DNA from: an uncultured archaeon
Lineage (GTDB): Archaea; Thermoproteota; Nitrososphaeria; Nitrososphaerales; Gagatemarchaeaceae
Direction: 5' to 3'
Length of the DNA: 64,000 nt
Assembly: GCA_963817525.1 (NCBI GenBank)
Contig: CAWFOU010000008.1
Coordinates: forward strand, 32,001 to 96,000
Positions 1-64,000 of the stretch are shown here, one piece after another. The notes beneath the pieces were generated by a model. The model had not been told where the DNA came from. It saw only the letters and a program-made list of their open reading frames with translations, and made no database searches. The position numbers were made by a program, and so were the translations under genes. Within the stretch, counting starts at the first letter, position 1. Each line of letters opens with the position of its first letter.

Positions 1-1076
1 AGGATGCCCGCGACGGAGAAGAGGATGCACTTGCCCAGTATGTGGCTGAGCATGTAGAAGATCCCGCCCGAGAGCCCGAGCACCGTCAGGCTCCCTATGC
101 CCACGAGCGAGTAGGCGTTCTGGCTCATGGTGGACCAGGCGAAGAGGTACTTCACGTCGTCCTGCACCAGGGTCATCGCGCCGCCGAATATCATGGTGAG
201 GAGCGCCACGAACATGAACGGGACCGAGAACGTCTGGAATATCGTGGGCATGTTCTGGACGAGGAGCCTCGCGATCACGTAGTTCCCCAGACCCACCGCG
301 GTGGCCATAATCGGCGCGAAGGATGACGGCGGCTCGGCCTCGGCGGTCGGCAGCCACATGTGCACCCCGAAGACCCCCATCTTGACGAACCAGCCCAGCA
401 TCACCAGGAAGAAGACCCAGTACGGGATGGAGGAGCCAGTGCTGAGGGTCGAGAGCGAGGAGACCGCGAAGCTCCCGGTCGACGAGTAGGCGACGAGTAC
501 GCCCGCCAGGAAGATGAAGGCCCCGAGCTGGTTCCAGACGAAGTACATTATGGCGACCCTGCCCTTCTGCACGTAGCCGAAGAACGCGAGCAGGAAGAAG
601 GTCGGTATCAGCATTAGCTCGAGGAAGAGGTAAAGCTCGATGAGGTTGGTGGAGAGGGAGACCCCGAGGAGGCCGGTGACCACAAGGAGGAAGTTGAGGT
701 AGTAGATGCCGTACTGCCTCTTCCTGTCTTCCCCGTAGAGGCTCTCGAACCGCTTCCGCATGTAGGGCATCGAGTAGACCGCGGTCGCCGCGCAGACAAC
801 GGCCATCACGAACGCAACCGGGAGGCTCAGGCCGTCGGCGAGAAACCCGAAGGTTAGCCCGGCCGCGGACGCCCACGTGTAGCTCTCGGTCACCGGAGCC
901 CCGCCACCGTAGAGCCCGGAGCCCACGGAGAGCAGGAGAAGGGAGGCGTAGAGGAGCGCGACGAACGCTATCCAGCCGACCTGCCTCCCTAGCCTCTGCC
1001 CCGCCGCGAACGAGACGACCGCCGCGAGCAGGGGGACCAGGACCACCTGCAGGAGGACGAAGGGAATCTCGCTCAG
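1..1076 (-). CDS. nuoM: NADH-quinone oxidoreductase subunit M (partial, runs off window start)
   Basis: Manual translation (not in the ORF track): LSEIPFVLLQVVLVPLLAAVV...GVKMGVFGVHMWLP...HILGKCILFSVAGIL, antiporter-like NuoM motifs. Follows nuoK. Start uncertain; the apparent start is CTG at 1076. Confidence 0.85.
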   Translation of the reverse strand, partial: MSEIPFVLLQVVLVPLLAAVVSFAAGQRLGRQVGWIAFVALLYASLLLLSVGSGLYGGGAPVTESYTWASAAGLTFGFLADGLSLPVAFVMAVVCAATAVYSMPYMRKRFESLYGEDRKRQYGIYYLNFLLVVTGLLGVSLSTNLIELYLFLELMLIPTFFLLAFFGYVQKGRVAIMYFVWNQLGAFIFLAGVLVAYSSTGSFAVSSLSTLSTGSSIPYWVFFLVMLGWFVKMGVFGVHMWLPTAEAEPPSSFAPIMATAVGLGNYVIARLLVQNMPTIFQTFSVPFMFVALLTMIFGGAMTLVQDDVKYLFAWSTMSQNAYSLVGIGSLTVLGLSGGIFYMLSHILGKCILFSVAGI

Positions 1077-1164
1077 CGAGGGGCCACTCCATCTGCTCGG
1101 CTCGGGGCGGTCCGGCACCGCGCGTTCGCTAAGTATCCGGGAAGCGTTGTCTCTCCCATTTGAT

Positions 1165-1473
1165 CTACCCCTTGAGGTTCTTCAGCTCGCTCACGTCGAC
1201 GTCGTCGTGGATCCTGTAAGCCACCACGACGATCGCCAGTATCACGGCGGCCTCCGCGGCGGCGAGGGCGATCGAGAAGAGCACGATCGTCTGCCCGGCT
1301 GCGGCCGGCCATAGGAACCTGTTGAAGGCGATGAAGTTGATGTTCGCTGCGTTGACGAGTATCTCCACAGAGAAGACGAGCCTCATGGCGTTCCTCTTGG
1401 TCACCAGGCCGTAGATCCCCACGCCGAACAGGAGGGCCGATACCACGAGGTAGTCCGAGAGGGCGACTGTCAT
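1165..1473 (-). CDS. nuoK: NADH-quinone oxidoreductase subunit K
   Basis: 102 aa, three TM helices, KRNAMRL..SVEILVNAANINF and IALAAAEAAV motifs. Confidence 0.95.
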   Translation of the reverse strand: MTVALSDYLVVSALLFGVGIYGLVTKRNAMRLVFSVEILVNAANINFIAFNRFLWPAAAGQTIVLFSIALAAAEAAVILAIVVVAYRIHDDVDVSELKNLKG

Positions 1474-1479
1474 GCCGCT

Positions 1480-2013
1480 CTAGGAGCCCTCCCTCTCTTC
1501 GGCGGGGCGCGGGCCCGCCGGGTCCACCTTGGCCAGCGTGATCGCCCCAAGGACAGCCGCGGCGAGCACCAGCGCCATCACCTCCAGGGCCGGGGCGTAC
1601 TGGCCCGTGATGAGCTGGCCGATCCCCACGAAGCTCGGAGCGGTGGCCTGCTCGCTGGTGGTCGAGAATCCCGCCGCGATGAAGCTCGAGACCAGGGAGG
1701 CGATGAGGGCTATCACCGTGACTATAGCCGCTGCCCTCGCGGCAGGTCCCATCGAGTCGCCGAACCACCTCCCCTCCCTAACCAGCATCACCGTGAAGAG
1801 GAGCAAGACCGCGACGGCGCCCACGTAGACGGTTATCTGGAAGACGGCCACGAACGGGGAGTCGAGGAGGAAGAAGAGCGAGGCGACGCCGAAGAAGCTG
1901 GTCGCGAGCCCCACGGCTCCGTAGATGATCTCCTTGGCTTCGAGCGCAGAGATCGCCCCACCCACGGCCACGACGGCCAGAGCGGCGAAGGCCACGTCCG
2001 TCGGGTCAACCAT
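1480..2013 (-). CDS. nuoJ: NADH-quinone oxidoreductase subunit J
   Basis: 177 aa hydrophobic protein, FQITVYVGAVAVLLLF motif, lies between nuoI and nuoK. Confidence 0.93.
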   Translation of the reverse strand: MVDPTDVAFAALAVVAVGGAISALEAKEIIYGAVGLATSFFGVASLFFLLDSPFVAVFQITVYVGAVAVLLLFTVMLVREGRWFGDSMGPAARAAAIVTVIALIASLVSSFIAAGFSTTSEQATAPSFVGIGQLITGQYAPALEVMALVLAAAVLGAITLAKVDPAGPRPAEEREGS

Positions 2014-3637
2014 GGGTCACTGTCCCTCTCTTCTGGTCGAACTTCACCCTGGCCTTGCCCAGCTCGTCCGGCGGTGGGAGCATGAGCATGTCTGGGGTGT
2101 ACTTCAGGCTGGCCTTGTCGTAGGCCGAGAGCTCATAGTCGTTGCTCATGGAGAGCGCGTCGAAGGGACAGGCATCGACGCAGTTGCTGGTCGCGAGCCC
2201 CAACGGGCTGAAGGTGTGGTCACCGTCCACCGTGACGTCCATGACCCTGAAGTCGGTCACTTCGATGGTCTCTATCTTCCTGATCGGGAGGAAGACATAG
2301 TTCTCCGAGATGTGAAACTTGTCGGCGTGCTTTGAGGGGCGGTAGTCGAAATCTATTTTCCACAATGCAGCGAGCTTGATGGCCCATCTTCCGAAGACAT
2401 CGACATGATAAGACGGTAGCTTGTCCTTTGGTTCGCTCCTCTCCAGGGTTGCCACGACTCCCACCTTGGCCAGCAGCTGCTGCAGTTGAAACGCCATGAC
2501 TTCGGACGTCGTCGTAAAGTTGAGGTACTTCTGGCGAGGCTGCCTGATCCTGCATCCATCTCCCTGCCATTCACCCTTCAGGACCTGAAGAATCTTTTCG
2601 TGTTCAGCGAAGAAGACCCAGTCAGTGAGGTGCTTGTTTGGAGCACCCTTCCCGAATTGAGAGAAGAAGTCCTCTGCCAAGGCAGAGTTGAATGCCAGCC
2701 TCAGGCCGTTCTCACCATTCTTCTTCAAGGCGGCCCGCTTTCCGAAGAATCTCTCGAGTAAGTCGTTGCAATCGGCAACAAGGCTGCCCATCTCGCTCAC
2801 GTTGAAGTCGAAGTTGACTGTCCTCCCTCCGTCGCACGACCCTTCGGCAAGGTAGAACCCAATGAGCCGGAAGAGGTCAGGGGACGCGTCGAGGACGAGC
2901 TTTCTCTTCGCGGATCCAAACCTGTGCATCGGGACGTCTCTCTCGTATTTCGCCACCGGGACTTCCTTCTTCACGACTGGACTGACAAGATAATCGCCGA
3001 GCTTCAGCTCCCCCGGCTTGTGGAACATCAGGGGCTCGGTCCTCCTCAAGAGCCTGCCGTCTTTCCTGTTCGACTTTCTTCTCGAGACAGCTATTATTGG
3101 GTGGTCAGCGGTGCAAACCAGAGGTTCTGGCTTGCCGTAGACGTGAATCTTGTAGAGTGTCCCAGTGTACCTCATGTCCCACACCTTGGTGACTGGCTTG
3201 TACTCCCCCGTGTGGGTTAGGAGCAAATCTCCTAATACAACCTCTTTTAGCTGTTTTAAGCCCGGATTAGTCACGACAGGCGTATCGGGGGCTAAACAGA
3301 GCCCGCAAAAGACGCATCTTCCGTAATCCACGGCGGGCCAGTAGTTCTTCTTGTTCTGCGGCTTGTCCCTCACCATCGTCTGCATCTCGATGGCAACGGC
3401 AACGCCGTCGCAGGCGATGGCGCAGAGCTGGCAGCCCGTGCACTTGTCCTCCTTGAGGACGTGCCTGCCCTTGAACCCTGGAAGGCCCACGCCCGCCTTC
3501 GGGTCGAAGCGGTAGCCCGGGCCCTGCAGGTCGAGCTTCTGGTCGGGGTAGCGCAGGGTCATCCTGGGGCGGAAGGCGTGCCTGACCCCCGCCCAGCCCG
3601 CGGTCCAGGCGCCCTTGATCTGAGATAGCATTCCCAT
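2006..3637 (-). CDS. nuoI: NADH-quinone oxidoreductase subunit I (2x[4Fe-4S]) precursor containing an intein
   Basis: CTGCQLCAIAC and CVFCGL|CVDACP ferredoxin motifs; removing the 372-aa intein leaves a 171-aa NuoI. Confidence 0.93.
   Translation of the reverse strand: MGMLSQIKGAWTAGWAGVRHAFRPRMTLRYPDQKLDLQGPGYRFDPKAGVGLPGFKGRHVLKEDKCTGCQLCAIACDGVAVAIEMQTMVRDKPQNKKNYWPAVDYGRCVFCGLCLAPDTPVVTNPGLKQLKEVVLGDLLLTHTGEYKPVTKVWDMRYTGTLYKIHVYGKPEPLVCTADHPIIAVSRRKSNRKDGRLLRRTEPLMFHKPGELKLGDYLVSPVVKKEVPVAKYERDVPMHRFGSAKRKLVLDASPDLFRLIGFYLAEGSCDGGRTVNFDFNVSEMGSLVADCNDLLERFFGKRAALKKNGENGLRLAFNSALAEDFFSQFGKGAPNKHLTDWVFFAEHEKILQVLKGEWQGDGCRIRQPRQKYLNFTTTSEVMAFQLQQLLAKVGVVATLERSEPKDKLPSYHVDVFGRWAIKLAALWKIDFDYRPSKHADKFHISENYVFLPIRKIETIEVTDFRVMDVTVDGDHTFSPLGLATSNCVDACPFDALSMSNDYELSAYDKASLKYTPDMLMLPPPDELGKARVKFDQKRGTVTHG
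2183..3298 (-). mobile_element. Intein (372 aa) with LAGLIDADG homing endonuclease in nuoI
   Basis: Starts CLAPDTPV, block B CTADHPII, LAGLIDADG-like LIGFYLAEGS and VLKGEWQGDG, ends ATSN followed by +1 Cys; visibly more AT-rich than the exteins. Confidence 0.93.
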
Positions 3638-3641
3638 CGGC

Positions 3642-4853
3642 TCAGAGGCCTCCTATGGTGTAGAGCCCTAGCGAGAGGACGAGGAGCGCGATGAAGAGGT
3701 TGAGGAAGGAGAGGAACATGAGCTTCGACCACCCTCCCTTGAGGAGGACGTCTATCCTCACCCTGGGGAGGACCGCCCTGGGGAGCATCATGGCCACCAT
3801 CACTATGAAGGTCTTGATGATGAACCACGCCGGCGGGAGCAGCCCGGGCCCGAACCAGCCGCCGAGGAAGAAAGTGGTGAAGATGCCCGCAAGCGCATAG
3901 AACTTGATGTAGGTCGCTAGCTGGAAGACGCCGAAGTTCATCCCGCCATACTCGGTCTGCCAGCCGGCCACCAGCTCCGTGTCGGCCTCGGGGAGGTCGA
4001 ACGGGATCCTCTCGAGCTCGGCGAGGACGCAGATGAAGAAGACTATCGCCCCCAGCGGCTGGAGGACTATGAACCAGAGGCTGCTCTGCGCGTAGACTAT
4101 CTTGACGAGGTCGAGCGAGCCCGCGAGGACGACCACGCCGAGCACGGAGAGGATCATCGGGATCTCGTAGGCCACCATCTGATGGAGCGCCCTGAGCGAG
4201 CCGAGGAGCGAGTACTTGTTGTTGCTAGACCATCCGGCCAGCATCACGACGAGCGGGGTGAAGCTGATTATCGCGAAGACGAAGATCGCCCCGACCGAAG
4301 GGTCGGCTATGTAGGTCGTCGGTCCGAGGGGAAGGAGCGAGAGGAGGGCGCCCGATATCGCCATGAGCGCGAGCGGGACCGAGAGGTATACCGCCTTGTC
4401 GACCTCGTCCGGGATGATTATCTCCTTGAAGAGGAGCTTAAAGAGGTCGGCGAAGTTCTGGAGGATCCCCTCCCAGCTGCCGGCGTACTGCGGGCCGACC
4501 CTTAGCTGGACCTTGGCGATGAGCTTTCTCTCCACCCAGACCATGAAGACGGTGGAGAAGAGGGCCGCGAAGGTGAATCCCGGGAAGGCAGTAAAAGCGA
4601 TCAAGCTCTTCGTGGGTTCGGTGGTCAGGACCTGCATCATGAAGGAGCCTATGCCGCTCGGGCTGGTCGGGGGCGGGGGTAAGGGAAGCGGCAGGGAGGT
4701 GAAGAGGGCGAACATGCTCTTCCCGAAGAGCACCGGGGTGAGGAAGTACCCCAGGGCGAGGAGGATCGATACGAGGACGAGCAGCCCCACTACCAGTTTG
4801 ACGACGTGCCTGATGAACCCCCCGAAGGTGGTGATCTGCCTAGGCACGCTCAC
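3642..4853 (-). CDS. nuoH: NADH-quinone oxidoreductase subunit H (with N-terminal extension)
   Basis: WVERKLIAKVQLRVGP, ADLFKLLFKE, ERIPFDLPEADTELVAGW motifs; start placed at GTG 4853 (ORF open to 4910). Confidence 0.95.
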   Translation of the reverse strand: MSVPRQITTFGGFIRHVVKLVVGLLVLVSILLALGYFLTPVLFGKSMFALFTSLPLPLPPPPTSPSGIGSFMMQVLTTEPTKSLIAFTAFPGFTFAALFSTVFMVWVERKLIAKVQLRVGPQYAGSWEGILQNFADLFKLLFKEIIIPDEVDKAVYLSVPLALMAISGALLSLLPLGPTTYIADPSVGAIFVFAIISFTPLVVMLAGWSSNNKYSLLGSLRALHQMVAYEIPMILSVLGVVVLAGSLDLVKIVYAQSSLWFIVLQPLGAIVFFICVLAELERIPFDLPEADTELVAGWQTEYGGMNFGVFQLATYIKFYALAGIFTTFFLGGWFGPGLLPPAWFIIKTFIVMVAMMLPRAVLPRVRIDVLLKGGWSKLMFLSFLNLFIALLVLSLGLYTIGGL

Positions 4854-4961
4854 GTCCTCTTTTCTAGCGCTTGCACCCGCGCATGATATTTCAATCTTGC
4901 GAGGCGACATCCTCGGTTTTCCGGGAGACCGCCTCGTGGGTGCGTTCGCATTTTCTTCAAC

Positions 4962-6617
4962 CTAGAGAGCGGCCGCGTAGTCCTGGAGCATCTTCCTGTA
5001 GATGCTCCGCGGCGGGAACCCTACACCGGTGAGGTAGGTGGAGAACTTCACCCTCCCCTTGTCGTCCTTTATGGTGTCCTCGATGGCGTGGATCTCCTCG
5101 CCGACCACCGCGTACGCGGTCGCGTAGCCCGGGAACATCCCCTCGTGCGCGGGGAAGAGCTGGTAGTAGACGTTGCTCTTCGGGACGCCCGTGTGTGCGT
5201 TGGCCCAGTCGATGAACTCGAAGAGCGTCTGCTTGCCTGTGTTGATGCGGACGTCCCCGATCACCCTCAGGAACCTGATCAGCCGCCACTTGCGGGTCTG
5301 GAACTCCAGCTCCGCGTTGATGAGCTTTAGCCCGCCGTACTTTCCCAGCAGCGTCACGTATGCCTTCTCCGCCTTTGTGAGGGACCCCTTGCTCTCCAGC
5401 CTCACCGAGGCCTCGAGGAACTCCCTCTCCCTGTTGAACGACAGGCCCTCGGTCACCGGCGCCATCATTAGCGTGGGGACGAGCTCGAGCTTGCTCGGGC
5501 GCCCCCCAAAGTGGAGGACGCTGTTTGAGTGGTTGACGCAGTGCCCGTACTCCTCGTGGACTAGCAGATCCATCAGCTGGGAGACCGACTTGGGGGGGTC
5601 CCTCTTCGGGTCGGTCGTGAGGAAGTAGATCTGGAAGGGCTTCTTGGTGAAGGTGTCGAAGAACGACGCCGCTCCGGTCGGGAGCATCCCGGAGAGGTAG
5701 GCCGGCGTCTGGATGACCTTGGTCTTGTACTTCTTGTTGATCCTGACAACATCCTCGTCGACGAACTCCTGTATGACCTTCCTCATCCCGTTGGTGATCC
5801 TCAGGAGGTCCTTCGGCTTCAGCCTCGCCCTGTCGACGAGGTGCTTCTCGACGGCCTCCGGGGTCGCGTCGCACTTGTACTCCTTCGCGAGCCTCTTCGT
5901 CACGTTGCGGTAGCGCGGGAGCTCCTCCGCGAGCCACGCGAGCGCCTTCTTCTCCAGGTCGTCCGGCGTCTCGGTGTAGTCCAGCCCGTTCTCGAGCGCG
6001 ACCCGGTAGAACCTCTCCCTCCCGAGCGCGAACTTGGTCCTCTTGAACGCAACCTCGACCTCCTCGAAGGTGCCCTTCCCGAAGCCCTTGAGCTCGAAGA
6101 GCGAGACGAACTTCTTCGCCTTCTCCCTGAGCCTCTCGCAGTCCCTCTTCAGCTCCTTGCCCTTGATCTGCCCCGATATCGCGTCGAGGACCTCGATGAC
6201 GCCGTCCAGCCTGTAGAGGGTGAGAGCCTTGACGGCGGAGGGGACGTCCCTCTTCGCGAACCTCTTCTGGGTGGCGTCTATCGCCTTGATGGAGTCGGAG
6301 ACGAGCGAGGAGATGTGCGCCTCGTTGACGCCCTCCTTGGTGAGGTGGTTGAAGATCGAGCCGACGATGTCGTCTAGGACGGGTTGCGGCTCGTCGAACG
6401 AGAGGGTAGTCTCCATGCAGTCGAGGAGTCTCCCCTGGAGCTCGTTCGTCGTCCTCCGCCTGAGCGCCCTGACGCTCTCGAGCGCGCGCCTGACGTTCTC
6501 TTCGCTGGGGATGAACAGCCGCCCGGCGTATTCCTCGAACCCGCATGTGTATGCTCCGGACGGGGAGAGCTCCTTCCAGAGCTCGAATATCTCGTCGTCC
6601 AGGGATTTGGTCACCAA
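4962..6617 (-). CDS. DUF885-like putative zinc metallopeptidase
   Basis: HEEYGH plus downstream EGLSF..E motif and helical bulk typical of DUF885; start TTG 6617 or GTG 6614. Confidence 0.6.
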   Translation of the reverse strand: MVTKSLDDEIFELWKELSPSGAYTCGFEEYAGRLFIPSEENVRRALESVRALRRRTTNELQGRLLDCMETTLSFDEPQPVLDDIVGSIFNHLTKEGVNEAHISSLVSDSIKAIDATQKRFAKRDVPSAVKALTLYRLDGVIEVLDAISGQIKGKELKRDCERLREKAKKFVSLFELKGFGKGTFEEVEVAFKRTKFALGRERFYRVALENGLDYTETPDDLEKKALAWLAEELPRYRNVTKRLAKEYKCDATPEAVEKHLVDRARLKPKDLLRITNGMRKVIQEFVDEDVVRINKKYKTKVIQTPAYLSGMLPTGAASFFDTFTKKPFQIYFLTTDPKRDPPKSVSQLMDLLVHEEYGHCVNHSNSVLHFGGRPSKLELVPTLMMAPVTEGLSFNREREFLEASVRLESKGSLTKAEKAYVTLLGKYGGLKLINAELEFQTRKWRLIRFLRVIGDVRINTGKQTLFEFIDWANAHTGVPKSNVYYQLFPAHEGMFPGYATAYAVVGEEIHAIEDTIKDDKGRVKFSTYLTGVGFPPRSIYRKMLQDYAAAL

Positions 6618-6631
6618 AGTCGACCAGCGCC

Positions 6632-8104
6632 TCACGCGGCCACCGCAGACAAGTTGAAGCGGCTCTTGGTGTCGTCTATCTCTACCAGGAGCTTCTTCCT
6701 CCACTCCGGGAACCCCTTCGGGGTCGTGGGGTAGGTGAGGTTGTGCTGGACGAGCGCCTCACTCTTGTCGGCCGTGTAGCGGAGCCCCTTGGCGAGGTCC
6801 ATCTGGCTCGCTGCCCTCATGAGGAGCACCGGGTTGAGCTTGCTGATCGAGTTAAACCTGGGGTGGCGCCTCTCGGTGATGGCGTCGATGTCCTCCTGTG
6901 TGAGGAAGTGCTTCATCCCGAAGTTGATCTGCTCGTTGGTGATGGTCTGGAGGTAGCGCCTGAGGACCTCGAACGATGCCATCTGGTAGCCGTGGGTGGT
7001 CATGTACTCTGAGTTATAGGCCCATAGGCCCTCCTGGGAGACGTCGTTCGCCTCGATTGCGTGCGCCGCCACCTTGCCCAATATCATCGCGGCGTACATC
7101 GACGGCCCAATCCCCCCCGCGTCGAGGGGCCTGGGCAGCCAGGCGGCGTCCCCTACCACGGCGAACCCGTTCGCTACCATGCAGTCGTTCTGCCTCCTTA
7201 CCGGGACCTGCCAGTTGCCCTTCTCGTTCCCCTTGTCGTCAGGGTTGGTCGAGAGCCGCCCGTTCCTGATGCACGGGTTGTCCTTCACGTACTGGTCGAT
7301 GAGCGTGGAGAGGTTGTCGCTCAGGCCCAGCTTCTTGTTCCTCCTGTCGAGGCCGGGCTTCGAGACGCCGAGCCCGATGTTGACCTTGTTCTGCCCCTTG
7401 GGGAAGACCCAGGCGTAGCCCGCGGGGGCGATGACCTGGTCGAGGTGGATGAGGCAATAGTCAGGGGTGAAGTACGTCTCGTCCTGTACCCCCTGGTCGA
7501 ACTCCATGAGGTAGCGGCCCGTCGCCTCCATGTCCTCGATGTCTATCTCCCTCTCGATGTAGCTGTCTATCGGGTTGAACTTCCTGAGCACGGAGGAGGA
7601 GCCTGACGCGTCGATCACCATCTGCGCGCTCGCCTTGAAGGGGTTGCCCTCCGAGTCGCGGCCCTGAAGCCCTCTGATGTAGCCGTCCTCCGCGACCAGC
7701 TTCTCAGCGGTGGTCCCGAACTTGAACTCGACCCCAAAGCCCTTCGCGTCCTTTACCTGCCGCTTTGGCATCAGCTTCCTGTTGAGTATGAACCCCTCGC
7801 CCTCGAAGAGGACCTTGGTCTGGTGGTCGGGCGAGTAGACGTAGATCCCCTTGACGGGGTGCTCGAGCTCGGGGGAGCCGTACTTTACCCCGATGCTCTT
7901 CTCGATGAATCCGATGCTCTTCTTGCTCGCGGCGTCGCCGCAGATCCACCCGTTGTTGGTCTTCTTTCCGGGTTCCTCTTCTGTGTTCCTGTCGACGACG
8001 AGGACACGCGCACTTTGCTTCGAGTAGTAGCCTATCGCAGCGGCGGTGAGGAGGCCGGACATGCCACCGCCTGCGATTATCACGTCATAGTCGTATTTCG
8101 CCAA
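6632..8104 (-). CDS. Geranylgeranyl reductase family FAD oxidoreductase (digeranylgeranylglycerophospholipid reductase-like)
   Basis: YDVIIAGGGMSG FAD motif, ICGDA, GYAWVFPK, VGDAA..PLDAGGI. Confidence 0.85.
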   Translation of the reverse strand: MAKYDYDVIIAGGGMSGLLTAAAIGYYSKQSARVLVVDRNTEEEPGKKTNNGWICGDAASKKSIGFIEKSIGVKYGSPELEHPVKGIYVYSPDHQTKVLFEGEGFILNRKLMPKRQVKDAKGFGVEFKFGTTAEKLVAEDGYIRGLQGRDSEGNPFKASAQMVIDASGSSSVLRKFNPIDSYIEREIDIEDMEATGRYLMEFDQGVQDETYFTPDYCLIHLDQVIAPAGYAWVFPKGQNKVNIGLGVSKPGLDRRNKKLGLSDNLSTLIDQYVKDNPCIRNGRLSTNPDDKGNEKGNWQVPVRRQNDCMVANGFAVVGDAAWLPRPLDAGGIGPSMYAAMILGKVAAHAIEANDVSQEGLWAYNSEYMTTHGYQMASFEVLRRYLQTITNEQINFGMKHFLTQEDIDAITERRHPRFNSISKLNPVLLMRAASQMDLAKGLRYTADKSEALVQHNLTYPTTPKGFPEWRKKLLVEIDDTKSRFNLSAVAA

Positions 8105-8190
8105 GCATTGCACCAGGATTGGGTATTTCGCGAAAGCAACTAATATCTATATAAGCGCTTCTCCGACGTTATAGGCGAGGAGGCGCTTGG

Positions 8191-8892
8191 TTGAAGGAAG
8201 ACGAGCTTTCGAGGGAGCTTAGGAAGCTCGGGCTCACCAGCTATCAGGCGAAGTGCTACGTGTTCCTGGTGAAGCTGGGGCCGACCGACCCCAGGAAGCT
8301 CGCCGCCAAGGCGTCGATGCCATACCCGAATGCCTACGAGGCGCTCGGGCGGCTGTCCGACCTCGGATGGGTGGAGCTCGTGACGAGGAGGCCCGCGGTC
8401 TACAGAGCGAGGGACCCGTCAACCATCCTCGAAGAGACCCAGTCCAAGCTCCGAGAGACCTTCGACTCGCTGGAGGCCATGTACAAAGCCACGCCTGCGG
8501 ACGAGGCGGAGCTCGTCTACACGCTCCGGGGGAAGGACAGGGTGCTCTCGAAGCTGGTGGAGATGATCAGGGGGTCCCGCTCCAGCATGATGCTCGTCAC
8601 CCCCGCGGAGACGCTCCAGGGGTCGGACATCCTGCTCGAGGAGATCCGAAGGGCCGCCTCGCGGGGGGTCGACATCAGGGTCATGACGGACGAGGCAGAG
8701 CTCAAGGGCCTGCCCGCCAAGGTGGAGGCGCGCACGGGCAGCATCGTCGCCTTCGACTTGCTAGTGGACGACAGGGCCGCGTTGATAGGGCTGCCGGACC
8801 TCTCGGCGGCGGGATGGGTGGAGAGCAGCGCGGTCGCGAGCCACTTCATGCAGTTCCTGGAGCTCCTCTGGAGCACCGGGTCTCAGAAATAA
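8191..8892 (+). CDS. TrmB family transcriptional regulator
   Basis: LRKLGLTSYQAKCY..L N-terminal HTH plus C-terminal effector domain; divergent from the reductase gene. Confidence 0.85.
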   Translation: MKEDELSRELRKLGLTSYQAKCYVFLVKLGPTDPRKLAAKASMPYPNAYEALGRLSDLGWVELVTRRPAVYRARDPSTILEETQSKLRETFDSLEAMYKATPADEAELVYTLRGKDRVLSKLVEMIRGSRSSMMLVTPAETLQGSDILLEEIRRAASRGVDIRVMTDEAELKGLPAKVEARTGSIVAFDLLVDDRAALIGLPDLSAAGWVESSAVASHFMQFLELLWSTGSQK

Positions 8893-8912
8893 GAAAAGGG
8901 TGAAGGCGCCAC

Positions 8913-8936
8913 CCGACCGCCTAAGAAAGCGGTCGG
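8913..8936. terminator. GC-rich hairpin between convergent genes (possible terminator)
   Basis: CCGACCGC-N8-GCGGTCGG perfect 8-bp inverted repeat between the trmB and cdvB-like stop codons. Confidence 0.4.
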
Positions 8937-8970
8937 ATGACCCGCTTCGAGCTGGATCCGCCTGACGCGG

Positions 8971-9618
8971 CTAGCTTCCGCTGCTGAAGACCGACTCGTC
9001 CTGGGCGGAGGGAACTTCTGGGAAGTTCTCGCCCATGCGCTTCTCGGCTATCGCAGCGGCCTCCGCCATGATCTTCTCTGACTCCTCGCTCGTCTCGGTG
9101 CTCATGAAGAAGCTGGAGCCCGTCAGCCCGCCGACGTCCGTCATCATCGTGCTGAGCTCGGTGCCGATGTCTCCGAGGGCTCCCTGCGCGTCTGGCAGCG
9201 CCGTCGCGAGGGACGTCCTGACGTTCTTTATCACGCCGATCGCCGGTGCGAGGACCGCGGTGAAGTCACCGAACTCGGTGACCGTCTGCAGCCTCATGGT
9301 GATCTGCTCTAGAGCAATCTTGGACTGGGTGACGATCTTGGTCATCTTCTTGACCTCGGCGAGCTCGTTGGAGTAGGCCTTGCTCGTCGCCTCGTCGTGG
9401 GCCTGGACGGCCGCGACCGTCTTCTTGAATATCGCCGTCTCCCTCTGCTTCATGCGATTCAGGGCGCCATCGAGCCGGTGTATCTCTTGGTTGAGCTGGC
9501 CGGTGGCCTTCTGAATCTGAGGCTTCAGCGGCTGTGGGCCCCTGATAGTCTCCCTTGTCTTCTGTCCGAAGCTTCCGTTGGAGGCTGCGGGTTTCCAGTT
9601 CTTCTCGAATTTGCTCAT
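8971..9618 (-). CDS. ESCRT-III / Snf7 protein, CdvB paralogue
   Basis: PLKPQI..., AYSNELAEVKKM, KIALEQITMRLQTV, SEESEKIMAEAAAIAE..FPEVP pattern of thaumarchaeal CdvB paralogues; ATG at 9618. Confidence 0.88.
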   Translation of the reverse strand: MSKFEKNWKPAASNGSFGQKTRETIRGPQPLKPQIQKATGQLNQEIHRLDGALNRMKQRETAIFKKTVAAVQAHDEATSKAYSNELAEVKKMTKIVTQSKIALEQITMRLQTVTEFGDFTAVLAPAIGVIKNVRTSLATALPDAQGALGDIGTELSTMMTDVGGLTGSSFFMSTETSEESEKIMAEAAAIAEKRMGENFPEVPSAQDESVFSSGS

Positions 9619-9704
9619 GTCGGTGAATCTCTCGGCATCGATGTGCCATGAGACGGAGATACCGTGCCGAGACAACAAGGTTTGATGGTGTGGTAAAGTT
9701 TGGT

Positions 9705-10481
9705 TTACTCCGAAGCGGGACGCCGGCGTTTGACGTCATGCTCCTGCTGCAGCTTGAGCATCTTCGAGACTATCTTTTCGTGCTTCTCTTCGTCCGCGTC
9801 TATCCACTGGAAGAGGAGCTGGGCGATGGGGTGGCCGATGTGGATGCTCCCGGCGAGGCTGGCCTCGTTGGCGGAGTCCTCCAGCTCAATCAGGCTCTGG
9901 AGTATCGCCTTGCCGGGCATCTCGATGTCCGTCTCCCTCCCCGACTCGAGCCAGGATATGACCTGAGAGACGACGTCCCCGTGCCTTATGCTGTCCGCGG
10001 CTATCATTCTCAGGAGCATCTTGGAGTAGTCGTCCGCGGTCTGGTTGGACAGCTCGAGGTACTTCTCCGCGGCGGTGAGCTCCAGCCTGAGCCTCTCCCT
10101 CAGGACCCTCAGGGCCTCGTCCCGCTCGGGCCTCTTCGGCCGCTCCTGCGCTACCATCCTACCCCGGTTCATCACCATCACCTGGCGGGCCGTCTCGACG
10201 AGCTCCGTGGTCTCTATCCCTCCCAGCCCGGAGCGCAGCCTCTTCACGAGCTTCTCGGCGAGGGGGTCTATGAGGCGGTCGATCGAGGCGAGGTCAGGGG
10301 TGCTCCCACCCCTCTTCCGCTTGAGGTATTGGGTCACCGCAGACTGGGTGACGTTGAGCGCCGCCGCGGCCTCCTTCGGCCTGAAGCCCTCCTTCACCAG
10401 GCGCTCCGCGAGCCTCGCGCGTATCATCGGGATGAGCCGCTCCTCGCTCTTAAAGTCGGGGGGAAGCCGCCCTGATGACAC
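9705..10481 (-). CDS. HTH transcriptional regulator fused to a ferritin/rubrerythrin-like domain
   Basis: N-terminal EAAAALNVTQSAVTQYL HTH; C-terminal four-helix pattern with E...DSIRH and E...DEEKH metal-ligand spacing. Confidence 0.65.
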   Translation of the reverse strand: MSSGRLPPDFKSEERLIPMIRARLAERLVKEGFRPKEAAAALNVTQSAVTQYLKRKRGGSTPDLASIDRLIDPLAEKLVKRLRSGLGGIETTELVETARQVMVMNRGRMVAQERPKRPERDEALRVLRERLRLELTAAEKYLELSNQTADDYSKMLLRMIAADSIRHGDVVSQVISWLESGRETDIEMPGKAILQSLIELEDSANEASLAGSIHIGHPIAQLLFQWIDADEEKHEKIVSKMLKLQQEHDVKRRRPASE

Positions 10482-10525
10482 GGAGGCCGAGCGGGGAGGA
10501 GGCGCTAAATCCTTTGTGCCGGGGT

Positions 10526-12322
10526 TTAGGCTGCCTCGCCCATCTCGTAGGCGTCGATGGTGTCGTTGATCAGGTCAGCGAGCACCACCATCTTCGCCTT
10601 CAGCGTGTCGAGCTTCACGTTCTCCTTCGCGTAGTCGAGGGGGAGCGCCATTATGGCCTTCAGCTCCGCGGAGGCCTTGTCGAGCTGGACTATCCTCTCC
10701 CGCGGCAGGAGCAGCTCCTCCTGGACCTTCTTCGCCTTGTAGATCAGCTGGTCGCCGTTGTTGATGAGCAGCGCCTCCTCCCTCCTCGCGCGGTCTATAC
10801 CGGAGAACGTCTTGCTCTCCTCGATGAGCCTCTTCCTCTCCTCCTCGGAGATCTTCATCCTCCCCGTGATGTTGACCCTCTGCTCGACGCCGCTCGCGAG
10901 CTCCTTAGCTGAGACGTGCATTATGCCGTTGGCGTCAATCTCGAACCCCACGACTATCTGCGTAGCCCCTCTCGGCCTCGGGGCGAAGCCCTCTAGGTCG
11001 AAGCGCCCTATCGAGACGCAGTCCACGGCCATCGTACGCTCCCCCTGGACGACGTGGATGTTCACCTCTGTCTGGTTGTCCTCGGAGGTGGTGAACGACT
11101 GCGTCTTTGAGACGGGTATCGGCGTGTTCCTGTAGATTATCTTCTGCACGGTCCCCGCGGCGTCCTCTATCCCCAAGGTGAGCGGGGTCACGTCGAGCAG
11201 CTTGTAGTTCAGCTTCCCCGCGAGGACCGCGCCCTGGTAGGCCGCCCCGATCGCGACACACTGCATCGGGTCCACGCCCTCTTCCGCGGGCTTCCCCATG
11301 TACTCCTCAACCACCCGCCTGACGAGGGGCATCTTGGTCTGCCCTCCGATGAGGATGAGCTTGTCGATGTCTTCCGGGCTGAGCCTTGAGTCGATGAGGA
11401 CGGTCCGGATGGTCGTGTTCACCCTCTTCACTATCGGCAGGGCGAGGTCCTCGAGCTCCGCCTGCGTCAGCTCGTACTTCAGGTGCTTGGGGACGCTCCC
11501 CACAGTCGCGAGGAACGGGACGCCCACCTCGACGGTGAGCTCGTTGGAGAGTTCTATCTTCGCCTTCTCGGCGGCCTCCTTGAGCCTGACCATCGCGGGG
11601 ACGTTCTCCCGGAGGTTGACTCCGTTCTCGTTGTAGAACTGGTTCGCCAGCCTCTGGACGATTGCGTTGTCTATGTCCGTACCTCCCGTCTGGGTGTCGC
11701 CGCTGGTGGCGAGGACCCTGTAGGTCTCGCCCTCTATCTCCATCGTGGTGACGTCGTGGGTGCCACCGCCGAAGCTGAACACCATGATCCTCATCTTGCC
11801 TTGCGTGCTCGAGGCGGCCCTGTCCAGGCCGTAGGCGAGGCACGCGGCGGTGGGTTCGTTGATTATCCTGATGACCTCGAGGCCTGCCATAGCCCCCGCC
11901 TCCATGGTGGCCTGCCTCTGGTTGTCGTTGAAGTGCGCCGGGACGGTGATGACGGCCTTCCTGACCGCCGCCCCTAGGTACGCCTCGGAGTCTGACTTTA
12001 TCTTGCGGAGGATGAACGATGAGATCTCCTCGGGGCTGTACTTCTTCCCGTTGACCTCGACCTTGTACTCCGTGCCCATCTTCCGCTTGATCTCGAGGAC
12101 CGTGCCGTGCGGGTTGAGAGACATCTGCCTCTTCGCCTTCTCGCCCACCACGACGGTGCCGTCGGGCATGAAGGCGACGACCGAGGGGAACATCTTCCCC
12201 TGGACGGCTTCGCCGTCCTGGCTAGGGACAGAGATCGCCCCCGACCCCTCGTAGACCGCGGCCGCGGAGTTGGTCGTCCCCAGGTCGATCCCGAGGATCT
12301 TCTCCGGGGCGGAGGATGCCAT
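10526..12322 (-). CDS. Hsp70/DnaK family chaperone (divergent, stand-alone)
   Basis: GIDLGTTNS, TVPAHFNDNQRQAT, RIINEPTAA, LLDVTPLTLGIE; no adjacent grpE or dnaJ; ATG 12322. Confidence 0.9.
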   Translation of the reverse strand: MASSAPEKILGIDLGTTNSAAAVYEGSGAISVPSQDGEAVQGKMFPSVVAFMPDGTVVVGEKAKRQMSLNPHGTVLEIKRKMGTEYKVEVNGKKYSPEEISSFILRKIKSDSEAYLGAAVRKAVITVPAHFNDNQRQATMEAGAMAGLEVIRIINEPTAACLAYGLDRAASSTQGKMRIMVFSFGGGTHDVTTMEIEGETYRVLATSGDTQTGGTDIDNAIVQRLANQFYNENGVNLRENVPAMVRLKEAAEKAKIELSNELTVEVGVPFLATVGSVPKHLKYELTQAELEDLALPIVKRVNTTIRTVLIDSRLSPEDIDKLILIGGQTKMPLVRRVVEEYMGKPAEEGVDPMQCVAIGAAYQGAVLAGKLNYKLLDVTPLTLGIEDAAGTVQKIIYRNTPIPVSKTQSFTTSEDNQTEVNIHVVQGERTMAVDCVSIGRFDLEGFAPRPRGATQIVVGFEIDANGIMHVSAKELASGVEQRVNITGRMKISEEERKRLIEESKTFSGIDRARREEALLINNGDQLIYKAKKVQEELLLPRERIVQLDKASAELKAIMALPLDYAKENVKLDTLKAKMVVLADLINDTIDAYEMGEAA

Positions 12323-12422
12323 CAGAATTTTTTGGCGAGTTTGGGGTCTATAAGACTTCGTCAACACGAAACGATTCTCTCGTCAGGAATGCGGCACGAG
12401 ACGAATCGGTTCGCGCGCCGCT

Positions 12423-13520
12423 CTAGCTCGACGTCGAGCTCCTCAAGGCTTGGCCGAAGGACTCGACGAAGAACTTCGCTTGCTTCTCGGTGAGGTTCCC
12501 AAAGTGACCCACCCTGAGCATCTTGGTGTTGTTCTCCCCCAGACCCCTCGCGACGTCTATCCCGTATTGCTCGCGGAGGTTCTTCTGGATGGTGGGGGCC
12601 GCACCTGGGGCGGTCCAGATGCCCGTGACGGTGTCAGCCCGGTATCCCTCCTCGACCACGAGCTTGCTCTTCGTGGCCTCCACCCCATCCCTGATCGTCT
12701 TGGCGTTGCTCTTGTGCCTCTTCCACCTCTCGTCGAGCCCCTCCTCCTCAACCTCTTTGAGGGCCTGGTTGAGGGCTTGCATGAGCTGCACGGCCGGGGT
12801 CGCAAAGTATGAGCGGGGGTCGTCCATCACCCCCTTCCACCTCAGGAGGTTCGCATAGTAGGTCCTGACCCTGTCCTTCTTCGCCTCGAGCTGCGCCCAG
12901 AACCCCTGCGACACCGCTATCAGGACGGCTCCAGGCGGCGCGGCGAGCGCCTTCTGGGAGCCTGCGAAGGCCAAGTCCGCCCCTATCTTGTCAAAGTCGA
13001 GCTCGATCCCGCCGACCGAGCAGACGCCGTCGACGATCGCCAGGACGCCTGCCTCCTTCGCCTCCTTCACGATCTCGGCTATGGGGTTGCAAACGGTCGT
13101 CCCCGTGTCGACGTGGGTCACGTAGAGGGCCTTGAATCGCCCGCCCGCGAGCTTCTTCCTCACCGCGTCGGGGTCGGCATGGAGCCCGAAGCCGGTCCCG
13201 AGCTCCTCCACCTCCGCGCCGTAGCACCTGTTGATGTCCACCATCCGCTGGCCGAAGTATCCCGTGTTGAGCGCGAGGACTCTGTCTCCGGGCTGGACCG
13301 TGGCTGCCACCGCCGCTTCCATCCCCACGGTCCCCGTCCCCGTGAAGACGAACTGGTAGCCTTTTTCGTTCTTGAACACCTTCCTAGCGAGCTGGACGGT
13401 CTCGGAGAAGTTCTTGGCGAATTCCGGGTCGGTGTGCCCCAGCTGAGGCTGGGACAGGACCTCACGGACGCGGGTCGAGAGGTTGGTTGGGCCCGGCACC
13501 ATCAGGAGTCTTTCTTCCAT
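12423..13520 (-). CDS. Class V PLP aminotransferase (alanine-glyoxylate/serine-pyruvate type)
   Basis: LLMVPGPT, GTGTVGMEAA, IVDGVCS, GSQKALAAPPG (PLP Lys), LRVGHFG. Confidence 0.9.
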   Translation of the reverse strand: MEERLLMVPGPTNLSTRVREVLSQPQLGHTDPEFAKNFSETVQLARKVFKNEKGYQFVFTGTGTVGMEAAVAATVQPGDRVLALNTGYFGQRMVDINRCYGAEVEELGTGFGLHADPDAVRKKLAGGRFKALYVTHVDTGTTVCNPIAEIVKEAKEAGVLAIVDGVCSVGGIELDFDKIGADLAFAGSQKALAAPPGAVLIAVSQGFWAQLEAKKDRVRTYYANLLRWKGVMDDPRSYFATPAVQLMQALNQALKEVEEEGLDERWKRHKSNAKTIRDGVEATKSKLVVEEGYRADTVTGIWTAPGAAPTIQKNLREQYGIDVARGLGENNTKMLRVGHFGNLTEKQAKFFVESFGQALRSSTSS

Positions 13521-13596
13521 CGCGTCGGCCGCCGTCAAGGCGATTCTTAAGCCCACGTCCGGTGGCTGGCACACGCCTGGGCGATGCCAGAGGGTG

Positions 13597-14856
13597 CTAG
13601 GGGTTCCGCGTGCGGGGAGGCTCTTGCGGCTCCACGACCAACCATGCAGGTTTCAACGTCCGATGGGTGCTGATGCAATCGAAGCAGAAGGGAATCCAAC
13701 CGGCCTTCGTGGTCTGCATGGCCGCGCTCACTACTTTTGATTCGTCGAGCATCATCGGCGGCTCGTGGATCCTGATCTCGTTCCGCACCTGCTTTCCGCA
13801 TCGGACGCAGTTGTAGTTTGCCGGGGTGATCTGCCACGCCGGTCCCAGCGCGCCCAGCGCGGTGGACGCCATCTGGCTCGTCCTCTCTGTCTCCTGCTCC
13901 AGCAACGACGCCGAGTCCCACAAGCTCTCGAAGAGCAGGAGGTTGGCGCGTGTGGTGACTGGGTTGGTCGAGTACACCGCTGATCTTACCGCCTCCAGGA
14001 AGTCATCCTGGGAGTCGTCCTTCTTCTCTATCAGAAGCGAGCTCTTGCGGTCTACGACAAGGATGGTTACGGCCTGCTCCTCTCCCCTCGGCGAGATGCG
14101 CTGAAACCTGATCGGGGATTTTCTTTGTCCCGTCGCCGACATGCCCGCCAGCATGTCCTCCACTCTCAAGTCCATCGGCGTGAGCAGCCGGACCTTCAGA
14201 CCACGGTTCGTCGCGCCTTCCTCCAACGCGCTGATCATCCCCATCCTTTCCGCGCGGAGGAGCGAGTTGGCGCTCGCGACGAAAAGGAGGGCTTCTTCCC
14301 TTGCCTGATCGATGAGTTCGAACGCCCTGTTTCGGATCTTTACGGGATCGTAGATCAGTTCAGTCTGACTCGGGATCACGCCCAACTCTATCTCGGCGAT
14401 CCTCTGCTCCGCCGGCACACCGCGCTCCCAGAGCACATCGAAGAGCGCTTGATGATGTTTGACCACATTCTCCTCGTTGCTGTAAAGAAGCTTCCCGCCC
14501 GGGTTGAACTCCTGTGTACCCAGCGTCGCCAGATATTCGCTGTCGTTGACCGCGAAGTTCCCGCCAATTCCGTAGACGTGGCGGATCTGGACGCCATCCT
14601 TCGAAGAGGCCTTGAGATACTCAAGGTTATCCTTGTCTATCTCTGTGACCAGTCGTAGCTTTCCGCCTCTGGCGGCTATCCCATAGTAGAGCTCGTTGAT
14701 CCTCAAGTTGATCTCGCGCGGCGGTATCGCGACGGCGCAAATGTCCATCCGGCTATTCGCATTCCTGAAGAAATCGTACACAGCCTCCAAGACGTTTTCT
14801 GTGCCGTAGATCACCTCGGTCCTGTCGTCCGTGGGTTCAGGCGCTGATGACGACAA
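13597..14856 (-). CDS. Tandem TrmB/PLD-like sensor-domain protein with C-terminal Zn-ribbon
   Basis: TEVIYGTENV...LRLVTEIDKDN...NFAVNDSEYL...FDVLW repeat pattern resembling N-termini of thaumarchaeal sensor kinases; ends in CVRC...CFDC; no HisKA domain seen. Confidence 0.55.
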   Translation of the reverse strand: MSSSAPEPTDDRTEVIYGTENVLEAVYDFFRNANSRMDICAVAIPPREINLRINELYYGIAARGGKLRLVTEIDKDNLEYLKASSKDGVQIRHVYGIGGNFAVNDSEYLATLGTQEFNPGGKLLYSNEENVVKHHQALFDVLWERGVPAEQRIAEIELGVIPSQTELIYDPVKIRNRAFELIDQAREEALLFVASANSLLRAERMGMISALEEGATNRGLKVRLLTPMDLRVEDMLAGMSATGQRKSPIRFQRISPRGEEQAVTILVVDRKSSLLIEKKDDSQDDFLEAVRSAVYSTNPVTTRANLLLFESLWDSASLLEQETERTSQMASTALGALGPAWQITPANYNCVRCGKQVRNEIRIHEPPMMLDESKVVSAAMQTTKAGWIPFCFDCISTHRTLKPAWLVVEPQEPPRTRNP

Positions 14857-14932
14857 AAAAGCCCCGGCACTCCTTCGCGGCGCGGATTTATTTGAGTGTT
14901 CTCTAACAAAGTTCGTAGCGCGGCAGGGCGTC

Positions 14933-17059
14933 TCAGGCGGGTTGACGAGAGGGTGGGGAGACCTCCTCGACAGCGTGCAGCGGATGGACGACCTTCAGGC
15001 CCAGGCCGTCGGAGATCTGCATCGAGCAGACGCTGCTCTCGGTTGCCACCAGCTTGCGCCCGCTCTCCCTGAAGAGGCGGAAGAGGTGGTCCCCGACCTG
15101 CATCGAGAGGTTGTATCCCAGGTCGCCGTGCTTCATCCCGAAGGTCCCCGCCATCCCGCAGCAGGTGCCGTTCTCGACTACCTGGACCTTGTAGCCCGCA
15201 GCGATGAGGAAGTCGATGGCCGGCCTCCCTCCCGACACCGACCGCTCGTGGCAGGGGATGTGGAAGCCTATGGCTTCCTCCGTGGGATACGCTGGCTTCA
15301 GCTGGAGGCTGGCGAGCCTGGGCTGCACGAACCCGAAGAACGGGAAGCTCATCTCGCGCGACCTCTCCGCGAGCTCGCCGGGGACGAGTGTGGGGTAGAC
15401 CTCCCTCAGCATGTAGACCGCCGTCGGCTCAGTGGAGACCACGGAGTACCCTTGGTCGAGGTACTTTCTCAGGGAGTCCAGGTTGCTCTTGGCGACTGAC
15501 GTGGCCTTGGAGAGGTTCCCGTAGGAGATGTAAGGCATCCCGCTCCACTTTAGGTTCGGGACCTCCACCTTGTAGCCCAGCGCGACGAGCATCCTCACCG
15601 CCCTGACCCCGAGCTGCGGGTCGTTGTAGTCGGCGTAGACGTCGGGGAAGAAGACCACCTTCCCAGCTTCCCCGGTCCCGTTGCCGAGGGGCTTGAGCCT
15701 CGCCCTGAGCCTCTTCCTCGAGAAGGCTGGCAGCGTCCGCCTCTTGTCCACGCCGACCAGCGACTCCATCACGGCCCTGGTCGCCCCCCGTCGCAGGAGC
15801 CAGTTCGAGGCGGGGGCGGTCGCGCTCGCGACCTTGGCCAGGGTCTCCGAGGCCATGAAGAAGTCGTTGACGAGGAGCTGGCCGTTCTCGTCGACGTCCT
15901 CCTCCTTCACCTTGGCGATCATCATGGGGATGTTGATGTCGACGGGGCAGATCTCCTTGCAGAGCCCGCACGAGACGCAAAGGTGCGCGAACGCGGCCTT
16001 GTCCAGCCCGTGCACCTCGGCCGTCCAGGGGATCCCGATGGGGCCCGGGTAGATGTACCCGAAGGTGTGGCCTCCCGCGATTCCGTAGGTGGGGCAGACG
16101 TTCATGCACGCCCCGCACCTGATGCAGTTCAGGGCCTCGGAGAACCAGGGGTCGTCCCTCATCGCCGACCTGCCGTTGTCCAGGATGATTACGTGGTACT
16201 CCCTCCCCTCAGTGGAGCCCGCGAGGGGGCCGTGCTGGGTGATCACCGAGACGTAGACCGTCATGTTCTGGCCGGTGGCGCTCGCGCTATGCCCCTTCAC
16301 GAGGTAGGCGGCGTCGGTCCACTTGGGGACTATCTTCTCCATCCCGATTAACACCAGGTGGATCTTCGGGAGGCTGGTGACCAGCCTGCCGTTGCCCTCG
16401 TTCGTCTCTATCACTATCGAACCCGTCTCGGCCACCCCGATGTTGGCCCCGGAGACCCCGATGTCGGCCGTGAGGAAGAGCTGGCGCAGGTAGGCCCTCA
16501 CGGCCTCCAGGATGGGCTGGTCCTCGGGAGGTATCTCCCTGCCGACGGCCTTTGAGACGAGCTCGGCGATCTCCTTCACCGACTTGTGCGCCGCCGGCAT
16601 CACGAGGTGCACCGGGGTCTCCCCCGCGACTTGGATGATCAGCTCCCCGAGGTCGGTCTCGACCGACCGTATCCCGACCTTGTCCAGCTCGTGGGTGAAC
16701 TCTATCTCGTCCGACGTGAGGGACTTGGCCTTTACTATCAGCTTCGCGTCGACCCTCTTGGAGAGCTCCTCGACGTAGCGCATAGCGTCGGCACCGGTCT
16801 TGGCGAGGAAGACCTGTCCGCCGTTCTTCCGGACGTTCTCGGCGAACTCCTCGACGAGCCGCGGGTTCGCGACCGCTCTAGTCTTCAGGGCCTTGTTCGA
16901 CTCCTTGATGGCGTGGATGTCGAGCTGCTTCTCCTTGGCGAGGAGGGCCGCCCTGTTTGCCCTGGCCTTTGTCATCGAGTTCCAGAACTTCTCCGAGGAC
17001 TCCTTGTCGTTGAGCGAGCGCTTGAGCTTGTCAAGCAGCGCCTGCCTGCTGCTGGTCAT
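14933..17059 (-). CDS. LutB/LldF-type LUD-domain Fe-S protein fused to GlpC-like CCG domains
   Basis: ETDLGELIIQ, PVHLVMPAAH, TNEGNG, CIRCGACMNVCP, CVSCGLCKEICP, CCGMAGTFG. Confidence 0.85.
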   Translation of the reverse strand: MTSSRQALLDKLKRSLNDKESSEKFWNSMTKARANRAALLAKEKQLDIHAIKESNKALKTRAVANPRLVEEFAENVRKNGGQVFLAKTGADAMRYVEELSKRVDAKLIVKAKSLTSDEIEFTHELDKVGIRSVETDLGELIIQVAGETPVHLVMPAAHKSVKEIAELVSKAVGREIPPEDQPILEAVRAYLRQLFLTADIGVSGANIGVAETGSIVIETNEGNGRLVTSLPKIHLVLIGMEKIVPKWTDAAYLVKGHSASATGQNMTVYVSVITQHGPLAGSTEGREYHVIILDNGRSAMRDDPWFSEALNCIRCGACMNVCPTYGIAGGHTFGYIYPGPIGIPWTAEVHGLDKAAFAHLCVSCGLCKEICPVDINIPMMIAKVKEEDVDENGQLLVNDFFMASETLAKVASATAPASNWLLRRGATRAVMESLVGVDKRRTLPAFSRKRLRARLKPLGNGTGEAGKVVFFPDVYADYNDPQLGVRAVRMLVALGYKVEVPNLKWSGMPYISYGNLSKATSVAKSNLDSLRKYLDQGYSVVSTEPTAVYMLREVYPTLVPGELAERSREMSFPFFGFVQPRLASLQLKPAYPTEEAIGFHIPCHERSVSGGRPAIDFLIAAGYKVQVVENGTCCGMAGTFGMKHGDLGYNLSMQVGDHLFRLFRESGRKLVATESSVCSMQISDGLGLKVVHPLHAVEEVSPPSRQPA

Positions 17060-17685
17060 CTCCCCCCTGCCCCCCCTTGCCAGTCGAGGATGATGGCGTG
17101 GATCGTGTGAGGCCCGTGCACACCGTAGAGGAGCCTCATCTCGATGTCCCCAGTCTTGCTCGGGCCTGAGATGAAGGAGACGATGGGCTTCCTGGAGCCG
17201 GGCGACGCCTTGACCAGCTCCCCGACCATTGGGAGCGCCTCGGCGAGGTCTCGGAGGATGCTGGAGCGCTCCAGCAGCGCGACGTGGATTATCGGGAGCG
17301 AGGAGGCGAGCTTTGCCGAGTCATCGTAGACCACCTCGAGCATGGCCCCCTCGAGCGCCACCCCGTTGACGGCCCACGTCACCCCGGCGTCAGCGGCGGC
17401 GAGCACCCCGACCGCCTCGCTGGGCCGCCCGTTCTGGAGGTCTTCGACGTAGTCCGCCTTCAGGCCGGTGAGCGCGGCGCCGACCGCCTCGGCGTATTGG
17501 GGTGGCACCCCCGCCACCACGACGGACTTGCAGCCCGCCTTTGACAGGATGGTGCGCAGCGCCTCGGCGGTCTCGGCCTCGTCCTTGGCCATGTGGGGCT
17601 CGACGTGAAGGTCCCGCAGAGAGCTAAGAAACTTCTGGACGACCTCGGCCGCGGGTCCGCTCTGCGCCCCGGTTGGTCTCTCCAT
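17056..17685 (-). CDS. LutC/YkgG LUD-domain protein
   Basis: ISGPSKTGDIEMRLLYGVHGP signature; ATGA overlap with the downstream LutB-like gene. Confidence 0.88.
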   Translation of the reverse strand: MERPTGAQSGPAAEVVQKFLSSLRDLHVEPHMAKDEAETAEALRTILSKAGCKSVVVAGVPPQYAEAVGAALTGLKADYVEDLQNGRPSEAVGVLAAADAGVTWAVNGVALEGAMLEVVYDDSAKLASSLPIIHVALLERSSILRDLAEALPMVGELVKASPGSRKPIVSFISGPSKTGDIEMRLLYGVHGPHTIHAIILDWQGGAGGR

Positions 17686-17851
17686 TTGTTGGCGCACTCG
17701 CCGGCGCGCGGCGCTTTAAATGCGCCGCGGTCGAGCTTTCGGCAGGTGTCGTCCGGGCGTTTGAGGCTTCGTCGCAATATTCATAAACGCCGTGAAACGA
17801 CCGAATATTCTCGTGAGCAAGAGACTAAACACTCAGAAGTACGCTGTGAGC

Positions 17852-18283
17852 ATGCCGGAATTATGGAACAACTCTGAGATGCTCATGAGCGAGGTTCCCG
17901 CGCTCCTAAAGGCCGCGGAGAACACCTCCTATGAGGGAAGGACGTTCACCTACGCGAGGGGAGGCCCCGGTGGGGTGCTCGCCTTCAGGGAGGCCTCGGA
18001 AAAGTCTTGGATAGCGCTATCACAGGTGACCGACATCCTGGTCGAGAAGCTCCTTCACAAGGTCCCGAAGGGATCCTACGAGCGCAGGCTGGCCCTCAGG
18101 GAGATAGAGGCAAAGTGGCCAGAGGTCGCCTCGAACCGCTTCTACGACCGGTACGCGGCGCTGACCAGCTACCTGAGGAACAACCAGGTCTACCTGACCG
18201 CGCTCGACCTCGAGATGTTGAGGTTCGAGGTCGGCAGGCTCAACGTCTACATCACCGACGTCAAGGGCGTCATCTCAAAGTAA
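17852..18283 (+). CDS. Hypothetical protein, possibly PaREP1/HEPN-like
   Basis: All-helical 143 aa with REASEKSW resembling the PaREP1 ASEKAW motif; host-like codon usage. Confidence 0.4.
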   Translation: MPELWNNSEMLMSEVPALLKAAENTSYEGRTFTYARGGPGGVLAFREASEKSWIALSQVTDILVEKLLHKVPKGSYERRLALREIEAKWPEVASNRFYDRYAALTSYLRNNQVYLTALDLEMLRFEVGRLNVYITDVKGVISK

Positions 18284-18409
18284 CACGAGCGTCGCGACCT
18301 GAGCGGGATGGTATTTTTCGAGCCAGCGAGAGCTAGGGTAGATGGCGAACCCCCGTCACGCGATGCAGAACCTCCGCTAGGATTAGGTGCTATAGTTCTC
18401 TAGATTTCC

Positions 18410-19093
18410 TTAGACGGTCAGCGAAGGCTTTTCCTTCTTCGCCTTGTTCCAGTCGTCGAGGAAGCGCTTGAGGCCGATGTCGGTCAGCGGGTGCAGGAAC
18501 ATCTTCTCCATGACGTCAGCAGGCATCGTGCCGATGTCAGCCCCCAGCTTGGCGGCCTCGAGCACGTGGATCGGGTGTCTGATGCTGGCCACTAGGATCT
18601 CGGTCTTGAACTTGTACGTCGGGCTGTTCTTTATCTCGACGAGGTCACTGATCAAGGCCATACCGTCTTGGCCGATGTCGTCCAGCCTGCCGATGAACGG
18701 GCTGATGTAGGACGCTCCGGCCTTCATGGCGATTAGCCCCTGGACGGCTGAGAAGATCAGCGTCACGTTGATCGGTATTCCCAGCGAGCTGAGGGTCTTC
18801 GTCGCCTTCATCCCCTCGGGGATCATCGGGATCTTTACGACCACGTTCTCCGCCCAGGACTTGTTGCGCTTGCCCTCCGCCACCATTCCATCGTAGTCGG
18901 TGGAGATGACCTCGGCGCTCACCGGGTGGGGGTAGACCTCCTTGGCGATGGCCTTGATGGTCTCCTCGAAGTCGGCGCCTTCCTTGACGATCAGCGAGGG
19001 GTTGGTCGTGATGCCGTCGACGAGGCCCATCGCGTTGTACTTCTTGATCGAAGCAAGGTTCGCAGTGTCGAGATAGAACTTCAATTCGAGCAC
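18410..19093 (-). CDS. tal: Transaldolase / fructose-6-phosphate aldolase family
   Basis: FYLDTAN, GITTNPSL, VVKIP (Schiff-base Lys), NVTLIFS, ISPFIGRLDD. Confidence 0.92.
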   Translation of the reverse strand: MLELKFYLDTANLASIKKYNAMGLVDGITTNPSLIVKEGADFEETIKAIAKEVYPHPVSAEVISTDYDGMVAEGKRNKSWAENVVVKIPMIPEGMKATKTLSSLGIPINVTLIFSAVQGLIAMKAGASYISPFIGRLDDIGQDGMALISDLVEIKNSPTYKFKTEILVASIRHPIHVLEAAKLGADIGTMPADVMEKMFLHPLTDIGLKRFLDDWNKAKKEKPSLTV

Positions 19094-19131
19094 ACTTCCC
19101 AGATTTTTCTAATAAAGCTATCGGCGTTCGG

Positions 19132-20091
19132 CTACCGCTTCATCGCGATGGCCTGTCGGGCGGCTTCCTCGATGTGGGCGGCTGTAAGGCCGTACTTGTT
19201 GAGGAGCTCCTGGGCCTCGCCGCTCTCGCCGAAGGTGTCGTTGACGCCCACCCTCTTGAGAGGTATCGGATACTGGTCGGTTAGGACCTCTGCGACAGCG
19301 GAGCCCATCCCTCCCATGACGTTGTGCTCCTCCGCGCTGACCGCCGCGCCGCACTTTCTCGCGTATTTTAGTATCGTCTCTTGGTCGATCGGCTTTACCG
19401 TGTGGATGTCGATCACGCTCGCCTGGATGCCCTTGGTCGCCAGCGACTCTGCCGCCCTCACCGCTTCCGGGAGCATTATGCCGCAGCCGAAGAGCGCGAC
19501 GTCGCTCCCCTCCCTGACGACGTTGGCCTGGCCTAGCTTGTACTCGAAGCCGCCCTCGTAGACGATGGGGGTGTTGGAGCCCTTGATCACTCCCCTGGTT
19601 ATCCTGACGTAGAACGGGCCGGGGATGTCCGCGATGGCCTTGATTATCGCTTTGACCGCGACGGCGTCCCCAGGGACGACGACGCGCATGTGGGGCACCA
19701 CCCTCATGAGGGCGATGTCCTCGACCTGCTCGTGCGAGCCTCCGTCAGGCCCGACGGTGATCCCTGCGTGAGAGCAAACCAGCTTGACGTCGAGGTCGGC
19801 ATAGCAAAGCATGTTTCGTATCTGGTCGACGCACTTGCCGGGAATGAAGATCGCGTAGGTCCCCGCGAAGGCGACCTTCCCCCCGAACGCGAGGCCCGCG
19901 GCCACACCGACGAGGTTCTGCTCGGCGATCCCGAGGTTGAAGAACCGGTCTGGGTACTTGGCCCCGAACATCCCCGACTTCATGGACTCTGTGGTGTCCG
20001 CTCCGAGCACGACGATGCGAGGGTTGCTCGCTCCTAGCTCTACCAGCGCTTCGCCGTAGGCGTTGCGCATCGCTCCCATCTTCTCTAGCAT
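19132..20091 (-). CDS. Transketolase C-terminal subunit
   Basis: FFNLGIAEQN, HAGITVGPDGGSHEQ, TVKPID, EEHNVMGG. Confidence 0.93.
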   Translation of the reverse strand: MLEKMGAMRNAYGEALVELGASNPRIVVLGADTTESMKSGMFGAKYPDRFFNLGIAEQNLVGVAAGLAFGGKVAFAGTYAIFIPGKCVDQIRNMLCYADLDVKLVCSHAGITVGPDGGSHEQVEDIALMRVVPHMRVVVPGDAVAVKAIIKAIADIPGPFYVRITRGVIKGSNTPIVYEGGFEYKLGQANVVREGSDVALFGCGIMLPEAVRAAESLATKGIQASVIDIHTVKPIDQETILKYARKCGAAVSAEEHNVMGGMGSAVAEVLTDQYPIPLKRVGVNDTFGESGEAQELLNKYGLTAAHIEEAARQAIAMKR

Positions 20092-20092
20092 C

Positions 20093-20815
20093 TTAAATCG
20101 CCCTCCCTCCGGCTTCCTGTCTGGCCTTTTCCCTGAGTAACCCGACCGCCTTTATCGGGTCGGGCTTGTAGTAGACTCCTGCTCCCGCGACCAGCACGTT
20201 ACCGCCGCGCTTCACCACGTGCCCCAGGGTCTCCAGCTCGACCCCGCCGTCTATCTCGATGTCGATGGGGAGGCCCTTGTCGTTGAGCATCTGGGTTATC
20301 TTCTCGAGCTTGGGCAGGACCTCCATTATCATGGTCTGCCCGCTGAAGCCCGGGTTGACGGTCATCACGCACAGCGTGTCGAGCTTGTCCAGCCTCTGCT
20401 CGACCCAAGCTGGCATGTCGGTGGCGGGTTTGAGGGCGAGCCCCATCACCTTGCCCTTCGCGTGGACCTTGGAGTAGATCGCGTCGAAGCGCTCGCCCGT
20501 GAGCGCCTCCGCGTGGAAGCAGAAAAGGTCCGAGCCGGCGTCCAGGAACTTGTCGACGAACTTCTCCGGCTCGTCGATCATCAGGTGGGTGTCGAACTTC
20601 ATGTCGGTCTTCTTCCTCAGGGCCTTTACCGTGCCAGGCCCGAAGGTGATGTTGGGCGCGAAGTGGCCGTCAATCACGTCGAGGTGCACCTGGTCAGCCC
20701 CGCCCTTGACCGCGACCTCGAGCGCGGCAGCGAAGTTGGACTGGTCCCCGCCCAGGATGGAGGGGGCAATCTTGATCTTCCGCTTTATCGTCTCGAGTGG
20801 CATCGTCTTTTCCAC
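20093..20815 (-). CDS. rpe: Ribulose-5-phosphate 3-epimerase
   Basis: IAPSIL, HLDVIDGHFAPNITFG, DTHLM, MTVNPGFSGQ, IEIDGG. Confidence 0.95.
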   Translation of the reverse strand: MEKTMPLETIKRKIKIAPSILGGDQSNFAAALEVAVKGGADQVHLDVIDGHFAPNITFGPGTVKALRKKTDMKFDTHLMIDEPEKFVDKFLDAGSDLFCFHAEALTGERFDAIYSKVHAKGKVMGLALKPATDMPAWVEQRLDKLDTLCVMTVNPGFSGQTMIMEVLPKLEKITQMLNDKGLPIDIEIDGGVELETLGHVVKRGGNVLVAGAGVYYKPDPIKAVGLLREKARQEAGGRAI

Positions 20816-21640
20816 CTACTTCAGCTCCTTGTAGATGTCTTCCATCTTTTCCTTGGTGGGCGCCGTGCCGTGGTAGGTGGGCGACCACTCCATGAAAGAG
20901 ATGCCCTTGCCCTTTACGGTGTGGGCGATGATCATCGTGGGCCTGTTCTTCACCATCTCCGCCGTGTCGAAGGCCTCTATCAGCTGCAGATAGTCGTAGC
21001 CGTCGACCTCTATGACGTTCCAGTTGAAGGCGCGCCACTTGGCCGCAAGCGGCTCGAGAGGCATGATCTGCTCGGTGAGGCCGTCCTGCTGGATGCCGTT
21101 CCTGTCGATCATGCCCACGAGGTTGTCGAGCTTGAACTTCGAGGCCGACATCGCAGCCTCCCAGACCTCGCCCTCGCCCTGCTCCCCGTCTCCCATCAGG
21201 ACGTAGGTCCTGGTGGGCCTCCCGTCGAGCCTCGCCGCGAGGGACTGTCCCACTCCCACGGAGAGCCCGATCCCCTCGGAGCCCGCGGGCATCTCAACCC
21301 CGGGGATGTCCATGTCTGGGTGCCCTTGGAGGAGCGCCCCGAGCTTCCTCAGGGACTTTAGTTCGGACATGGGGAAGTATCCGGCCTGCCCGAGGATAGA
21401 GTAGAGCAGCGGGGCCCCGTGTCCCTTGCTGAGGATGAACCTGTCCCTGTCAGGCCACTTTGGGTTCTTGGGGTCGTGCCTGAGCTTGTAGAAGTACAGG
21501 GTGACCAGAAGCTCCACCGCGGAGAGGGAGCCTCCCGGGTGCCCTGATCCTGCCTCCGCGAGGGTCTCCAATATCACCTTGCGGGTGTTGCGCGAGATGT
21601 CCTGAAGCCTAGTGATTTCCTGCGAAGTAGCCATTCCCAT
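20816..21640 (-). CDS. Transketolase N-terminal (TPP-binding) subunit
   Basis: GSGHPGGSLS, DRFILSKGH, LQGHP, MGDGEQGEG..WEA, HTVKGKG. Confidence 0.94.
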   Translation of the reverse strand: MGMATSQEITRLQDISRNTRKVILETLAEAGSGHPGGSLSAVELLVTLYFYKLRHDPKNPKWPDRDRFILSKGHGAPLLYSILGQAGYFPMSELKSLRKLGALLQGHPDMDIPGVEMPAGSEGIGLSVGVGQSLAARLDGRPTRTYVLMGDGEQGEGEVWEAAMSASKFKLDNLVGMIDRNGIQQDGLTEQIMPLEPLAAKWRAFNWNVIEVDGYDYLQLIEAFDTAEMVKNRPTMIIAHTVKGKGISFMEWSPTYHGTAPTKEKMEDIYKELK

Positions 21641-21642
21641 CT

Positions 21643-22689
21643 CTATCGCCTCACCGGCATCTGGGAGACGCGGCTGAGGAAGTCACCCATCGACTCTAGC
21701 CGTTTTTCCAAGTCCTCTATCGTCAGCGTCGACGTCCTGGGCTTCTCGCTCCGGACCGTCCCCGCGATGTTGCTGAGGCAGGCGGCCTCCGTCGCCGTGC
21801 CCCCTGCGGCCACCGCGAGGGAGAAGACCCCGGTCATAACGTCCCTCACGCCGACCTTGTTGAAGAAGCTCTTCCTGCCGAATGGGAGCGGAAGCGTGGT
21901 TATCTGGTCGCGGTCGAAGACGGTCATCCCCTCCTCTCCGCGCGTGATCACGATCCCCTTGCAATCGAGCCTCCCCAAGAGGTTCACGCCCATGTTCCTG
22001 AGGCTGGTCTCGTTCACCATCGCCATCTGGGTGGCGTGGGTGGCCTCGCTGAGGTTCGACTTTAGGTAAGTCACGCCGCTGTAGTCCATGTAGTGCCTGT
22101 CCTTCGGCTGGGCGACCACGATCTTGCCCGCCTTCCTGGCGGCCGCGACCACGGAGCTGATTAGCGAGGAGGTGACGACTCCCCTGTCGTAGTCCGAAAA
22201 GACCACCGTGTCCACGTTGGGGATCTTTCCCTCGGCCGCCGTGGCCAGGGACTTCGTTATCGGGAGCGCGACCTCCTTCCTGACCTCCTGGTCGATGCGC
22301 AGATAGTGCAGCCTGTTGACCATGATCCACGTACGGAGAGAGCTGGGCCTGGTCTTGTCGACCACGATCCCCTCCACGCTGACCCCGTTCCTTGCGAGGT
22401 CATCCTTCAGCCAGACGCCATAGTTGTCGTCGCCGACCATCCCTATGACGGAGACCTGCCCGCCGAGCGACGCGACCTCGTTGGCCAGGTTGGCAGCCCC
22501 GCCGGGGAGAAGCGTCTCGCCGACATAGTCTGCCGCAGGCACAGGGGCTTCTCGCGCGAGCTTCCTCGCCGAGACCTCCACGAACCTGCTCACGAGGAAG
22601 TCGCCGAGGACTAGCATGCGGCTGCCTTGGAATTTCTTGAGGAGTCCGTTCAATCCTTCATAGGAAAGACCCGGCAAGTCCTGAACCAC
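21643..22689 (-). CDS. PfkB-family sugar kinase related to the HldE/RfaE heptose-7-phosphate kinase domain (divergent)
   Basis: VLGD..REAPVP, GGAANLA, SDYDRG, SNLSEA, ITRGEEGM; the anion-hole motif reads KVGVRD instead of VTGAGD. Confidence 0.8.
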   Translation of the reverse strand: MVQDLPGLSYEGLNGLLKKFQGSRMLVLGDFLVSRFVEVSARKLAREAPVPAADYVGETLLPGGAANLANEVASLGGQVSVIGMVGDDNYGVWLKDDLARNGVSVEGIVVDKTRPSSLRTWIMVNRLHYLRIDQEVRKEVALPITKSLATAAEGKIPNVDTVVFSDYDRGVVTSSLISSVVAAARKAGKIVVAQPKDRHYMDYSGVTYLKSNLSEATHATQMAMVNETSLRNMGVNLLGRLDCKGIVITRGEEGMTVFDRDQITTLPLPFGRKSFFNKVGVRDVMTGVFSLAVAAGGTATEAACLSNIAGTVRSEKPRTSTLTIEDLEKRLESMGDFLSRVSQMPVRR

Positions 22690-22834
22690 GGGGCGCCAAA
22701 TTGCAGGCCTGTTTTAAGCTTAACGAAGCGGAGCCCTGCCAGCCGCGTCCCTCCGCGGGACTCTGTCTTTTTTTGGCCCGCTGAATTGGTTCGACTGCTG
22801 TCGTTTGTCGGACGTTTCAAATCGCTTCACGACG

Positions 22835-22850
22835 ATGAAAACATAAATAA
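22835..22850 (+). promoter_or_regulatory. Putative BRE/TATA element for rbcL
   Basis: Purine-rich ATGAAAA followed by ATAAATAA about 30 nt upstream of ATG 22879, in the divergent kinase/rbcL intergenic region. Confidence 0.35.
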
Positions 22851-22878
22851 CCTATGACGCGACGAAAAAAGGGTTTAC

Positions 22879-24306
22879 ATGACAACAGAAGCCATGGTTG
22901 AAAGGAGATGGAGCGCCCCGAGCGTAGAGCACGACAGAGGGGACATATTCTCCACCACTCCCGACAAGGTAGACGTCGACAAGAACGTTCTGGCGACATT
23001 TTTCATCACGTGCGACCCTAGGGTCACCATCGACCAGGCCGGAGTCATCATCGCGGCGGAGCAGTCCGTAGGCACGTTCACGGACGTCTCTACGGCGACG
23101 GACCTCTCCACGAAGACAGCGGCCAAGATGTACTCTTACAAGTACGAAGACCCGTCAGGCGCGATGAAGCACTCGGGCTGGGTCAAGGTCGCGTTCCCGA
23201 CCTTCCTCCTCGACCTGGACAACAGGGGGATCCCCGACCTGTTCACCTTCGTGACAGGAAACTGGATGGGTTTCACCCCGATTCCAAACTGCAAGTGGAT
23301 AGATTTCACCCTCCCCAAGGACGTCTTGAAGCTCTTCAAAGGGCCAAAGTTTGGCGTCGAGGGCCTGAGGGAGATCGTCGGCACAACGAAGAGCCGGCGC
23401 CCCCACGTGGGGATCACAATCAAGCCCAAGATGGGCGTGACCGACCAGGGAGCAGCCCAGCAGTTCTACGACGCAGCGATGGGCGGCGTCGACACCTTCA
23501 AGGACGATGAGACCTACTTCAACCAATGGTGCTCGCCGCTCCTCGACAGGGTCGCCAAGGTCTACGAGGCGCTCGACAAAGCCAAGTCGGAGGGCGCCCA
23601 CCCAGGGGGCGAGTACATGTACGCGCCTCAGGTCACGGTGGACTCTGAAAAGTCGCTCGAGGTCGCGGACAAGATGATCGCGCACGGTGCCAGGGGCCTG
23701 ATGCTCAACATCATGGCGGCCTGGTACCCCGCGCTAAGGGCCCTCGCGGAGGACCCGAGCATCAACGTCCCGATCCACCTCCACAGGGCGTCGCACGCCT
23801 CCCTCACCCGCCACCCGAGGCATGGGATCAGCTTCAAGGTCATCGCCGGGCTGGGCAGGGTCGCTGGCGGGGACATGATCCACGTAGGGACCGCCAGAGG
23901 CAAGCTGGGAGACGCGATAAAGTTCGTCGAGATCCCCGAGATCATGGACGAGATGCAGCGCCCGAACGGGCACCTAAAGCCCATGATGGGCGTCGCCTCG
24001 GGAGGGCTCACGCCGAACAACTACCATTACTCCATAGACTTGATGGGCTTGGACATCCAGCTCCAGAACGGGGGCGCGGTCCACGGGCACCCGTGGGGCA
24101 CCAAGGCGGGCGCTACCGCTGCTAGGCAGGCAGTCGATGCGTACATGAAGAAGATCCCCCTTGAGGAGTACGCCAAGACCCACGCAGAGCTAGAGGCCTC
24201 TCTCCAGTTCTTCGGGCAAAAGTACGCCGTCGCGTCCGCGATGACCGTCGTACCAGAGCTCGGCAAGAAGGAGAGCGACTATAAGCACATGTTCCGCTCG
24301 GAGTAG
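22879..24306 (+). CDS. rbcL: Ribulose-1,5-bisphosphate carboxylase large subunit, form III-like
   Basis: Catalytic residues retained: AAEQSVGT (E60), GN (N123), IKPK (K175/K177), GGVDTFKDDE (K201/D203/E204), HLHRA (H294/R295), IHVGT (H327), GKL (K334), ASGG (S379), GG..GHP. Confidence 0.92.
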   Translation: MTTEAMVERRWSAPSVEHDRGDIFSTTPDKVDVDKNVLATFFITCDPRVTIDQAGVIIAAEQSVGTFTDVSTATDLSTKTAAKMYSYKYEDPSGAMKHSGWVKVAFPTFLLDLDNRGIPDLFTFVTGNWMGFTPIPNCKWIDFTLPKDVLKLFKGPKFGVEGLREIVGTTKSRRPHVGITIKPKMGVTDQGAAQQFYDAAMGGVDTFKDDETYFNQWCSPLLDRVAKVYEALDKAKSEGAHPGGEYMYAPQVTVDSEKSLEVADKMIAHGARGLMLNIMAAWYPALRALAEDPSINVPIHLHRASHASLTRHPRHGISFKVIAGLGRVAGGDMIHVGTARGKLGDAIKFVEIPEIMDEMQRPNGHLKPMMGVASGGLTPNNYHYSIDLMGLDIQLQNGGAVHGHPWGTKAGATAARQAVDAYMKKIPLEEYAKTHAELEASLQFFGQKYAVASAMTVVPELGKKESDYKHMFRSE

Positions 24307-24322
24307 AAAAGGGGCGATAAGA

Positions 24323-24493
24323 ATGAAGAACCACACAAAGGGCGACATCTTCTGCGAGTGCGGCGCGTGCCCCCACGACAACGCGCTCCAGTGCGCGGAC
24401 TATGGGTGCACCTGCTGCATCGCGGGGATGTCGGGCAAGCCGTACGAGCTCCACTACCTCAAGAGCGTCGGCCCGCCCGCCACCAACTTCTGA
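24323..24493 (+). CDS. 56-aa Cys-rich microprotein
   Basis: Manual translation MKNHTKGDIFCECGACPHDNALQCADYGCTCCIAGMSGKPYELHYLKSVGPPATNF; 7 Cys, strong G/C third-position bias, 16 nt after the rbcL stop; below the ORF-track cutoff. Confidence 0.7.
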   Translation: MKNHTKGDIFCECGACPHDNALQCADYGCTCCIAGMSGKPYELHYLKSVGPPATNF

Positions 24494-24679
24494 GACGTAC
24501 CGAATCGGGCCCAGTCTGGGCTCTCCTTCTCCATTTTTTAGAATCCCAATCAGATGCCGTGCTGGACCTTCGTAGAAAGTCGCCTGCTTTGCAAAGCCAC
24601 CGAAGGCGGTCGCACACGGGACAGAGCCCCGGCTACGGGCTGAGAAACAGGTGCGCCTGCTTCGGCTGCGAGGGGGGCG

Positions 24680-25573
24680 CTACTTCTTCTTGATCGCTTC
24701 CGCGATGACCGGCGCCACGCTCACGAAGCTTATCGGCCCCGCGAAGGTGTCGGTCCCTACCACGCCCTCTATGTTGTTGCTGTACATCAGTGGGAGGGCG
24801 TTGAGGCTGAGCACTGGGTGGGTGCACCCCACGTAGATCTTGCGAGCCCCCGCCTTCTTGACGAGGTTCGCTGCCTCCACGATGGTGTTGCCCGTGCTGA
24901 TGATGTCGTCGATGATTATGGCGTCCCTGCCCTTGACGTTGACGCCTTCGCCGCCCCTGACCTTGACTTTGACCTCGGTCGAGGAGAACCTCGTCTTCTG
25001 GAGGATCGCGTAGTCGGTCTTAATCTTCGCGGCGGCCACCTTCGCCCACTGCTCGGACTCGTCGTCGGGGCCGATGATTATCGCGTTCTTCGGCGTGAAT
25101 ATCCTGTTGATGTATTCGGCGATGTATGGGACCGCGGTGAGGTTGGTCGCGGGGATCTTGAACACTTCCTTGAGGGACGGGACCCTCTGGAGGTGGACGT
25201 CGATTGTGAATATCCTGCTAGGGCCTGCCTGCTCGAGGAGCTTGGCCACGAGGTGGAAGCTCAGCGGCTCTCCTGGGTGGAACCTGGCGTCTTGCCTTGC
25301 GTAGGCAAAGTACGGGATGACGACGCTTATCGACTTGGGGCTCGCGCTCTTGAACGCGTCCATGGTGAGCAGGTACTCCATGATGAGCTCGTCCGGCCTA
25401 CCCCCTAGCGGGTGGATGTAGACGATGTCCTGACCCTTTATGTCTTCTTCGATCTTGAGGTACTGCTCGCCGTCCGGGAACCTTTGTCTCTTGACCTTGC
25501 CAAGCTTCGCTCCGGTTAGGAGCGACGTCCTGACTGCTAGGGTCTCGCCTGCCGAACCTCCAAAGATTATCAT
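24680..25573 (-). CDS. prs: Ribose-phosphate pyrophosphokinase (PRPP synthetase)
   Basis: FPDGE, IPYFAYARQD, IGPDD, IIIDDIISTGNT. Confidence 0.95.
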   Translation of the reverse strand: MIIFGGSAGETLAVRTSLLTGAKLGKVKRQRFPDGEQYLKIEEDIKGQDIVYIHPLGGRPDELIMEYLLTMDAFKSASPKSISVVIPYFAYARQDARFHPGEPLSFHLVAKLLEQAGPSRIFTIDVHLQRVPSLKEVFKIPATNLTAVPYIAEYINRIFTPKNAIIIGPDDESEQWAKVAAAKIKTDYAILQKTRFSSTEVKVKVRGGEGVNVKGRDAIIIDDIISTGNTIVEAANLVKKAGARKIYVGCTHPVLSLNALPLMYSNNIEGVVGTDTFAGPISFVSVAPVIAEAIKKK

Positions 25574-25589
25574 TTTTACTCGTTCTCGC

Positions 25590-26639
25590 TTAACGGGCGC
25601 CGGATTTCGCCTGGGCGCCTTCGGTGTACTGGTAGAGCTCCTTCATCAGCGAGAAGACCGCTCCGGGCGGCACGATGCCCTTCTCGGTGACGTAGAAGTC
25701 GATGTATTCCGGTGGGGTGACGTCGAAGACAGGGTTGCTGAACTTCACCTTGGGGTTGTTCGCGCTCCATTCCTTCGAGGCGATCTCCGTGTAATCCCTC
25801 TCCTCGATGTCTACCAATTCGCCGTTCAAGGTCTTGAAATCGAGCTTATAAGTTTCAGCGGCCACGATGAAGTTTACCCGCGCCTCGTGTGCCATCGTCG
25901 CGACCTGCGAGGTCCCGATCTTGTTCACCAAGGCCCCGTTCACCGCTATCGCGTCGCAGCCTACCACGGCCTTGTCGGCGTGTGCCATGTTCACCCTGCA
26001 GGCAGAGTCGCAGATGAGGGTGGTGTCGATCCCATAGGCCGCGAGGGCCGCCGCGGTCTTGTGGCCCTGGAACTTGGGCCTCGTCTCGTCGCAGAACACC
26101 TTGATGCCCTTGCCCATGTCGTAGGCCTTCTTCAGGATGCTCATGGCGGCTTCGCTGTTGCAGTGGGTGATGATGATGTCGCCGTTCTTGACCCGCCTTG
26201 CTCCTATCTCTCCGATGAGCTTTACGGCCTCCACGCTGGAGATGAGGAAGTCGTTCGCGGTGTTCACGGTCGCGTTCCTGATCTCCTCGACCGTGGCTCC
26301 CGACTCGAAGGAGGTCCTGCCTCCATAGAGCACGTAGTTCACGCCGTTGGGGAGGGAGACGGCGGTGGGCCTAGCAGACCTGAGCTTCTCACCGGCCTTT
26401 AGGACGAGGGCCCAGTATTCCCTGGAGTTCTTGGCCTTGGCCTCCTTCGCGTAGTCCCTGAGTGCCTGTGCGGCGTACCTCGCGATGCGGCCCGCACCGT
26501 GGACTCGCATGGACTTTAGGTTGTCATAGGCTTCGTCTACGGTGACTTTCTGGAATTCTTCCTTGCCTTCCTTTAGTGTCTCCACGTGAACCGTTTCGCC
26601 TTCATGGGAGCTTATATATGTATTACCCGCGAAATTCAT
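25590..26639 (-). CDS. Ribose-1,5-bisphosphate isomerase (eIF-2B family)
   Basis: GAGRIA, RPTAVSLPN, THCNS (catalytic Cys), ETRPKFQG, GCDAI (catalytic Asp), NKIGT, NPVFDVTP; closer to R15Pi than to MtnA (lacks HCN.G.LAT). Confidence 0.85.
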   Translation of the reverse strand: MNFAGNTYISSHEGETVHVETLKEGKEEFQKVTVDEAYDNLKSMRVHGAGRIARYAAQALRDYAKEAKAKNSREYWALVLKAGEKLRSARPTAVSLPNGVNYVLYGGRTSFESGATVEEIRNATVNTANDFLISSVEAVKLIGEIGARRVKNGDIIITHCNSEAAMSILKKAYDMGKGIKVFCDETRPKFQGHKTAAALAAYGIDTTLICDSACRVNMAHADKAVVGCDAIAVNGALVNKIGTSQVATMAHEARVNFIVAAETYKLDFKTLNGELVDIEERDYTEIASKEWSANNPKVKFSNPVFDVTPPEYIDFYVTEKGIVPPGAVFSLMKELYQYTEGAQAKSGAR

Positions 26640-26688
26640 GTCTTACTCGTCGGCGAGAAAATTCGTCTGTTGTCGTCGGCCAGACGAC

Positions 26689-27087
26689 TCAGCCGAGCGA
26701 TGAGACCTTCATTTCGACCTGGTCCCGGATCTTCCGGACCTGCTCGATCGTCTTCCCCTTCGGGTCCTCTATCTCCCAGTCGACGAGCTTCTTCTGCATC
26801 TTGGCGAGCATCGGCTTGGGGCAGACCTCCTCCACCGAGCAGCCCATGGTGAAGACGTGGGTCGCATGGTTGATCATCTCGGTGGTAAGGAGCTTGGGCT
26901 TGGCCGAGGACACGTCGATCCCCTTCTCCAGCATCGCCTTGACCACGGTGGGGTTGACGGCTTCGGTGGGCATCGTCCCCGCGCTGGTCGCAATCAGGCC
27001 CCGCTTCTTCGCGAAGGCCTCTGCCATCTGGCTCCTGCCCGCGTTGTGGACGCACACGAAGAGGTAAGAGCCCTCAGACCTTGGCAT
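26689..27087 (-). CDS. arsC: Arsenate reductase, LMW-PTP (thioredoxin-coupled) type
   Basis: FVCVHNAGRSQMAE P-loop, MGCSVEEVCP resolving cysteines, WEIEDP. Confidence 0.88.
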   Translation of the reverse strand: MPRSEGSYLFVCVHNAGRSQMAEAFAKKRGLIATSAGTMPTEAVNPTVVKAMLEKGIDVSSAKPKLLTTEMINHATHVFTMGCSVEEVCPKPMLAKMQKKLVDWEIEDPKGKTIEQVRKIRDQVEMKVSSLG

Positions 27088-27859
27088 GCTTTCTCCTCCA
27101 GACACCGAATAATAAACCAGCAAGCCCTGCGCCGACCAGTGGACCTATCAGATAGATCAGCAGGTTCCCGAGATATCCCGAGGACAACGCAGGACCTAGG
27201 CTTCTGGCGGGATTGAAAGAGGCCCCCGTGAGCGGACCGATCGCAAGGATCAGGACGAACAGCGTCGCGCCCACCAGGAGAGCCTGGGCCGCGGCCCTCT
27301 TGAGGAAGTGCGAGGCGGTGAGAGCGGCGGCCGCGAGGACGAAGGTGCCCGCCACTTCGAGGGAGACGCCTTCGGCCTGGGAGATCCCGAACCCGAGCTT
27401 CGTCGACCCCAGGGACGCGTTGGATGCCATGCCGCTGAAGATCGCCTTGAGGGTAAGGCCTGCCGAGAGCGCGCCGAGAAGCTGGAAGAAGACGTAGGGG
27501 AAGACAAGCTCCTTCTTGAGCTTCCCCGAGAGTGCGCTCGCGAATGTTATCGCCGGATTGATGTGCGCGCCGGAGTGCTTCCCTATGAGGAGGATCATCG
27601 CGCCAACGGTAAGACCGAAGACCAGGGCGACCGTCGCCAGTTGCTCGAACGACGAGAGGTGAGGAACCAAGGGAACGAGCACGACCGAACCGGCGCCGAA
27701 GAATACGAGGAGATAGGTTCCCAGCATCTCGGACAGGCAGCGTCGGCGAAAGTCCGACACCGCCAGCGGGGCTCCCTTCCCTAGCGAAGGGTTCAGGCTC
27801 GGCCCTGCCCCTGAACGGTCGGCGGGGGGCGGATGCAGCAACGACACGTGCGACAACAA
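27074..27859 (-). CDS. MIP family channel (aquaporin/aquaglyceroporin)
   Basis: SGAHINPA and ASFNPARSLGP; true start probably internal. Confidence 0.9.
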   Translation of the reverse strand: MLSHVSLLHPPPADRSGAGPSLNPSLGKGAPLAVSDFRRRCLSEMLGTYLLVFFGAGSVVLVPLVPHLSSFEQLATVALVFGLTVGAMILLIGKHSGAHINPAITFASALSGKLKKELVFPYVFFQLLGALSAGLTLKAIFSGMASNASLGSTKLGFGISQAEGVSLEVAGTFVLAAAALTASHFLKRAAAQALLVGATLFVLILAIGPLTGASFNPARSLGPALSSGYLGNLLIYLIGPLVGAGLAGLLFGVWRRKHAKV

Positions 27860-27901
27860 GACTCCGTCACTATACCCTCATGGATCGGCGGCTCTGGGTA
27901 G

Positions 27902-28135
27902 TTATCGGCCGCATTCGCCGAGGTATCCGCCGTCCGCCTTCCTCACGAGCCCGTGCACCACCAGCCTCCGGACGATCCTGGACACTATCTCCTGGTGGAG
28001 GGAGGTGGCCTCCTTGAGCCTGCCGAACGAGACCGGCTCACTAGAACTGCAGATCACGTTGCAGACCGTGGACTCGCGATCCGTGAGCTGGACGCAGTCC
28101 GCCTTCATGCAATCGTCGACGCAGCAGGCCATCAT
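27902..28135 (-). CDS. Small winged-HTH protein with N-terminal Cys cluster
   Basis: MMACCVDDC..ADC...LKEATSLHQEIVSRIVRRLVVHGLV wHTH; upstream of aqp-arsC. Confidence 0.6.
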   Translation of the reverse strand: MMACCVDDCMKADCVQLTDRESTVCNVICSSSEPVSFGRLKEATSLHQEIVSRIVRRLVVHGLVRKADGGYLGECGR

Positions 28136-28218
28136 GTGCGATTAACGGATGGTCTCTTCGACCTATTTATTGACTGCCCAAAGGTTGCCGTTCTTATAGT
28201 CCGTCAGGCTATCGGCAT

Positions 28219-29403
28219 ATGGCCGAAGATAAAGGCGGCGCGGACTCGGTAAGGCTCACCTGGCCTCCGCTGGAAGAAGACCTGAGGAGGCTCTACGTTG
28301 TGGAGAAACTTTCCGCTTCGAAGATCGCAAAGGCGTATGGACTTCAGTATGCTAGCGAAAAGACCGCGGAGTCGACGATCCTCCACCATCTCAAGAAAAA
28401 CGGGATAGCCAGACGAGACGCGGCAGCGCACATCAGGAAGGTTACCCAGAAGATGGCGGACGAGTGGGTCGTCAGGTATCAGAAGGGCGAGTCGCTGAAA
28501 CAGATTGCGGGGGATGCGGTCGACGCGGTCACGGTCTTCAACCATCTCCACAAGCGGGGCCTAAGCCTCAGGGACAAGGTCGAGGCGCAGATCAAGGCCG
28601 TAACGATTCACGACAAGAAGCCGTTCCAAGGGAGTCCGGCGGATCGGGCGTATCTCGCAGGAATCACGAGGGGAGATTTCTGGGCGGGACGACACGGACG
28701 TGCAGTTCGAGTTAGGCTAGGCACAACTCATCCGGACATGGCCGCCCTGTTTCGTCTGCTATTTGGGTGGCACGGTCCGATTTACGAATATCCAAAGCCC
28801 GCCGCGCTAACGGAATACGAATGGATACTAGATTGCGATCTTGACTCAAGTTTTGAGTTTCTGATACAATCCAAGGCTGACGTATCCGAGATCATTCGCA
28901 GTTCTGACCTATTCATGAGCTTCCTCGCGGGCTTCTTCGACGCCGAGGGCACGGTCTACTTCCACAAGAAACGTAGCGGCGGTGCGTTTGAACTGGCCAT
29001 GGCAAATACGGACGAAGGACTCCTCCGCGACATTAGAGACGAACTGGCGCGACGTGGATTCGCGGTCAAGCTCGAGCGAACTAAACAATATCGAGCCGAA
29101 GCCGTCAGGCGCGGAATAAAGAACCCCGGCGAGTTCATTTGGCGGATATTAGTTTGGCGATTTGAGGACGTTCGCAGGTTGATGACGGCGATGCCAATTA
29201 GACACGCGGAGAGGACGGCCAAGTTTGCGATTGCGCTCAAGCTCGGCTACAGACCAAGGCACGAGGATCGTGAGAGAGTATTGATTGAATGGAGGTCCCT
29301 AAGGACCTCGATTAGAACTAGCCGCGACGCCTACGTCGCCCAAGCGAAGGCAATTTGCAGCTCCAAAGAACGAAGTAAGTTTAAAACATACTCAGTTCAG
29401 TAA
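28219..29403 (+). mobile_element. Free-standing LAGLIDADG homing endonuclease with N-terminal HTH repeats
   Basis: YLAGITRGD and FLAGFFDAEG motifs, N-terminal LSASKIAKAYG and ESLKQIA HTH-like segments; no intein termini; AT-richer 3' half. Confidence 0.8.
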
Positions 29404-29422
29404 ATAGAGTCTGAAACAAGCT

Positions 29423-30544
29423 CTAATGGTCTGCCTCGACCGGCCAATAATTCAATCCCCAGTACACTGGTGGGATGTCTGCGACGTGTATCCCCCTGAG
29501 CAGGTGGGGCATCACCCGCATGTTTTTGAAGCTCGGGACGCCGAGCTTGAGCCTGTAGGGCCGGGGGCTCCCATCGCTGACGATGAAGTAGCTCATCTCG
29601 CCGTGCGCGGCCTCCGTCCTCGCGTAGACCTCGCCTGGGGGGACGCGCGGCGCGGGGCCGAGCTTGAGCCTGACAGGGCCCGGCGGGATGTTCTTGAAGG
29701 CCTGCCTGAGGATCTTGACCGATTCCCTCATCTCGTGGAGGGCGACGTAGGCCCTCGCCCAGCAGTCGCCCTCGTTCTGCGAGGCGACCGAGAAGTCGAA
29801 CTCGGGGTAGGCGCCGTAGGGCTCGGCCCTCCTGATGTCGTGCGCCACCCCTGACGCCCTCAGGACGGTGCCCGTCGCGCCAAGCCTGATGGCGTCCTCC
29901 TTGGTCAGCACGCCGACGCCCTTCGACCTCTCCTCCCAGAGGGGGTTCTTGAAGAATATCTTCTCGTACTCGTCCATCCTCTTCTCGAACCAGTCGAGCG
30001 TCTCGAATGCCTGGGTCGTGAGGCCCTCGGGCATGTCGTTCCTCACCCCCCCGGGTATGATGTACGCGAAGGTGACCCGGGCGCCCCCGATCCTGGCTGC
30101 GATGTCGATGAAGAGGTCCCTGTCTCCCATGCACCATGTGATCATGGTGGTCTGCCCCACGAAGAGGCCGAGGATGCCCAGGTAGTACTCGTGGGAGATT
30201 ATCCTGTTGAGCTCCGCCATTATGACCCGGAGGTACTCGGCCCTGGGCGGGATCTTGTTGTTCATGAGCTGGTCGACCGCGAGGGAGTAGGCGAAGAGTA
30301 TCCCGGAGCTGTCGAGGATGACTGGCCTCTCGAGGTGGGGGACGTTCTGGATGTAGTTCCTGTACTCGCACATCTTCTCCTCGCCCCTGTGCACGTAGCC
30401 GGGGTCGGGGTCCGCCCTGACCACATAGTCCCCGTCGAGCCAAAGGCGGATGCGAAAGTGGCCGGCCCCCGGGTGCTGTGGCCCGAGCGAGACGGCCATG
30501 ATCTTGTCCGAGTCCGGCGAGTACTCGAAGGCTGCGGATGCCAT
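29423..30544 (-). CDS. nuoD: NADH-quinone oxidoreductase subunit D
   Basis: LGPQHPGAGH, GYVHRGEEK, ELNRIISH, PGGVRND, EAAHGE. Confidence 0.95.
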   Translation of the reverse strand: MASAAFEYSPDSDKIMAVSLGPQHPGAGHFRIRLWLDGDYVVRADPDPGYVHRGEEKMCEYRNYIQNVPHLERPVILDSSGILFAYSLAVDQLMNNKIPPRAEYLRVIMAELNRIISHEYYLGILGLFVGQTTMITWCMGDRDLFIDIAARIGGARVTFAYIIPGGVRNDMPEGLTTQAFETLDWFEKRMDEYEKIFFKNPLWEERSKGVGVLTKEDAIRLGATGTVLRASGVAHDIRRAEPYGAYPEFDFSVASQNEGDCWARAYVALHEMRESVKILRQAFKNIPPGPVRLKLGPAPRVPPGEVYARTEAAHGEMSYFIVSDGSPRPYRLKLGVPSFKNMRVMPHLLRGIHVADIPPVYWGLNYWPVEADH

Positions 30545-30547
30545 TGC

Positions 30548-31138
30548 CTATCGCCCCGGCGAGACGTAGTCCTTCCTCAGCGGCGGGATGTCGTTCCAGT
30601 CCTCGGGGAGGAGCAGGCGCCTCAGGTCTGGGTGCCCCTCGAAGACTATCCCCAGCATCTCGAAGGTCTCCCTCTCGTGGTACTCGGCGCCGGTCCAGAC
30701 GCCGACGAGCGACGGGGCCTTTGGGGAGTCCTCCCTGGGCAGCCGCTCCGCGAGCTGGACGACCAGGTCCTGCTGCCCGGGGACCGAGAGAGAGCCCACG
30801 AAGTAGATGACCTCGAACTCCTTCAGCGCGATGTAGTCCGTCCCGCCCACCACGTTGAGGTGGTCGAACCCCAGCCCGTCCCGCACGTAGATGGCGACGT
30901 CCTTGATCTGGGCGGGAGAGGCGGTGACCTTCACCCTGTGCGGCTTGACATAGTCCACCTTCGTGGATGGGAACTTCGCGACTATCTTGTCGGCGAGCGA
31001 CTTGGTCCTGGACGTGTCAGGAGGAGCGGGGGCGGGCGCTGGAGCCGCAGGGGGAGCCGGGGCTGGGGCGGCGGCGGGAGGCTGAGGGGGAGCGGGGGGC
31101 GGGGCGCTGGCGTTCTGGGCGGGTTGGGCTGGTTGCAC
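30548..31138 (-). CDS. nuoC: NADH-quinone oxidoreductase subunit C (Pro/Ala-rich N-terminus)
   Basis: AEYHERETFEMLGIVFEGHPDLRRLLLPEDW..PPLRKDY. Confidence 0.95.
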   Translation of the reverse strand: MQPAQPAQNASAPPPAPPQPPAAAPAPAPPAAPAPAPAPPDTSRTKSLADKIVAKFPSTKVDYVKPHRVKVTASPAQIKDVAIYVRDGLGFDHLNVVGGTDYIALKEFEVIYFVGSLSVPGQQDLVVQLAERLPREDSPKAPSLVGVWTGAEYHERETFEMLGIVFEGHPDLRRLLLPEDWNDIPPLRKDYVSPGR

Positions 31139-31174
31139 TCACAATTCCTCTCGTTCGTTGGGACGCGGGTCTCT

Positions 31175-34063
31175 CTACGTCCCGCGCAGGCTGTTCGAGT
31201 GCCTGATCTTCTCTTGGAGGAGGCCGACGCCCTGCATGAGCGCCTCTGCGCGCGGCGGGCACCCGGGCACGTAGACGTCCACTGGGATGATGTCGTCGAT
31301 CCCCCTGAGGACGTTGTATGAATCGAAATACAGGCCGCCGGTGATGGAGCAGTTGTGGACGAGCTGCCCGTTTGCGAAGAAGTTGTGGTACCCCGCGACC
31401 TCGATGTCGTAGACGGCATCGCTCCCTCTCGGAATGACAGAGGTGACGCGCTGCAGGCTGATTCCCGCATGGTTTGTCCTGAGCATTCCTTTGCCTTCGA
31501 ATGATCGCGAACCCGTTTTTACCCTGGTTCGATAGTCGGACCGGTATAGAGGCAATTTAGCAATCACCGACATGGGGAAACTTATGATGTATTCAGTGGT
31601 CTTCAATTGTCTTCCCTCGAGGCAATTCTCCTTTTCCTTCACGAAGACTCCCCCGACATGTATACCTCGATAGTGACATAGCTGGACGACATCCATCATC
31701 AAGTCCTTGTTCGCCGAGGAGAGTTGCCCGAAACCCTCCTTCTGTACGTAGCCATCCGACTCAATCAATCCAGCCAAGAAACTGAGAACGGAAGATATGG
31801 GCAACGTGTAGACCCAGGATGGGATTCTCTTGGTGTGGACGTCTCCCACGAGTCCGAGCGATTCGAACATCCCTGCGACGGTGCTTGACCAAATCATTAC
31901 CTGCCTGCCCTCGTGAGGTTTGAATCCGAAGAGTTCAGTGACGAGCCTCACCAGCTTGTCCCTGGAGAGGTCTCCTTTCATCAAGGAGAATCCTACGCAG
32001 TACTTGTTCTTCCAGCCGTCGCCAAGATAGAGCCCTGCCAACCACGCAAGGCCGTCATCGACGGTCTCAGGAATTCTGGCTTGCTTTCGAACTGCTCCTC
32101 GGTGCTGATAGTTGATTCTAGCTGGCGCCCCTCCGGGAAATTCCGAATAGGTGACCAGTAAGTCTTCTTCGCAAAGTTCCAGAGCGTTTTTCCAGACCAA
32201 ATCGAGTCCGTACTTCGATGGCGGATGGCTCCTCCAATATGACAGAGTTTTGCTGCCGACACCTAGTAGATCCGAGACGTCGTTGAGGGGGAACCCCTCG
32301 TCTATCATGGCCAGGAGGGACTTGTACGCGACCCATTTTCTTGACAACGTCCGCTCGTAGACCGCAAATGGATGGTCCTCGGTTGCCACGGATTCGTAGG
32401 AGCCGGCACGCACGCGGAAGACTGGTCTGACTCCTTGATCCTTTCTCGCAATTACGGGAGCCTCAACCACTCGCTTTTGCTCCTCATCGTACGAGTAGAC
32501 TGTTTCGCCTGGCCCGACTTCGTCCATGCGTCGCAGGCCACCGGGCGTGTAGACCATGGAATCACCCCGTTCGCACGCACCCATAGCGATCACCCACTTC
32601 GGTTCGGGCATCTGGTCGTAGATCAGCTTGAGCCTAGGGGCGAGCTTGCGCGTCACGGTGCCCATCACTATGATGAGGTCGCACTGCCTGAGGGAGCCGA
32701 AGGCCTCCAGGATCCCGAAGCGCTCGGCGTCGAACCTTGAGCCGGCGACGGCCCCGACCTCGACAGAGCAGTTGTGGACTACGGCGTTCGAGACGAGGTA
32801 GGTGTTGTCTCCGGTTTCCAGATTGTGGACGGGGCCAGAGTAGTCCACCCGTTCCACCTTTCTGATCGGGACTACGATAAACTCGGGAGTCATCCGGAAA
32901 TCCGAAACCTTCCTCTCGGAGGTCAGGGTCGAAATGGTGTAGGAATCATGCGTCATCACATCTCGGCCTAGAATCTTGGAAGCGCCTCCGTTTGCCTTTC
33001 TGTTTATCCTGGCGAAAGTACCGAACCTCGCATAAGCAAGCTGGAGTTGGAGAGCCAGCGTCTTCGATGTGGTATCAGCTTTGGCGAACTCAGGGCCTCT
33101 CTTGTCGGTGATCTCGGCTCCGTCGCCCTGGAGGTAGCCCTGAAGGAATGACCTGAGCAGATCGAGGTCCTTGTGGTACAGGATAAAGTCGGGAATCTTC
33201 TTGTTCTCGGCGAGGTGTCCGCACCATTCATGGAACGCGCGGGCCAGGATGGCCGAGGAGAATCTCACCACGGTTGCCGTGTCCCGTCTCTTCACTTGAG
33301 GGGAATATCCCAATGACTTTGCGATCTCGAAAATCCGGGATCTCAGGTTCACTTCGTCGTGGCTCAGAGAGAAGGAGATGTCGTGCCCTACCGTGTCCCA
33401 TCCTTCGGCGACGAAGATTCCTAAGAGCCAAGCGGTGTCCGTATTGAGGGGGAACTCCAGAGGAGGTTTTTCTCCTCGCCCACGGACTATATTCAGTCCT
33501 CGGCTTGTGGCATAGGACGCTAGTGGGATGGATCGGGAATCGACGAACCCCTTGGGCCGGGGAATCAGCAGGCAGTCGTGAGAGCCCTTTGGGTAGAGGA
33601 ACTTGCCATTCTTCTTCATTGGCTGGGAAGCCACGAGGTCTCCGGCCTTCTTCCATACCTTCTCCGAGAGATAGGCGCCCTTCCCGTAGGAGAGCTGCCT
33701 GCCTACCGTGAGGACGGGATGCTCTGGAGTCGCGAGTATCGGGAGCATCCCGCGGCCCGAAATTTTGACTAGTTCCCCCCGATACTGCCTAGAGAACGTA
33801 TCGACTACGTCCACGAGCCCTGTCATGCCCGTGACCTTGTCTTTGACTGCGTACTGCGAGATCGGCTTGTTGTCTCCCAGGACTATGGTGTCTGGTGGGA
33901 CGCAACACGCCGTCTCCAGGTGGACGGGCCAGAGGCTGTAGAGCCTCCCCCAGTTGGCCATGTAGCGGAGGGGGGCCCCGATGGTGTCTTGGAGGAAGTC
34001 GTTGACCCTTCCCACGAGGACGTTGACCTCCCCGGTCTTCGGGACCTGCGCGGACTCTACCAT
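31175..34063 (-). CDS. nuoB: NADH-quinone oxidoreductase subunit B precursor containing two inteins
   Basis: ATG 34063 overlapping the nuoA stop; spliced product 176 aa with [11 protein letters not shown]|CSVE, VIAMGA|CSITGG and VPGCPP. Confidence 0.94.
31352..32575 (-). mobile_element. Intein 2 in nuoB (408 aa, LAGLIDADG)
   Basis: Starts [50 protein letters not shown] then +1 Cys. Confidence 0.94.
32771..33904 (-). mobile_element. Intein 1 in nuoB (378 aa, LAGLIDADG)
   Basis: Starts [44 protein letters not shown] then +1 Cys. Confidence 0.94.
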
Positions 34064-34428
34064 ATCTCTCGCTTCCCCGCCAGGTGCACGGTGAGGCCCA
34101 TGGGTATCAGGAGGGCGCCGACGAACACGAGCATCATCCAGCTTGAGAGCTGCCCCAGGGCGAGCGGCTGGTAGGCCACCGCCCAGGCGAAGAGGAACAT
34201 CGCCATGACGTCGAAGACGACGAACAGCAGGAGATAGGCGTAGTACTGCATCATGAAGTGCATCTTCCCCCGTCCTCGGGGGACTTGGCCGGCCTCGAAG
34301 GTCTCGTTCTTTATCGGGTTGGGGCTCTTGGGGGCGAGGATCCTCGGGACGATGAGCATTATGCCGGTGAAGAGGATGCCCACGCCGCCCATAACGAAGA
34401 CGGCCGCAACGTTCCCAAAGATCGCCAA
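34057..34428 (-). CDS. nuoA: NADH-quinone oxidoreductase subunit A
   Basis: [31 protein letters not shown]. Confidence 0.93.
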
Positions 34429-34949
34429 CCTTGGAACTCTCTAGAAGATTTGGAAAGCCGTCGAGCATATTTAAGGCTTGGCGGGCTTGGCTCTGGTAAC
34501 TCTTCGGCGCATGGGCGATTCTATACCTCTCCAAGATATTTGGGATGTGTCAAGTTGCTCTGCGCGCGGGGAGAAGCTCCGCACACCCGAAAGGGGGATG
34601 CCGAGCACAGGACTTACGGTCGGATGGAGAGGGACGTGAATTCACCCCCTCGGACTATCCAGGCGGGGGCGGTCAAGGTTCGACCGTTCCCGTCCCTTGT
34701 CGTAGGACGCTACCGTTTCTACACTGGGGAAGAAGGGCTGGCAGGTGAGGCAATGAAGGGGAACGGGACGACTACCCTAACCCTTCGAGTCGACGCCAGC
34801 AAGGCGACTAGTCGGCATGAGCCGAGGAGTTGCCAGAACCTCGGGGTCGACGGCAGGTCGCGGAGCCCTCGCTCGTCGCTCTTGCCTTTAACCCCGAAAC
34901 GCGGCGAAGCGAAACACATTTAGTGACGGTCCGCTCGGCTTGAAGGAGC

Positions 34950-36167
34950 ATGCGCATTGCGATAGTCGGGTGCGGCGTGGCGGGATCTTACCTGCTCAAC
35001 AGGATACCTCCGGAGCATCAGGTCGAGGCTTTCGAGATGCGCGAGAAAGACAAGTGGTGGGCCGTGTGCGCCTGGGGGACCAGCGCACCCTTCATCTCCG
35101 ACCTCGTCAAGCAGGCGGGGCTGAACTTCGAGGACTACATCCTGTTCAGGGGCAAGAGGATGATAGTCGACCCCGGGAACGGGCACGACACTTTCGACAT
35201 CAAGCTCAACGGCCTCGTGACCTTCGACAAGACGAGGCTCTTTGGTGACATGAAGAAGGGGAAGAACATCCACTGGGGAGCCCACCCCAAGGACGTCAAC
35301 GAGCTGAAGGGCTTCGACATGGTCATCGACGCGACGGGCTTCCACAGGTCGATCCTCGGCAAGCTCGAGCACGACGCGGCGATCCCCTGCTTCGAGGTCG
35401 AGGTCGAGGGCAAGTTCCCCTGGGACGACTTTTACATCAAGCCCTACCCCGGCCTGAGCGGCTACTTCTGGTACTTCCCTCTGGGAGAGGGGAGGGGGCA
35501 CATCGGGGCGGGCGACTTCAAGGCGCAATACAGGGGGGAGATCGAGGCGATGGTCAAGAAGTACGACTGGAAGGTCGTTAGGAGGATCGGGAGGCCGGTG
35601 AGGATCCTCGCCCCGAAGTACATGGGGCCGTTCTACACGGAGCCCAAGTGCCTCGCCTGCGGCAACACGATCAACCAGAAGAAGTTCTTGAAGAGCATCA
35701 AGGAAGGCGCGGCCCAGTCGGCAACCGCGAACTTGAGCTCGAGCGGCCAGGCGACCGCCTTCGCAGGGAGAGGAATCTCCGGAGCGAGCGGAGCCCCACC
35801 CACCAACGGGCACGGCTCGTGCGCGTGCTCGAGCCCCAGGCCGGACGGGCCTTTGGTGGTCGGGGTCGGCGAGAGCATAGGCAGCGTCTACCCGCTCCTG
35901 GGCGAGGGGATAATCCCCAGCATGCAGTGCGTCAACCTCTTCGTCGACCACATGGACGACATGGACGCCTACTCAAAGGCGGTCCTGAAGCACTTTGACA
36001 TCTACGCCAAGGTGTACAACTTCATCAAGGCGAAGATGGACGGGAACTTCTCCATGCTCAGCCAGTTCCCCGACCTCGCCGCGATATATTGGCACATGAG
36101 GAGCAACGAGAGGAGGTATGGCCTCGAGACCCACCTCAGAGACATCCTCAAGGTCGTCAACGTCTAA
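34950..36167 (+). CDS. FAD-dependent oxidoreductase, geranylgeranyl reductase-like
   Basis: IAIVGCGVAG, VIDATG, GYFWYFP, VGESIG..PLLGEGI; internal insertion with CxxC. Confidence 0.75.
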   Translation: MRIAIVGCGVAGSYLLNRIPPEHQVEAFEMREKDKWWAVCAWGTSAPFISDLVKQAGLNFEDYILFRGKRMIVDPGNGHDTFDIKLNGLVTFDKTRLFGDMKKGKNIHWGAHPKDVNELKGFDMVIDATGFHRSILGKLEHDAAIPCFEVEVEGKFPWDDFYIKPYPGLSGYFWYFPLGEGRGHIGAGDFKAQYRGEIEAMVKKYDWKVVRRIGRPVRILAPKYMGPFYTEPKCLACGNTINQKKFLKSIKEGAAQSATANLSSSGQATAFAGRGISGASGAPPTNGHGSCACSSPRPDGPLVVGVGESIGSVYPLLGEGIIPSMQCVNLFVDHMDDMDAYSKAVLKHFDIYAKVYNFIKAKMDGNFSMLSQFPDLAAIYWHMRSNERRYGLETHLRDILKVVNV

Positions 36168-36186
36168 CCATAGAAGCGCCGCGGGG

Positions 36187-36609
36187 GTGCGCGCCCACTC
36201 CGCCGTCCACGTGCTCAAGGGCGCGGTCTCCAACGTGCTCGGCCCCAGGAAGTTCACGTTCGGGGAGGAGGGCGTCTTGAAGTTCCGCTCCGACGCCGAG
36301 CTCGGGCCCCAGGAGGTCGGGAAGATAGAGGCCGCGGCGAACAGGAAGATAGCGGAGGACGCGGAGGTGTCGGAGTTCAGCATGGAGAGGCAGGAGGCCG
36401 AGGGGCACTTCGGCTCCGGGATCTATGACCTCGCCCCCGCGCCGGAGACGGAGACGCTCCTCAGGATGGTGAGGATCCCCGACTGGGACGCGGGCTACTG
36501 CCTCCAGGCGCACGTCGAGAGCACGGGCTCCATAGGGGCGATAAGGGTGGACGGAGCGAGGTTCGACGAGGCGCGGAAGGAGGTGGAGCTCAGGTTCCAC
36601 CTTCTGTGA
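36187..36609 (+). CDS. alaXS: Alanyl-tRNA editing protein AlaX-S
   Basis: VRAHSAVHVLKGAV (HxxxH) and CLQAH (CxxxH) Zn ligands, IYDL.P, ends ELRFHLL as in archaeal AlaX-S; start GTG 36187 uncertain. Confidence 0.8.
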   Translation: MRAHSAVHVLKGAVSNVLGPRKFTFGEEGVLKFRSDAELGPQEVGKIEAAANRKIAEDAEVSEFSMERQEAEGHFGSGIYDLAPAPETETLLRMVRIPDWDAGYCLQAHVESTGSIGAIRVDGARFDEARKEVELRFHLL

Positions 36610-36665
36610 ACGGCCGCCCGGCGATAGCAAAACAGTATAATGGTGCTCAGAAGGCCCTTGGATTT

Positions 36666-36743
36666 GGGCCCGTAGCTCAGTATGGACAGAGCGAACGCCT
36701 CCTAAGCGTTAGGCCGAGGGTTCAAATCCCACCGGGCCCGCCA
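36666..36743 (+). tRNA. tRNA-Arg(CCT), CCA encoded
   Basis: Acceptor GGGCCCG/CGGGCCC, anticodon stem AACGC/GCGTT with loop CT-CCT-AA, T-loop TTCAAAT; one A.A mismatch in the T-stem (GAGGG/CCCAC). Confidence 0.95.
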
Positions 36744-37046
36744 AAGCTCAATTTAGACTCCGTTTCACCCAAATCCCCGTGACGATGGGCGTGTTCACCT
36801 CATATGCCTCAATTACGGGGTCTTTTGAATAATGCTCCAAGAAGCGTTTGTACTGATTGAACCTGCATGGAAGAATACGGTGGGCCCAGACTAAGATTGA
36901 TGCAGGCCGGAAGGGGTTTCATAGAAACCTAGCGTATCCTATCGAATTCAGTCACTCGAGTTTCAATAGGTACCGCGAGCCTATTTCCTTCGGCTCCGAT
37001 TGCCAAGCGGAGTTCACTCTAGGCGACTTGGCGTGGGCCGAAGTTC

Positions 37047-37649
37047 TCATCGAGGTTGCCTCTCCGTCTTACCTTTCGCCCATACGTATCTGAAGCTCAC
37101 GACGAAGTACAGGGGCATCGTTACGGCGATTGCGATCAGGTTCGAAATCGCGTAAGGGATAAGCAGGTCGGTCGTGGCAAGATAGAGAATCCCCAGATGC
37201 AAAGCGACGCCTGCCAGACCAAGGATGGTAGACTTTGCGAATCTCCCCGCTCTGCCACCTGATTGCCTGTCCCTGAATGTCCTGGAGTCGTTAAGAAGGA
37301 ACTTGGCGCCATGAACGGTAACGAGCGCTGTCGCGCTGGAGTAGAGGTAGTAAAGGCCGGCTGAGGTTAGGGCAACCAGCAACACCTCGTTGATGATGAA
37401 CCCGACCAACTCCGTGCGCATGTACATCCTGAAGCGAAGTCCATTTCCTACAGAGCCCGCTTGAAGGACCGAACCCGTCCGGGCGGTGGTGCGTGCCGGG
37501 GACGGCCCGCCCTGTTCGGGAGAGGGAACTGGTGGCTTCGGACTTCTCGCCGAGCGTTGGGTCCGCAGTCTCTGAGCAAACGCCCAGTATGCGACCCTCC
37601 CGACGAGGAGCGCCGCGGCCACCACGGCGATTATCTCGAAGGACAACAT
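37047..37649 (-). CDS. GtrA-like membrane protein
   Basis: C-terminal hydrophobic helices ending ISNLIAIAV..YFVVSFRYVW typical of GtrA. Confidence 0.55.
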   Translation of the reverse strand: MLSFEIIAVVAAALLVGRVAYWAFAQRLRTQRSARSPKPPVPSPEQGGPSPARTTARTGSVLQAGSVGNGLRFRMYMRTELVGFIINEVLLVALTSAGLYYLYSSATALVTVHGAKFLLNDSRTFRDRQSGGRAGRFAKSTILGLAGVALHLGILYLATTDLLIPYAISNLIAIAVTMPLYFVVSFRYVWAKGKTERQPR

Positions 37650-37658
37650 CTAGGCTCC

Positions 37659-38858
37659 CTACCGAATCTGTGTAGAATTGCGCCCGGGACCAGCCAGAGC
37701 TACGCCAGCCTTCCAAATCCCCCGGATGTTGCGCGTGCACGTTATGTCTGAGGTCGGGTCTCCCTCGACCAGGAGCATATCCGCTCGCAGCCCCGGTCGG
37801 AGACAACCCCTGTCGGGCATTCGGAACGCACGTGCGGGTGCGGAGGTCGCTGAGGTAAGCGCCTGCACAGGGGTCAAGCCCTCCTGGACGAGCAGTTCCA
37901 ACTCGCGATGAAGCGAAGAGCCCCGCGGCAGGCCCACGGGGAAGGGTGACGCGTCCGTCCCTGCCAGAACGGTCACACCCGCCTCGGCAATCAGTTTTAT
38001 GGCTTCGCTCATGCCCTTGCGCAGGTGGTTCAGCTCGGGTCTCGCCGGCCAGAGACGGAGCTTCTGCGGATCGATGAATGGTCTTAGGCGGTCGTCTGCC
38101 AGCATCGGCTCGACCTGAGGTTCGCCGACCTTGGTGTTGAGCAGGCAGACTAGCGTGGGAACTACCACGGTCCCGTGTTCGGCAAGAAAGCGTCCGAAGT
38201 CGGAGCCGGCCGAGTCGCCGGCGATTATGTGAGCCAGGCCGTCTGCTCCTGCCTCAACCGCTCGGCGCGCCTTTTCTTCCTGGAGCGCGTGAACCCAGAC
38301 TTGGATCCCGCGTGCGTGGGCGGCGCGGACAATCGCTTCGAGCGTGTCTTCGGTCAGAGACCCACCCTCGGGGGCGTCGTAGACCACCTTGATGAAGTCG
38401 GAGCCCTCTGCTAGGCGTTCGTTCACCCATGACTCCGCCCCTCCGGGACTGTCTACCGCTGGCATATCCTCTAGCCCGGGGAGTCTCTTCAGAATCGCAT
38501 CACTGGCCACTGCGGGCTGGCTGGCGCCGTATACGTCGGCCAAGTCAGAGCTCCGGGCTGCCAGTGACTTTAGGCCCTTCAGACCCTTCCCCGAGCAGCC
38601 CATGTCAATGACGGTCGCGATGCCCCATATGGCCGCTTCATGGAGGGAGTCGGGTCTCCCCAGAGCGTGAAAGTGCGCGTCGAACAGACCTGGGAGAAGG
38701 GTCATCCCCTCAGCATGGACGATGTCTGTACCGCCATGGACCTCAGGACCACTTCCCACCCCGACTATCCGCCCGTCTCTGACGACTACGCTGGCGTCCT
38801 CTAGGATGTTGACTCCGTCGAAGACCCTGGCGTGCTCGATGACCAGAGATTGCGCCAT
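37659..38858 (-). CDS. Amidohydrolase family protein
   Basis: LLPGLFDAHFH, GSDFIKV, DGLAH, LAGTDA, ADMLLVEGDP. Confidence 0.88.
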   Translation of the reverse strand: MAQSLVIEHARVFDGVNILEDASVVVRDGRIVGVGSGPEVHGGTDIVHAEGMTLLPGLFDAHFHALGRPDSLHEAAIWGIATVIDMGCSGKGLKGLKSLAARSSDLADVYGASQPAVASDAILKRLPGLEDMPAVDSPGGAESWVNERLAEGSDFIKVVYDAPEGGSLTEDTLEAIVRAAHARGIQVWVHALQEEKARRAVEAGADGLAHIIAGDSAGSDFGRFLAEHGTVVVPTLVCLLNTKVGEPQVEPMLADDRLRPFIDPQKLRLWPARPELNHLRKGMSEAIKLIAEAGVTVLAGTDASPFPVGLPRGSSLHRELELLVQEGLTPVQALTSATSAPARAFRMPDRGCLRPGLRADMLLVEGDPTSDITCTRNIRGIWKAGVALAGPGRNSTQIR

Positions 38859-38955
38859 ACGAGTTCAGACCCTGCCTTTTCCGTATTAGGCTAGTAGCGC
38901 TCTACCGCGCCTCTCCTGAGAACCTCTATAGGGTGCATGCTGAGCTTGCGTGACC

Positions 38956-39612
38956 ATGCGAAGGCTGGTCGTCGAGCTACCGGTTGAGGACGTGATTGGG
39001 AAGGGCTCGCACTCGCCGATGGCGATGATAGACTCGGCGGAGGTAGTCCAGATTTTCAAGCAACGCAGGGGAGAGTTCGAGGGAATAGTGAAGGTGTCTT
39101 TCAAGACGCATCCTCCCCCGAAGCTCAAGGACTTGTTTCCTGGTGTCGAGGCGGAGGCCACGCTGCTCAACGAAAACGACGCGACCGGCGAGCGGGCCTA
39201 CTTCGTCAAGGTCAGGGTCGCGAACCCCAAGCGTCAAGTGTTTTCCTTGGGCGAGGTTTCAGGAGGCTACGTCGCGACTCCCTTTGAGATAAGAGGCGGG
39301 ATGATTAGACTCAACTTCATCGGCAGCGCCCTAGAAGTAAAGAGATTCATGAAGGTCATCGACAAGAAGTGGCCCCACTACAAGGTTGCCTCCCTCACGG
39401 ACGCGAGCTTTTCTCTCGACTCACCGTTGGGAGCTCTGACGGAGAAGCAACGCAGGGTTCTGGTGACGGCCTTCAACCTCGGCTACTACGACATGCCGAG
39501 GAAGGTCGACGGTGAGGAGCTCGCGAGGAGGCTCAACCTTGGGGCCTCCGCTCTGGTGGCGCACAGGAGGAAGGCCGAACGGAGGATTCTCGCGAAGATA
39601 ATCAATGGCTGA
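38956..39612 (+). CDS. Bacterio-opsin-activator-type HTH (HTH_10) regulator
   Basis: C-terminal LTEKQRRVL..AFNLGYYDMPRK...ELARRL...HRRKAE; divergent from the amidohydrolase. Confidence 0.85.
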   Translation: MRRLVVELPVEDVIGKGSHSPMAMIDSAEVVQIFKQRRGEFEGIVKVSFKTHPPPKLKDLFPGVEAEATLLNENDATGERAYFVKVRVANPKRQVFSLGEVSGGYVATPFEIRGGMIRLNFIGSALEVKRFMKVIDKKWPHYKVASLTDASFSLDSPLGALTEKQRRVLVTAFNLGYYDMPRKVDGEELARRLNLGASALVAHRRKAERRILAKIING

Positions 39613-39690
39613 GAATAGACGGGAGGCGGTCGGCCACGAATTGCATGAATCGGGCGCCGTTAAGTAATCGGAGCTGGAAATGAGCTAAAA

Positions 39691-39740
39691 TGGGGCCGGA
39701 AGGGATTCTAAACATTACCGACCAGAGGTTTGTGAATCCT
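39691..39740 (-). pseudogene. Degenerate tRNA 3'-half fragment (possible att relic)
   Basis: Minus strand AGGATTCACAAACCTCTGGTCGGTAATGTTTAGAATCCCTTCCGGCCCCA resembles anticodon loop, variable region, decayed T-arm and acceptor strand. Confidence 0.35.
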
Positions 39741-39769
39741 TATAGGTAAGAAATTTACTACACCGGAGC

Positions 39770-40033
39770 ATGACTGAAGCATCGGAGCTTCGCACGGTCA
39801 CCGTATCCGAAAAGGGCCAGGTGGCCATCCCTGTCGACATCAGGAGGAGGCTGAACATTCGAAAGGGCCAGACGCTGGTGCTTCAAGTCAGCGACGATAA
39901 GCTGCTGATCGCCAAGTCGGAGGAGGTCTCGAAGAAGATGAGGGACGAGTTTGAGCATCTTCTCAGACTCTCAGAGAGAAGCGCGAAGGAGTTATGGGAG
40001 AACGAGAAGGATGCAGTCTGGGACAGCGCTTGA
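39770..40033 (+). CDS. AbrB/MazE-type antitoxin
   Basis: VTVSEKGQVAIPVDIRRRLNI.KG swapped-hairpin motif; acidic tail LWENEKDAVWD. Confidence 0.88.
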   Translation: MTEASELRTVTVSEKGQVAIPVDIRRRLNIRKGQTLVLQVSDDKLLIAKSEEVSKKMRDEFEHLLRLSERSAKELWENEKDAVWDSA

Positions 40034-40361
40034 GCCGGGGCAGGTGGTGTTGGTGCCCTTCCCATTCACCGACCTATCTGAAGTGAAACGTCGTCCGGTG
40101 CTGGTCCTCTCGAATCGGCGTCACAACAGCAGTTCTCGGGACTTCATCTGCTGTGGGATAACTTCGAACCTGGCAAACAGTCGGAACTCTGTCCTGATAG
40201 ACCCAATGGAGATGGCCGAAGGTTCAATTCCCGTGCAGAGTAGGATCAAGTTCGACAAGGTCTTCACCTTGGAGGGGAGTCTAGTAGTCAAGGCTCTCGG
40301 AAGGGTCTCGAAACACAAGCTAGCCACGGTCAAGCGGGGATTGATTTCTCTTCTTGGTTAG
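40011..40361 (+). CDS. MazF/PemK-family toxin
   Basis: GQVVLVPFPFTDLSEVKRRPVLVLS, GITS; overlaps the antitoxin. Confidence 0.9.
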   Translation: MQSGTALEPGQVVLVPFPFTDLSEVKRRPVLVLSNRRHNSSSRDFICCGITSNLANSRNSVLIDPMEMAEGSIPVQSRIKFDKVFTLEGSLVVKALGRVSKHKLATVKRGLISLLG

Positions 40362-40493
40362 CATCATAACGGTTACAAAATTCGAACCACACCAACTGGG
40401 GCAGCAGTCTTCAACACATGGCCGATTTTATCCCAAGAGTAATTTCTCCATTATGCAACTTAGAGATTTGGCAGGCTTTCTGGATCGAACGTT

Positions 40494-40582
40494 CGAATCT
40501 ACGGGGGCTCGAACGCTCGGCCCGAGGCACGCGAGCCCGAAAAATGACCGAGGACGGCCACCGAGTCCCACCGGGCCCGCCA
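40494..40582 (+). repeat. 89-bp segment right end, copy A (ends in the tRNA-Arg 3' 17-mer at 40566-40582)
   Basis: 76/89 identical by manual alignment to 45301-45388; TCCCACCGGGCCCGCCA identical to 36727-36743. Confidence 0.9.
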
Positions 40583-40626
40583 TCTTTTCACGCTCAACCA
40601 GTTTGTGAAGAGCCGAATTCTTGCCT

Positions 40627-40654
40627 GGGCCCGCTTAAATTATTAAGCGAATCC
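40627..40654. repeat. 11-6-11 palindromic (dif-like) site X
   Basis: GGGCCCGCTTA-AATTAT-TAAGCGAATCC; direct repeat of 43940-43967. Confidence 0.55.
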
Positions 40655-41084
40655 TGCGAAATGCGGTCTAGAGATTTTGAACTGTGCGCCCGCGGGATGC
40701 CTGCGACTATCTTCCCCAATTCAACCTCCTCTCAAGACGGTTCAACTGGGATCACAGCTACTGGTGGCCTTTTTCCACAAAGCGTCATCCTGCGAATATA
40801 GTCTTGATGGACTGTCGATTCATGCTTTTTTACCCGTGGCAACCTTGACAGCGGTTGCCACGGAGGAAACACCCTGAACCTGTTGGAGTTTATGAAAGCA
40901 TGACCCTTCAGGGTCCCTCCGCCCCAAAGTAGGACGGGACGGCGGTTTGGGTCCTACCCAAGAGAACGGGGACGGTCGGCGCTGCTGAGACCGAGCCACC
41001 GCCACCGAACAGACCGAGCACCCGTTCCATAGAATAGGTTGATATTGCCCTGCGGCTTTCGTTGGACCATCGGATGGATATGTC

Positions 41085-42272
41085 TTGGCTGCCACTGGAA
41101 GGGCCGCTGTCTTCGTCTCTGCGCTCATCCTCCTGGCCGCGGTAGGGACCGGATTCTACTTTACCCAGACCCTCAACTCCTCTCAGACTGGGACCACCCC
41201 GAGCACAGAGTTTACGCAGACGGGAGTCGTCTCCTCGACCGAGGTCACCAACGCGTCGTTGGGCCTCCGGCTATCTCTCTCGGTAAACGCCACCGTCATC
41301 CCCAGCGAGGACGTGATTGAGATCAACGCCTCCGTGGTCAACACGAGGACGACGGCGAGCAACTTCACGGCGTCCGATGACTGGGCGGCCCCGGGGTTGA
41401 CGGAGGGAGCGTGCAACTATGGCAACGCCACCAACAAGCTGTTCGATCCAATCGGATTGGACGTCTTCAGGGGGGACTACGGGATGGACAACCTTTCGAG
41501 CGCAGGGCAGCCCATAGATTGGTGGCCATTGGTGGAGTGCCCCGCCGACGGGGTCTCGGTAGGGACGCAGTATCTCCCGCTGGAGAACATCACGAGCTAT
41601 TCTCTCCTCCCCGGGAACGACAGCGGAACTTATGCGGGCTACTACGTCGCCTCTACCACCTCCCCGCCCCCCGTGTGTGGGGGCGGGGTCTGCACGTACA
41701 GCCCCAACGTCACGAGGACGTACGCAAAGGGGGTCTTCCCCACGAGGATGGCCTTTGAGCAGACGATAAACGCGGCCAACGGGACGGAGGGCTTCTACAG
41801 CTCGCTGGGCTCGTCCCTCCCTGCGAACTACACCCTGGTTGCGGGCGACGAGTGGGGCCAGCTGACCTTCATCCACTTCCAGGTAGTGGCATCCAACAGC
41901 ATCCCCAAGGTGGGGAGCTTCCTCGCATGGGGAGGGTGCGCGGATTCGTACCGTTTGAATGGGACGGCGTATGCAGAGCCGTGCACGGCCTCGGAGCTAA
42001 GTGGCGCCCACGTCTTCGACTGCGCCAGCGCGGCCGCTTCGCAGGCCGGATGCTCGGTCACGCTCGTCGGTTCGGGCACCTTCCCCGGGTCAGGCCAGGT
42101 CAACTCACCGATCCTGAACAACACGTTAACGGTCTGGTTCCCTTACACCGGTGGGGCTGCCCAGCCCGCTGGGACGAACTGCTACTTCCAAGTGGCGCAC
42201 CACTACACGGGCTCTCCCTACGGGCACTGCTACGCGCTCAACTCGACGGCCTTTGTGATTGGGATGTATTGA
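41085..42272 (+). CDS. Membrane-anchored secreted Cys/Thr-rich hypothetical protein
   Basis: N-terminal hydrophobic helix, many NxS/T sequons, paired Cys. Confidence 0.7.
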   Translation: MAATGRAAVFVSALILLAAVGTGFYFTQTLNSSQTGTTPSTEFTQTGVVSSTEVTNASLGLRLSLSVNATVIPSEDVIEINASVVNTRTTASNFTASDDWAAPGLTEGACNYGNATNKLFDPIGLDVFRGDYGMDNLSSAGQPIDWWPLVECPADGVSVGTQYLPLENITSYSLLPGNDSGTYAGYYVASTTSPPPVCGGGVCTYSPNVTRTYAKGVFPTRMAFEQTINAANGTEGFYSSLGSSLPANYTLVAGDEWGQLTFIHFQVVASNSIPKVGSFLAWGGCADSYRLNGTAYAEPCTASELSGAHVFDCASAAASQAGCSVTLVGSGTFPGSGQVNSPILNNTLTVWFPYTGGAAQPAGTNCYFQVAHHYTGSPYGHCYALNSTAFVIGMY

Positions 42273-42337
42273 ATTTAAATCAAGAGCTCGGGTTTATCCC
42301 ACCGCCCGCGGCTTCTGACCGCAGGATACGGGTTTCT

Positions 42338-42718
42338 TTGGAAGTTCGAGAGACGAATAGGTCATTGCTTTTTTCGGGTTCATTACTAATCGCTTTCAAC
42401 GTGGTGGTGAACATTCTGGACTTGACAACGACGTTCATTGGTTTCAGAAGAGGCTTGCTCGAACAGAATTTCGAGGCTTCGTTCCTGATGAAAGTTGTTG
42501 GCAACGAGTATCTCGGGGCCATAATCCTAAAGGTGTTATTCTTCTCTTTCTTTGGTCTTGCCTATTATTCCATGAGAGGATTTGAGAAGAAGGATGAACG
42601 GAGACGCGGAGTTGTTTTTGGACTGTTGTTTCTTGACTTCGCGTTGATTTTTACCGCGTTGTGGGTAACTGAGATAGTCGTGGGCAACCTCATCGCTCTA
42701 GGGGTCATTGGCGCTTAG
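42338..42718 (+). CDS. Small membrane protein (DUF5658-like)
   Basis: NILDLTTTFIG..GLLEQN motif and 3-4 TM helices; TTG start; AT-rich. Confidence 0.55.
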   Translation: MEVRETNRSLLFSGSLLIAFNVVVNILDLTTTFIGFRRGLLEQNFEASFLMKVVGNEYLGAIILKVLFFSFFGLAYYSMRGFEKKDERRRGVVFGLLFLDFALIFTALWVTEIVVGNLIALGVIGA

Positions 42719-43050
42719 ATTGAGTTTGCTTAAACCGGATGGGGCCGTTCATCCTGTTCCCCCCTTTCTTTGGTGGGAGGGTGGACTTGGAGGCTTGCTT
42801 GAAGCTTCTTCACCGCGGCAATCATGTCCCTGAATGAAAGAGACTCTCCACGGCATAGGAGAACCCACTTGTCTTGGAGGAAAATTCGAAAGTAGTCGGC
42901 CTGAATTAGCGAACGTTGAATGTCCAACTGGTAGGAGTATGTCAGGACCGAGTCAATCAGTATGTTGCCTCTTGGCCTGGCGAAGAACCAATCATCCAAT
43001 TCTTCGTCGTAATGCTCGAATTGATTCCTGAGCATGCGATTCCACAGTGA

Positions 43051-43861
43051 GTGAGCGACGACATGCGACCTGAGGAACAAGAGAAGTGGAAGCGAAAAAG
43101 GTTGGGTCGAGCTGCCGACGTGCGGCAGAAGTCTCGCAGCGGACTTTCGCACGTCGCTGTAGCGTTTTTCGCAGTTCTACTTGTCGGGGCAGTTGCGGCT
43201 GGACTGTACCCTACTGGAGTCGCATCCCCCTCCGCAGCCGCTTCGTCCACAAGTTCCTCTACCGGCTTCATCCATACGACTTCGTCCGTAAGCAATGGCT
43301 CAACCACAACCATCGTCGGAGGCAGCGGGGATTCGGGAGAAATAGGTCCCCCTCCTATCATCACGATATTGTTTGGAGCACCCACGATCGACCACCCAAC
43401 GACCACAGCAGTCCCCGCTGACACCATGCTCTGGACCAGCTGGACGCTGAACAGCACCATGACCATAGACGGAGTCCAGTCCGACATCGAGGCTCTACCG
43501 AGCAGTTGGGGCTCTAACCTGATGATAGCCGTCTACGTCGACGGCAAGCTCGCTGGCAACAGCACATACGTAATCGCTCCCAATTACGGCGGTCTCGACA
43601 CGGCGATAATAGACGCACCTGAAAATAATGCGATCCAAGGCGGAATCATGGGAAACGCTGCCCAGCCTGCGGGCGCGGGTAATCTCGATGGCAATCCTCT
43701 CCAATGCATCGGTCGACCCACACTTGAACAGCGGTTCGGTCCCCACTTACGAGGTCACGCTACCTCCTGGCTCTGGGTTCCCTGCTCAGCTGCCTACTCC
43801 GACCACGACGCTTTCCGATTCGGCTGTGGAGATATGGGCGTTCGATGAAACACAGCAGTGA
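43051..43861 (+). pseudogene. Frameshifted secreted protein gene
   Basis: Signal/TM plus Ser/Thr linker and beta-rich domain to ~43678; a plausible continuation (VISMAILSNASV...VEIWAFDETQQ) is in another frame ending 43861. Confidence 0.5.
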
Positions 43862-43939
43862 ACTACAATGGTGACGCTCGACCGGGAAGCTTGCCCGACA
43901 CGCGTAGCCGACCGTCGTTGGTCCGACCGGAACTTGGCT

Positions 43940-43967
43940 GGGTTCGCTTAATATTCTAAGCGACTCC
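43940..43967. repeat. 11-6-11 palindromic (dif-like) site Y overlapping the tRNA-end copy
   Basis: GGGTTCGCTTA-ATATTC-TAAGCGACTCC. Confidence 0.55.
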
Positions 43968-44013
43968 CACCGGGCCCGCCATCATTACTTGCCTAGTGTC
44001 GGATTCGAACTTC
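43965..44013 (+). repeat. tRNA-Arg 3' 17-mer copy (43965-43981) plus left-end motif (43992-44013)
   Basis: Exact TCCCACCGGGCCCGCCA; 10 nt later CCTAGTGTCGGATTCGAACTTC, 20/22 identical to 45399-45420. Confidence 0.88.
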
Positions 44014-44301
44014 GCTGCTGATGCCATCGACCGACGCAGGGGTGTCTCGCGTATTCCTATACATTGGTTGTGCGGATTAGTCTGCCAGGATTCGGGCTTG
44101 GCCTAAATGACTCGCCGAGCCGCGTCGTGCCTGCCGATCCCGCGCGACACCCCACTACTTCCCCCTTGTCGCAATCTAGAAGGGGACGGCCACGTCCCCA
44201 GGGCGGTCGCCCTTCCCGTATCCGGTTTGCTCCGGGATAGCTGCTTTGTCAAGGAACACAGACCTCAGGCCTCAAACCCCTTGGGCCAGCACTACAACCT
44301 G

Positions 44302-44541
44302 ATGGACGATCAGGAACTCAAGGAACTGGAGGCGCGGCGCAGAGTCCGGTATCTCTGGGACGAGGTCGTCCACCTGAGGCGCGTCGCCGAGAACCGCCGC
44401 CGGATCCTCGACCTGACGCGGACCCTGTCGGACTACGACCCCGCGGTCGAAAAGGCGGAGCTCGAGCAGGCGGAGCGCCAACAGGCCTGCGCCTGGATCC
44501 AATATCTTGACCTCAACAGGAAGGTCTACATCTCAACCTGA
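44302..44541 (+). CDS. Hypothetical helical protein (79 aa)
   Basis: ATG 44302 within ORF 44107-44541; coding-like GC3 bias. Confidence 0.4.
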   Translation: MDDQELKELEARRRVRYLWDEVVHLRRVAENRRRILDLTRTLSDYDPAVEKAELEQAERQQACAWIQYLDLNRKVYIST

Positions 44542-44590
44542 CATGAAGGCCAATATCCGTAAATTGAGCCCACTCCCCAAATCCTAAAGG

Positions 44591-45169
44591 ATGAACGTGC
44601 GAGAACGCGAGAGCGTCTTCATCGGTGTGGGCGCCGGCCTGATGTTGATTGTCCTCCTCGTCCTGCAATCCTCCATCGGCAGCGGTCTTCTCAGCACGAG
44701 GACAGTGACTACGACCGCAACGGTGACGACGGAATTACCGGCTGGAGACTACAACCTAGTCGCCAGTGCCTATACAAATCATCTCTCAGTACTCGGCTCC
44801 AAGAACGTATCCGCGCTCCTAGGTGGGTATGAGAACAACTCGACGGTCGAGTGGACGGGAGAGGCGGCGGGACAGCAGGGAAACTATACTGGGGAAGGCA
44901 TTGGTAGACTGCTTACTACCTTCCTACGGTATATGACTAATTTTACCTTGTCAAACGAGACCCAGCCATTAGTGGGCGTTCAGGGAAGATATTGGGTCGT
45001 CAACTCGACTTTTCACTGGGCTGGATATAGCACCGTCGACGGCATCCTAACCGGAACGGTAGCTGCTGAGGATTCGTACGTCCATGTGGGCAATACATGG
45101 TTGATTGCAAGAGAGACGTGGACGTGGCTTTTATTCACCTGTCAATATCCAGATTGTTTTGGCATATGA
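44591..45169 (+). CDS. Membrane-anchored NTF2/SnoaL-like protein
   Basis: N-terminal TM, Thr linker, ..NVSALL..Y...VEWTG...GNYTG...WLIARETW NTF2-fold pattern. Confidence 0.55.
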   Translation: MNVRERESVFIGVGAGLMLIVLLVLQSSIGSGLLSTRTVTTTATVTTELPAGDYNLVASAYTNHLSVLGSKNVSALLGGYENNSTVEWTGEAAGQQGNYTGEGIGRLLTTFLRYMTNFTLSNETQPLVGVQGRYWVVNSTFHWAGYSTVDGILTGTVAAEDSYVHVGNTWLIARETWTWLLFTCQYPDCFGI

Positions 45170-45300
45170 CCGGGAGGCTTATCATGGAAGTTCGGCTATT
45201 TCCTGTCGCAGAAGACGTGGGATCCCACGTGGTTTTTGGCATTCCCCCGCCAGCAGTTCTGAAATGGTTTCGCGAGCCCGGTACTCGATTGGCAGATTGA

Positions 45301-45420
45301 CGAATCTAGCGGGGCTCGAACCCTCGGCCTATGGCATGCGAGCCCGAAAAACGACGGAGGCCGGGCACCAATCCCACCGGGCCCGCCACCAATCCATACC
45401 TAGTGCCGGGTTCGAACTTC
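45301..45420 (+). repeat. 88-bp segment right end, copy B, tRNA 3' end copy (45370-45388) and left-end motif (45399-45420)
   Basis: 19-nt match AATCCCACCGGGCCCGCCA to the tRNA; contains GAACCCTCGGCCTA, the exact reverse complement of tRNA 36710-36723. Confidence 0.9.
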
Positions 45421-45481
45421 TTGAGCAGGCTACAGGAAATTTGACATGATTCATATTCATGCACTATCGGACGTTTGAGAG

Positions 45482-46189
45482 TTGGAACCTGAGAGGCCCG
45501 CCGAAGAAACCCCTTACGGGGACCGGCTGATCGACGTCATCAAATCCGCGGAGTGCGATCGGATAGGAGTCATCCTCAGACACTCCGTGAGGGAACAAGG
45601 TCGGAGAGGCGAGGTCGCAAATCCGAATATGGTCGCTGGGTTGATCCCTCACGGGCACAGCGAGTCGAAGAGGTTTGGCGAGTCGCTCCCTGCAGGCTTC
45701 AACCTCGTCGTTGGCTACAGTCCCGTCCCTCGCTGCGTAGAGACGGCCACCGGCATAATGCACGGCTACTCGCACGTGGACTCTGGCAGCATATCAGACG
45801 TCGGAATTGACGATTCCTTGGCCGTGACCCACTTTTTCGCCAAGGACACAAGTGCGATGGAGTCGTATAGGGGAAAGGTGGGAGGACTGCCCTTCCTCAG
45901 AGAATGGCTGGACGGGAGCCTCCCTGTGGGGATGATGAGGCTCCCTTCGGAGGTGAAGCAGTTCGCTGTGAGCAGCGTCATCAGGGACTTGAAGGCAGGT
46001 CGGGCCCCGCTGCTGCGGTTATGGGTAGGGCACGACTACGGGCTGATAGTCCTGATCGAGACGATCTTTGGCGGACGATTCAAGGAAACCAGGTGGATAC
46101 CGTACCTGGACGGCATAGTGTTTTGCCTGAGCAGAGGGGGATTGCTCACCGCAGCCTGGGACGGCGAGATTGTAAGGCTAGAAGCTTGA
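45482..46189 (+). CDS. Histidine phosphatase family protein
   Basis: ILRHS, YSPVPRCVETA, VGHD motifs. Confidence 0.8.
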   Translation: MEPERPAEETPYGDRLIDVIKSAECDRIGVILRHSVREQGRRGEVANPNMVAGLIPHGHSESKRFGESLPAGFNLVVGYSPVPRCVETATGIMHGYSHVDSGSISDVGIDDSLAVTHFFAKDTSAMESYRGKVGGLPFLREWLDGSLPVGMMRLPSEVKQFAVSSVIRDLKAGRAPLLRLWVGHDYGLIVLIETIFGGRFKETRWIPYLDGIVFCLSRGGLLTAAWDGEIVRLEA

Positions 46190-46232
46190 ATCCGACTGCT
46201 TCGGAACGCGTCTTCGAGAGCCGTCGTCACCC

Positions 46233-46964
46233 CTAGCCGGACTTGACTATGACTGTCGCTGACATCCACGAGTGATATTCGCAGTAGTAGTCGTAGGTGC
46301 CGGGCGACGAGAAGGTGAAGGTGTAGGTCCCCCCGGGGACCAGGTTTCCGGAACTTACACTCCCGTTCCCGGACACCGAGGTGACTGTGTGGGCCACGGT
46401 GTCGTCGTTGGTCCAGACGACGGTGTTGTTCACCCCGATCACCACCGTGACCTTGTCCGGCGCGTAGCCCGGCGCGGCGCTTGGGCCTGTTGATGCCCCC
46501 TTGGGGATCTCGACGCTCGTCGCTACTGGGCTGGGAGAGGCTGACGACGCCGAACTTGTGGCCGTGCTGGAGCCTGAAGAGGCCAGCGAGGTCGAGGTGG
46601 TGCTCGGCAAGGGGGTGACTACTGTGAACGGCCCGGACGTGAATGCCAAGTACGTGACCCCGGCCATGACCAAGAGGATTACTACAAACGCCAACAGGAA
46701 GCCGCCGTAGTCGCCAAAAGCCGCCCTTCCTCTCCGGCCACGGAGGGTCGTCGGGCTCTTATTTCCACGGTAGCCCCGGCACGAACTCGCCGGAAAGCTT
46801 CTGGGAATCTTGGCCAGTGGTGGGACGCATCTGCCACCATCTTGCTCTTTCGCGGTCGGAGACACGACGCTATGCCACCCTCGTCGAGAGGGGCGGCGAC
46901 GCTGTCGATTTAAGCGTTCAAGGGGCACGGCGGGGCCGCCTGGCGTTTCGCGACCAAGCCGCAT
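46233..46964 (-). CDS. Membrane-anchored cupredoxin (plastocyanin/halocyanin-like); true start probably internal
   Basis: WTNDDTVAHTVT and YYCEYHSWM type-1 Cu ligands after a TM helix and Ser-rich linker. Confidence 0.85.
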   Translation of the reverse strand: MRLGRETPGGPAVPLERLNRQRRRPSRRGWHSVVSPTAKEQDGGRCVPPLAKIPRSFPASSCRGYRGNKSPTTLRGRRGRAAFGDYGGFLLAFVVILLVMAGVTYLAFTSGPFTVVTPLPSTTSTSLASSGSSTATSSASSASPSPVATSVEIPKGASTGPSAAPGYAPDKVTVVIGVNNTVVWTNDDTVAHTVTSVSGNGSVSSGNLVPGGTYTFTFSSPGTYDYYCEYHSWMSATVIVKSG

Positions 46965-46979
46965 CCGGACGAGGCTGCG

Positions 46980-48404
46980 CTATGGATCGGGCTCGACGCC
47001 ATCCTCGCGGAGGGGAGCATCGTTCGTGGTGGCTTTCTGAGCAATTGCTTCCTTTTCGCCGGGTGGTTCTGATGGATCCGCGCCTCGACCCCTCCTAAGG
47101 TTCGTGATCGAGAGCGACCCTGGGATCTTGTTCCAGAGTAGGAACTTGGCCTCCCAGAGCGACCGGATGACGCCGATCCAGAACACTATGCTCGAGGGGG
47201 TGTTGTCGGTCAGCACGGAGCTGACGCTCTGCGCCCCATAGGGGACGGGGGCGGCGACGGCCACGATAGACGCGTGGTGGAAGAGGTCGTAGTAGCTGAT
47301 TCCAAAGGGGAGGAGGACCTCGGAGACGCCCAGGATTATTATCAGGGTGTTCAGACTGTCGAAGCAGAGGAACTCCCAGTAGCTGTCGCTCACAGGCAGG
47401 AGGACGAAGAAGGGCAGCAGAAGCAGGCTTAGTTGCGGCGGGGAGATGTAGGTCGCGAAGACGTATCCGAACGTCGCGACGAAGGCGAAGACGAGGGGGT
47501 CGCTGGTTGTCCTCCGAAGCCTCATCCACAGCATCCCGGCCAAGAAGGCGGAGAAGACGGCTATGGGGACCACGTGGCGGTATGGTGAGTAGGGGTTGAG
47601 GAGGATCGCACCCATCCAGGAGTCCTCGATGTTCCAGTTGTAGAGGTACTGCCAAGACTGAAACCAGAGGTTCGAGTTGAGGAGCAGGAACGGCGCGTTG
47701 ATGAGGGCGTAGGTCCCCCCGCCCGCGGCCGCCAAGACTACCATCTCCTTCTTCGTCCTCTCCGCGAAGAGGAGGCCGACCGCGGGGACGGCGGTGATGA
47801 AGTTCGTCGCGGCGGAGAGACCGAAGAGCACGCCCGCCCAGAACCGGCTCCCGCCTCTGAGATACAGGCGGATGGCGGCCAGCGTGAAGTAGAGGCCTAT
47901 GATGTACCAGTTCAGGAGGGTCATGATGACGAAGGTCGGGGTTACGACGAAGTACCAGAACATCCTGGCCCGGGATGTCCCCCTCATCTCCGCGAGGCCG
48001 ATCAGCTCCCTGAGGGAGAGGAAGGTCGGGACTGCCAGGACGGCCGAGCTGACGAGGTACGTGTTCCTGAGGAGCTCCCCAGGGAGGAGGGCGGCCAGCC
48101 TCCCCATGGTGTAGAAGAACATCGAGGTCAGGACCGGATATTCGCTGAAGGACTGTATGTAGGGGATGGTGAACTTGCACGGCGCGATGAGAGGGCCGTA
48201 CTCCGACGGCGGCAGGATCTGGCATACCCTCTCCTGGAATAGGTAGGTGAGGCTGGTGTAGACGTTCCCGCCCCCGTAGGGGAGGTGGAGCCAGACGCCG
48301 AAGAGGTAGAGGGCCGCCGCGGTGCAGTAGAGGACTCGCTTGTATCGTCGGTCAGACAGAGCGGCTAGGCGGTCGCTGAGACGGATCTTCCCAACACCTG
48401 TCAT
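46980..48404 (-). CDS. Polytopic GT-C (GT87-like) glycosyltransferase
   Basis: IPY...SEYPVLT motif, ~10 TM helices, YISPPQ. Confidence 0.7.
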   Translation of the reverse strand: MTGVGKIRLSDRLAALSDRRYKRVLYCTAAALYLFGVWLHLPYGGGNVYTSLTYLFQERVCQILPPSEYGPLIAPCKFTIPYIQSFSEYPVLTSMFFYTMGRLAALLPGELLRNTYLVSSAVLAVPTFLSLRELIGLAEMRGTSRARMFWYFVVTPTFVIMTLLNWYIIGLYFTLAAIRLYLRGGSRFWAGVLFGLSAATNFITAVPAVGLLFAERTKKEMVVLAAAGGGTYALINAPFLLLNSNLWFQSWQYLYNWNIEDSWMGAILLNPYSPYRHVVPIAVFSAFLAGMLWMRLRRTTSDPLVFAFVATFGYVFATYISPPQLSLLLLPFFVLLPVSDSYWEFLCFDSLNTLIIILGVSEVLLPFGISYYDLFHHASIVAVAAPVPYGAQSVSSVLTDNTPSSIVFWIGVIRSLWEAKFLLWNKIPGSLSITNLRRGRGADPSEPPGEKEAIAQKATTNDAPLREDGVEPDP

Positions 48405-48621
48405 GCAAGGCGCTTCTCTTCGAGAAGAATTTTCGCGACGCGACTATATCTGTTTGCCTTCCGCTTCGACGGCGGGCGCCGGTGGAGGCGCGAGCCTCGG
48501 GCTCAGCTGTCGTCGCCGGACTGGCTCTTCTTCTCAGCCCAGCGCTTGGCGATTTCGACTTCAGGGGGCATCTCCCTGGACGTCGCGACGCTCCCGAGGT
48601 AGACGTCGCCAGTGTTCCCGT

Positions 48622-48924
48622 CTATGGAGATGCGGTCCCCCTCGTGGTCTTCTTCAGGACGTAGTCAAAGAACCGATCCGTCGTCCCATCGTCTGAAGTC
48701 CATTCGGCGCGCAGCCTGGTCCTCTTTTCCACCCTCCTGAGCGTCGACAGGAGGGTCCGGTTCAAGTCCTTCGCGCTCTCGCCCTCCATTTCCGCCTCGA
48801 CGATGAACTCGCCGTTCACCTCCTTCACGGAGCCCTTCGCAATCGCTCCCTGCAGGGCGGGCTTCACCGCCTTCGGGCTGGCGCTGCTTACCCGAGCCAC
48901 CAGCTTGAAGCGCCTGTTTGCCAT
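48622..48924 (-). CDS. Hypothetical protein (100 aa)
   Basis: Globular alpha/beta-looking ORF with host-like codons, downstream of the surface-protein gene. Confidence 0.55.
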   Translation of the reverse strand: MANRRFKLVARVSSASPKAVKPALQGAIAKGSVKEVNGEFIVEAEMEGESAKDLNRTLLSTLRRVEKRTRLRAEWTSDDGTTDRFFDYVLKKTTRGTASP

Positions 48925-48999
48925 GGCAGCGGCGAGGGAGCGCTGGCTAGAAAGGCTTCGCCCCAGGGTGAGCCCGGAATCGCCCCGTCGTGGAGGGCT

Positions 49000-50763
49000 C
49001 TACTGGGACTGGCCGGAGGTGATCAAGAAGGTGAAGTGGAACGAGGGCATGAAAGCGGGATGATCCTGCGGAGTCAGCACAGGGAACCTGTACTCCACGA
49101 CCTGCTGGGCGGTGAACTGCGAGCCACCCCACCACACGGAGGGGTAGACGTCGATGGTGTGTATCCCCGGCCCCCCGGTGGCCACTATGTCGATGGTCAC
49201 GTTGCCTCCGCTGTTGAACCCGCAGCCGTACCCGATGTAGGAGTTGTCATAGTCGGCGGCGACGATGTTGGTGTTGAAGGTGTAGCCGACGCCTTGCATA
49301 ATCACCTGGATCATCGTGCCCTGTGGCCCCTCGGTCGTGCTGAGCTTGGCGCTACGCTGGATGAAGACAGTTCCGTTCGAGTTCTCCGTAAGGTTGCCCG
49401 CGGCGATGTAGTGGATGCCTCCGAGGTCGGAGTGGACTTTCATGATGAAGGAGAACGTCCCGTCCGATGCAGCGGTGACGTTCCTGAGCGGTTCGGCGAC
49501 TGCCTTGTAGCCCAGAAGGTTGCTTCCCTTGTATGTGGTCCAGACCAAGGGAACCTGCGTGTTAGGTGTGAAGCCAGCCCCGCTCACGGTGATGTTGTCC
49601 CCGACGCTGACTATGGTGGGCGAGACGCTGATGCGAGGACCCGTAGTGGCAGTGTTCACGGGAACGGTGATCTGCGGCCTTACGACCGTGGCCACCGGAG
49701 TGAAGGAAACCTCCGGCCCGGTGGATGTCGCGGACGTCGAGCTCGAGGTTGTCGAGGCTTTGGTCGAGGTGGCCGCGTAGAGCCCGATTCCTGCTATCGC
49801 CACGACCAAGATGATGACGACCGCGATCACGACACGCGATATCGCCCTACGCTCACCGGGGTCTTTCCTTGAGACGAAGAACGCGCCGCCCACAAGCGCG
49901 GCCAGCAGCGCGAAGGCGCCAAATGAGGCGGCGTTGTGAGAGACGAATGCGTCGTTGGTGGACTGTGAGGACGATTGGGTCATGACAGTCTCAGGCGTCA
50001 CAGTGAAGTTCGCGTAGAAGGGAACGTAGGGAGGGAAGACGGATTGGGTCTCGGACGACGGCGGGCCCTGCTGAGGGTTCAGATATCCTGGACCCGGGTA
50101 GCCTTGGTAGATTGCTATGTAGTGTATCCCTGGCACTCCCGAAGCATAGATCGTGAAGTTCGTCGCACCGGACGTCGAGAGAGCGGTCATGTATCCGGCT
50201 ATCGAGTTGTCCCAGGAGAGGTAGTAGCTCGTCGAGTACTCCCCGTACCCTAGGCCGGCGGCTATGAAGGTGATCGGTGTACCGTCAGGTCCACTGCTGG
50301 GCGAAAAGTGGAACGAAGGCTCCACGTCGAAGCTCGCCTTGGCAGCAAAGGCGGTCCCGTTGGCAAAGAACGCCTGGATGAAGTGAGAGCCTCCATAATC
50401 AGTCGGGACGGTTATCTGGACAGAAAACGAGCCGCTCGAATTGGTCTGGACAGAACCCAGCATCACCTGGATGGCCGGAGTGCTGATGCCTGTGACCTGT
50501 GGCGTGGGGATGGCTTGGACTACCCAACTGGCCTTCGCGGAGGCCCATTCGAGGTTGAGGCTTGTGTTGGGCGGGAATCCGGTCCCCGCGACGGTCATCT
50601 TCGCACCGACAGTGGCCGCGGTTGGAGAGACTGTTATCGAAGACGATGCGGTCGCCGCGCTCGCCGAACTTGCGAACAGAAAGACGCACAGCAAAACTGC
50701 GGTCCCCGCCATGAAGACGCTCACTGCCTTCGGCTTCCATGAAGGCCACCTCGAAGATTTCAT
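49000..50763 (-). CDS. Surface protein with two homologous beta-rich domains separated by a TM hairpin
   Basis: Signal peptide; repeats GPDGT..GLG..WDNS..GY..G.PGIHYIAIY and GPQGT..GVG..YDNS..GY..GGPGIHTIDVY. Confidence 0.7.
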   Translation of the reverse strand: MKSSRWPSWKPKAVSVFMAGTAVLLCVFLFASSASAATASSSITVSPTAATVGAKMTVAGTGFPPNTSLNLEWASAKASWVVQAIPTPQVTGISTPAIQVMLGSVQTNSSGSFSVQITVPTDYGGSHFIQAFFANGTAFAAKASFDVEPSFHFSPSSGPDGTPITFIAAGLGYGEYSTSYYLSWDNSIAGYMTALSTSGATNFTIYASGVPGIHYIAIYQGYPGPGYLNPQQGPPSSETQSVFPPYVPFYANFTVTPETVMTQSSSQSTNDAFVSHNAASFGAFALLAALVGGAFFVSRKDPGERRAISRVVIAVVIILVVAIAGIGLYAATSTKASTTSSSTSATSTGPEVSFTPVATVVRPQITVPVNTATTGPRISVSPTIVSVGDNITVSGAGFTPNTQVPLVWTTYKGSNLLGYKAVAEPLRNVTAASDGTFSFIMKVHSDLGGIHYIAAGNLTENSNGTVFIQRSAKLSTTEGPQGTMIQVIMQGVGYTFNTNIVAADYDNSYIGYGCGFNSGGNVTIDIVATGGPGIHTIDVYPSVWWGGSQFTAQQVVEYRFPVLTPQDHPAFMPSFHFTFLITSGQSQ

Positions 50764-50883
50764 CGCGATGGAAGCGGTTTTGGCTACTATAAATGCCCCC
50801 TCAATTCTCAAGAATGAGAATCGTCCCCGGAAGTCGCAGGCAGCCCCCGCGTCCTGCGGAAGGGAAATTGCCCCCCCTAGAAG

Positions 50884-51165
50884 CTATACAGCGAACCCCG
50901 CCACGACAAGCGCAATCAGCACGCAGGACCCGACGAGCAGCGGAATCCTGCGCAGGGGGTCTCCCGTCTTGGTGACCCTGTAGATGTAGGATATCATGGC
51001 GAACGCGATCAGGTCGACCGAAAGGTAGACCGCGAACACTGATTCGCCCGAGGACAGCGAGGTGTCTATCGTCCAGAGCACGAACGCCGAGGCGAACGCG
51101 ACTATTACGAGCAGGGTGACGACCTGGACGCCCAGCATATCGTCCGTCTCTGTCACTGTCTCCAT
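50884..51165 (-). CDS. Small three-TM membrane protein
   Basis: Overlaps the cytochrome b stop; three hydrophobic helices. Confidence 0.65.
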   Translation of the reverse strand: METVTETDDMLGVQVVTLLVIVAFASAFVLWTIDTSLSSGESVFAVYLSVDLIAFAMISYIYRVTKTGDPLRRIPLLVGSCVLIALVVAGFAV

Positions 51166-52718
51166 CCCACCTCGAGCGCCCTCACTCGCCTCTTTATCAT
51201 GCCGGTGCCAAGGTCTAGGCGATAGAGGAGGTAGACCGTGCCAGCCACGGCTACCGAGAGTCCTAGTAACGACAGCGCGAGCGACCAAAGGAGAGAGAGG
51301 CTGCTCCCCTGCATTATGAGCTGTCCTGCTCCGGTTATGGCGCCGCTGATGCCGAACGTCCCCAGGACCAGCAGACAAACGAAGCTGGATGCGGTCCATA
51401 GCGACGCGGTGTTGAAAGACCTAGTCGCGTAGGGGGCGCCGCCAGCCGCAGGAGGTTGCGCACCCGAGGGGTTGGTTCCGACCGGCATCTTCCGGAAGAT
51501 CAGCTTGTAAGCTCCGGCCGAGACGAACGCCACTATGATTGCGGTCCCGCCCAGCACCAAAACGCCCTGCTCCGTCGGGATGATCTGCCCAGGAGTCAAG
51601 CGTCCCCAGACAGTGAGCACGGCAACCTCGGCCACGAAGATTAGGCCGACCGTAACCCAGTTCCTCCTCGCCTCGATTCGGCGCGTCTTCCCCCTGTCCA
51701 GGAACGGGAGGAGGATCAGGGCCACGAATATGACGGATACGAGGCCGAGGGCGACCGAGAGCCCCGGCCCCTCGAAGACGTCGAACTTCAGGATCTGGTA
51801 GATCCACAGGAAGTACCAATCCGGCTGGGAAGCGTATTGTGCGGCGAGCGTGGGCGTGTATTCGGGCGCCAGGCTGAGCGGGAAGGCGAGAGAGATGAGC
51901 ATCATCGCAGCGCCGAAAAGCGCGGCGAGCTCGAGGAGGTAGATTGTGAGGTCGGGGAAGATCGGGATGAGCTTGCTCTTCTTCGCAGGCAAGGGCATCG
52001 GGCCGGCGACGGGCTCGGAGACGCCGTTGGCCTCGAGCATGTACATCTTCCCGAAGAGAAGGAGGAGCAGGACGCCCGGGAGGACGACAACGTGGAGGTC
52101 GTAGAAGCGCAGGATGGTGCCCGTATCCGTCCCGCTGCCTACGACCAGGAATTGGATCCAGCCAGACAGAGGCTGGGGCAGCGCCGACATCATCCCTATC
52201 CCCACGTCGGTCGCAGACTTTGATACGACCGTCCATGGGAGAAGGTAGCCCGTGAAGCCGAAGCCCAGCGTCACGAAGCCCATGAACATCCCCGTTATCC
52301 ACATCAGCTCTCTCGGCTTCTTGTTGACGGAGACGAAGTATCCCCTCATCATGTGCATGAATGCCAGCATTATCATAGCGTAGGCCGTGTAGAGGTGTAC
52401 GGTCTCGAGGAATCTGCCGTAGCTGACGTTCTGGAAGATGTAGAGGGTCGAGGAGTATGCTTGCAGGGGCGTGGGGATGTAGTAGATCATCATTATCGCC
52501 CCCGTGACTCCCTGGATTGCGAAGGCGACGACGGCAAGAGCGCCGAGCCAGTAGAAGGGGTTGACCGAGTACGTCGGCGCCGGTCGCAAGAGCTCGTACG
52601 AGAGACCCAGCCGGGCGTCGAACCAATGGACGACCCGGGCCAGGGCGCGTTCATGGGCCGGCGCCTCCCCGGAGGGATGGTAGCCGCTATTTGCCTTTTC
52701 GTCTTCTTGCTCTGACAT
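51153..52718 (-). CDS. Cytochrome b of a Rieske/cytb complex (b/b6 + subunit IV fused, extra C-terminal helices)
   Basis: WLG, VHLY...MHMMR heme His pair, FTGYLLPW, FYDLH, PDWYFL, LLPFLD. Confidence 0.9.
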   Translation of the reverse strand: MSEQEDEKANSGYHPSGEAPAHERALARVVHWFDARLGLSYELLRPAPTYSVNPFYWLGALAVVAFAIQGVTGAIMMIYYIPTPLQAYSSTLYIFQNVSYGRFLETVHLYTAYAMIMLAFMHMMRGYFVSVNKKPRELMWITGMFMGFVTLGFGFTGYLLPWTVVSKSATDVGIGMMSALPQPLSGWIQFLVVGSGTDTGTILRFYDLHVVVLPGVLLLLLFGKMYMLEANGVSEPVAGPMPLPAKKSKLIPIFPDLTIYLLELAALFGAAMMLISLAFPLSLAPEYTPTLAAQYASQPDWYFLWIYQILKFDVFEGPGLSVALGLVSVIFVALILLPFLDRGKTRRIEARRNWVTVGLIFVAEVAVLTVWGRLTPGQIIPTEQGVLVLGGTAIIVAFVSAGAYKLIFRKMPVGTNPSGAQPPAAGGAPYATRSFNTASLWTASSFVCLLVLGTFGISGAITGAGQLIMQGSSLSLLWSLALSLLGLSVAVAGTVYLLYRLDLGTGMIKRRVRALEVGWRQ

Positions 52719-52720
52719 TG

Positions 52721-53527
52721 TTATCCGCTCACTAGGGTGCCGCCCTGCAGGTCATCCAGGACGTTGCTTGACCCGGTGTTGTGCCCAAAGATCGTCGGCG
52801 GCCCCATGCCCACCGCGTAGATGTCGCCCGAGTCGTCCATAGAAAGCGTCACCTGGGGCACTGGCCTGGGCGCCGGCCCGCCTATCACGGCGGCGCCGTT
52901 GACGAGGTCATAGACGCTCCCGTGGCAGCAGCAGTATCCCTCGGGTCCGGGCGCCTTGTAAGACGTGGCGCACGCGGGGCCGGTGCCGGTGGGGATGAAG
53001 GCGTAGATGCAGCCCAGGTGCTGACACACGACGCTGAAAGCCACGATGTCGCCGTCGGGGCCGATCCCCCCGCTGGCTTTGACACCGAGCTTCACAAGGA
53101 TGTTGGGGGTCTCCTCTAGGGGGTAGTTGAACGAGACCGGCTGTGAGACCATCAGGGAGCTGATGTTGGCGATCATCAGCGACGGGAACGGAGATGACGT
53201 GGAGGACGTTGTTGTCGTTGACGCAGGGGAAGCGGAAGAAGCCGAGCTGGAGGAAGCGATCGCCGTCTGGTTCCCTACCGGCAATGTGACGGTCTTCGTC
53301 AGGGTTTCGGTGACCGTAGGCGTGTTCGTCTGGGCCTCGGCGGGAGAGGGTGGGTTGGCGGGGGAGAAGAGCGACTTGACGACCGAGACGACGCCAACAA
53401 TCACGGCCACCATCCCCAGCGCGAGGCCTGACCTCAGCAGGTTCCTGCGCGTGATGCTGCTGTCGTCCGGGGCGCCGCCCGTTGACTGGGCGTTCTCCTT
53501 TTTCGAGTCTTCTTCTGCGTCAGTCAC
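52721..53527 (-). CDS. Tat-exported Rieske [2Fe-2S] protein, SoxL/AioB-like
   Basis: TRRNLL twin-Arg, FSVVCQHLGC and CCCHGSVY boxes, GPAPRP. Confidence 0.9.
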   Translation of the reverse strand: MTDAEEDSKKENAQSTGGAPDDSSITRRNLLRSGLALGMVAVIVGVVSVVKSLFSPANPPSPAEAQTNTPTVTETLTKTVTLPVGNQTAIASSSSASSASPASTTTTSSTSSPFPSLMIANISSLMVSQPVSFNYPLEETPNILVKLGVKASGGIGPDGDIVAFSVVCQHLGCIYAFIPTGTGPACATSYKAPGPEGYCCCHGSVYDLVNGAAVIGGPAPRPVPQVTLSMDDSGDIYAVGMGPPTIFGHNTGSSNVLDDLQGGTLVSG

Positions 53528-53689
53528 GGCGTTCTCCTCTCATCGCTCGCTGTGAGTGCGCAGGCGAGGCTGATGAGCTGCGCCCGGAAGACTCGCGACA
53601 CCGCCAGATCTCCGACGTTCACGCCGGTGGGGTTCGAGAAGGCGGAACCTGAGAAAGCGAGTTTCTCGGCCCTGGGCATCGGCAACCCC

Positions 53690-55057
53690 TCACTTTCTCG
53701 GCCTGGTCACCAGCATCCCGATGATTAGTCCCAGTATGAGCACGATTACAATGCCCGCGTAGACGATCGTGGGTATAGACTGGACGACCTGCGAGAGTGT
53801 CGAGGTCGCCGTGCTCACGGTCGTGCTTATGAAACTGCTGACCGACGTGCTGGTTACGGTCGTGGCTACGCCAGGAGGAGCGGAGGCAAGCGCAAGATTG
53901 ACGACCTGGAGCCCAGTGTTGGGCGGCGACGCGCTGTCTGAGGAGGTCACGGCCACGGCGTAGGTCGCGTTCGCTGGAATCGTGGGAAGAGTCGCCCCGG
54001 CGAACTGGCCCGTCCATGCGCCGTTCGCCCCTGTGTAAGTCAGCTTCACCGTCCCTATGACTCCGCCGGGGTTCTTCGCGCCGCCGCCGAAGGTGTTCGC
54101 CGTGGCGTTCCAAGTGCCCCACCCAATGACAGCCGTCGCCGAGCCGCCGCGCGCGGCGGTGTCAAGGGGAGCGACGAACCCTGTCACGGGTTCTGCGTTC
54201 TTCGGATAAGTGATTGTGGCGACTATGTTGATGCCCTCCCCGGAGGCGATCGCGGCGACTGGCAGGCCCGTCTTCGTGTCGGTGAGCTGCACGCTCGTCG
54301 CGAGCTGCGCGGGGGCGATCGTGAAGGGGCTGCCGGAGTAGGTGTACACGGCGAAGTTGCCGGCCGCGTCAGAGACCTTGACCGTCGGGCTCCACGTTCC
54401 CACGTAGGTGTAGTTCCAGTTGGGCAAGACTGAGTTGTCGAAGAGCTTGGCGCCGGAATCCCAGTTGGCCTTTTCGGTCGTGCCCGCCGGGGTGGTGAAG
54501 TTGATGTTTATCCCCGCGGTATCGTTCGTGAGGGCCACCCCGTTGGAAGCATAGTGGATGTAGAACCTCGGGATCAGCTTACCACCTCTCAAGACGCCCT
54601 GGACATATGAGCAGGTCCCGCCGGTCACCATGTCCATGGTAACGACGAGCTTGTTGGTCCCGTAGAAGCTGGCCGAACCCACGGTCTGCCCGCCCTGGGT
54701 CAGGAAAACGTTGAAAGTCCCCACCTGGTTCACCACTGTCCCAAAGCCGGCGGTGGCGTTCCCGTAGAGGACCGAATCAAGCTGTCCCGAAGCGGTCGCG
54801 GTGAATGGGATCGAGCTCTCAGATCCGCTCGGCTTTTGGACGATGATTGAATAGGAGCCAGCTGCAGGGGCGGTCACGTTTATGGAAGTTGTCATCCCGA
54901 AGTTGATATATCCGGGGCTGGCCGTGATGTACTGTGTCTGAGCGGACGCCGCTGTGAGCGGACCAGTAACCGAAATAACCGACACGAGCAGCAACGCGCT
55001 TGCCGCTATCTGACCCGGCTTCCCGATTCTCAGCCGTTCTCTAATCATGATCTTCAA
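53690..55057 (-). CDS. Secreted, C-terminally anchored beta-rich surface protein
   Basis: Signal peptide, Thr/Ser linker, C-terminal TM ending RPRK; upstream of the Rieske gene. Confidence 0.7.
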   Translation of the reverse strand: MKIMIRERLRIGKPGQIAASALLLVSVISVTGPLTAASAQTQYITASPGYINFGMTTSINVTAPAAGSYSIIVQKPSGSESSIPFTATASGQLDSVLYGNATAGFGTVVNQVGTFNVFLTQGGQTVGSASFYGTNKLVVTMDMVTGGTCSYVQGVLRGGKLIPRFYIHYASNGVALTNDTAGININFTTPAGTTEKANWDSGAKLFDNSVLPNWNYTYVGTWSPTVKVSDAAGNFAVYTYSGSPFTIAPAQLATSVQLTDTKTGLPVAAIASGEGINIVATITYPKNAEPVTGFVAPLDTAARGGSATAVIGWGTWNATANTFGGGAKNPGGVIGTVKLTYTGANGAWTGQFAGATLPTIPANATYAVAVTSSDSASPPNTGLQVVNLALASAPPGVATTVTSTSVSSFISTTVSTATSTLSQVVQSIPTIVYAGIVIVLILGLIIGMLVTRPRK

Positions 55058-55191
55058 GCTACGAACGTGATAAAGAGAATAATAAGCATTCGACGATTCT
55101 CACTATTGAGAATAGGCGGACGCTCGAGCCCTTCCGGTCAGGTGGCGAAACGCGGCTCCTTGCATCAAGGCTTCGCCTGACCCCAGCGCGG

Positions 55192-56127
55192 TCATCTGAA
55201 AATCCTCGTCCCCGCCTTCCCCGCGAGGGCGTCCTCGGCCATCTCAAGGGATGTAATTATCGCCGTCTCTCCACCGGACTCTAAGAACTTGACCGCGCTC
55301 TCGACCTTAGGCCCCATGCTCCCTTCTGGAAACTGGCCCTGCTCGAGGAACTCCTTGCAATCCCGGATAGTCATCTTGTCAACTGGTCTTTGGCCGGGTC
55401 GGTTGTAGTCAAGGTAGACTCTTTCCACATCGGTTAGGATGAGTAGGGTCTCCACGCGAAGGATGCTCCCGAGAAGCGCAGCTGTCCGATCCTTGTCCAA
55501 GACCGCCTCGACGCCCTTGGTTTTTCCTTCCCTGTCCCTCGTCACGGGGATGCCTCCTCCCCCAGCGGCGATTACGACGGTCCCTGACTCGAACAACCCA
55601 AGGATTGTTCGCTCCTCGAGAATCTCGACCGGCGAGGGAGAAGGGACCACCCTCCGATATCCCCTCCCGGCGTCCTCCACCATTGTCCACCCTCTATTTT
55701 TCTTTAGGCTGGGGGCCTCTGCCGAGGAGTAGAAAGGCCCCACGGGCTTTGTGGGGTGCTGGAAGGCGGGGTCCGCGCCGTCCACCAAGACCCGCGTCAC
55801 TACGGTCGCGACGGGAAGGTCAACCCCGTCCGCTTGGAATTCGTCCTGCAGCCCCTGCTGCAGCATGTATCCGATCATCCCCTGGGTCTCCGCCCCGCAG
55901 ACGTCGAGCGGCATCGGAGGCAGCGTGGCCTTGGCGAGCTCGTTCTTCAGCAGGATGTCACCCACTTGGGGCCCGTTCCCATGCGTGATTGCAATCTGGT
56001 CACCCTCCTCGACCAACTTGGCGAGGTGCCTCGCGGTGGCGCGGAGGTTCGCGAACTGCTCCTCGGCAGTCCCCTTCTCCCCGTGCCTCAGTATCGCGTT
56101 GCCTCCGAGGGCAATCAGGACTCTCAT
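55192..56127 (-). CDS. arcC: Carbamate kinase
   Basis: IALGGNA, THGNGPQVG, PTKPVGPFY, GYRRVVPSP, GSMGPKV. Confidence 0.95.
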   Translation of the reverse strand: MRVLIALGGNAILRHGEKGTAEEQFANLRATARHLAKLVEEGDQIAITHGNGPQVGDILLKNELAKATLPPMPLDVCGAETQGMIGYMLQQGLQDEFQADGVDLPVATVVTRVLVDGADPAFQHPTKPVGPFYSSAEAPSLKKNRGWTMVEDAGRGYRRVVPSPSPVEILEERTILGLFESGTVVIAAGGGGIPVTRDREGKTKGVEAVLDKDRTAALLGSILRVETLLILTDVERVYLDYNRPGQRPVDKMTIRDCKEFLEQGQFPEGSMGPKVESAVKFLESGGETAIITSLEMAEDALAGKAGTRIFR

Positions 56128-56142
56128 GCGCCCGACGCCCGA

Positions 56143-57459
56143 CTAGCCCTTGGACTCCCGTCTGAGGACGCACGTCATGCAGTGCGCGCCGCCGTATCCG
56201 CCCGTTATCTCCTGCAGGGGCAGAGCTGTGGCGTCGACACCGAGGTCGTTGAACTCCTTCTTCCTGGGGAAGAACTGGGCCGAGTCTTTGAGCTGGGCGT
56301 GCTCCTTCTTCGCCTCCGCGAAGAGCTTGGCGTAGCGATGCGGGGCGAGGTTCGCCTGGTACTTCAGGTTCCTCAGGACCTTCTCGACGACGTTCTCCAC
56401 ATCCACGGCCATTATCTTGCGGTCGCTGAGGCAGAGGAAGTTAGAGGCGTAGCACATCTGCTCGAGGGTGGTTATGGGGACGACCGTGAACCCGCGGCCC
56501 ACGAGGTAGTCGTGGATGTTCGGGTTGCCCGACTGGCGCTTGTACCTGCCATTCGAGGACCTTCTGTAGACCTCGACCTTCGCCCGCTTCAGGAGGGGGA
56601 CGCACCCCACTGCGATCCCCTTCCCCGCGATGTTGAGGTAGGTGTCCAGGTGCATGTTGATCATGGGATCTGGCTGGTCGCCCGGGATCAGCGGGTGGGC
56701 TGCCTGGTGGACCACGGCCACCTCGTCGAAGCCAACGCCGTTGGCGAGTATCTGGTTGACCCCGCTCCTGTTGGTCCTGTCCCCTATGCCCAGCATCGCG
56801 AAATCCCCCGCTGGCATGAAGTCACCCCCCTCGAAGGTGCCCGGCCTCTTCACATGGCATGCGATCTTCGCGCCGGCCATCTCCAGGATCGCCCCGGTTA
56901 TCTCGGGCTCCATCTGCCTCTGGGGCTTGGACATGCTCCCGACCATGACGCCGCGGTCTGAGACGGCCTGCTGATCCCTCATGAAGTAGAGGTTGGCGAG
57001 GGGGACGTCGAGAGTGACCCGGGGAAGGACGACCCTCACCCCTTTCCTCTCCTCCAGGGCGACGCTCGGCCTGAGGAGCTGGACGTTGAAGACCGTCTCG
57101 GCGTCGAGCTCGGTTATCCCCTTCCTGAACTCGCGTCTGGCCTCCGCGGCGTCGTCCTTCGGGCCGGTGACCTTCACCGTGTCCGCGGCGTGTTCCTGTG
57201 CCCTCGCGAGGAGCCCCGGGTCGTCTTTCGCGAGGTTGATGTAGAGCCTCTTCAGGCGGTGGACCTTCACGCCCGCCTGGGAGAGGGCGTGCTCGAGCTC
57301 GGTGTGCTCGTAGATGGCCTCGTCCATGCTGAAGGCCCTCTCGTATAGGAAGGAGAAGGGCGCCATCAATCCGAAGAACATCTCGATTCCCGGCCTGTGG
57401 ATGACCACCTCCTTCAGCGGGTCCCACTCGGCTCTCACCGTGGAGTCCATCCGTCTCAC
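56143..57459 (-). CDS. arcA: Arginine deiminase
   Basis: NLYFMRDQ, FEGGD, MHLDT, GYGGAHCMT catalytic motifs. Confidence 0.92.
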   Translation of the reverse strand: MRRMDSTVRAEWDPLKEVVIHRPGIEMFFGLMAPFSFLYERAFSMDEAIYEHTELEHALSQAGVKVHRLKRLYINLAKDDPGLLARAQEHAADTVKVTGPKDDAAEARREFRKGITELDAETVFNVQLLRPSVALEERKGVRVVLPRVTLDVPLANLYFMRDQQAVSDRGVMVGSMSKPQRQMEPEITGAILEMAGAKIACHVKRPGTFEGGDFMPAGDFAMLGIGDRTNRSGVNQILANGVGFDEVAVVHQAAHPLIPGDQPDPMINMHLDTYLNIAGKGIAVGCVPLLKRAKVEVYRRSSNGRYKRQSGNPNIHDYLVGRGFTVVPITTLEQMCYASNFLCLSDRKIMAVDVENVVEKVLRNLKYQANLAPHRYAKLFAEAKKEHAQLKDSAQFFPRKKEFNDLGVDATALPLQEITGGYGGAHCMTCVLRRESKG

Positions 57460-57508
57460 CTTTGGGTCGCCGGCCGGCGGCCGCGCGTCTCGACCTCGAT
57501 GGCTGGAG

Positions 57509-59083
57509 TCATTGCTCCATCACAGCCCGCGTGTTCGCCTTATACGCCCATAGGAAGACCAGGGCGGAGAAGACAGCTATCACCACGAGGTCGTAGGGCA
57601 TAGAGACGTATCCGAGCGGGCCGGGGATCGAGAGGACGCCAGAGGTGATGAAGTTGGTGTCCCCCACAAAGGATATCGCCGTGAGCCCGACCACGTAGAC
57701 CCAGAACCAGGCCTGCCGGCGCCATTCCATCTTCTTGTTCTTCGCGAACAGGTAGAGGGGGAAGCCGATGAGGGTGAGGATCGCCCCTATCAGTGTCAGC
57801 GGCCATGTGGCCCAGTAGATCAGGACGCTCGAAAGGACGAAGCCCAGGAAGGCGAAGACCATCCCTCCGGGGAGCCTGTAGTGGTCGGCGGCGCCCATCT
57901 TCGGGTTCTTCCTGAGTATCGCGAGAGAGACCGAGGCTGCCGCGTATGGGATGAGGGTGGTTATCGAGGCCAGGAGCACGACGTTGGGAAAGAACGGGAA
58001 GAGCACCTGGATTATCCCGGTCAGGACCGAGGCGAAGACGATCGAGATGGCGGGCGTGCTGTACTTGTGGTTCACCCTGTCCATGGGCTTGGGGAAGAGC
58101 CCGTCGTCTGCCATGGCATATGGAATCCGCCCCTGGAAAAGGACCCAGTCACTCCCGGCCCCTGCGGTGCTGATGATCGCGCCTATCGTTATCACCGCCG
58201 CTAGGAGGCCGTAGCCTGCGCCCTTGGCGACGTCGGAGAGTGGGGAGGACAGGCTCCCTATCCCTGTGCTGTAGGACCAGTCGCCCACGCTCATGCCTAG
58301 ACCCGACCAATTGATCATGCCCACGAAGGCGATCCCTATGAGGACGTAGACCGCCACAACGATGGCCATAGTGATTATGATCGCCCGTGGGATGGTCCTG
58401 GACGAGTTCTTCACTTCGGCGCTCGGGATCACGACGGCCTCGAACCCGGTGAACATGAAAACGGCCAAGGCCATCGCGACCGCGATCCCCGACCAACCGA
58501 ACGGCATGAACGGCGCGAAGCTGCTGAAGTTCAGGTAGAACAAGCCCACGACGGCGAAGAGGATGAGAGGGATCAGCTTTGCGACGGTGGTCACGATGCC
58601 GAAGAGCCCTCCCCACTTGACGCCGACGACGTTGATGATTGTGAAGGCGGCGAGCGCGACCAGCGCTATCCCGATCCCGAGGGGCGTAAGGGTAAGCCCG
58701 ACCGCGAGCCCGGGGACGTAGAAGCCGATGTAGGCCACGAAGACGTCTATTATCGCCGCCGTGCCGGTGAATGCGTAGATGAAATAGCCCCAGCCTACGA
58801 GATAACCGGCCGAGTTTCCCAGGGCGAGCCGTGGAATCGCGTAAGGCCCTCCCGTGAGCGGGAACCTCGAGCCCAACTCGGCGTAGATCAGTGCGAGTAT
58901 CGTCATGATGACGCCGACGAAGACTATCGCGAGGGTGAGAGCCGGTCCGGCGTCCGCGCCGTAGGCGGCTATCAGTCCGAAGATTCCCGACCCGATTATG
59001 CCGCCGGTCCCCAGGCCCACCAGGCTCCACAAGCCCAGTTCCTTCTTCAGGGCGGGCTTCTCGGTTTCAGCGGTCGTCGACAT
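57509..59083 (-). CDS. APC-family amino acid permease (probable arginine transporter)
   Basis: IIGSGIFG, YAELGSRFP..GG, FTGFEAV, RIPYAMA; 12-14 TM. Confidence 0.88.
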   Translation of the reverse strand: MSTTAETEKPALKKELGLWSLVGLGTGGIIGSGIFGLIAAYGADAGPALTLAIVFVGVIMTILALIYAELGSRFPLTGGPYAIPRLALGNSAGYLVGWGYFIYAFTGTAAIIDVFVAYIGFYVPGLAVGLTLTPLGIGIALVALAAFTIINVVGVKWGGLFGIVTTVAKLIPLILFAVVGLFYLNFSSFAPFMPFGWSGIAVAMALAVFMFTGFEAVVIPSAEVKNSSRTIPRAIIITMAIVVAVYVLIGIAFVGMINWSGLGMSVGDWSYSTGIGSLSSPLSDVAKGAGYGLLAAVITIGAIISTAGAGSDWVLFQGRIPYAMADDGLFPKPMDRVNHKYSTPAISIVFASVLTGIIQVLFPFFPNVVLLASITTLIPYAAASVSLAILRKNPKMGAADHYRLPGGMVFAFLGFVLSSVLIYWATWPLTLIGAILTLIGFPLYLFAKNKKMEWRRQAWFWVYVVGLTAISFVGDTNFITSGVLSIPGPLGYVSMPYDLVVIAVFSALVFLWAYKANTRAVMEQ

Positions 59084-59089
59084 CTTTTG

Positions 59090-59542
59090 TCACTTCACTA
59101 TCAGGACGTCACGCTTGGAGTGGCTCACCACGGAAGAGGAGACGCCCCCCAGCAAGAACCGCTCGAGGCCAGATATCCCCCTTCTGCCCAACACCACTAG
59201 GTCGATCCCCTCGCTCTCGGATAGGTCGAGGATAATCTCCGCGGGGTGCCCGTCCTCCACGGAGCCAGCGACCTTGACTCCGGCTTCCTTAGCTCTCTTG
59301 ACGGCGAGGTCGAGGAGGCTCTTCCCTTCCTTCATGACCTGCTCTTGATAGCCGGGTGGATAGTATGGCGCGCTAGGGCCGTAGACCGTCAGGATGGTGT
59401 TGACGGCCACCACGACCCGCAGGGAGGTCCCGTCAAGGGACGCAAGCGCGATTGCCCGGTCGAGGGCCCGCTTGGCGTTCTCCGAGCCGTCGTAACCGAT
59501 CAGTATCTTCTTGTAGTTCTGCAAATCGTCATCGGTGTTCAT
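59090..59542 (-). CDS. Universal stress protein
   Basis: ILIGYDGSE, DLVVLGRRG...LLGGVS..VV. Confidence 0.92.
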   Translation of the reverse strand: MNTDDDLQNYKKILIGYDGSENAKRALDRAIALASLDGTSLRVVVAVNTILTVYGPSAPYYPPGYQEQVMKEGKSLLDLAVKRAKEAGVKVAGSVEDGHPAEIILDLSESEGIDLVVLGRRGISGLERFLLGGVSSSVVSHSKRDVLIVK

Positions 59543-59549
59543 TGGCGCC

Positions 59550-60125
59550 TCACCCGAAGAGGTTGTTCGTCTGCTCCATCAGGTTGTGAGCCGCGGCCGC
59601 CACACGAGACAGTGGCTTATCCCGGCCCCACATGGTGAAGTTCTCCGAGAGCCACCTTCCGTGAAGCTTCTCGAGAGTGTCCAGGTTGGGCGCTAAATCT
59701 ACGACGATCGCTCCGTTCTCGTCGAGTCTTATCGAGACTCCCGAGAACGTGGTTCTGTAGACTCCGTATCTCTTTCCGGCGGGTGTGACGACCGACTTCT
59801 CGAGGACCATCAGCCCAGCGGCTACAAGCTTGTTCACTCTCCGGTAGCAGGTGCTCAGGGGAAGGTTCTGCGTTGCGCTAATCTCTTCGACGGTCTTTCC
59901 GCTGGCGATGGCCGAGACGAGTATTCGTCTTGAGGACTCGTCTCCCAGAGCGCGAAGGATCGCGTTAGACTCCTTCAGGGCGCGGACAGCGGCGTCCTCG
60001 GACGGGTTGGAAGACTTTTCACTCTCTAGCGTCGAAAAGAGCAACGGGCTCGTTAGCACGGCCTTCAGTCCCCCGATCCCTCCTTCGCTGACGACCGCCC
60101 GGATCTCTCGTGCCATCCTTTCCAC
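59550..60125 (-). CDS. Archaeal winged-HTH (ArsR-like) regulator
   Basis: LGDESSRRIL...KTVEEIS...PLSTCYRRV..L..AGL. Confidence 0.7.
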   Translation of the reverse strand: MERMAREIRAVVSEGGIGGLKAVLTSPLLFSTLESEKSSNPSEDAAVRALKESNAILRALGDESSRRILVSAIASGKTVEEISATQNLPLSTCYRRVNKLVAAGLMVLEKSVVTPAGKRYGVYRTTFSGVSIRLDENGAIVVDLAPNLDTLEKLHGRWLSENFTMWGRDKPLSRVAAAAHNLMEQTNNLFG

Positions 60126-60252
60126 CTAGCACGATAGAGAGGGTCTGAAGTATTAGAGGAGGCTTGTACGTTTGTGGCCTCAGGAGGACTCGCTGTGTAC
60201 AGTTGTACGCAGTGGAGCGGGGCCGGGACCCGCATGTGAGCGATCGTGGGCG

Positions 60253-60846
60253 TCAGTGCGATGATTTCTTCTCTGCCTCGGCGGTCACTTCAATCATGCC
60301 TTCAGATACCCTGCTGTTGGCAACCCTGTAGGAGTAGGCCGAGAGCAGCCCAAGCAGGAACTGCTCGGTGCAGCTCGTGGATTCGACGGAGAACCCCGCC
60401 CCGACTATTCGGACGATGATGTTCACCCCCCTGTCGCCTTCCCTTCTCTCGAACTCCAGCCTCTTCACGGGGAGGAGGCCGTCAAGCTCGTCGACTCTCG
60501 CGATGAGCTGCTGGAAGTCCTCGGCGTACATCTGCAAGTAGGCGCCGACCCTCTTCCCTTCGTCAAACCACGACTTCAATAGCCAATCCTTGTCGCTCTG
60601 GAAGGTCCTCACCATCAGCTTCTCCATGAGGTCTCCGGGGAGCGGAATCGCGTCGGTGTCTTTCAGGATCCGGCTCCACCTCCAGGACGAATAGACCTCT
60701 TTCGGCGAGCCCCCATACTTGCAGACTTTCAGGACCGCGTCCAGAGCCTCGTTGGTGAGCGCGTAGAGGCTCTTGTTTTCCTTTGTCGCTTCATCAGCCA
60801 AGAGGTCTGCCGTCTTCTCGTCGACGGCGATGTTTGTCCGAGCCAT
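60253..60846 (-). CDS. Hypothetical protein with N-terminal RHH-like DNA-binding segment
   Basis: MARTNIAVDEKTADLL..EA...KSLY..TNEAL RHH-like pattern; C-terminal alpha/beta domain. Confidence 0.55.
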   Translation of the reverse strand: MARTNIAVDEKTADLLADEATKENKSLYALTNEALDAVLKVCKYGGSPKEVYSSWRWSRILKDTDAIPLPGDLMEKLMVRTFQSDKDWLLKSWFDEGKRVGAYLQMYAEDFQQLIARVDELDGLLPVKRLEFERREGDRGVNIIVRIVGAGFSVESTSCTEQFLLGLLSAYSYRVANSRVSEGMIEVTAEAEKKSSH

Positions 60847-60953
60847 GGGAAGGCTCGCGGAGTACGCATTTGTACATAAGTCTATGCAGAATGCATGAGA
60901 ACGTACAGACGGCGAGATATACTTCCTTCGCACCCTTTGGGGTGGCGAACCAG

Positions 60954-61304
60954 ATGGTGGATGAAGGCGCGGCGACGCCACCAGTCGAGCCAAAGCCGCG
61001 GAGAGAGCGCAAGCGGCTGGGCACTCGGGCCGTCGCCTCCGAAGTACGCGAGGCTGCGCTAGCCAAGAGTATGTCGCGGATTCTTCAAGGTTACCTGAAT
61101 GGCAGAAGGCTGGTCACGGTCAAGATCAGGTTGGTCGAAGGGAAGAGCGTCGACGGCTTCCTGAAGATCACCGGCGAGAAGGGCGAGCGCCTTCTGGTGG
61201 ATTTCAAGGCGACCGCGACGCCGCAGGGCCAGGTGTCTTCTCTTCAGGTAGGCGCGAGGAACATCCCTCTCGAGGCGGGCGCGAGCTCCAAGCGGAGTCG
61301 CTAG
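60954..61304 (+). CDS. Hypothetical protein (116 aa)
   Basis: ATG 60954, fills the gap between neighbouring genes, plausible globular sequence. Confidence 0.45.
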   Translation: MVDEGAATPPVEPKPRRERKRLGTRAVASEVREAALAKSMSRILQGYLNGRRLVTVKIRLVEGKSVDGFLKITGEKGERLLVDFKATATPQGQVSSLQVGARNIPLEAGASSKRSR

Positions 61305-61314
61305 CTTCAGGCCA

Positions 61315-63330
61315 TTAGGCTCCGAGCAAGACTCGCACGTCGACCGCGAACGCACCCTCCGTGTTGACGATGACTGGGTTGAGGTCGATCTCTGTGATTT
61401 TGAGATCGACCGTCATCCTTGACAGCCGCTGCATCGCTGCAATAAGCGCGGCTTGGTCGTATCCCCTCTTCCTCGAGCTCAAGATGTCGTAGACCCTGCT
61501 CTCTCGCAGCATCTCCTCGGCCTCGTCCGCTTCGATTGGACCGAGTCGATGGGATGGCCTCCCTATGGCCTCCACGTAGATGCCGCCGGCGGAGACAAGC
61601 ACGGTCGGCCCGAAGCCAGGGTCGTTGAGCCCACCGAGCAAAACCTCCGCCCCCATAATTTGTTGCTGAACCATCACTCGCGGGCAGACTCTCGACAGGT
61701 CGGAGAACGCGCCCCTCGCCCGCTTGGAGTCGGAGACACTCATGACGACGCCGTTGAGCTCCGTCTTGTGGACCGGCTCGTCCGGCGAGATCTTCATCAC
61801 GACCGGATATCCGAGTCTCTCCGCGAGGGCCTCGGCCTCGTCGGGGGAGGCGGCTGTCCCGTATCTTGGGACCTGAATCCCGTACAGCTCAACTAGGAGC
61901 AGGCCGTCGCGGTCTGACAGGACGCGCTTCCCCGAGACGAGGGCCTCGGCGCCGTCCAGCGGGTGGGCTGTCCTGTCCTTCGTCCTCGCGGGGGGGCGCT
62001 TCACGAAGTGGCCTATCGCCCGGACGGCCTCCTCGGGGAACGTGAAGCTGGGGATTCCAGCGGCGTCGAGGACGTCCGCAGCCGCGTCCTCGTCCGTGCC
62101 CATCATGACGCCGACCAAGCTGGACCCCCTGAACCCGACCACCGTCCTGGCGACCTCGACGCAGCTCAGGAGCGGCATGGACTGCATCAGGACCAGCTTC
62201 GTGCAGTCGATTCCCTGGACTTCTGCCAAGGCGGCCCTGTATCTTTCCGCGTTGGCGTCCCCCGACAGGTCCAGCGGGTTCCTGGGCCGGATCTGGGGAG
62301 GCAGGAGGGCGGAGAGCCTCGCGACGGTGGTCTCCGGGAGCGCAGCGAGCCTCAAGGAGCGGCGCTCTATCTCGTCCGTAGCGATGACGCCGTGACCTCC
62401 AGAGTTGGTTACCACGAGGAGGTCAGGCTTTATCACCTCGTCGCCGGTGAGGAGCCTGGCTAGGTCGAGCGAGTCCTCGAGGCTCTCCGCCAGCATCCCG
62501 CCCACGGCGTTGACCGCAGCCCTGAAGACGTCCGCCGAGCCGGCGAGGCTGCCGGTGTGGGTCCTGGCCGCCTCCGACCCCCTCTTCCCGAGCCCTCCCT
62601 TTAGGAAGATGACGGGCTTCCGCCTGGTGGCGTTCGGGACGAGGTCCAGGAACCTCTGCCCGTCGCTGACGCTCTCGAGGTAGACGAAGACTACCCCGGT
62701 GCCCGGGTCGCCAGCCAGGAAGTCCAGGACCTCCGCCTCCGAGACGTCGGCCTGGTTGCCGAGGCTCACGAAGTAGCTTATGCCGGTCCTGCTCCTCTGC
62801 GCCCACTCGAGCATGTACATCCCGAGGCCTCCGCTCTGGGCAACCAGCGCGACTTTGCCCCGAGGGACCTCGGAGAACGCGAAGGTCCCGTTGAAGGCGG
62901 GGGTCACTAGCCCTAGCGTGTTCGGCCCGAAGACCCTGATCCCAGCCTGCCCAGCGATCTTCTTCACCTCTTGCTCGAGCTCGGCGCCGTGCTCGTCCAC
63001 CTCCCTGAATCCGGAGGTGATCACGACGGCACCCTTGACGCCCTTCTTGGCAGCGTCCAGCATGACGCCCGGGACGGCGTCTCTGGGGACCACGACTATC
63101 GCCAGGTCCACATCCTCCTCGATTGCCGTGAGCGAGCCGTAGGCCCTCCGCCCCTCGACGTCCATCGCCGACGAGTTGACCGGGTACAGATTCCCGCTGA
63201 AGGTCGCGAGGAGGTTCCTGAAGACGACGTTCCCGATCTTCTCCTTCCTGTGCGAGGCGCCCACGACGGCGATGCTCCTCGGGTCGAAGAGCCCCCCGAG
63301 AGAGCCGTTCTTTCTCGAATCGTCGGTCAA
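61315..63330 (-). CDS. Acetate--CoA ligase (ADP-forming), fused alpha/beta
   Basis: PRSIAVVGAS, GPNTLG, QSGG, SLGNQAD, THTGSLAG (phospho-His), NPLDL, YPVVMK..HKTE, DLNPV. Confidence 0.9.
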   Translation of the reverse strand: MTDDSRKNGSLGGLFDPRSIAVVGASHRKEKIGNVVFRNLLATFSGNLYPVNSSAMDVEGRRAYGSLTAIEEDVDLAIVVVPRDAVPGVMLDAAKKGVKGAVVITSGFREVDEHGAELEQEVKKIAGQAGIRVFGPNTLGLVTPAFNGTFAFSEVPRGKVALVAQSGGLGMYMLEWAQRSRTGISYFVSLGNQADVSEAEVLDFLAGDPGTGVVFVYLESVSDGQRFLDLVPNATRRKPVIFLKGGLGKRGSEAARTHTGSLAGSADVFRAAVNAVGGMLAESLEDSLDLARLLTGDEVIKPDLLVVTNSGGHGVIATDEIERRSLRLAALPETTVARLSALLPPQIRPRNPLDLSGDANAERYRAALAEVQGIDCTKLVLMQSMPLLSCVEVARTVVGFRGSSLVGVMMGTDEDAAADVLDAAGIPSFTFPEEAVRAIGHFVKRPPARTKDRTAHPLDGAEALVSGKRVLSDRDGLLLVELYGIQVPRYGTAASPDEAEALAERLGYPVVMKISPDEPVHKTELNGVVMSVSDSKRARGAFSDLSRVCPRVMVQQQIMGAEVLLGGLNDPGFGPTVLVSAGGIYVEAIGRPSHRLGPIEADEAEEMLRESRVYDILSSRKRGYDQAALIAAMQRLSRMTVDLKITEIDLNPVIVNTEGAFAVDVRVLLGA

Positions 63331-63397
63331 GTAGCCGTCCCCGCCGTTTCGTCCCTGAGGCGGTTAAAACCTAGCGTTGGGCTCCCCCGCTTTGAGG

Positions 63398-64000
63398 CTA
63401 GGGGGTGCAAGCGGGAGCGTAGGACGAGGTCTCCGCGCAGAATGTCCAGGCGAAGACAGACCCGTTGTAGACGGGCAGGTCGTCCGCGCCAACCTGGGCA
63501 GGCTGCCACCTAGCGGTCGCGTTGTAAGTCCAAACGAACCAGGACATGGTCTGGGTGCCGGAGACGCCATCAATCGCCTCGACCAAGTGCTCGGAGAGGG
63601 GTGCCGGGTACCATTGAGCCTGAAGGTCCCCTTTGGCAAGCACGACTGTCTCTGTGTACATGTTCCACCCGGGCTGTGCCTGGGTGCCGTTGTACCAGCG
63701 AGCCGTGCCGTTCCCAAAGTCGAAGAGGATGTCGGCAGAGTACAGCGAGCTCGACGCGGGCTTCAGGCTGAGGTATTCGCTCCAAAGCTGCGAGAGCTGC
63801 GCGCTCGCCTCCTGGTATATCGGAAGCGTGGTGTTCACCACCGAGATGGCCCCGACTAGAAGCGAGAGGGTGGCGTTGTCCAGGGCGAGGGATGCGTTGT
63901 AGCTCGAGGAGAGTCGGTCGTACTGGCCGGTTGCAGACGCGAGCTCGCTGACGTACTCGTCTTTGGACTGGGCGGCCTGCGAATACTCGGTGTAATAGTA
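63398..64000 (-). CDS. Secreted protein with coiled-coil and DUF4430-like C-terminal domain (partial)
   Basis: DFGNGTARWYN...VEAIDGV...WFVW...GAD pattern; frame continues beyond the window end. Confidence 0.55.
   Translation of the reverse strand, partial: YYYTEYSQAAQSKDEYVSELASATGQYDRLSSSYNASLALDNATLSLLVGAISVVNTTLPIYQEASAQLSQLWSEYLSLKPASSSLYSADILFDFGNGTARWYNGTQAQPGWNMYTETVVLAKGDLQAQWYPAPLSEHLVEAIDGVSGTQTMSWFVWTYNATARWQPAQVGADDLPVYNGSVFAWTFCAETSSYAPACTP

What the first reader, a model, noticed from the sequence alone, without database searches (positions are those of the whole stretch)
18410..26639. Form III RuBisCO clustered with non-oxidative pentose-phosphate genes, R15P isomerase, Prs and an HldE-like kinase: candidate PRK-independent Calvin-type cycle
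Seen: kinase-tktN-rpe-tktC-tal form a tightly spaced operon transcribed divergently from rbcL, and R15Pi-prs converge on rbcL. Neither AMP phosphorylase (DeoA) nor phosphoribulokinase is in the window. Known: archaeal form III RuBisCO usually works in nucleotide salvage (AMP phosphorylase, R15Pi, RuBisCO). Transketolase, transaldolase and Rpe are the regeneration enzymes of the transaldolase variant of the CBB cycle, which normally needs PRK. Inference: pentose phosphates made by Tkt/Tal/Rpe could be converted to RuBP without PRK, either via ribose-5-P to R15P (by the kinase or via PRPP) and R15Pi, or by the kinase acting directly on Ru5P. That would give a cyclic or anaplerotic CO2-incorporating route sharing one divergent control region. 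Rpi is not in the cluster and would have to be encoded elsewhere.
Basis: partly seen in the sequence, partly recalled or inferred. Interest (0 to 1): 0.88.

Follow-up and report, generated by a model that had tools for sequence, protein, structure and literature searches.

The report
RuBisCO module beside pentose-phosphate operon
A soil archaeon keeps the CO2-fixing enzyme RuBisCO and two helper genes right next to its sugar-phosphate shuffling genes, which fits an already published but still untested idea of how RuBisCO can be fed without the usual kinase.

Summary
The genome belongs with Group I.1c Thaumarchaeota MAGs. No PRK was found in 23 genus genomes and no AMP phosphorylase in 97 family genomes.

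The locus is two units:
- **PPP operon.** Kinase-tktN-rpe-tktC-tal is old and housekeeping. The kinase is in 82 of 97 family genomes and in two RuBisCO-less sister families.
- **RuBisCO module.** It comprises rbcL, a 56-aa Cys-rich ORF, prs and R15P isomerase. It is found in only 8 of 97 genomes, and its parts are always inherited together.

The best reading is a route from R5P through PRPP and R15P to RuBP, ending in two 3-PGA. It would run as a CO2-incorporating shunt fed by the neighbouring PPP.

The HldE-like kinase is not RuBisCO-linked. A closed cycle is doubtful because no dedicated FBPase was found.

The pathway idea and the rbcL-prs-R15Pi adjacency are already in print. The PRPP-to-R15P step has no assigned enzyme.

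The parts
18410..19093 (-). Transaldolase (short TalC/MipB type), last gene of the PPP operon
   Evidence: TAL_FSA 192 bits and TIGR00875 289 bits. The best solved relative is T. maritima transaldolase 1vpx at 263 bits. The protein has Phe in the 'SPFiGR' stretch, where the F-to-Y variant chain in the same PDB list has Tyr.
19132..20091 (-). Transketolase C-terminal half (pyrimidine-binding plus C-terminal domains)
   Evidence: Transket_pyr 131 bits and Transketolase_C 116 bits.
20093..20815 (-). Ribulose-phosphate 3-epimerase
   Evidence: Ribul_P_3_epim 199 bits; NF004076 202.5 bits, cut-off 165.
20816..21640 (-). Transketolase N-terminal half (ThDP-binding)
   Evidence: Transketolase_N 184 bits.
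21643..22689 (-). HldE/HldA-like PfkB kinase of unknown substrate; first gene of the PPP operon and not specific to RuBisCO
   Evidence: rfaE_dom_I 225.6 bits, below its cut-off of 345. Best solved structure is HldA 4e84 at 107 bits. The motif G-[VI]-R-D stands where HldA has GAGD, and it is kept in 9 of 9 orthologs aligned. The kinase is in 82 of 97 family genomes. The operon is conserved in RuBisCO-less families.
22712..22723 (-). TATA-like box (TTAAGCTTAAAA on the minus strand) 23-34 nt upstream of the kinase start
   Evidence: Invariant in 5 of 5 aligned intergenic regions. The reading as a promoter is inference.
22790..22804 (+). Conserved box TTCGACTNNTGNCGT about 75-90 nt upstream of the rbcL start
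   Evidence: Exact match upstream of rbcL in 6 of 6 independent rbcL-bearing sequences: the window (seen again in its own-genome loci L002 and L132), L004, L005, L006, L007 and L028. It follows rbcL in the inverted L005. No match in any of the 138 other loci held at that point, including rbcL-less L008-L017.
22843..22850 (+). TATA-like box ATAAATAA about 30 nt upstream of the rbcL ATG
   Evidence: Invariant core in 5 of 5 aligned regions. The reading as a promoter is inference.
22879..24306 (+). Divergent form III RuBisCO large subunit
   Evidence: Both RuBisCO domains are present. The catalytic Lys, Asp, Glu, His, Arg, Ser and Gly positions are invariant in a 22-sequence alignment. Best solved structure is P. 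horikoshii 2cwx at 223 bits. It forms a 100/100 clade with marine relatives on a long branch. It is the only RuBisCO in the genome.
24323..24493 (+). 56-aa Cys-rich ORF (7 Cys, 1 His) 17 nt after rbcL; travels with rbcL
   Evidence: 75-93% identical in L003-L006 with all Cys kept. It stays 3' of rbcL in the inverted L005. No Pfam family was found. Only 2 small relatives turned up among 1.84 billion representatives. It probably matches the 'hypothetical protein' listed between rbcL and prs in PMC10640624 Supplementary Data.
24680..25573 (-). Module-specific ribose-phosphate diphosphokinase (PRPP synthase), an extra paralog
   Evidence: TIGR01251 283 bits. The RQ, DxH, KxR and DD..G.T positions are invariant across its paralogs and relatives, and it aligns end to end with M. 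jannaschii Prs 1u9y. Orthologs occur only in the 8 rbcL+ genomes. The genome has two further Prs-family genes.
25590..26639 (-). Ribose-1,5-bisphosphate isomerase (e2b2 type)
   Evidence: TIGR00511 376.5 bits, cut-off 314. Orthologs occur only in the 8 rbcL+ genomes.

Best explanation
The locus joins two units with different histories.

**Unit 1: the PPP operon.** Kinase-tktN-rpe-tktC-tal is an ancestral, housekeeping non-oxidative pentose-phosphate operon of the non-ammonia-oxidising Nitrososphaerales.

**Unit 2: the RuBisCO module.** It comprises rbcL, a 56-aa Cys-rich ORF, prs and R15P isomerase. Its distribution is patchy and its parts are inherited together.

**Proposed route.** Together the two units most likely run an AMP-phosphorylase- and PRK-independent variant of the archaeal pentose-bisphosphate pathway.
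1. The PPP enzymes, with RpiA encoded elsewhere, supply ribose-5-phosphate.
2. The module Prs makes PRPP from R5P and ATP.
3. PRPP loses a phosphate to give ribose-1,5-bisphosphate. This is the unassigned step. It could be spontaneous or carried out by one of the 12 Nudix-type proteins or another phosphatase.
4. R15P isomerase makes RuBP.
5. RuBisCO adds CO2 to give two 3-phosphoglycerate.

**Basis.** Steps 1, 2, 4 and 5 rest on homology with conserved catalytic residues. Step 3, and the flux through the route, are inference.

**Likely role.** I read the route as a CO2-incorporating shunt from the pentose-phosphate pool into lower glycolysis in an aerobic heterotroph or mixotroph. I do not read it as a closed autotrophic cycle. 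The HldE-like kinase belongs to the PPP operon and is not needed for this route.
For: **Gene identity.** All eight genes are identified. RbcL keeps every catalytic position. Prs keeps its catalytic motifs. R15Pi scores above its equivalog cut-off.

**Co-inheritance.** rbcL, prs and R15Pi orthologs occur in the same 8 of 23 genus genomes and in no other. The module Prs is 28-33% identical to the housekeeping Prs.

**Independent recurrence**
- G005, from another genus, has rbcL-prs-R15Pi on one strand. Its RbcL is 32% and its Prs 35% identical to the window's.
- Locus tags in PMC10640624 Supplementary Data place prs and R15Pi side by side in marine MAGs, with rbcL 5-6 genes away.
- That spacing fits the order rpe, tkt, tal, SDR, rbcL seen in marine contig L030.

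**Usual routes not found.** AMP phosphorylase was found in 0 of 97 family genomes and PRK in 0 of 23 genus genomes. The own genome agrees.

**Positional analogy.** In canonical operons of the same class, AMP phosphorylase sits next to R15Pi-rbcL (L147, L149; L093).

**Supporting genes.** RpiA is present. Nudix candidates are present: 12 matches, 11 over the cut-off.

**Against a closed cycle.** FBPase_3 was not found in this genome. Class I FBPase was over the cut-off in 0 of 8 rbcL+ genomes against 11 of 15 rbcL- genomes. GlpX was found in 0 of 23.

**Weak hint of expression.** Contigs of a wetland metatranscriptome run, from a relative about 90-94% identical, cover all of rbcL in a 1631-nt contig. 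They also cover parts of tal, tktC, rpe and the kinase, the prs/R15Pi junction, and R15Pi. DNA carry-over in that library cannot be excluded.
Against: - No enzyme for PRPP to R15P was identified. No Nudix or phosphatase gene is part of the module.
- The neighbouring LMW-phosphatase-family gene is an ArsC-type arsenate reductase. Its orthologs lie elsewhere in rbcL-less genomes.
- A prs homolog was found next to rbcL in 0 of 80 metagenome loci. The two close relatives among them end inside rbcL and could not have shown one. Among the family's other RuBisCO type, prs is adjacent in 1 of 5 loci.
- The 8 rbcL+ genomes form one subclade, so co-inheritance may amount to a single event.
- PRPP synthesis costs two ATP equivalents per RuBP.
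- Nucleoside phosphorylases (MTAP and a second PNP_UDP_1 protein) and other PfkB kinases are present, so an R1P-kinase route is not excluded.
- An IMPase-family protein could supply FBPase activity.
- PGK, GAPDH, TPI and FBP aldolase were not searched.
- No raw-read RNA data were available. The genome is a MAG with 8.75% contamination.
Confidence: 0.55

Rival explanations
1. Closed PRK-independent Calvin-type cycle, as proposed by the first reader and by Reji and Francis. The same enzymes, together with gluconeogenesis, regenerate pentose phosphates from 3-PGA, giving net autotrophic or strongly mixotrophic CO2 fixation.
For: - Tkt, Tal, Rpe, RpiA, Prs, R15Pi and RbcL are all present, most of them in one cluster.
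- PPP genes are clustered with this RbcL clade in both the soil and the marine lineage.
- The proposal is in print for marine relatives.
- An IMPase-family protein could act as an FBPase.
Against: - No FBP aldolase/phosphatase, class I FBPase or GlpX was found in this genome.
- rbcL+ genomes lack the class I FBPase that 11 of 15 rbcL-less congeners carry.
- Each RuBP costs two ATP equivalents.
- The family is described as organoheterotrophic in passages of PMC10640624.
- No energy source for autotrophy was examined here.
Confidence: 0.15
2. Nucleoside salvage through ribose-1-phosphate. Nucleoside phosphorylases release R1P, a PfkB kinase (the operon kinase or the C1:391711 paralog) makes R15P, and R15Pi and RuBisCO follow, as in the Thermococcus pentose-bisphosphate pathway. 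On this view the prs adjacency serves nucleotide synthesis and not RuBP supply.
For: - MTAP and a second PNP_UDP_1 protein are present.
- Three PfkB-family loci are present.
- The R1P-kinase route is the known alternative entry to this pathway (recalled; only the abstract start of PMC9700705 was seen).
Against: - The operon kinase scores 32.8 bits on the ATP-dependent R1P kinase model, whose cut-off is 330.
- The kinase is kept in lineages without R15Pi or RuBisCO.
- prs is strictly co-inherited with rbcL and R15Pi, and the arrangement recurs in G005 and in marine MAGs.
Confidence: 0.15
3. The HldE-like kinase itself makes the RuBisCO substrate or its precursor. It would do so by C1 phosphorylation of R5P to give R15P, or of Ru5P to give RuBP, acting as a non-homologous replacement for PRK.
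For: - Its closest characterised relatives phosphorylate the anomeric C1 of a sugar phosphate, in the HldA/HldE family.
- It lies divergently next to rbcL in 7 of 8 rbcL+ genomes and co-directionally in the eighth.
- Its unusual G-[VI]-R-D motif suggests a changed substrate.
- No canonical heptose-pathway partners were found over their cut-offs.
Against: - The kinase was found in 82 of 97 family genomes and any RuBisCO in 14 of 97.
- The operon is kept in 10 of 10 rbcL-less loci. It is also kept in families f3 and f5, where the kinase is in 9 of 9 genomes and RuBisCO in 0 of 9.
- Of the 34 RuBisCO+ genomes in the 201-genome class sample, only this genome has an orthologous kinase. Two others give weak matches at 24-26% identity.
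- Marine relatives cluster rbcL with PPP genes but without this kinase.
Confidence: 0.07
4. The adjacency of the RuBisCO module and the PPP operon is an accident of genome rearrangement and carries no functional meaning.
For: - The two units have different distributions.
- The flanks differ between rbcL+ and rbcL- genomes of the same genus.
- Each unit has its own promoter-like elements.
Against: - The junction is kept in all 8 rbcL+ genomes, including one with rbcL inverted in place.
- A second lineage clusters a related rbcL with non-orthologous PPP genes, namely a full-length tkt and no kinase.
Confidence: 0.08

Closest known systems
PRPP-fed RuBisCO route proposed for marine pSL12-like / heterotrophic marine Thaumarchaeota (bioRxiv 10.1101/2019.12.22.886556, passages; PMC7300363, passages)
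   Same: - Divergent form III(-a-like) RuBisCO plus R15P isomerase, with no PRK and no AMP phosphorylase.
- Prs-made PRPP is proposed as the source of R15P.
- The non-oxidative PPP is proposed to close the loop.
- Key genes are reported as colocalised on contigs.
- The window RbcL is 73-74% identical to marine contigs and forms a 100/100 clade with them.
   Different: - Here the PPP genes are the split archaeal tkt type and are led by an HldE-like kinase. The marine contig has a full-length bacterial-type tkt and no kinase.
- Here prs is an extra paralog restricted to the rbcL+ genomes.
- A 56-aa Cys-rich ORF follows rbcL here. tblastn did not find it in the marine contigs.
- Neither case has been tested experimentally, as far as the passages I read show.
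rbcL-R15Pi-prs adjacency in three topsoil Gagatemarchaeaceae MAGs (PMC10640624, passages; Supplementary Data passages)
   Same: It is the same family and very likely the same clade. AcS1-13 and palsa_1368 are among the relatives found here. The three genes are adjacent and absent from the rest of the family.
   Different: - The main text has no occurrence of 'transketolase'.
- In the passages I saw, neither the neighbouring PPP operon and kinase nor the missing AMP phosphorylase and PRK are discussed.
[quoted passage not shown]
Archaeal AMP / pentose-bisphosphate pathway of Thermococcus kodakarensis (AMP phosphorylase or R1P kinase, then R15P isomerase, then RuBisCO; recalled, summarised)
   Same: The last two steps, R15Pi and form III RuBisCO, are the same. 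So is the habit of clustering R15Pi with rbcL, seen in 41 of 80 metagenome loci.
   Different: The entry enzyme differs. AMP phosphorylase is not found here, and Prs takes its place next to R15Pi. Canonical AMPpase-R15Pi-rbcL operons do exist in another family of the same class.
PRPP to R15P to RuBP conversion reported in Methanocaldococcus jannaschii extracts (Finn and Tabita 2004; recalled, and cited in the text as abiotic dephosphorylation of PRPP)
   Same: The chemical route is the same: R5P to PRPP to R15P to RuBP.
   Different: That work concerned extracts of a methanogen, and no gene cluster was tied to it. Here the genes are physically linked and inherited together.
Transaldolase variant of the Calvin cycle with form III RuBisCO in Thermodesulfobium acidiphilum (Frolov et al. 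2019; recalled, not read here)
   Same: Form III RuBisCO together with Tkt, Tal and Rpe.
   Different: That cycle uses PRK. No PRK-family protein was found here, and no dedicated FBPase was found.
HldA/HldE D-glycero-beta-D-manno-heptose-7-phosphate kinase
   Same: It is the best family match and the best solved structure for the operon kinase. The GG and NxxE motifs and the catalytic Asp are kept.
   Different: - The kinase scores below the equivalog cut-off.
- G-[VI]-R-D replaces GAGD.
- No GmhA or heptose adenylyltransferase was found over its cut-off. The domain-II-like hit lies beside a riboflavin kinase gene and looks like RibL.
- The kinase always heads a tkt-rpe-tkt-tal operon.

Membership tests
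RuBisCO, bona fide carboxylase (form III) | Large-subunit N- and C-terminal domains | tested here: met
   PF02788 56 bits and PF00016 172 bits, both over their cut-offs.
RuBisCO, bona fide carboxylase (form III) | Catalytic and RuBP-binding residues (spinach numbering recalled: E60, T65, N123, K175, K177, K201, D203, E204, H294, R295, H327, K334, S379, G380/381, G403/404) | tested here: met
   Window positions E61, T66, K182, K184, K208, D210, E211, H302, R303, H335, K342, S374-G376 and G398-G399 are invariant in 22 sequences. N128 is nearly invariant. The alignment to 2cwx agrees.
RuBisCO, bona fide carboxylase (form III) | Reaches the curated type III equivalog score | tested here: not met
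   TIGR03326 scores 284.6 bits against a cut-off of 497.45. This is a divergent clade. The marine relative scores 277.8 bits.
RuBisCO, bona fide carboxylase (form III) | Phylogenetic placement inside form III rather than forms I, II or IV | tested here: inconclusive
   The tree of 29 archaeal sequences places it in a 100/100 clade with marine relatives, nested among form III-type sequences. No form I, II or IV outgroups were included. Published trees call the marine relatives divergent form III-a.
Archaeal AMP / pentose-bisphosphate pathway | R15P isomerase (e2b2) | tested here: met
   TIGR00511 scores 376.5 bits against a cut-off of 314.1.
Archaeal AMP / pentose-bisphosphate pathway | AMP phosphorylase | tested here: not met
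   The only weak hit is TrpD. tblastn with the L093 AMP phosphorylase found nothing. None was found in 97 family genomes.
Archaeal AMP / pentose-bisphosphate pathway | Ribose-1-phosphate kinase as the alternative entry | tested here: inconclusive
   The operon kinase scores 32.8 bits on NF053626, whose cut-off is 330. Other PfkB genes exist. No assay is possible with these tools.
Calvin-Benson-Bassham cycle (transaldolase variant) | Phosphoribulokinase | tested here: not met
   No PF00485 match in the own genome or in any of 23 genus genomes. The control search rings in 11 of 14 reference genomes.
Calvin-Benson-Bassham cycle (transaldolase variant) | Transketolase, transaldolase, Rpe and Rpi | tested here: met
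   Shown, and for RpiA.
Calvin-Benson-Bassham cycle (transaldolase variant) | Fructose-1,6-bisphosphatase | tested here: inconclusive
   Class V (PF01950), class I (PF00316) and class II (PF03320) were not found in this genome. One IMPase-family protein is present, and its FBPase activity is unknown.
Calvin-Benson-Bassham cycle (transaldolase variant) | PGK, GAPDH, TPI and FBP aldolase | not tested
HldE/HldA heptose-7-phosphate kinase | Reaches the curated equivalog score | tested here: not met
   TIGR02198 scores 225.6 bits against a cut-off of 345.
HldE/HldA heptose-7-phosphate kinase | GXGD anion-hole / catalytic-base motif of the ribokinase superfamily (motif recalled) | tested here: not met
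   HldA has GAGD and the window has GVRD. G-[VI]-R-D is found in 9 of 9 orthologs, and the catalytic Asp is kept.
HldE/HldA heptose-7-phosphate kinase | Pathway partners GmhA and heptose-1-phosphate adenylyltransferase in the genome | tested here: not met
   GmhA-like hit at 94 bits against a cut-off of 209. The domain-II-like hit scores 81 bits against a cut-off of 181 and lies beside a CTP-dependent riboflavin kinase gene, so it looks like RibL.
Ribose-phosphate diphosphokinase (PRPP synthase) | Family score and catalytic motifs | tested here: met
   TIGR01251 scores 283 bits against a cut-off of 113. The RQ, DxH, KxR and DD..G.T positions are invariant. It aligns full-length to the M. jannaschii enzyme 1u9y.

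The most novel reading that the evidence does not exclude
The cluster runs as a complete CO2-fixing cycle without PRK in acid-soil Thaumarchaeota. RuBP would be regenerated from PPP-derived ribose-5-phosphate. The regeneration would go either through the dedicated Prs paralog plus an unrecognised PRPP phosphohydrolase, or through the PPP-operon kinase acting as a sugar-phosphate C1 kinase that turns R5P into R15P. That kinase carries an atypical G-[VI]-R-D motif. The 56-aa Cys-rich protein encoded after rbcL would be a RuBisCO-specific accessory or a redox switch.
Probability: 0.12. Interest if true: 0.85.

Novelty: new member of a known kind. Interest (0 to 1): 0.48.

Why it matters
How archaea that carry form III RuBisCO but lack both PRK and AMP phosphorylase make RuBP is an open question. 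It was raised for methanogens and again for marine heterotrophic Thaumarchaea, whose RuBisCO is reported as highly expressed (passages).

This locus gives the most compact candidate set so far: RbcL, a 56-aa Cys-rich protein, a dedicated Prs paralog and R15P isomerase. All of them are inherited together and sit beside the PPP operon. The route can therefore be rebuilt from four or five proteins.

The work also removes a tempting wrong lead, the HldE-like kinase. It shows that the rbcL-bearing clade lacks the FBPase of its sister genomes. That shifts the expected role from autotrophy to a CO2-recapturing shunt in soil heterotrophs.

Tried and rejected
1. **ORF 26636-27055 (-) as a module member.** It is a wrong-frame artefact with an R/G/D-rich translation. 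The real gene is 26689-27123 (-), of the LMWPc family.
2. **That LMW-phosphatase-family gene as the missing PRPP phosphatase.** Rejected. It has the CX5R motif plus a two-Cys pattern and matches arsenate reductase models. It sits next to a MIP channel. Its orthologs (62-75% identity) lie elsewhere in rbcL-less genomes.
3. **ORF 24358-24693 (+, 111 aa) between rbcL and prs.** Wrong frame, with stops in the relatives. The conserved gene is the 56-aa ORF in another frame.
4. **A second copy of the rbcL-upstream box in front of R15Pi.** It lies at 26662-26676 with one mismatch. It is not kept in L003, L005 or L006, so it is no evidence for a shared regulon.
5. **Neighbourhoods of the second e2b2 copy, the two other Prs paralogs and the other PfkB gene.** NCBIfam gave nothing informative.
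6. **Flanks of the kinase operon in four rbcL-less loci.** No sugar transporter or catabolic partner was found. In two families the neighbour is ABCE1/RLI.
7. **ESM Atlas searches.** For the kinase it returned only PfkB and heptose-kinase-like clusters. For the small ORF no score reached 0.9.
8. **Literature search for HldA active-site residues.** No usable paper was found.
9. **tkt-tal within 5-7 kb of R15Pi-rbcL in seven distant metagenome loci.** In L093 the genes in between are unrelated and the operon is the canonical R15Pi-rbcL-AMPpase, so I did not count these as support.
10. **Sequencing runs.** Only one RNA run held a small share of the sequence. It is kept as contigs, so transcript ends, strand and level cannot be read. 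Stretches without cover in that run are not evidence.
12. **Complex prediction.** None was run for RbcL with the small protein, because neighbouring genes alone do not justify a job.

Full report
**What is there**

| Gene | Coordinates | Strand | Note |
|---|---|---|---|
| tal | 18410-19093 | - | |
| tktC | 19132-20091 | - | |
| rpe | 20093-20815 | - | |
| tktN | 20816-21640 | - | |
| PfkB kinase | 21643-22689 | - | nearest model is the HldE kinase domain, 225.6 bits, below its cut-off of 345 |
| rbcL | 22879-24306 | + | |
| prs | 24680-25573 | - | |
| R15P isomerase | 25590-26639 | - | 376.5 bits, above its cut-off of 314 |

- The five minus-strand genes from kinase to tal are separated by 2, 0, 1 and 38 nt.
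- The transaldolase is of the true transaldolase type. Its best solved relative is 1vpx, and it has Phe where the F-to-Y variant chain in the same PDB list has Tyr.
- RbcL keeps every catalytic and RuBP-binding position in a 22-sequence alignment. Its best structural relative is the Pyrococcus horikoshii form III enzyme.
- RbcL is nonetheless divergent, scoring 284.6 bits on the type III model against a cut-off of 497.

**Whose genome**

- The window is C8:32001-96000 of a 2.82-Mb, 15-contig assembly. Completeness is 95% and contamination 8.75%.
- The closest named records are Thaumarchaeota/Nitrososphaerales MAGs: AcS1-13, palsa_1368, MAS3.bin69 and SMAG_U15343.
- Two of these names appear among the three topsoil Gagatemarchaeaceae (Group I.1c) genomes in which Sheridan et al. 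noted rbcL, R15P isomerase and prs side by side (PMC10640624, passages; supplementary table passages).

**Missing enzymes**

- No PRK-family match was found in this genome or in any of the 23 genomes of the genus.
- The sole AMP-phosphorylase-like hit is TrpD.
- tblastn with a genuine AMP phosphorylase from locus L093 finds nothing.
- No AMP phosphorylase was found in 97 family genomes.
- RpiA is present elsewhere in the genome.

**Two units, not one**

*The kinase and PPP operon.*
- The kinase occurs in 82 of 97 family genomes, including 26 of 26 high-quality ones.
- This rbcL occurs in only 8 of 97, all in one genus. Six further genomes carry a different RuBisCO, 32-38% identical.
- In 10 of 10 sampled loci without this rbcL, the order kinase-tktN-rpe-tktC is kept. 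tal follows in 9 of them. In three of those it lies about 3 kb further on. The tenth contig ends before tal would appear.
- In a 201-genome sample of the class, kinase orthologs (36-42% identical) occur in families f3 (6 of 6) and f5 (3 of 3). They are essentially absent from f2 (1 weak hit in 131) and f4 (0 of 18).
- All 7 fetched f3 and f5 loci show the same five-gene operon.
- Those two families have no RuBisCO in the 9 genomes searched.
- Flanking genes in these lineages are housekeeping ones, such as ABCE1, and not sugar-uptake genes.
- The kinase is therefore a fixed partner of the PPP operon in non-ammonia-oxidising lineages, independent of RuBisCO.

*The kinase substrate is unknown.*
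- It carries G-[VI]-R-D where HldA has GAGD, in 9 of 9 orthologs.
- No canonical heptose-pathway partner reaches its cut-off in the genome.

**The RuBisCO module**

- Orthologs of the module prs (90-98% identical) and of R15Pi (86-91%) are found in exactly the 8 rbcL+ genomes. These are G000, G015, G017, G020, G022, G031, G033 and G034.
- The other genomes have only a housekeeping Prs, 28-33% identical, and an MtnA-like isomerase, 35-39% identical.
- This genome has three Prs-family genes and three IF-2B-family genes. All three Prs paralogs keep the catalytic motifs.
- A 56-aa ORF with 7 Cys and 1 His starts 17 nt after rbcL, at 24323-24493.
  - It is 75-93% identical in the four relatives that extend that far.
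  - It stays attached to rbcL in the one MAG where rbcL is inverted.
  - It has no Pfam family.
  - Only two small relatives exist among 1.84 billion representatives.

**Is the neighbourhood with the PPP operon meaningful?**

- Within the clade the junction is kept in all 8 genomes. Contig breaks interrupt it in G017 and G020, and rbcL is inverted in G015/L005.
- The nearest RbcL relatives outside the family are marine contigs L029 and L030, with 73-74% identity and 33% GC. They form a 100/100 clade with the window's protein in a tree of 29 sequences.
- In L030, rbcL is preceded by rpe, a full-length bacterial-type transketolase, tal and an SDR gene.
- In marine HMT and pSL12-like MAGs, the supplementary table of PMC10640624 gives prs and R15Pi consecutive locus tags, with rbcL 5-6 tags away. 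That spacing matches the four genes seen in L030.
- This last link is my inference from numbering. I did not see it in sequence, because both marine contigs end there.
- Two lineages thus cluster related rbcL genes with non-orthologous PPP genes. That argues for a pathway link between the PPP and RuBisCO. The kinase is not part of that link.

**Further contrasts**

- In other Nitrososphaeria, rbcL sits in canonical AMPpase-R15Pi-rbcL operons (L147, L149), as in L093.
- In another genus of this family, a form III-b-like rbcL is followed by prs and R15Pi on the same strand (G005). In four other loci of that type, only R15Pi is adjacent.
- Among 80 metagenome loci, 41 hold an R15Pi homolog and none holds a prs homolog. 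The two close relatives among them end inside rbcL.

**Regulation**

- The 189-bp divergent spacer holds one TATA-like box for each gene.
- It also holds a 15-nt box, TTCGACTNNTGNCGT. The box is exact upstream of rbcL in 6 of 6 independent rbcL-bearing sequences, including the inverted one, and matches none of the other loci held then, rbcL-less L008-L017 among them.
- This gives no support for a shared control region.
- Contigs of one wetland metatranscriptome run, from a 90-94% identical relative, cover rbcL completely. They also cover parts of the other genes. DNA in that library cannot be excluded, so this is only a hint.

**Cycle or shunt**

- The genome lacks FBP aldolase/phosphatase, class I FBPase and GlpX.
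- Class I FBPase is over its cut-off in 11 of 15 rbcL-less congeners and in 0 of 8 rbcL+ genomes. This may reflect a single event in related genomes.
- One IMPase-family gene remains as a possible FBPase.
- PGK, GAPDH, TPI and aldolase were not searched.
- I therefore favour a linear, CO2-incorporating exit from the pentose-phosphate pool to 3-PGA. The PRPP-to-R15P step is unassigned; 12 Nudix matches are candidates.
- The adjacent LMW-phosphatase-family gene is an arsenate reductase and is not tied to the module.

**What is known**

- The same PRK- and AMPase-free route was proposed for marine pSL12-like Thaumarchaeota. It runs from the PPP through R5P, PRPP, R15P and RuBP to 3-PGA, with optional closure by gluconeogenesis, and the genes were reported as colocalised on contigs.
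- The proposal was repeated for heterotrophic marine Thaumarchaea.
- The rbcL-R15Pi-prs adjacency in this soil family is published.
- My searches found no experimental test of the route and no paper on the HldE-like kinase of the PPP operon.
- The finding is therefore a further, well-clustered member of a known but unproven kind.

Noticed in passing
window 24323-24493 (+): A 56-aa ORF with 7 Cys and 1 His starts 17 nt after rbcL. It is conserved in four relatives and moves with rbcL in the inverted arrangement. It has no Pfam family, and only two small relatives turned up in a library of 1.84 billion representatives.
   Followed up: yes
window 21643-22689 (-), residues about 280-283: The PPP-operon kinase has G-V-R-D where HldA has GAGD. 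The Arg is kept in 9 of 9 orthologs from three families. A more distant kinase (L130, 30% identical) has GVGD.
   Followed up: partly
window 26689-27859 (-): A thioredoxin-type ArsC-like arsenate reductase (CX5R plus two further Cys) lies next to a MIP-family channel. This is probably an arsenic-resistance pair, and it is not tied to the RuBisCO module.
   Followed up: yes
genus-level searches (G015-G036): Class I FBPase (PF00316) is over its cut-off in 11 of 15 rbcL-less genomes of the genus and in none of the 8 rbcL+ genomes. GlpX was found in none of the 23.
   Followed up: partly
G000 C7:553628-554623 and C7:180293-181357: The genome holds a second e2b2-type isomerase, 67% identical to the module copy and also present in G030, G031 and G033. 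It also holds a third, longer Prs-like paralog of 354 aa, seen mainly in the rbcL+ genomes. Both keep their family motifs. Their neighbours gave no annotation.
   Followed up: partly
L139-L143 (G011, G058, G051, G079, G005): Six genomes of other genera in the family carry a different RuBisCO, 31-38% identical, and five of them were fetched as loci. The three that went into the tree group with a sequence labelled form III-b. In all five fetched loci an R15Pi lies beside it. In G005 the order is rbcL-prs-R15Pi on one strand, and the rbcL match there contains one TAG.
   Followed up: partly
L147, L149 (G294, G185; family f2, genus g24): Six of 16 genomes of one genus in the large f2 family have RuBisCO. 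Two fetched loci show the canonical AMP phosphorylase-R15Pi-rbcL operon.
   Followed up: partly
window 31175-34534 (-), 2006-3637 (-), 28219-29403 (+): Respiratory complex I genes carry inteins or homing-endonuclease domains. One is a 1119-aa NuoB-like ORF with Intein_splicing, LAGLIDADG and Hom_end domains. Another is a 543-aa 4Fe-4S ORF with a LAGLIDADG domain. A free-standing LAGLIDADG ORF lies between the MIP gene and nuoD, with weaker relatives near the PPP operon in other genomes (L012-L014).
   Followed up: no
G033:C7:178904-179945 and G029:C2:191116-192151: In two genomes the kinase gene is split into two pieces by a stop or frameshift. In G033 the module prs is also in two pieces. These are either assembly errors or decaying genes.
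   Followed up: no
window 14933-17697 (-): A LUD-domain pair resembling LutB/LutC lactate-utilisation genes lies downstream of the PPP operon, with 4Fe-4S and CCG domains. It is kept in L004, L006 and L007.
   Followed up: no
L008, L010 (G027, G069): An MMPL-family transporter gene lies inside or next to the PPP operon in some family members. In L008 it sits between tktC and tal.
   Followed up: no
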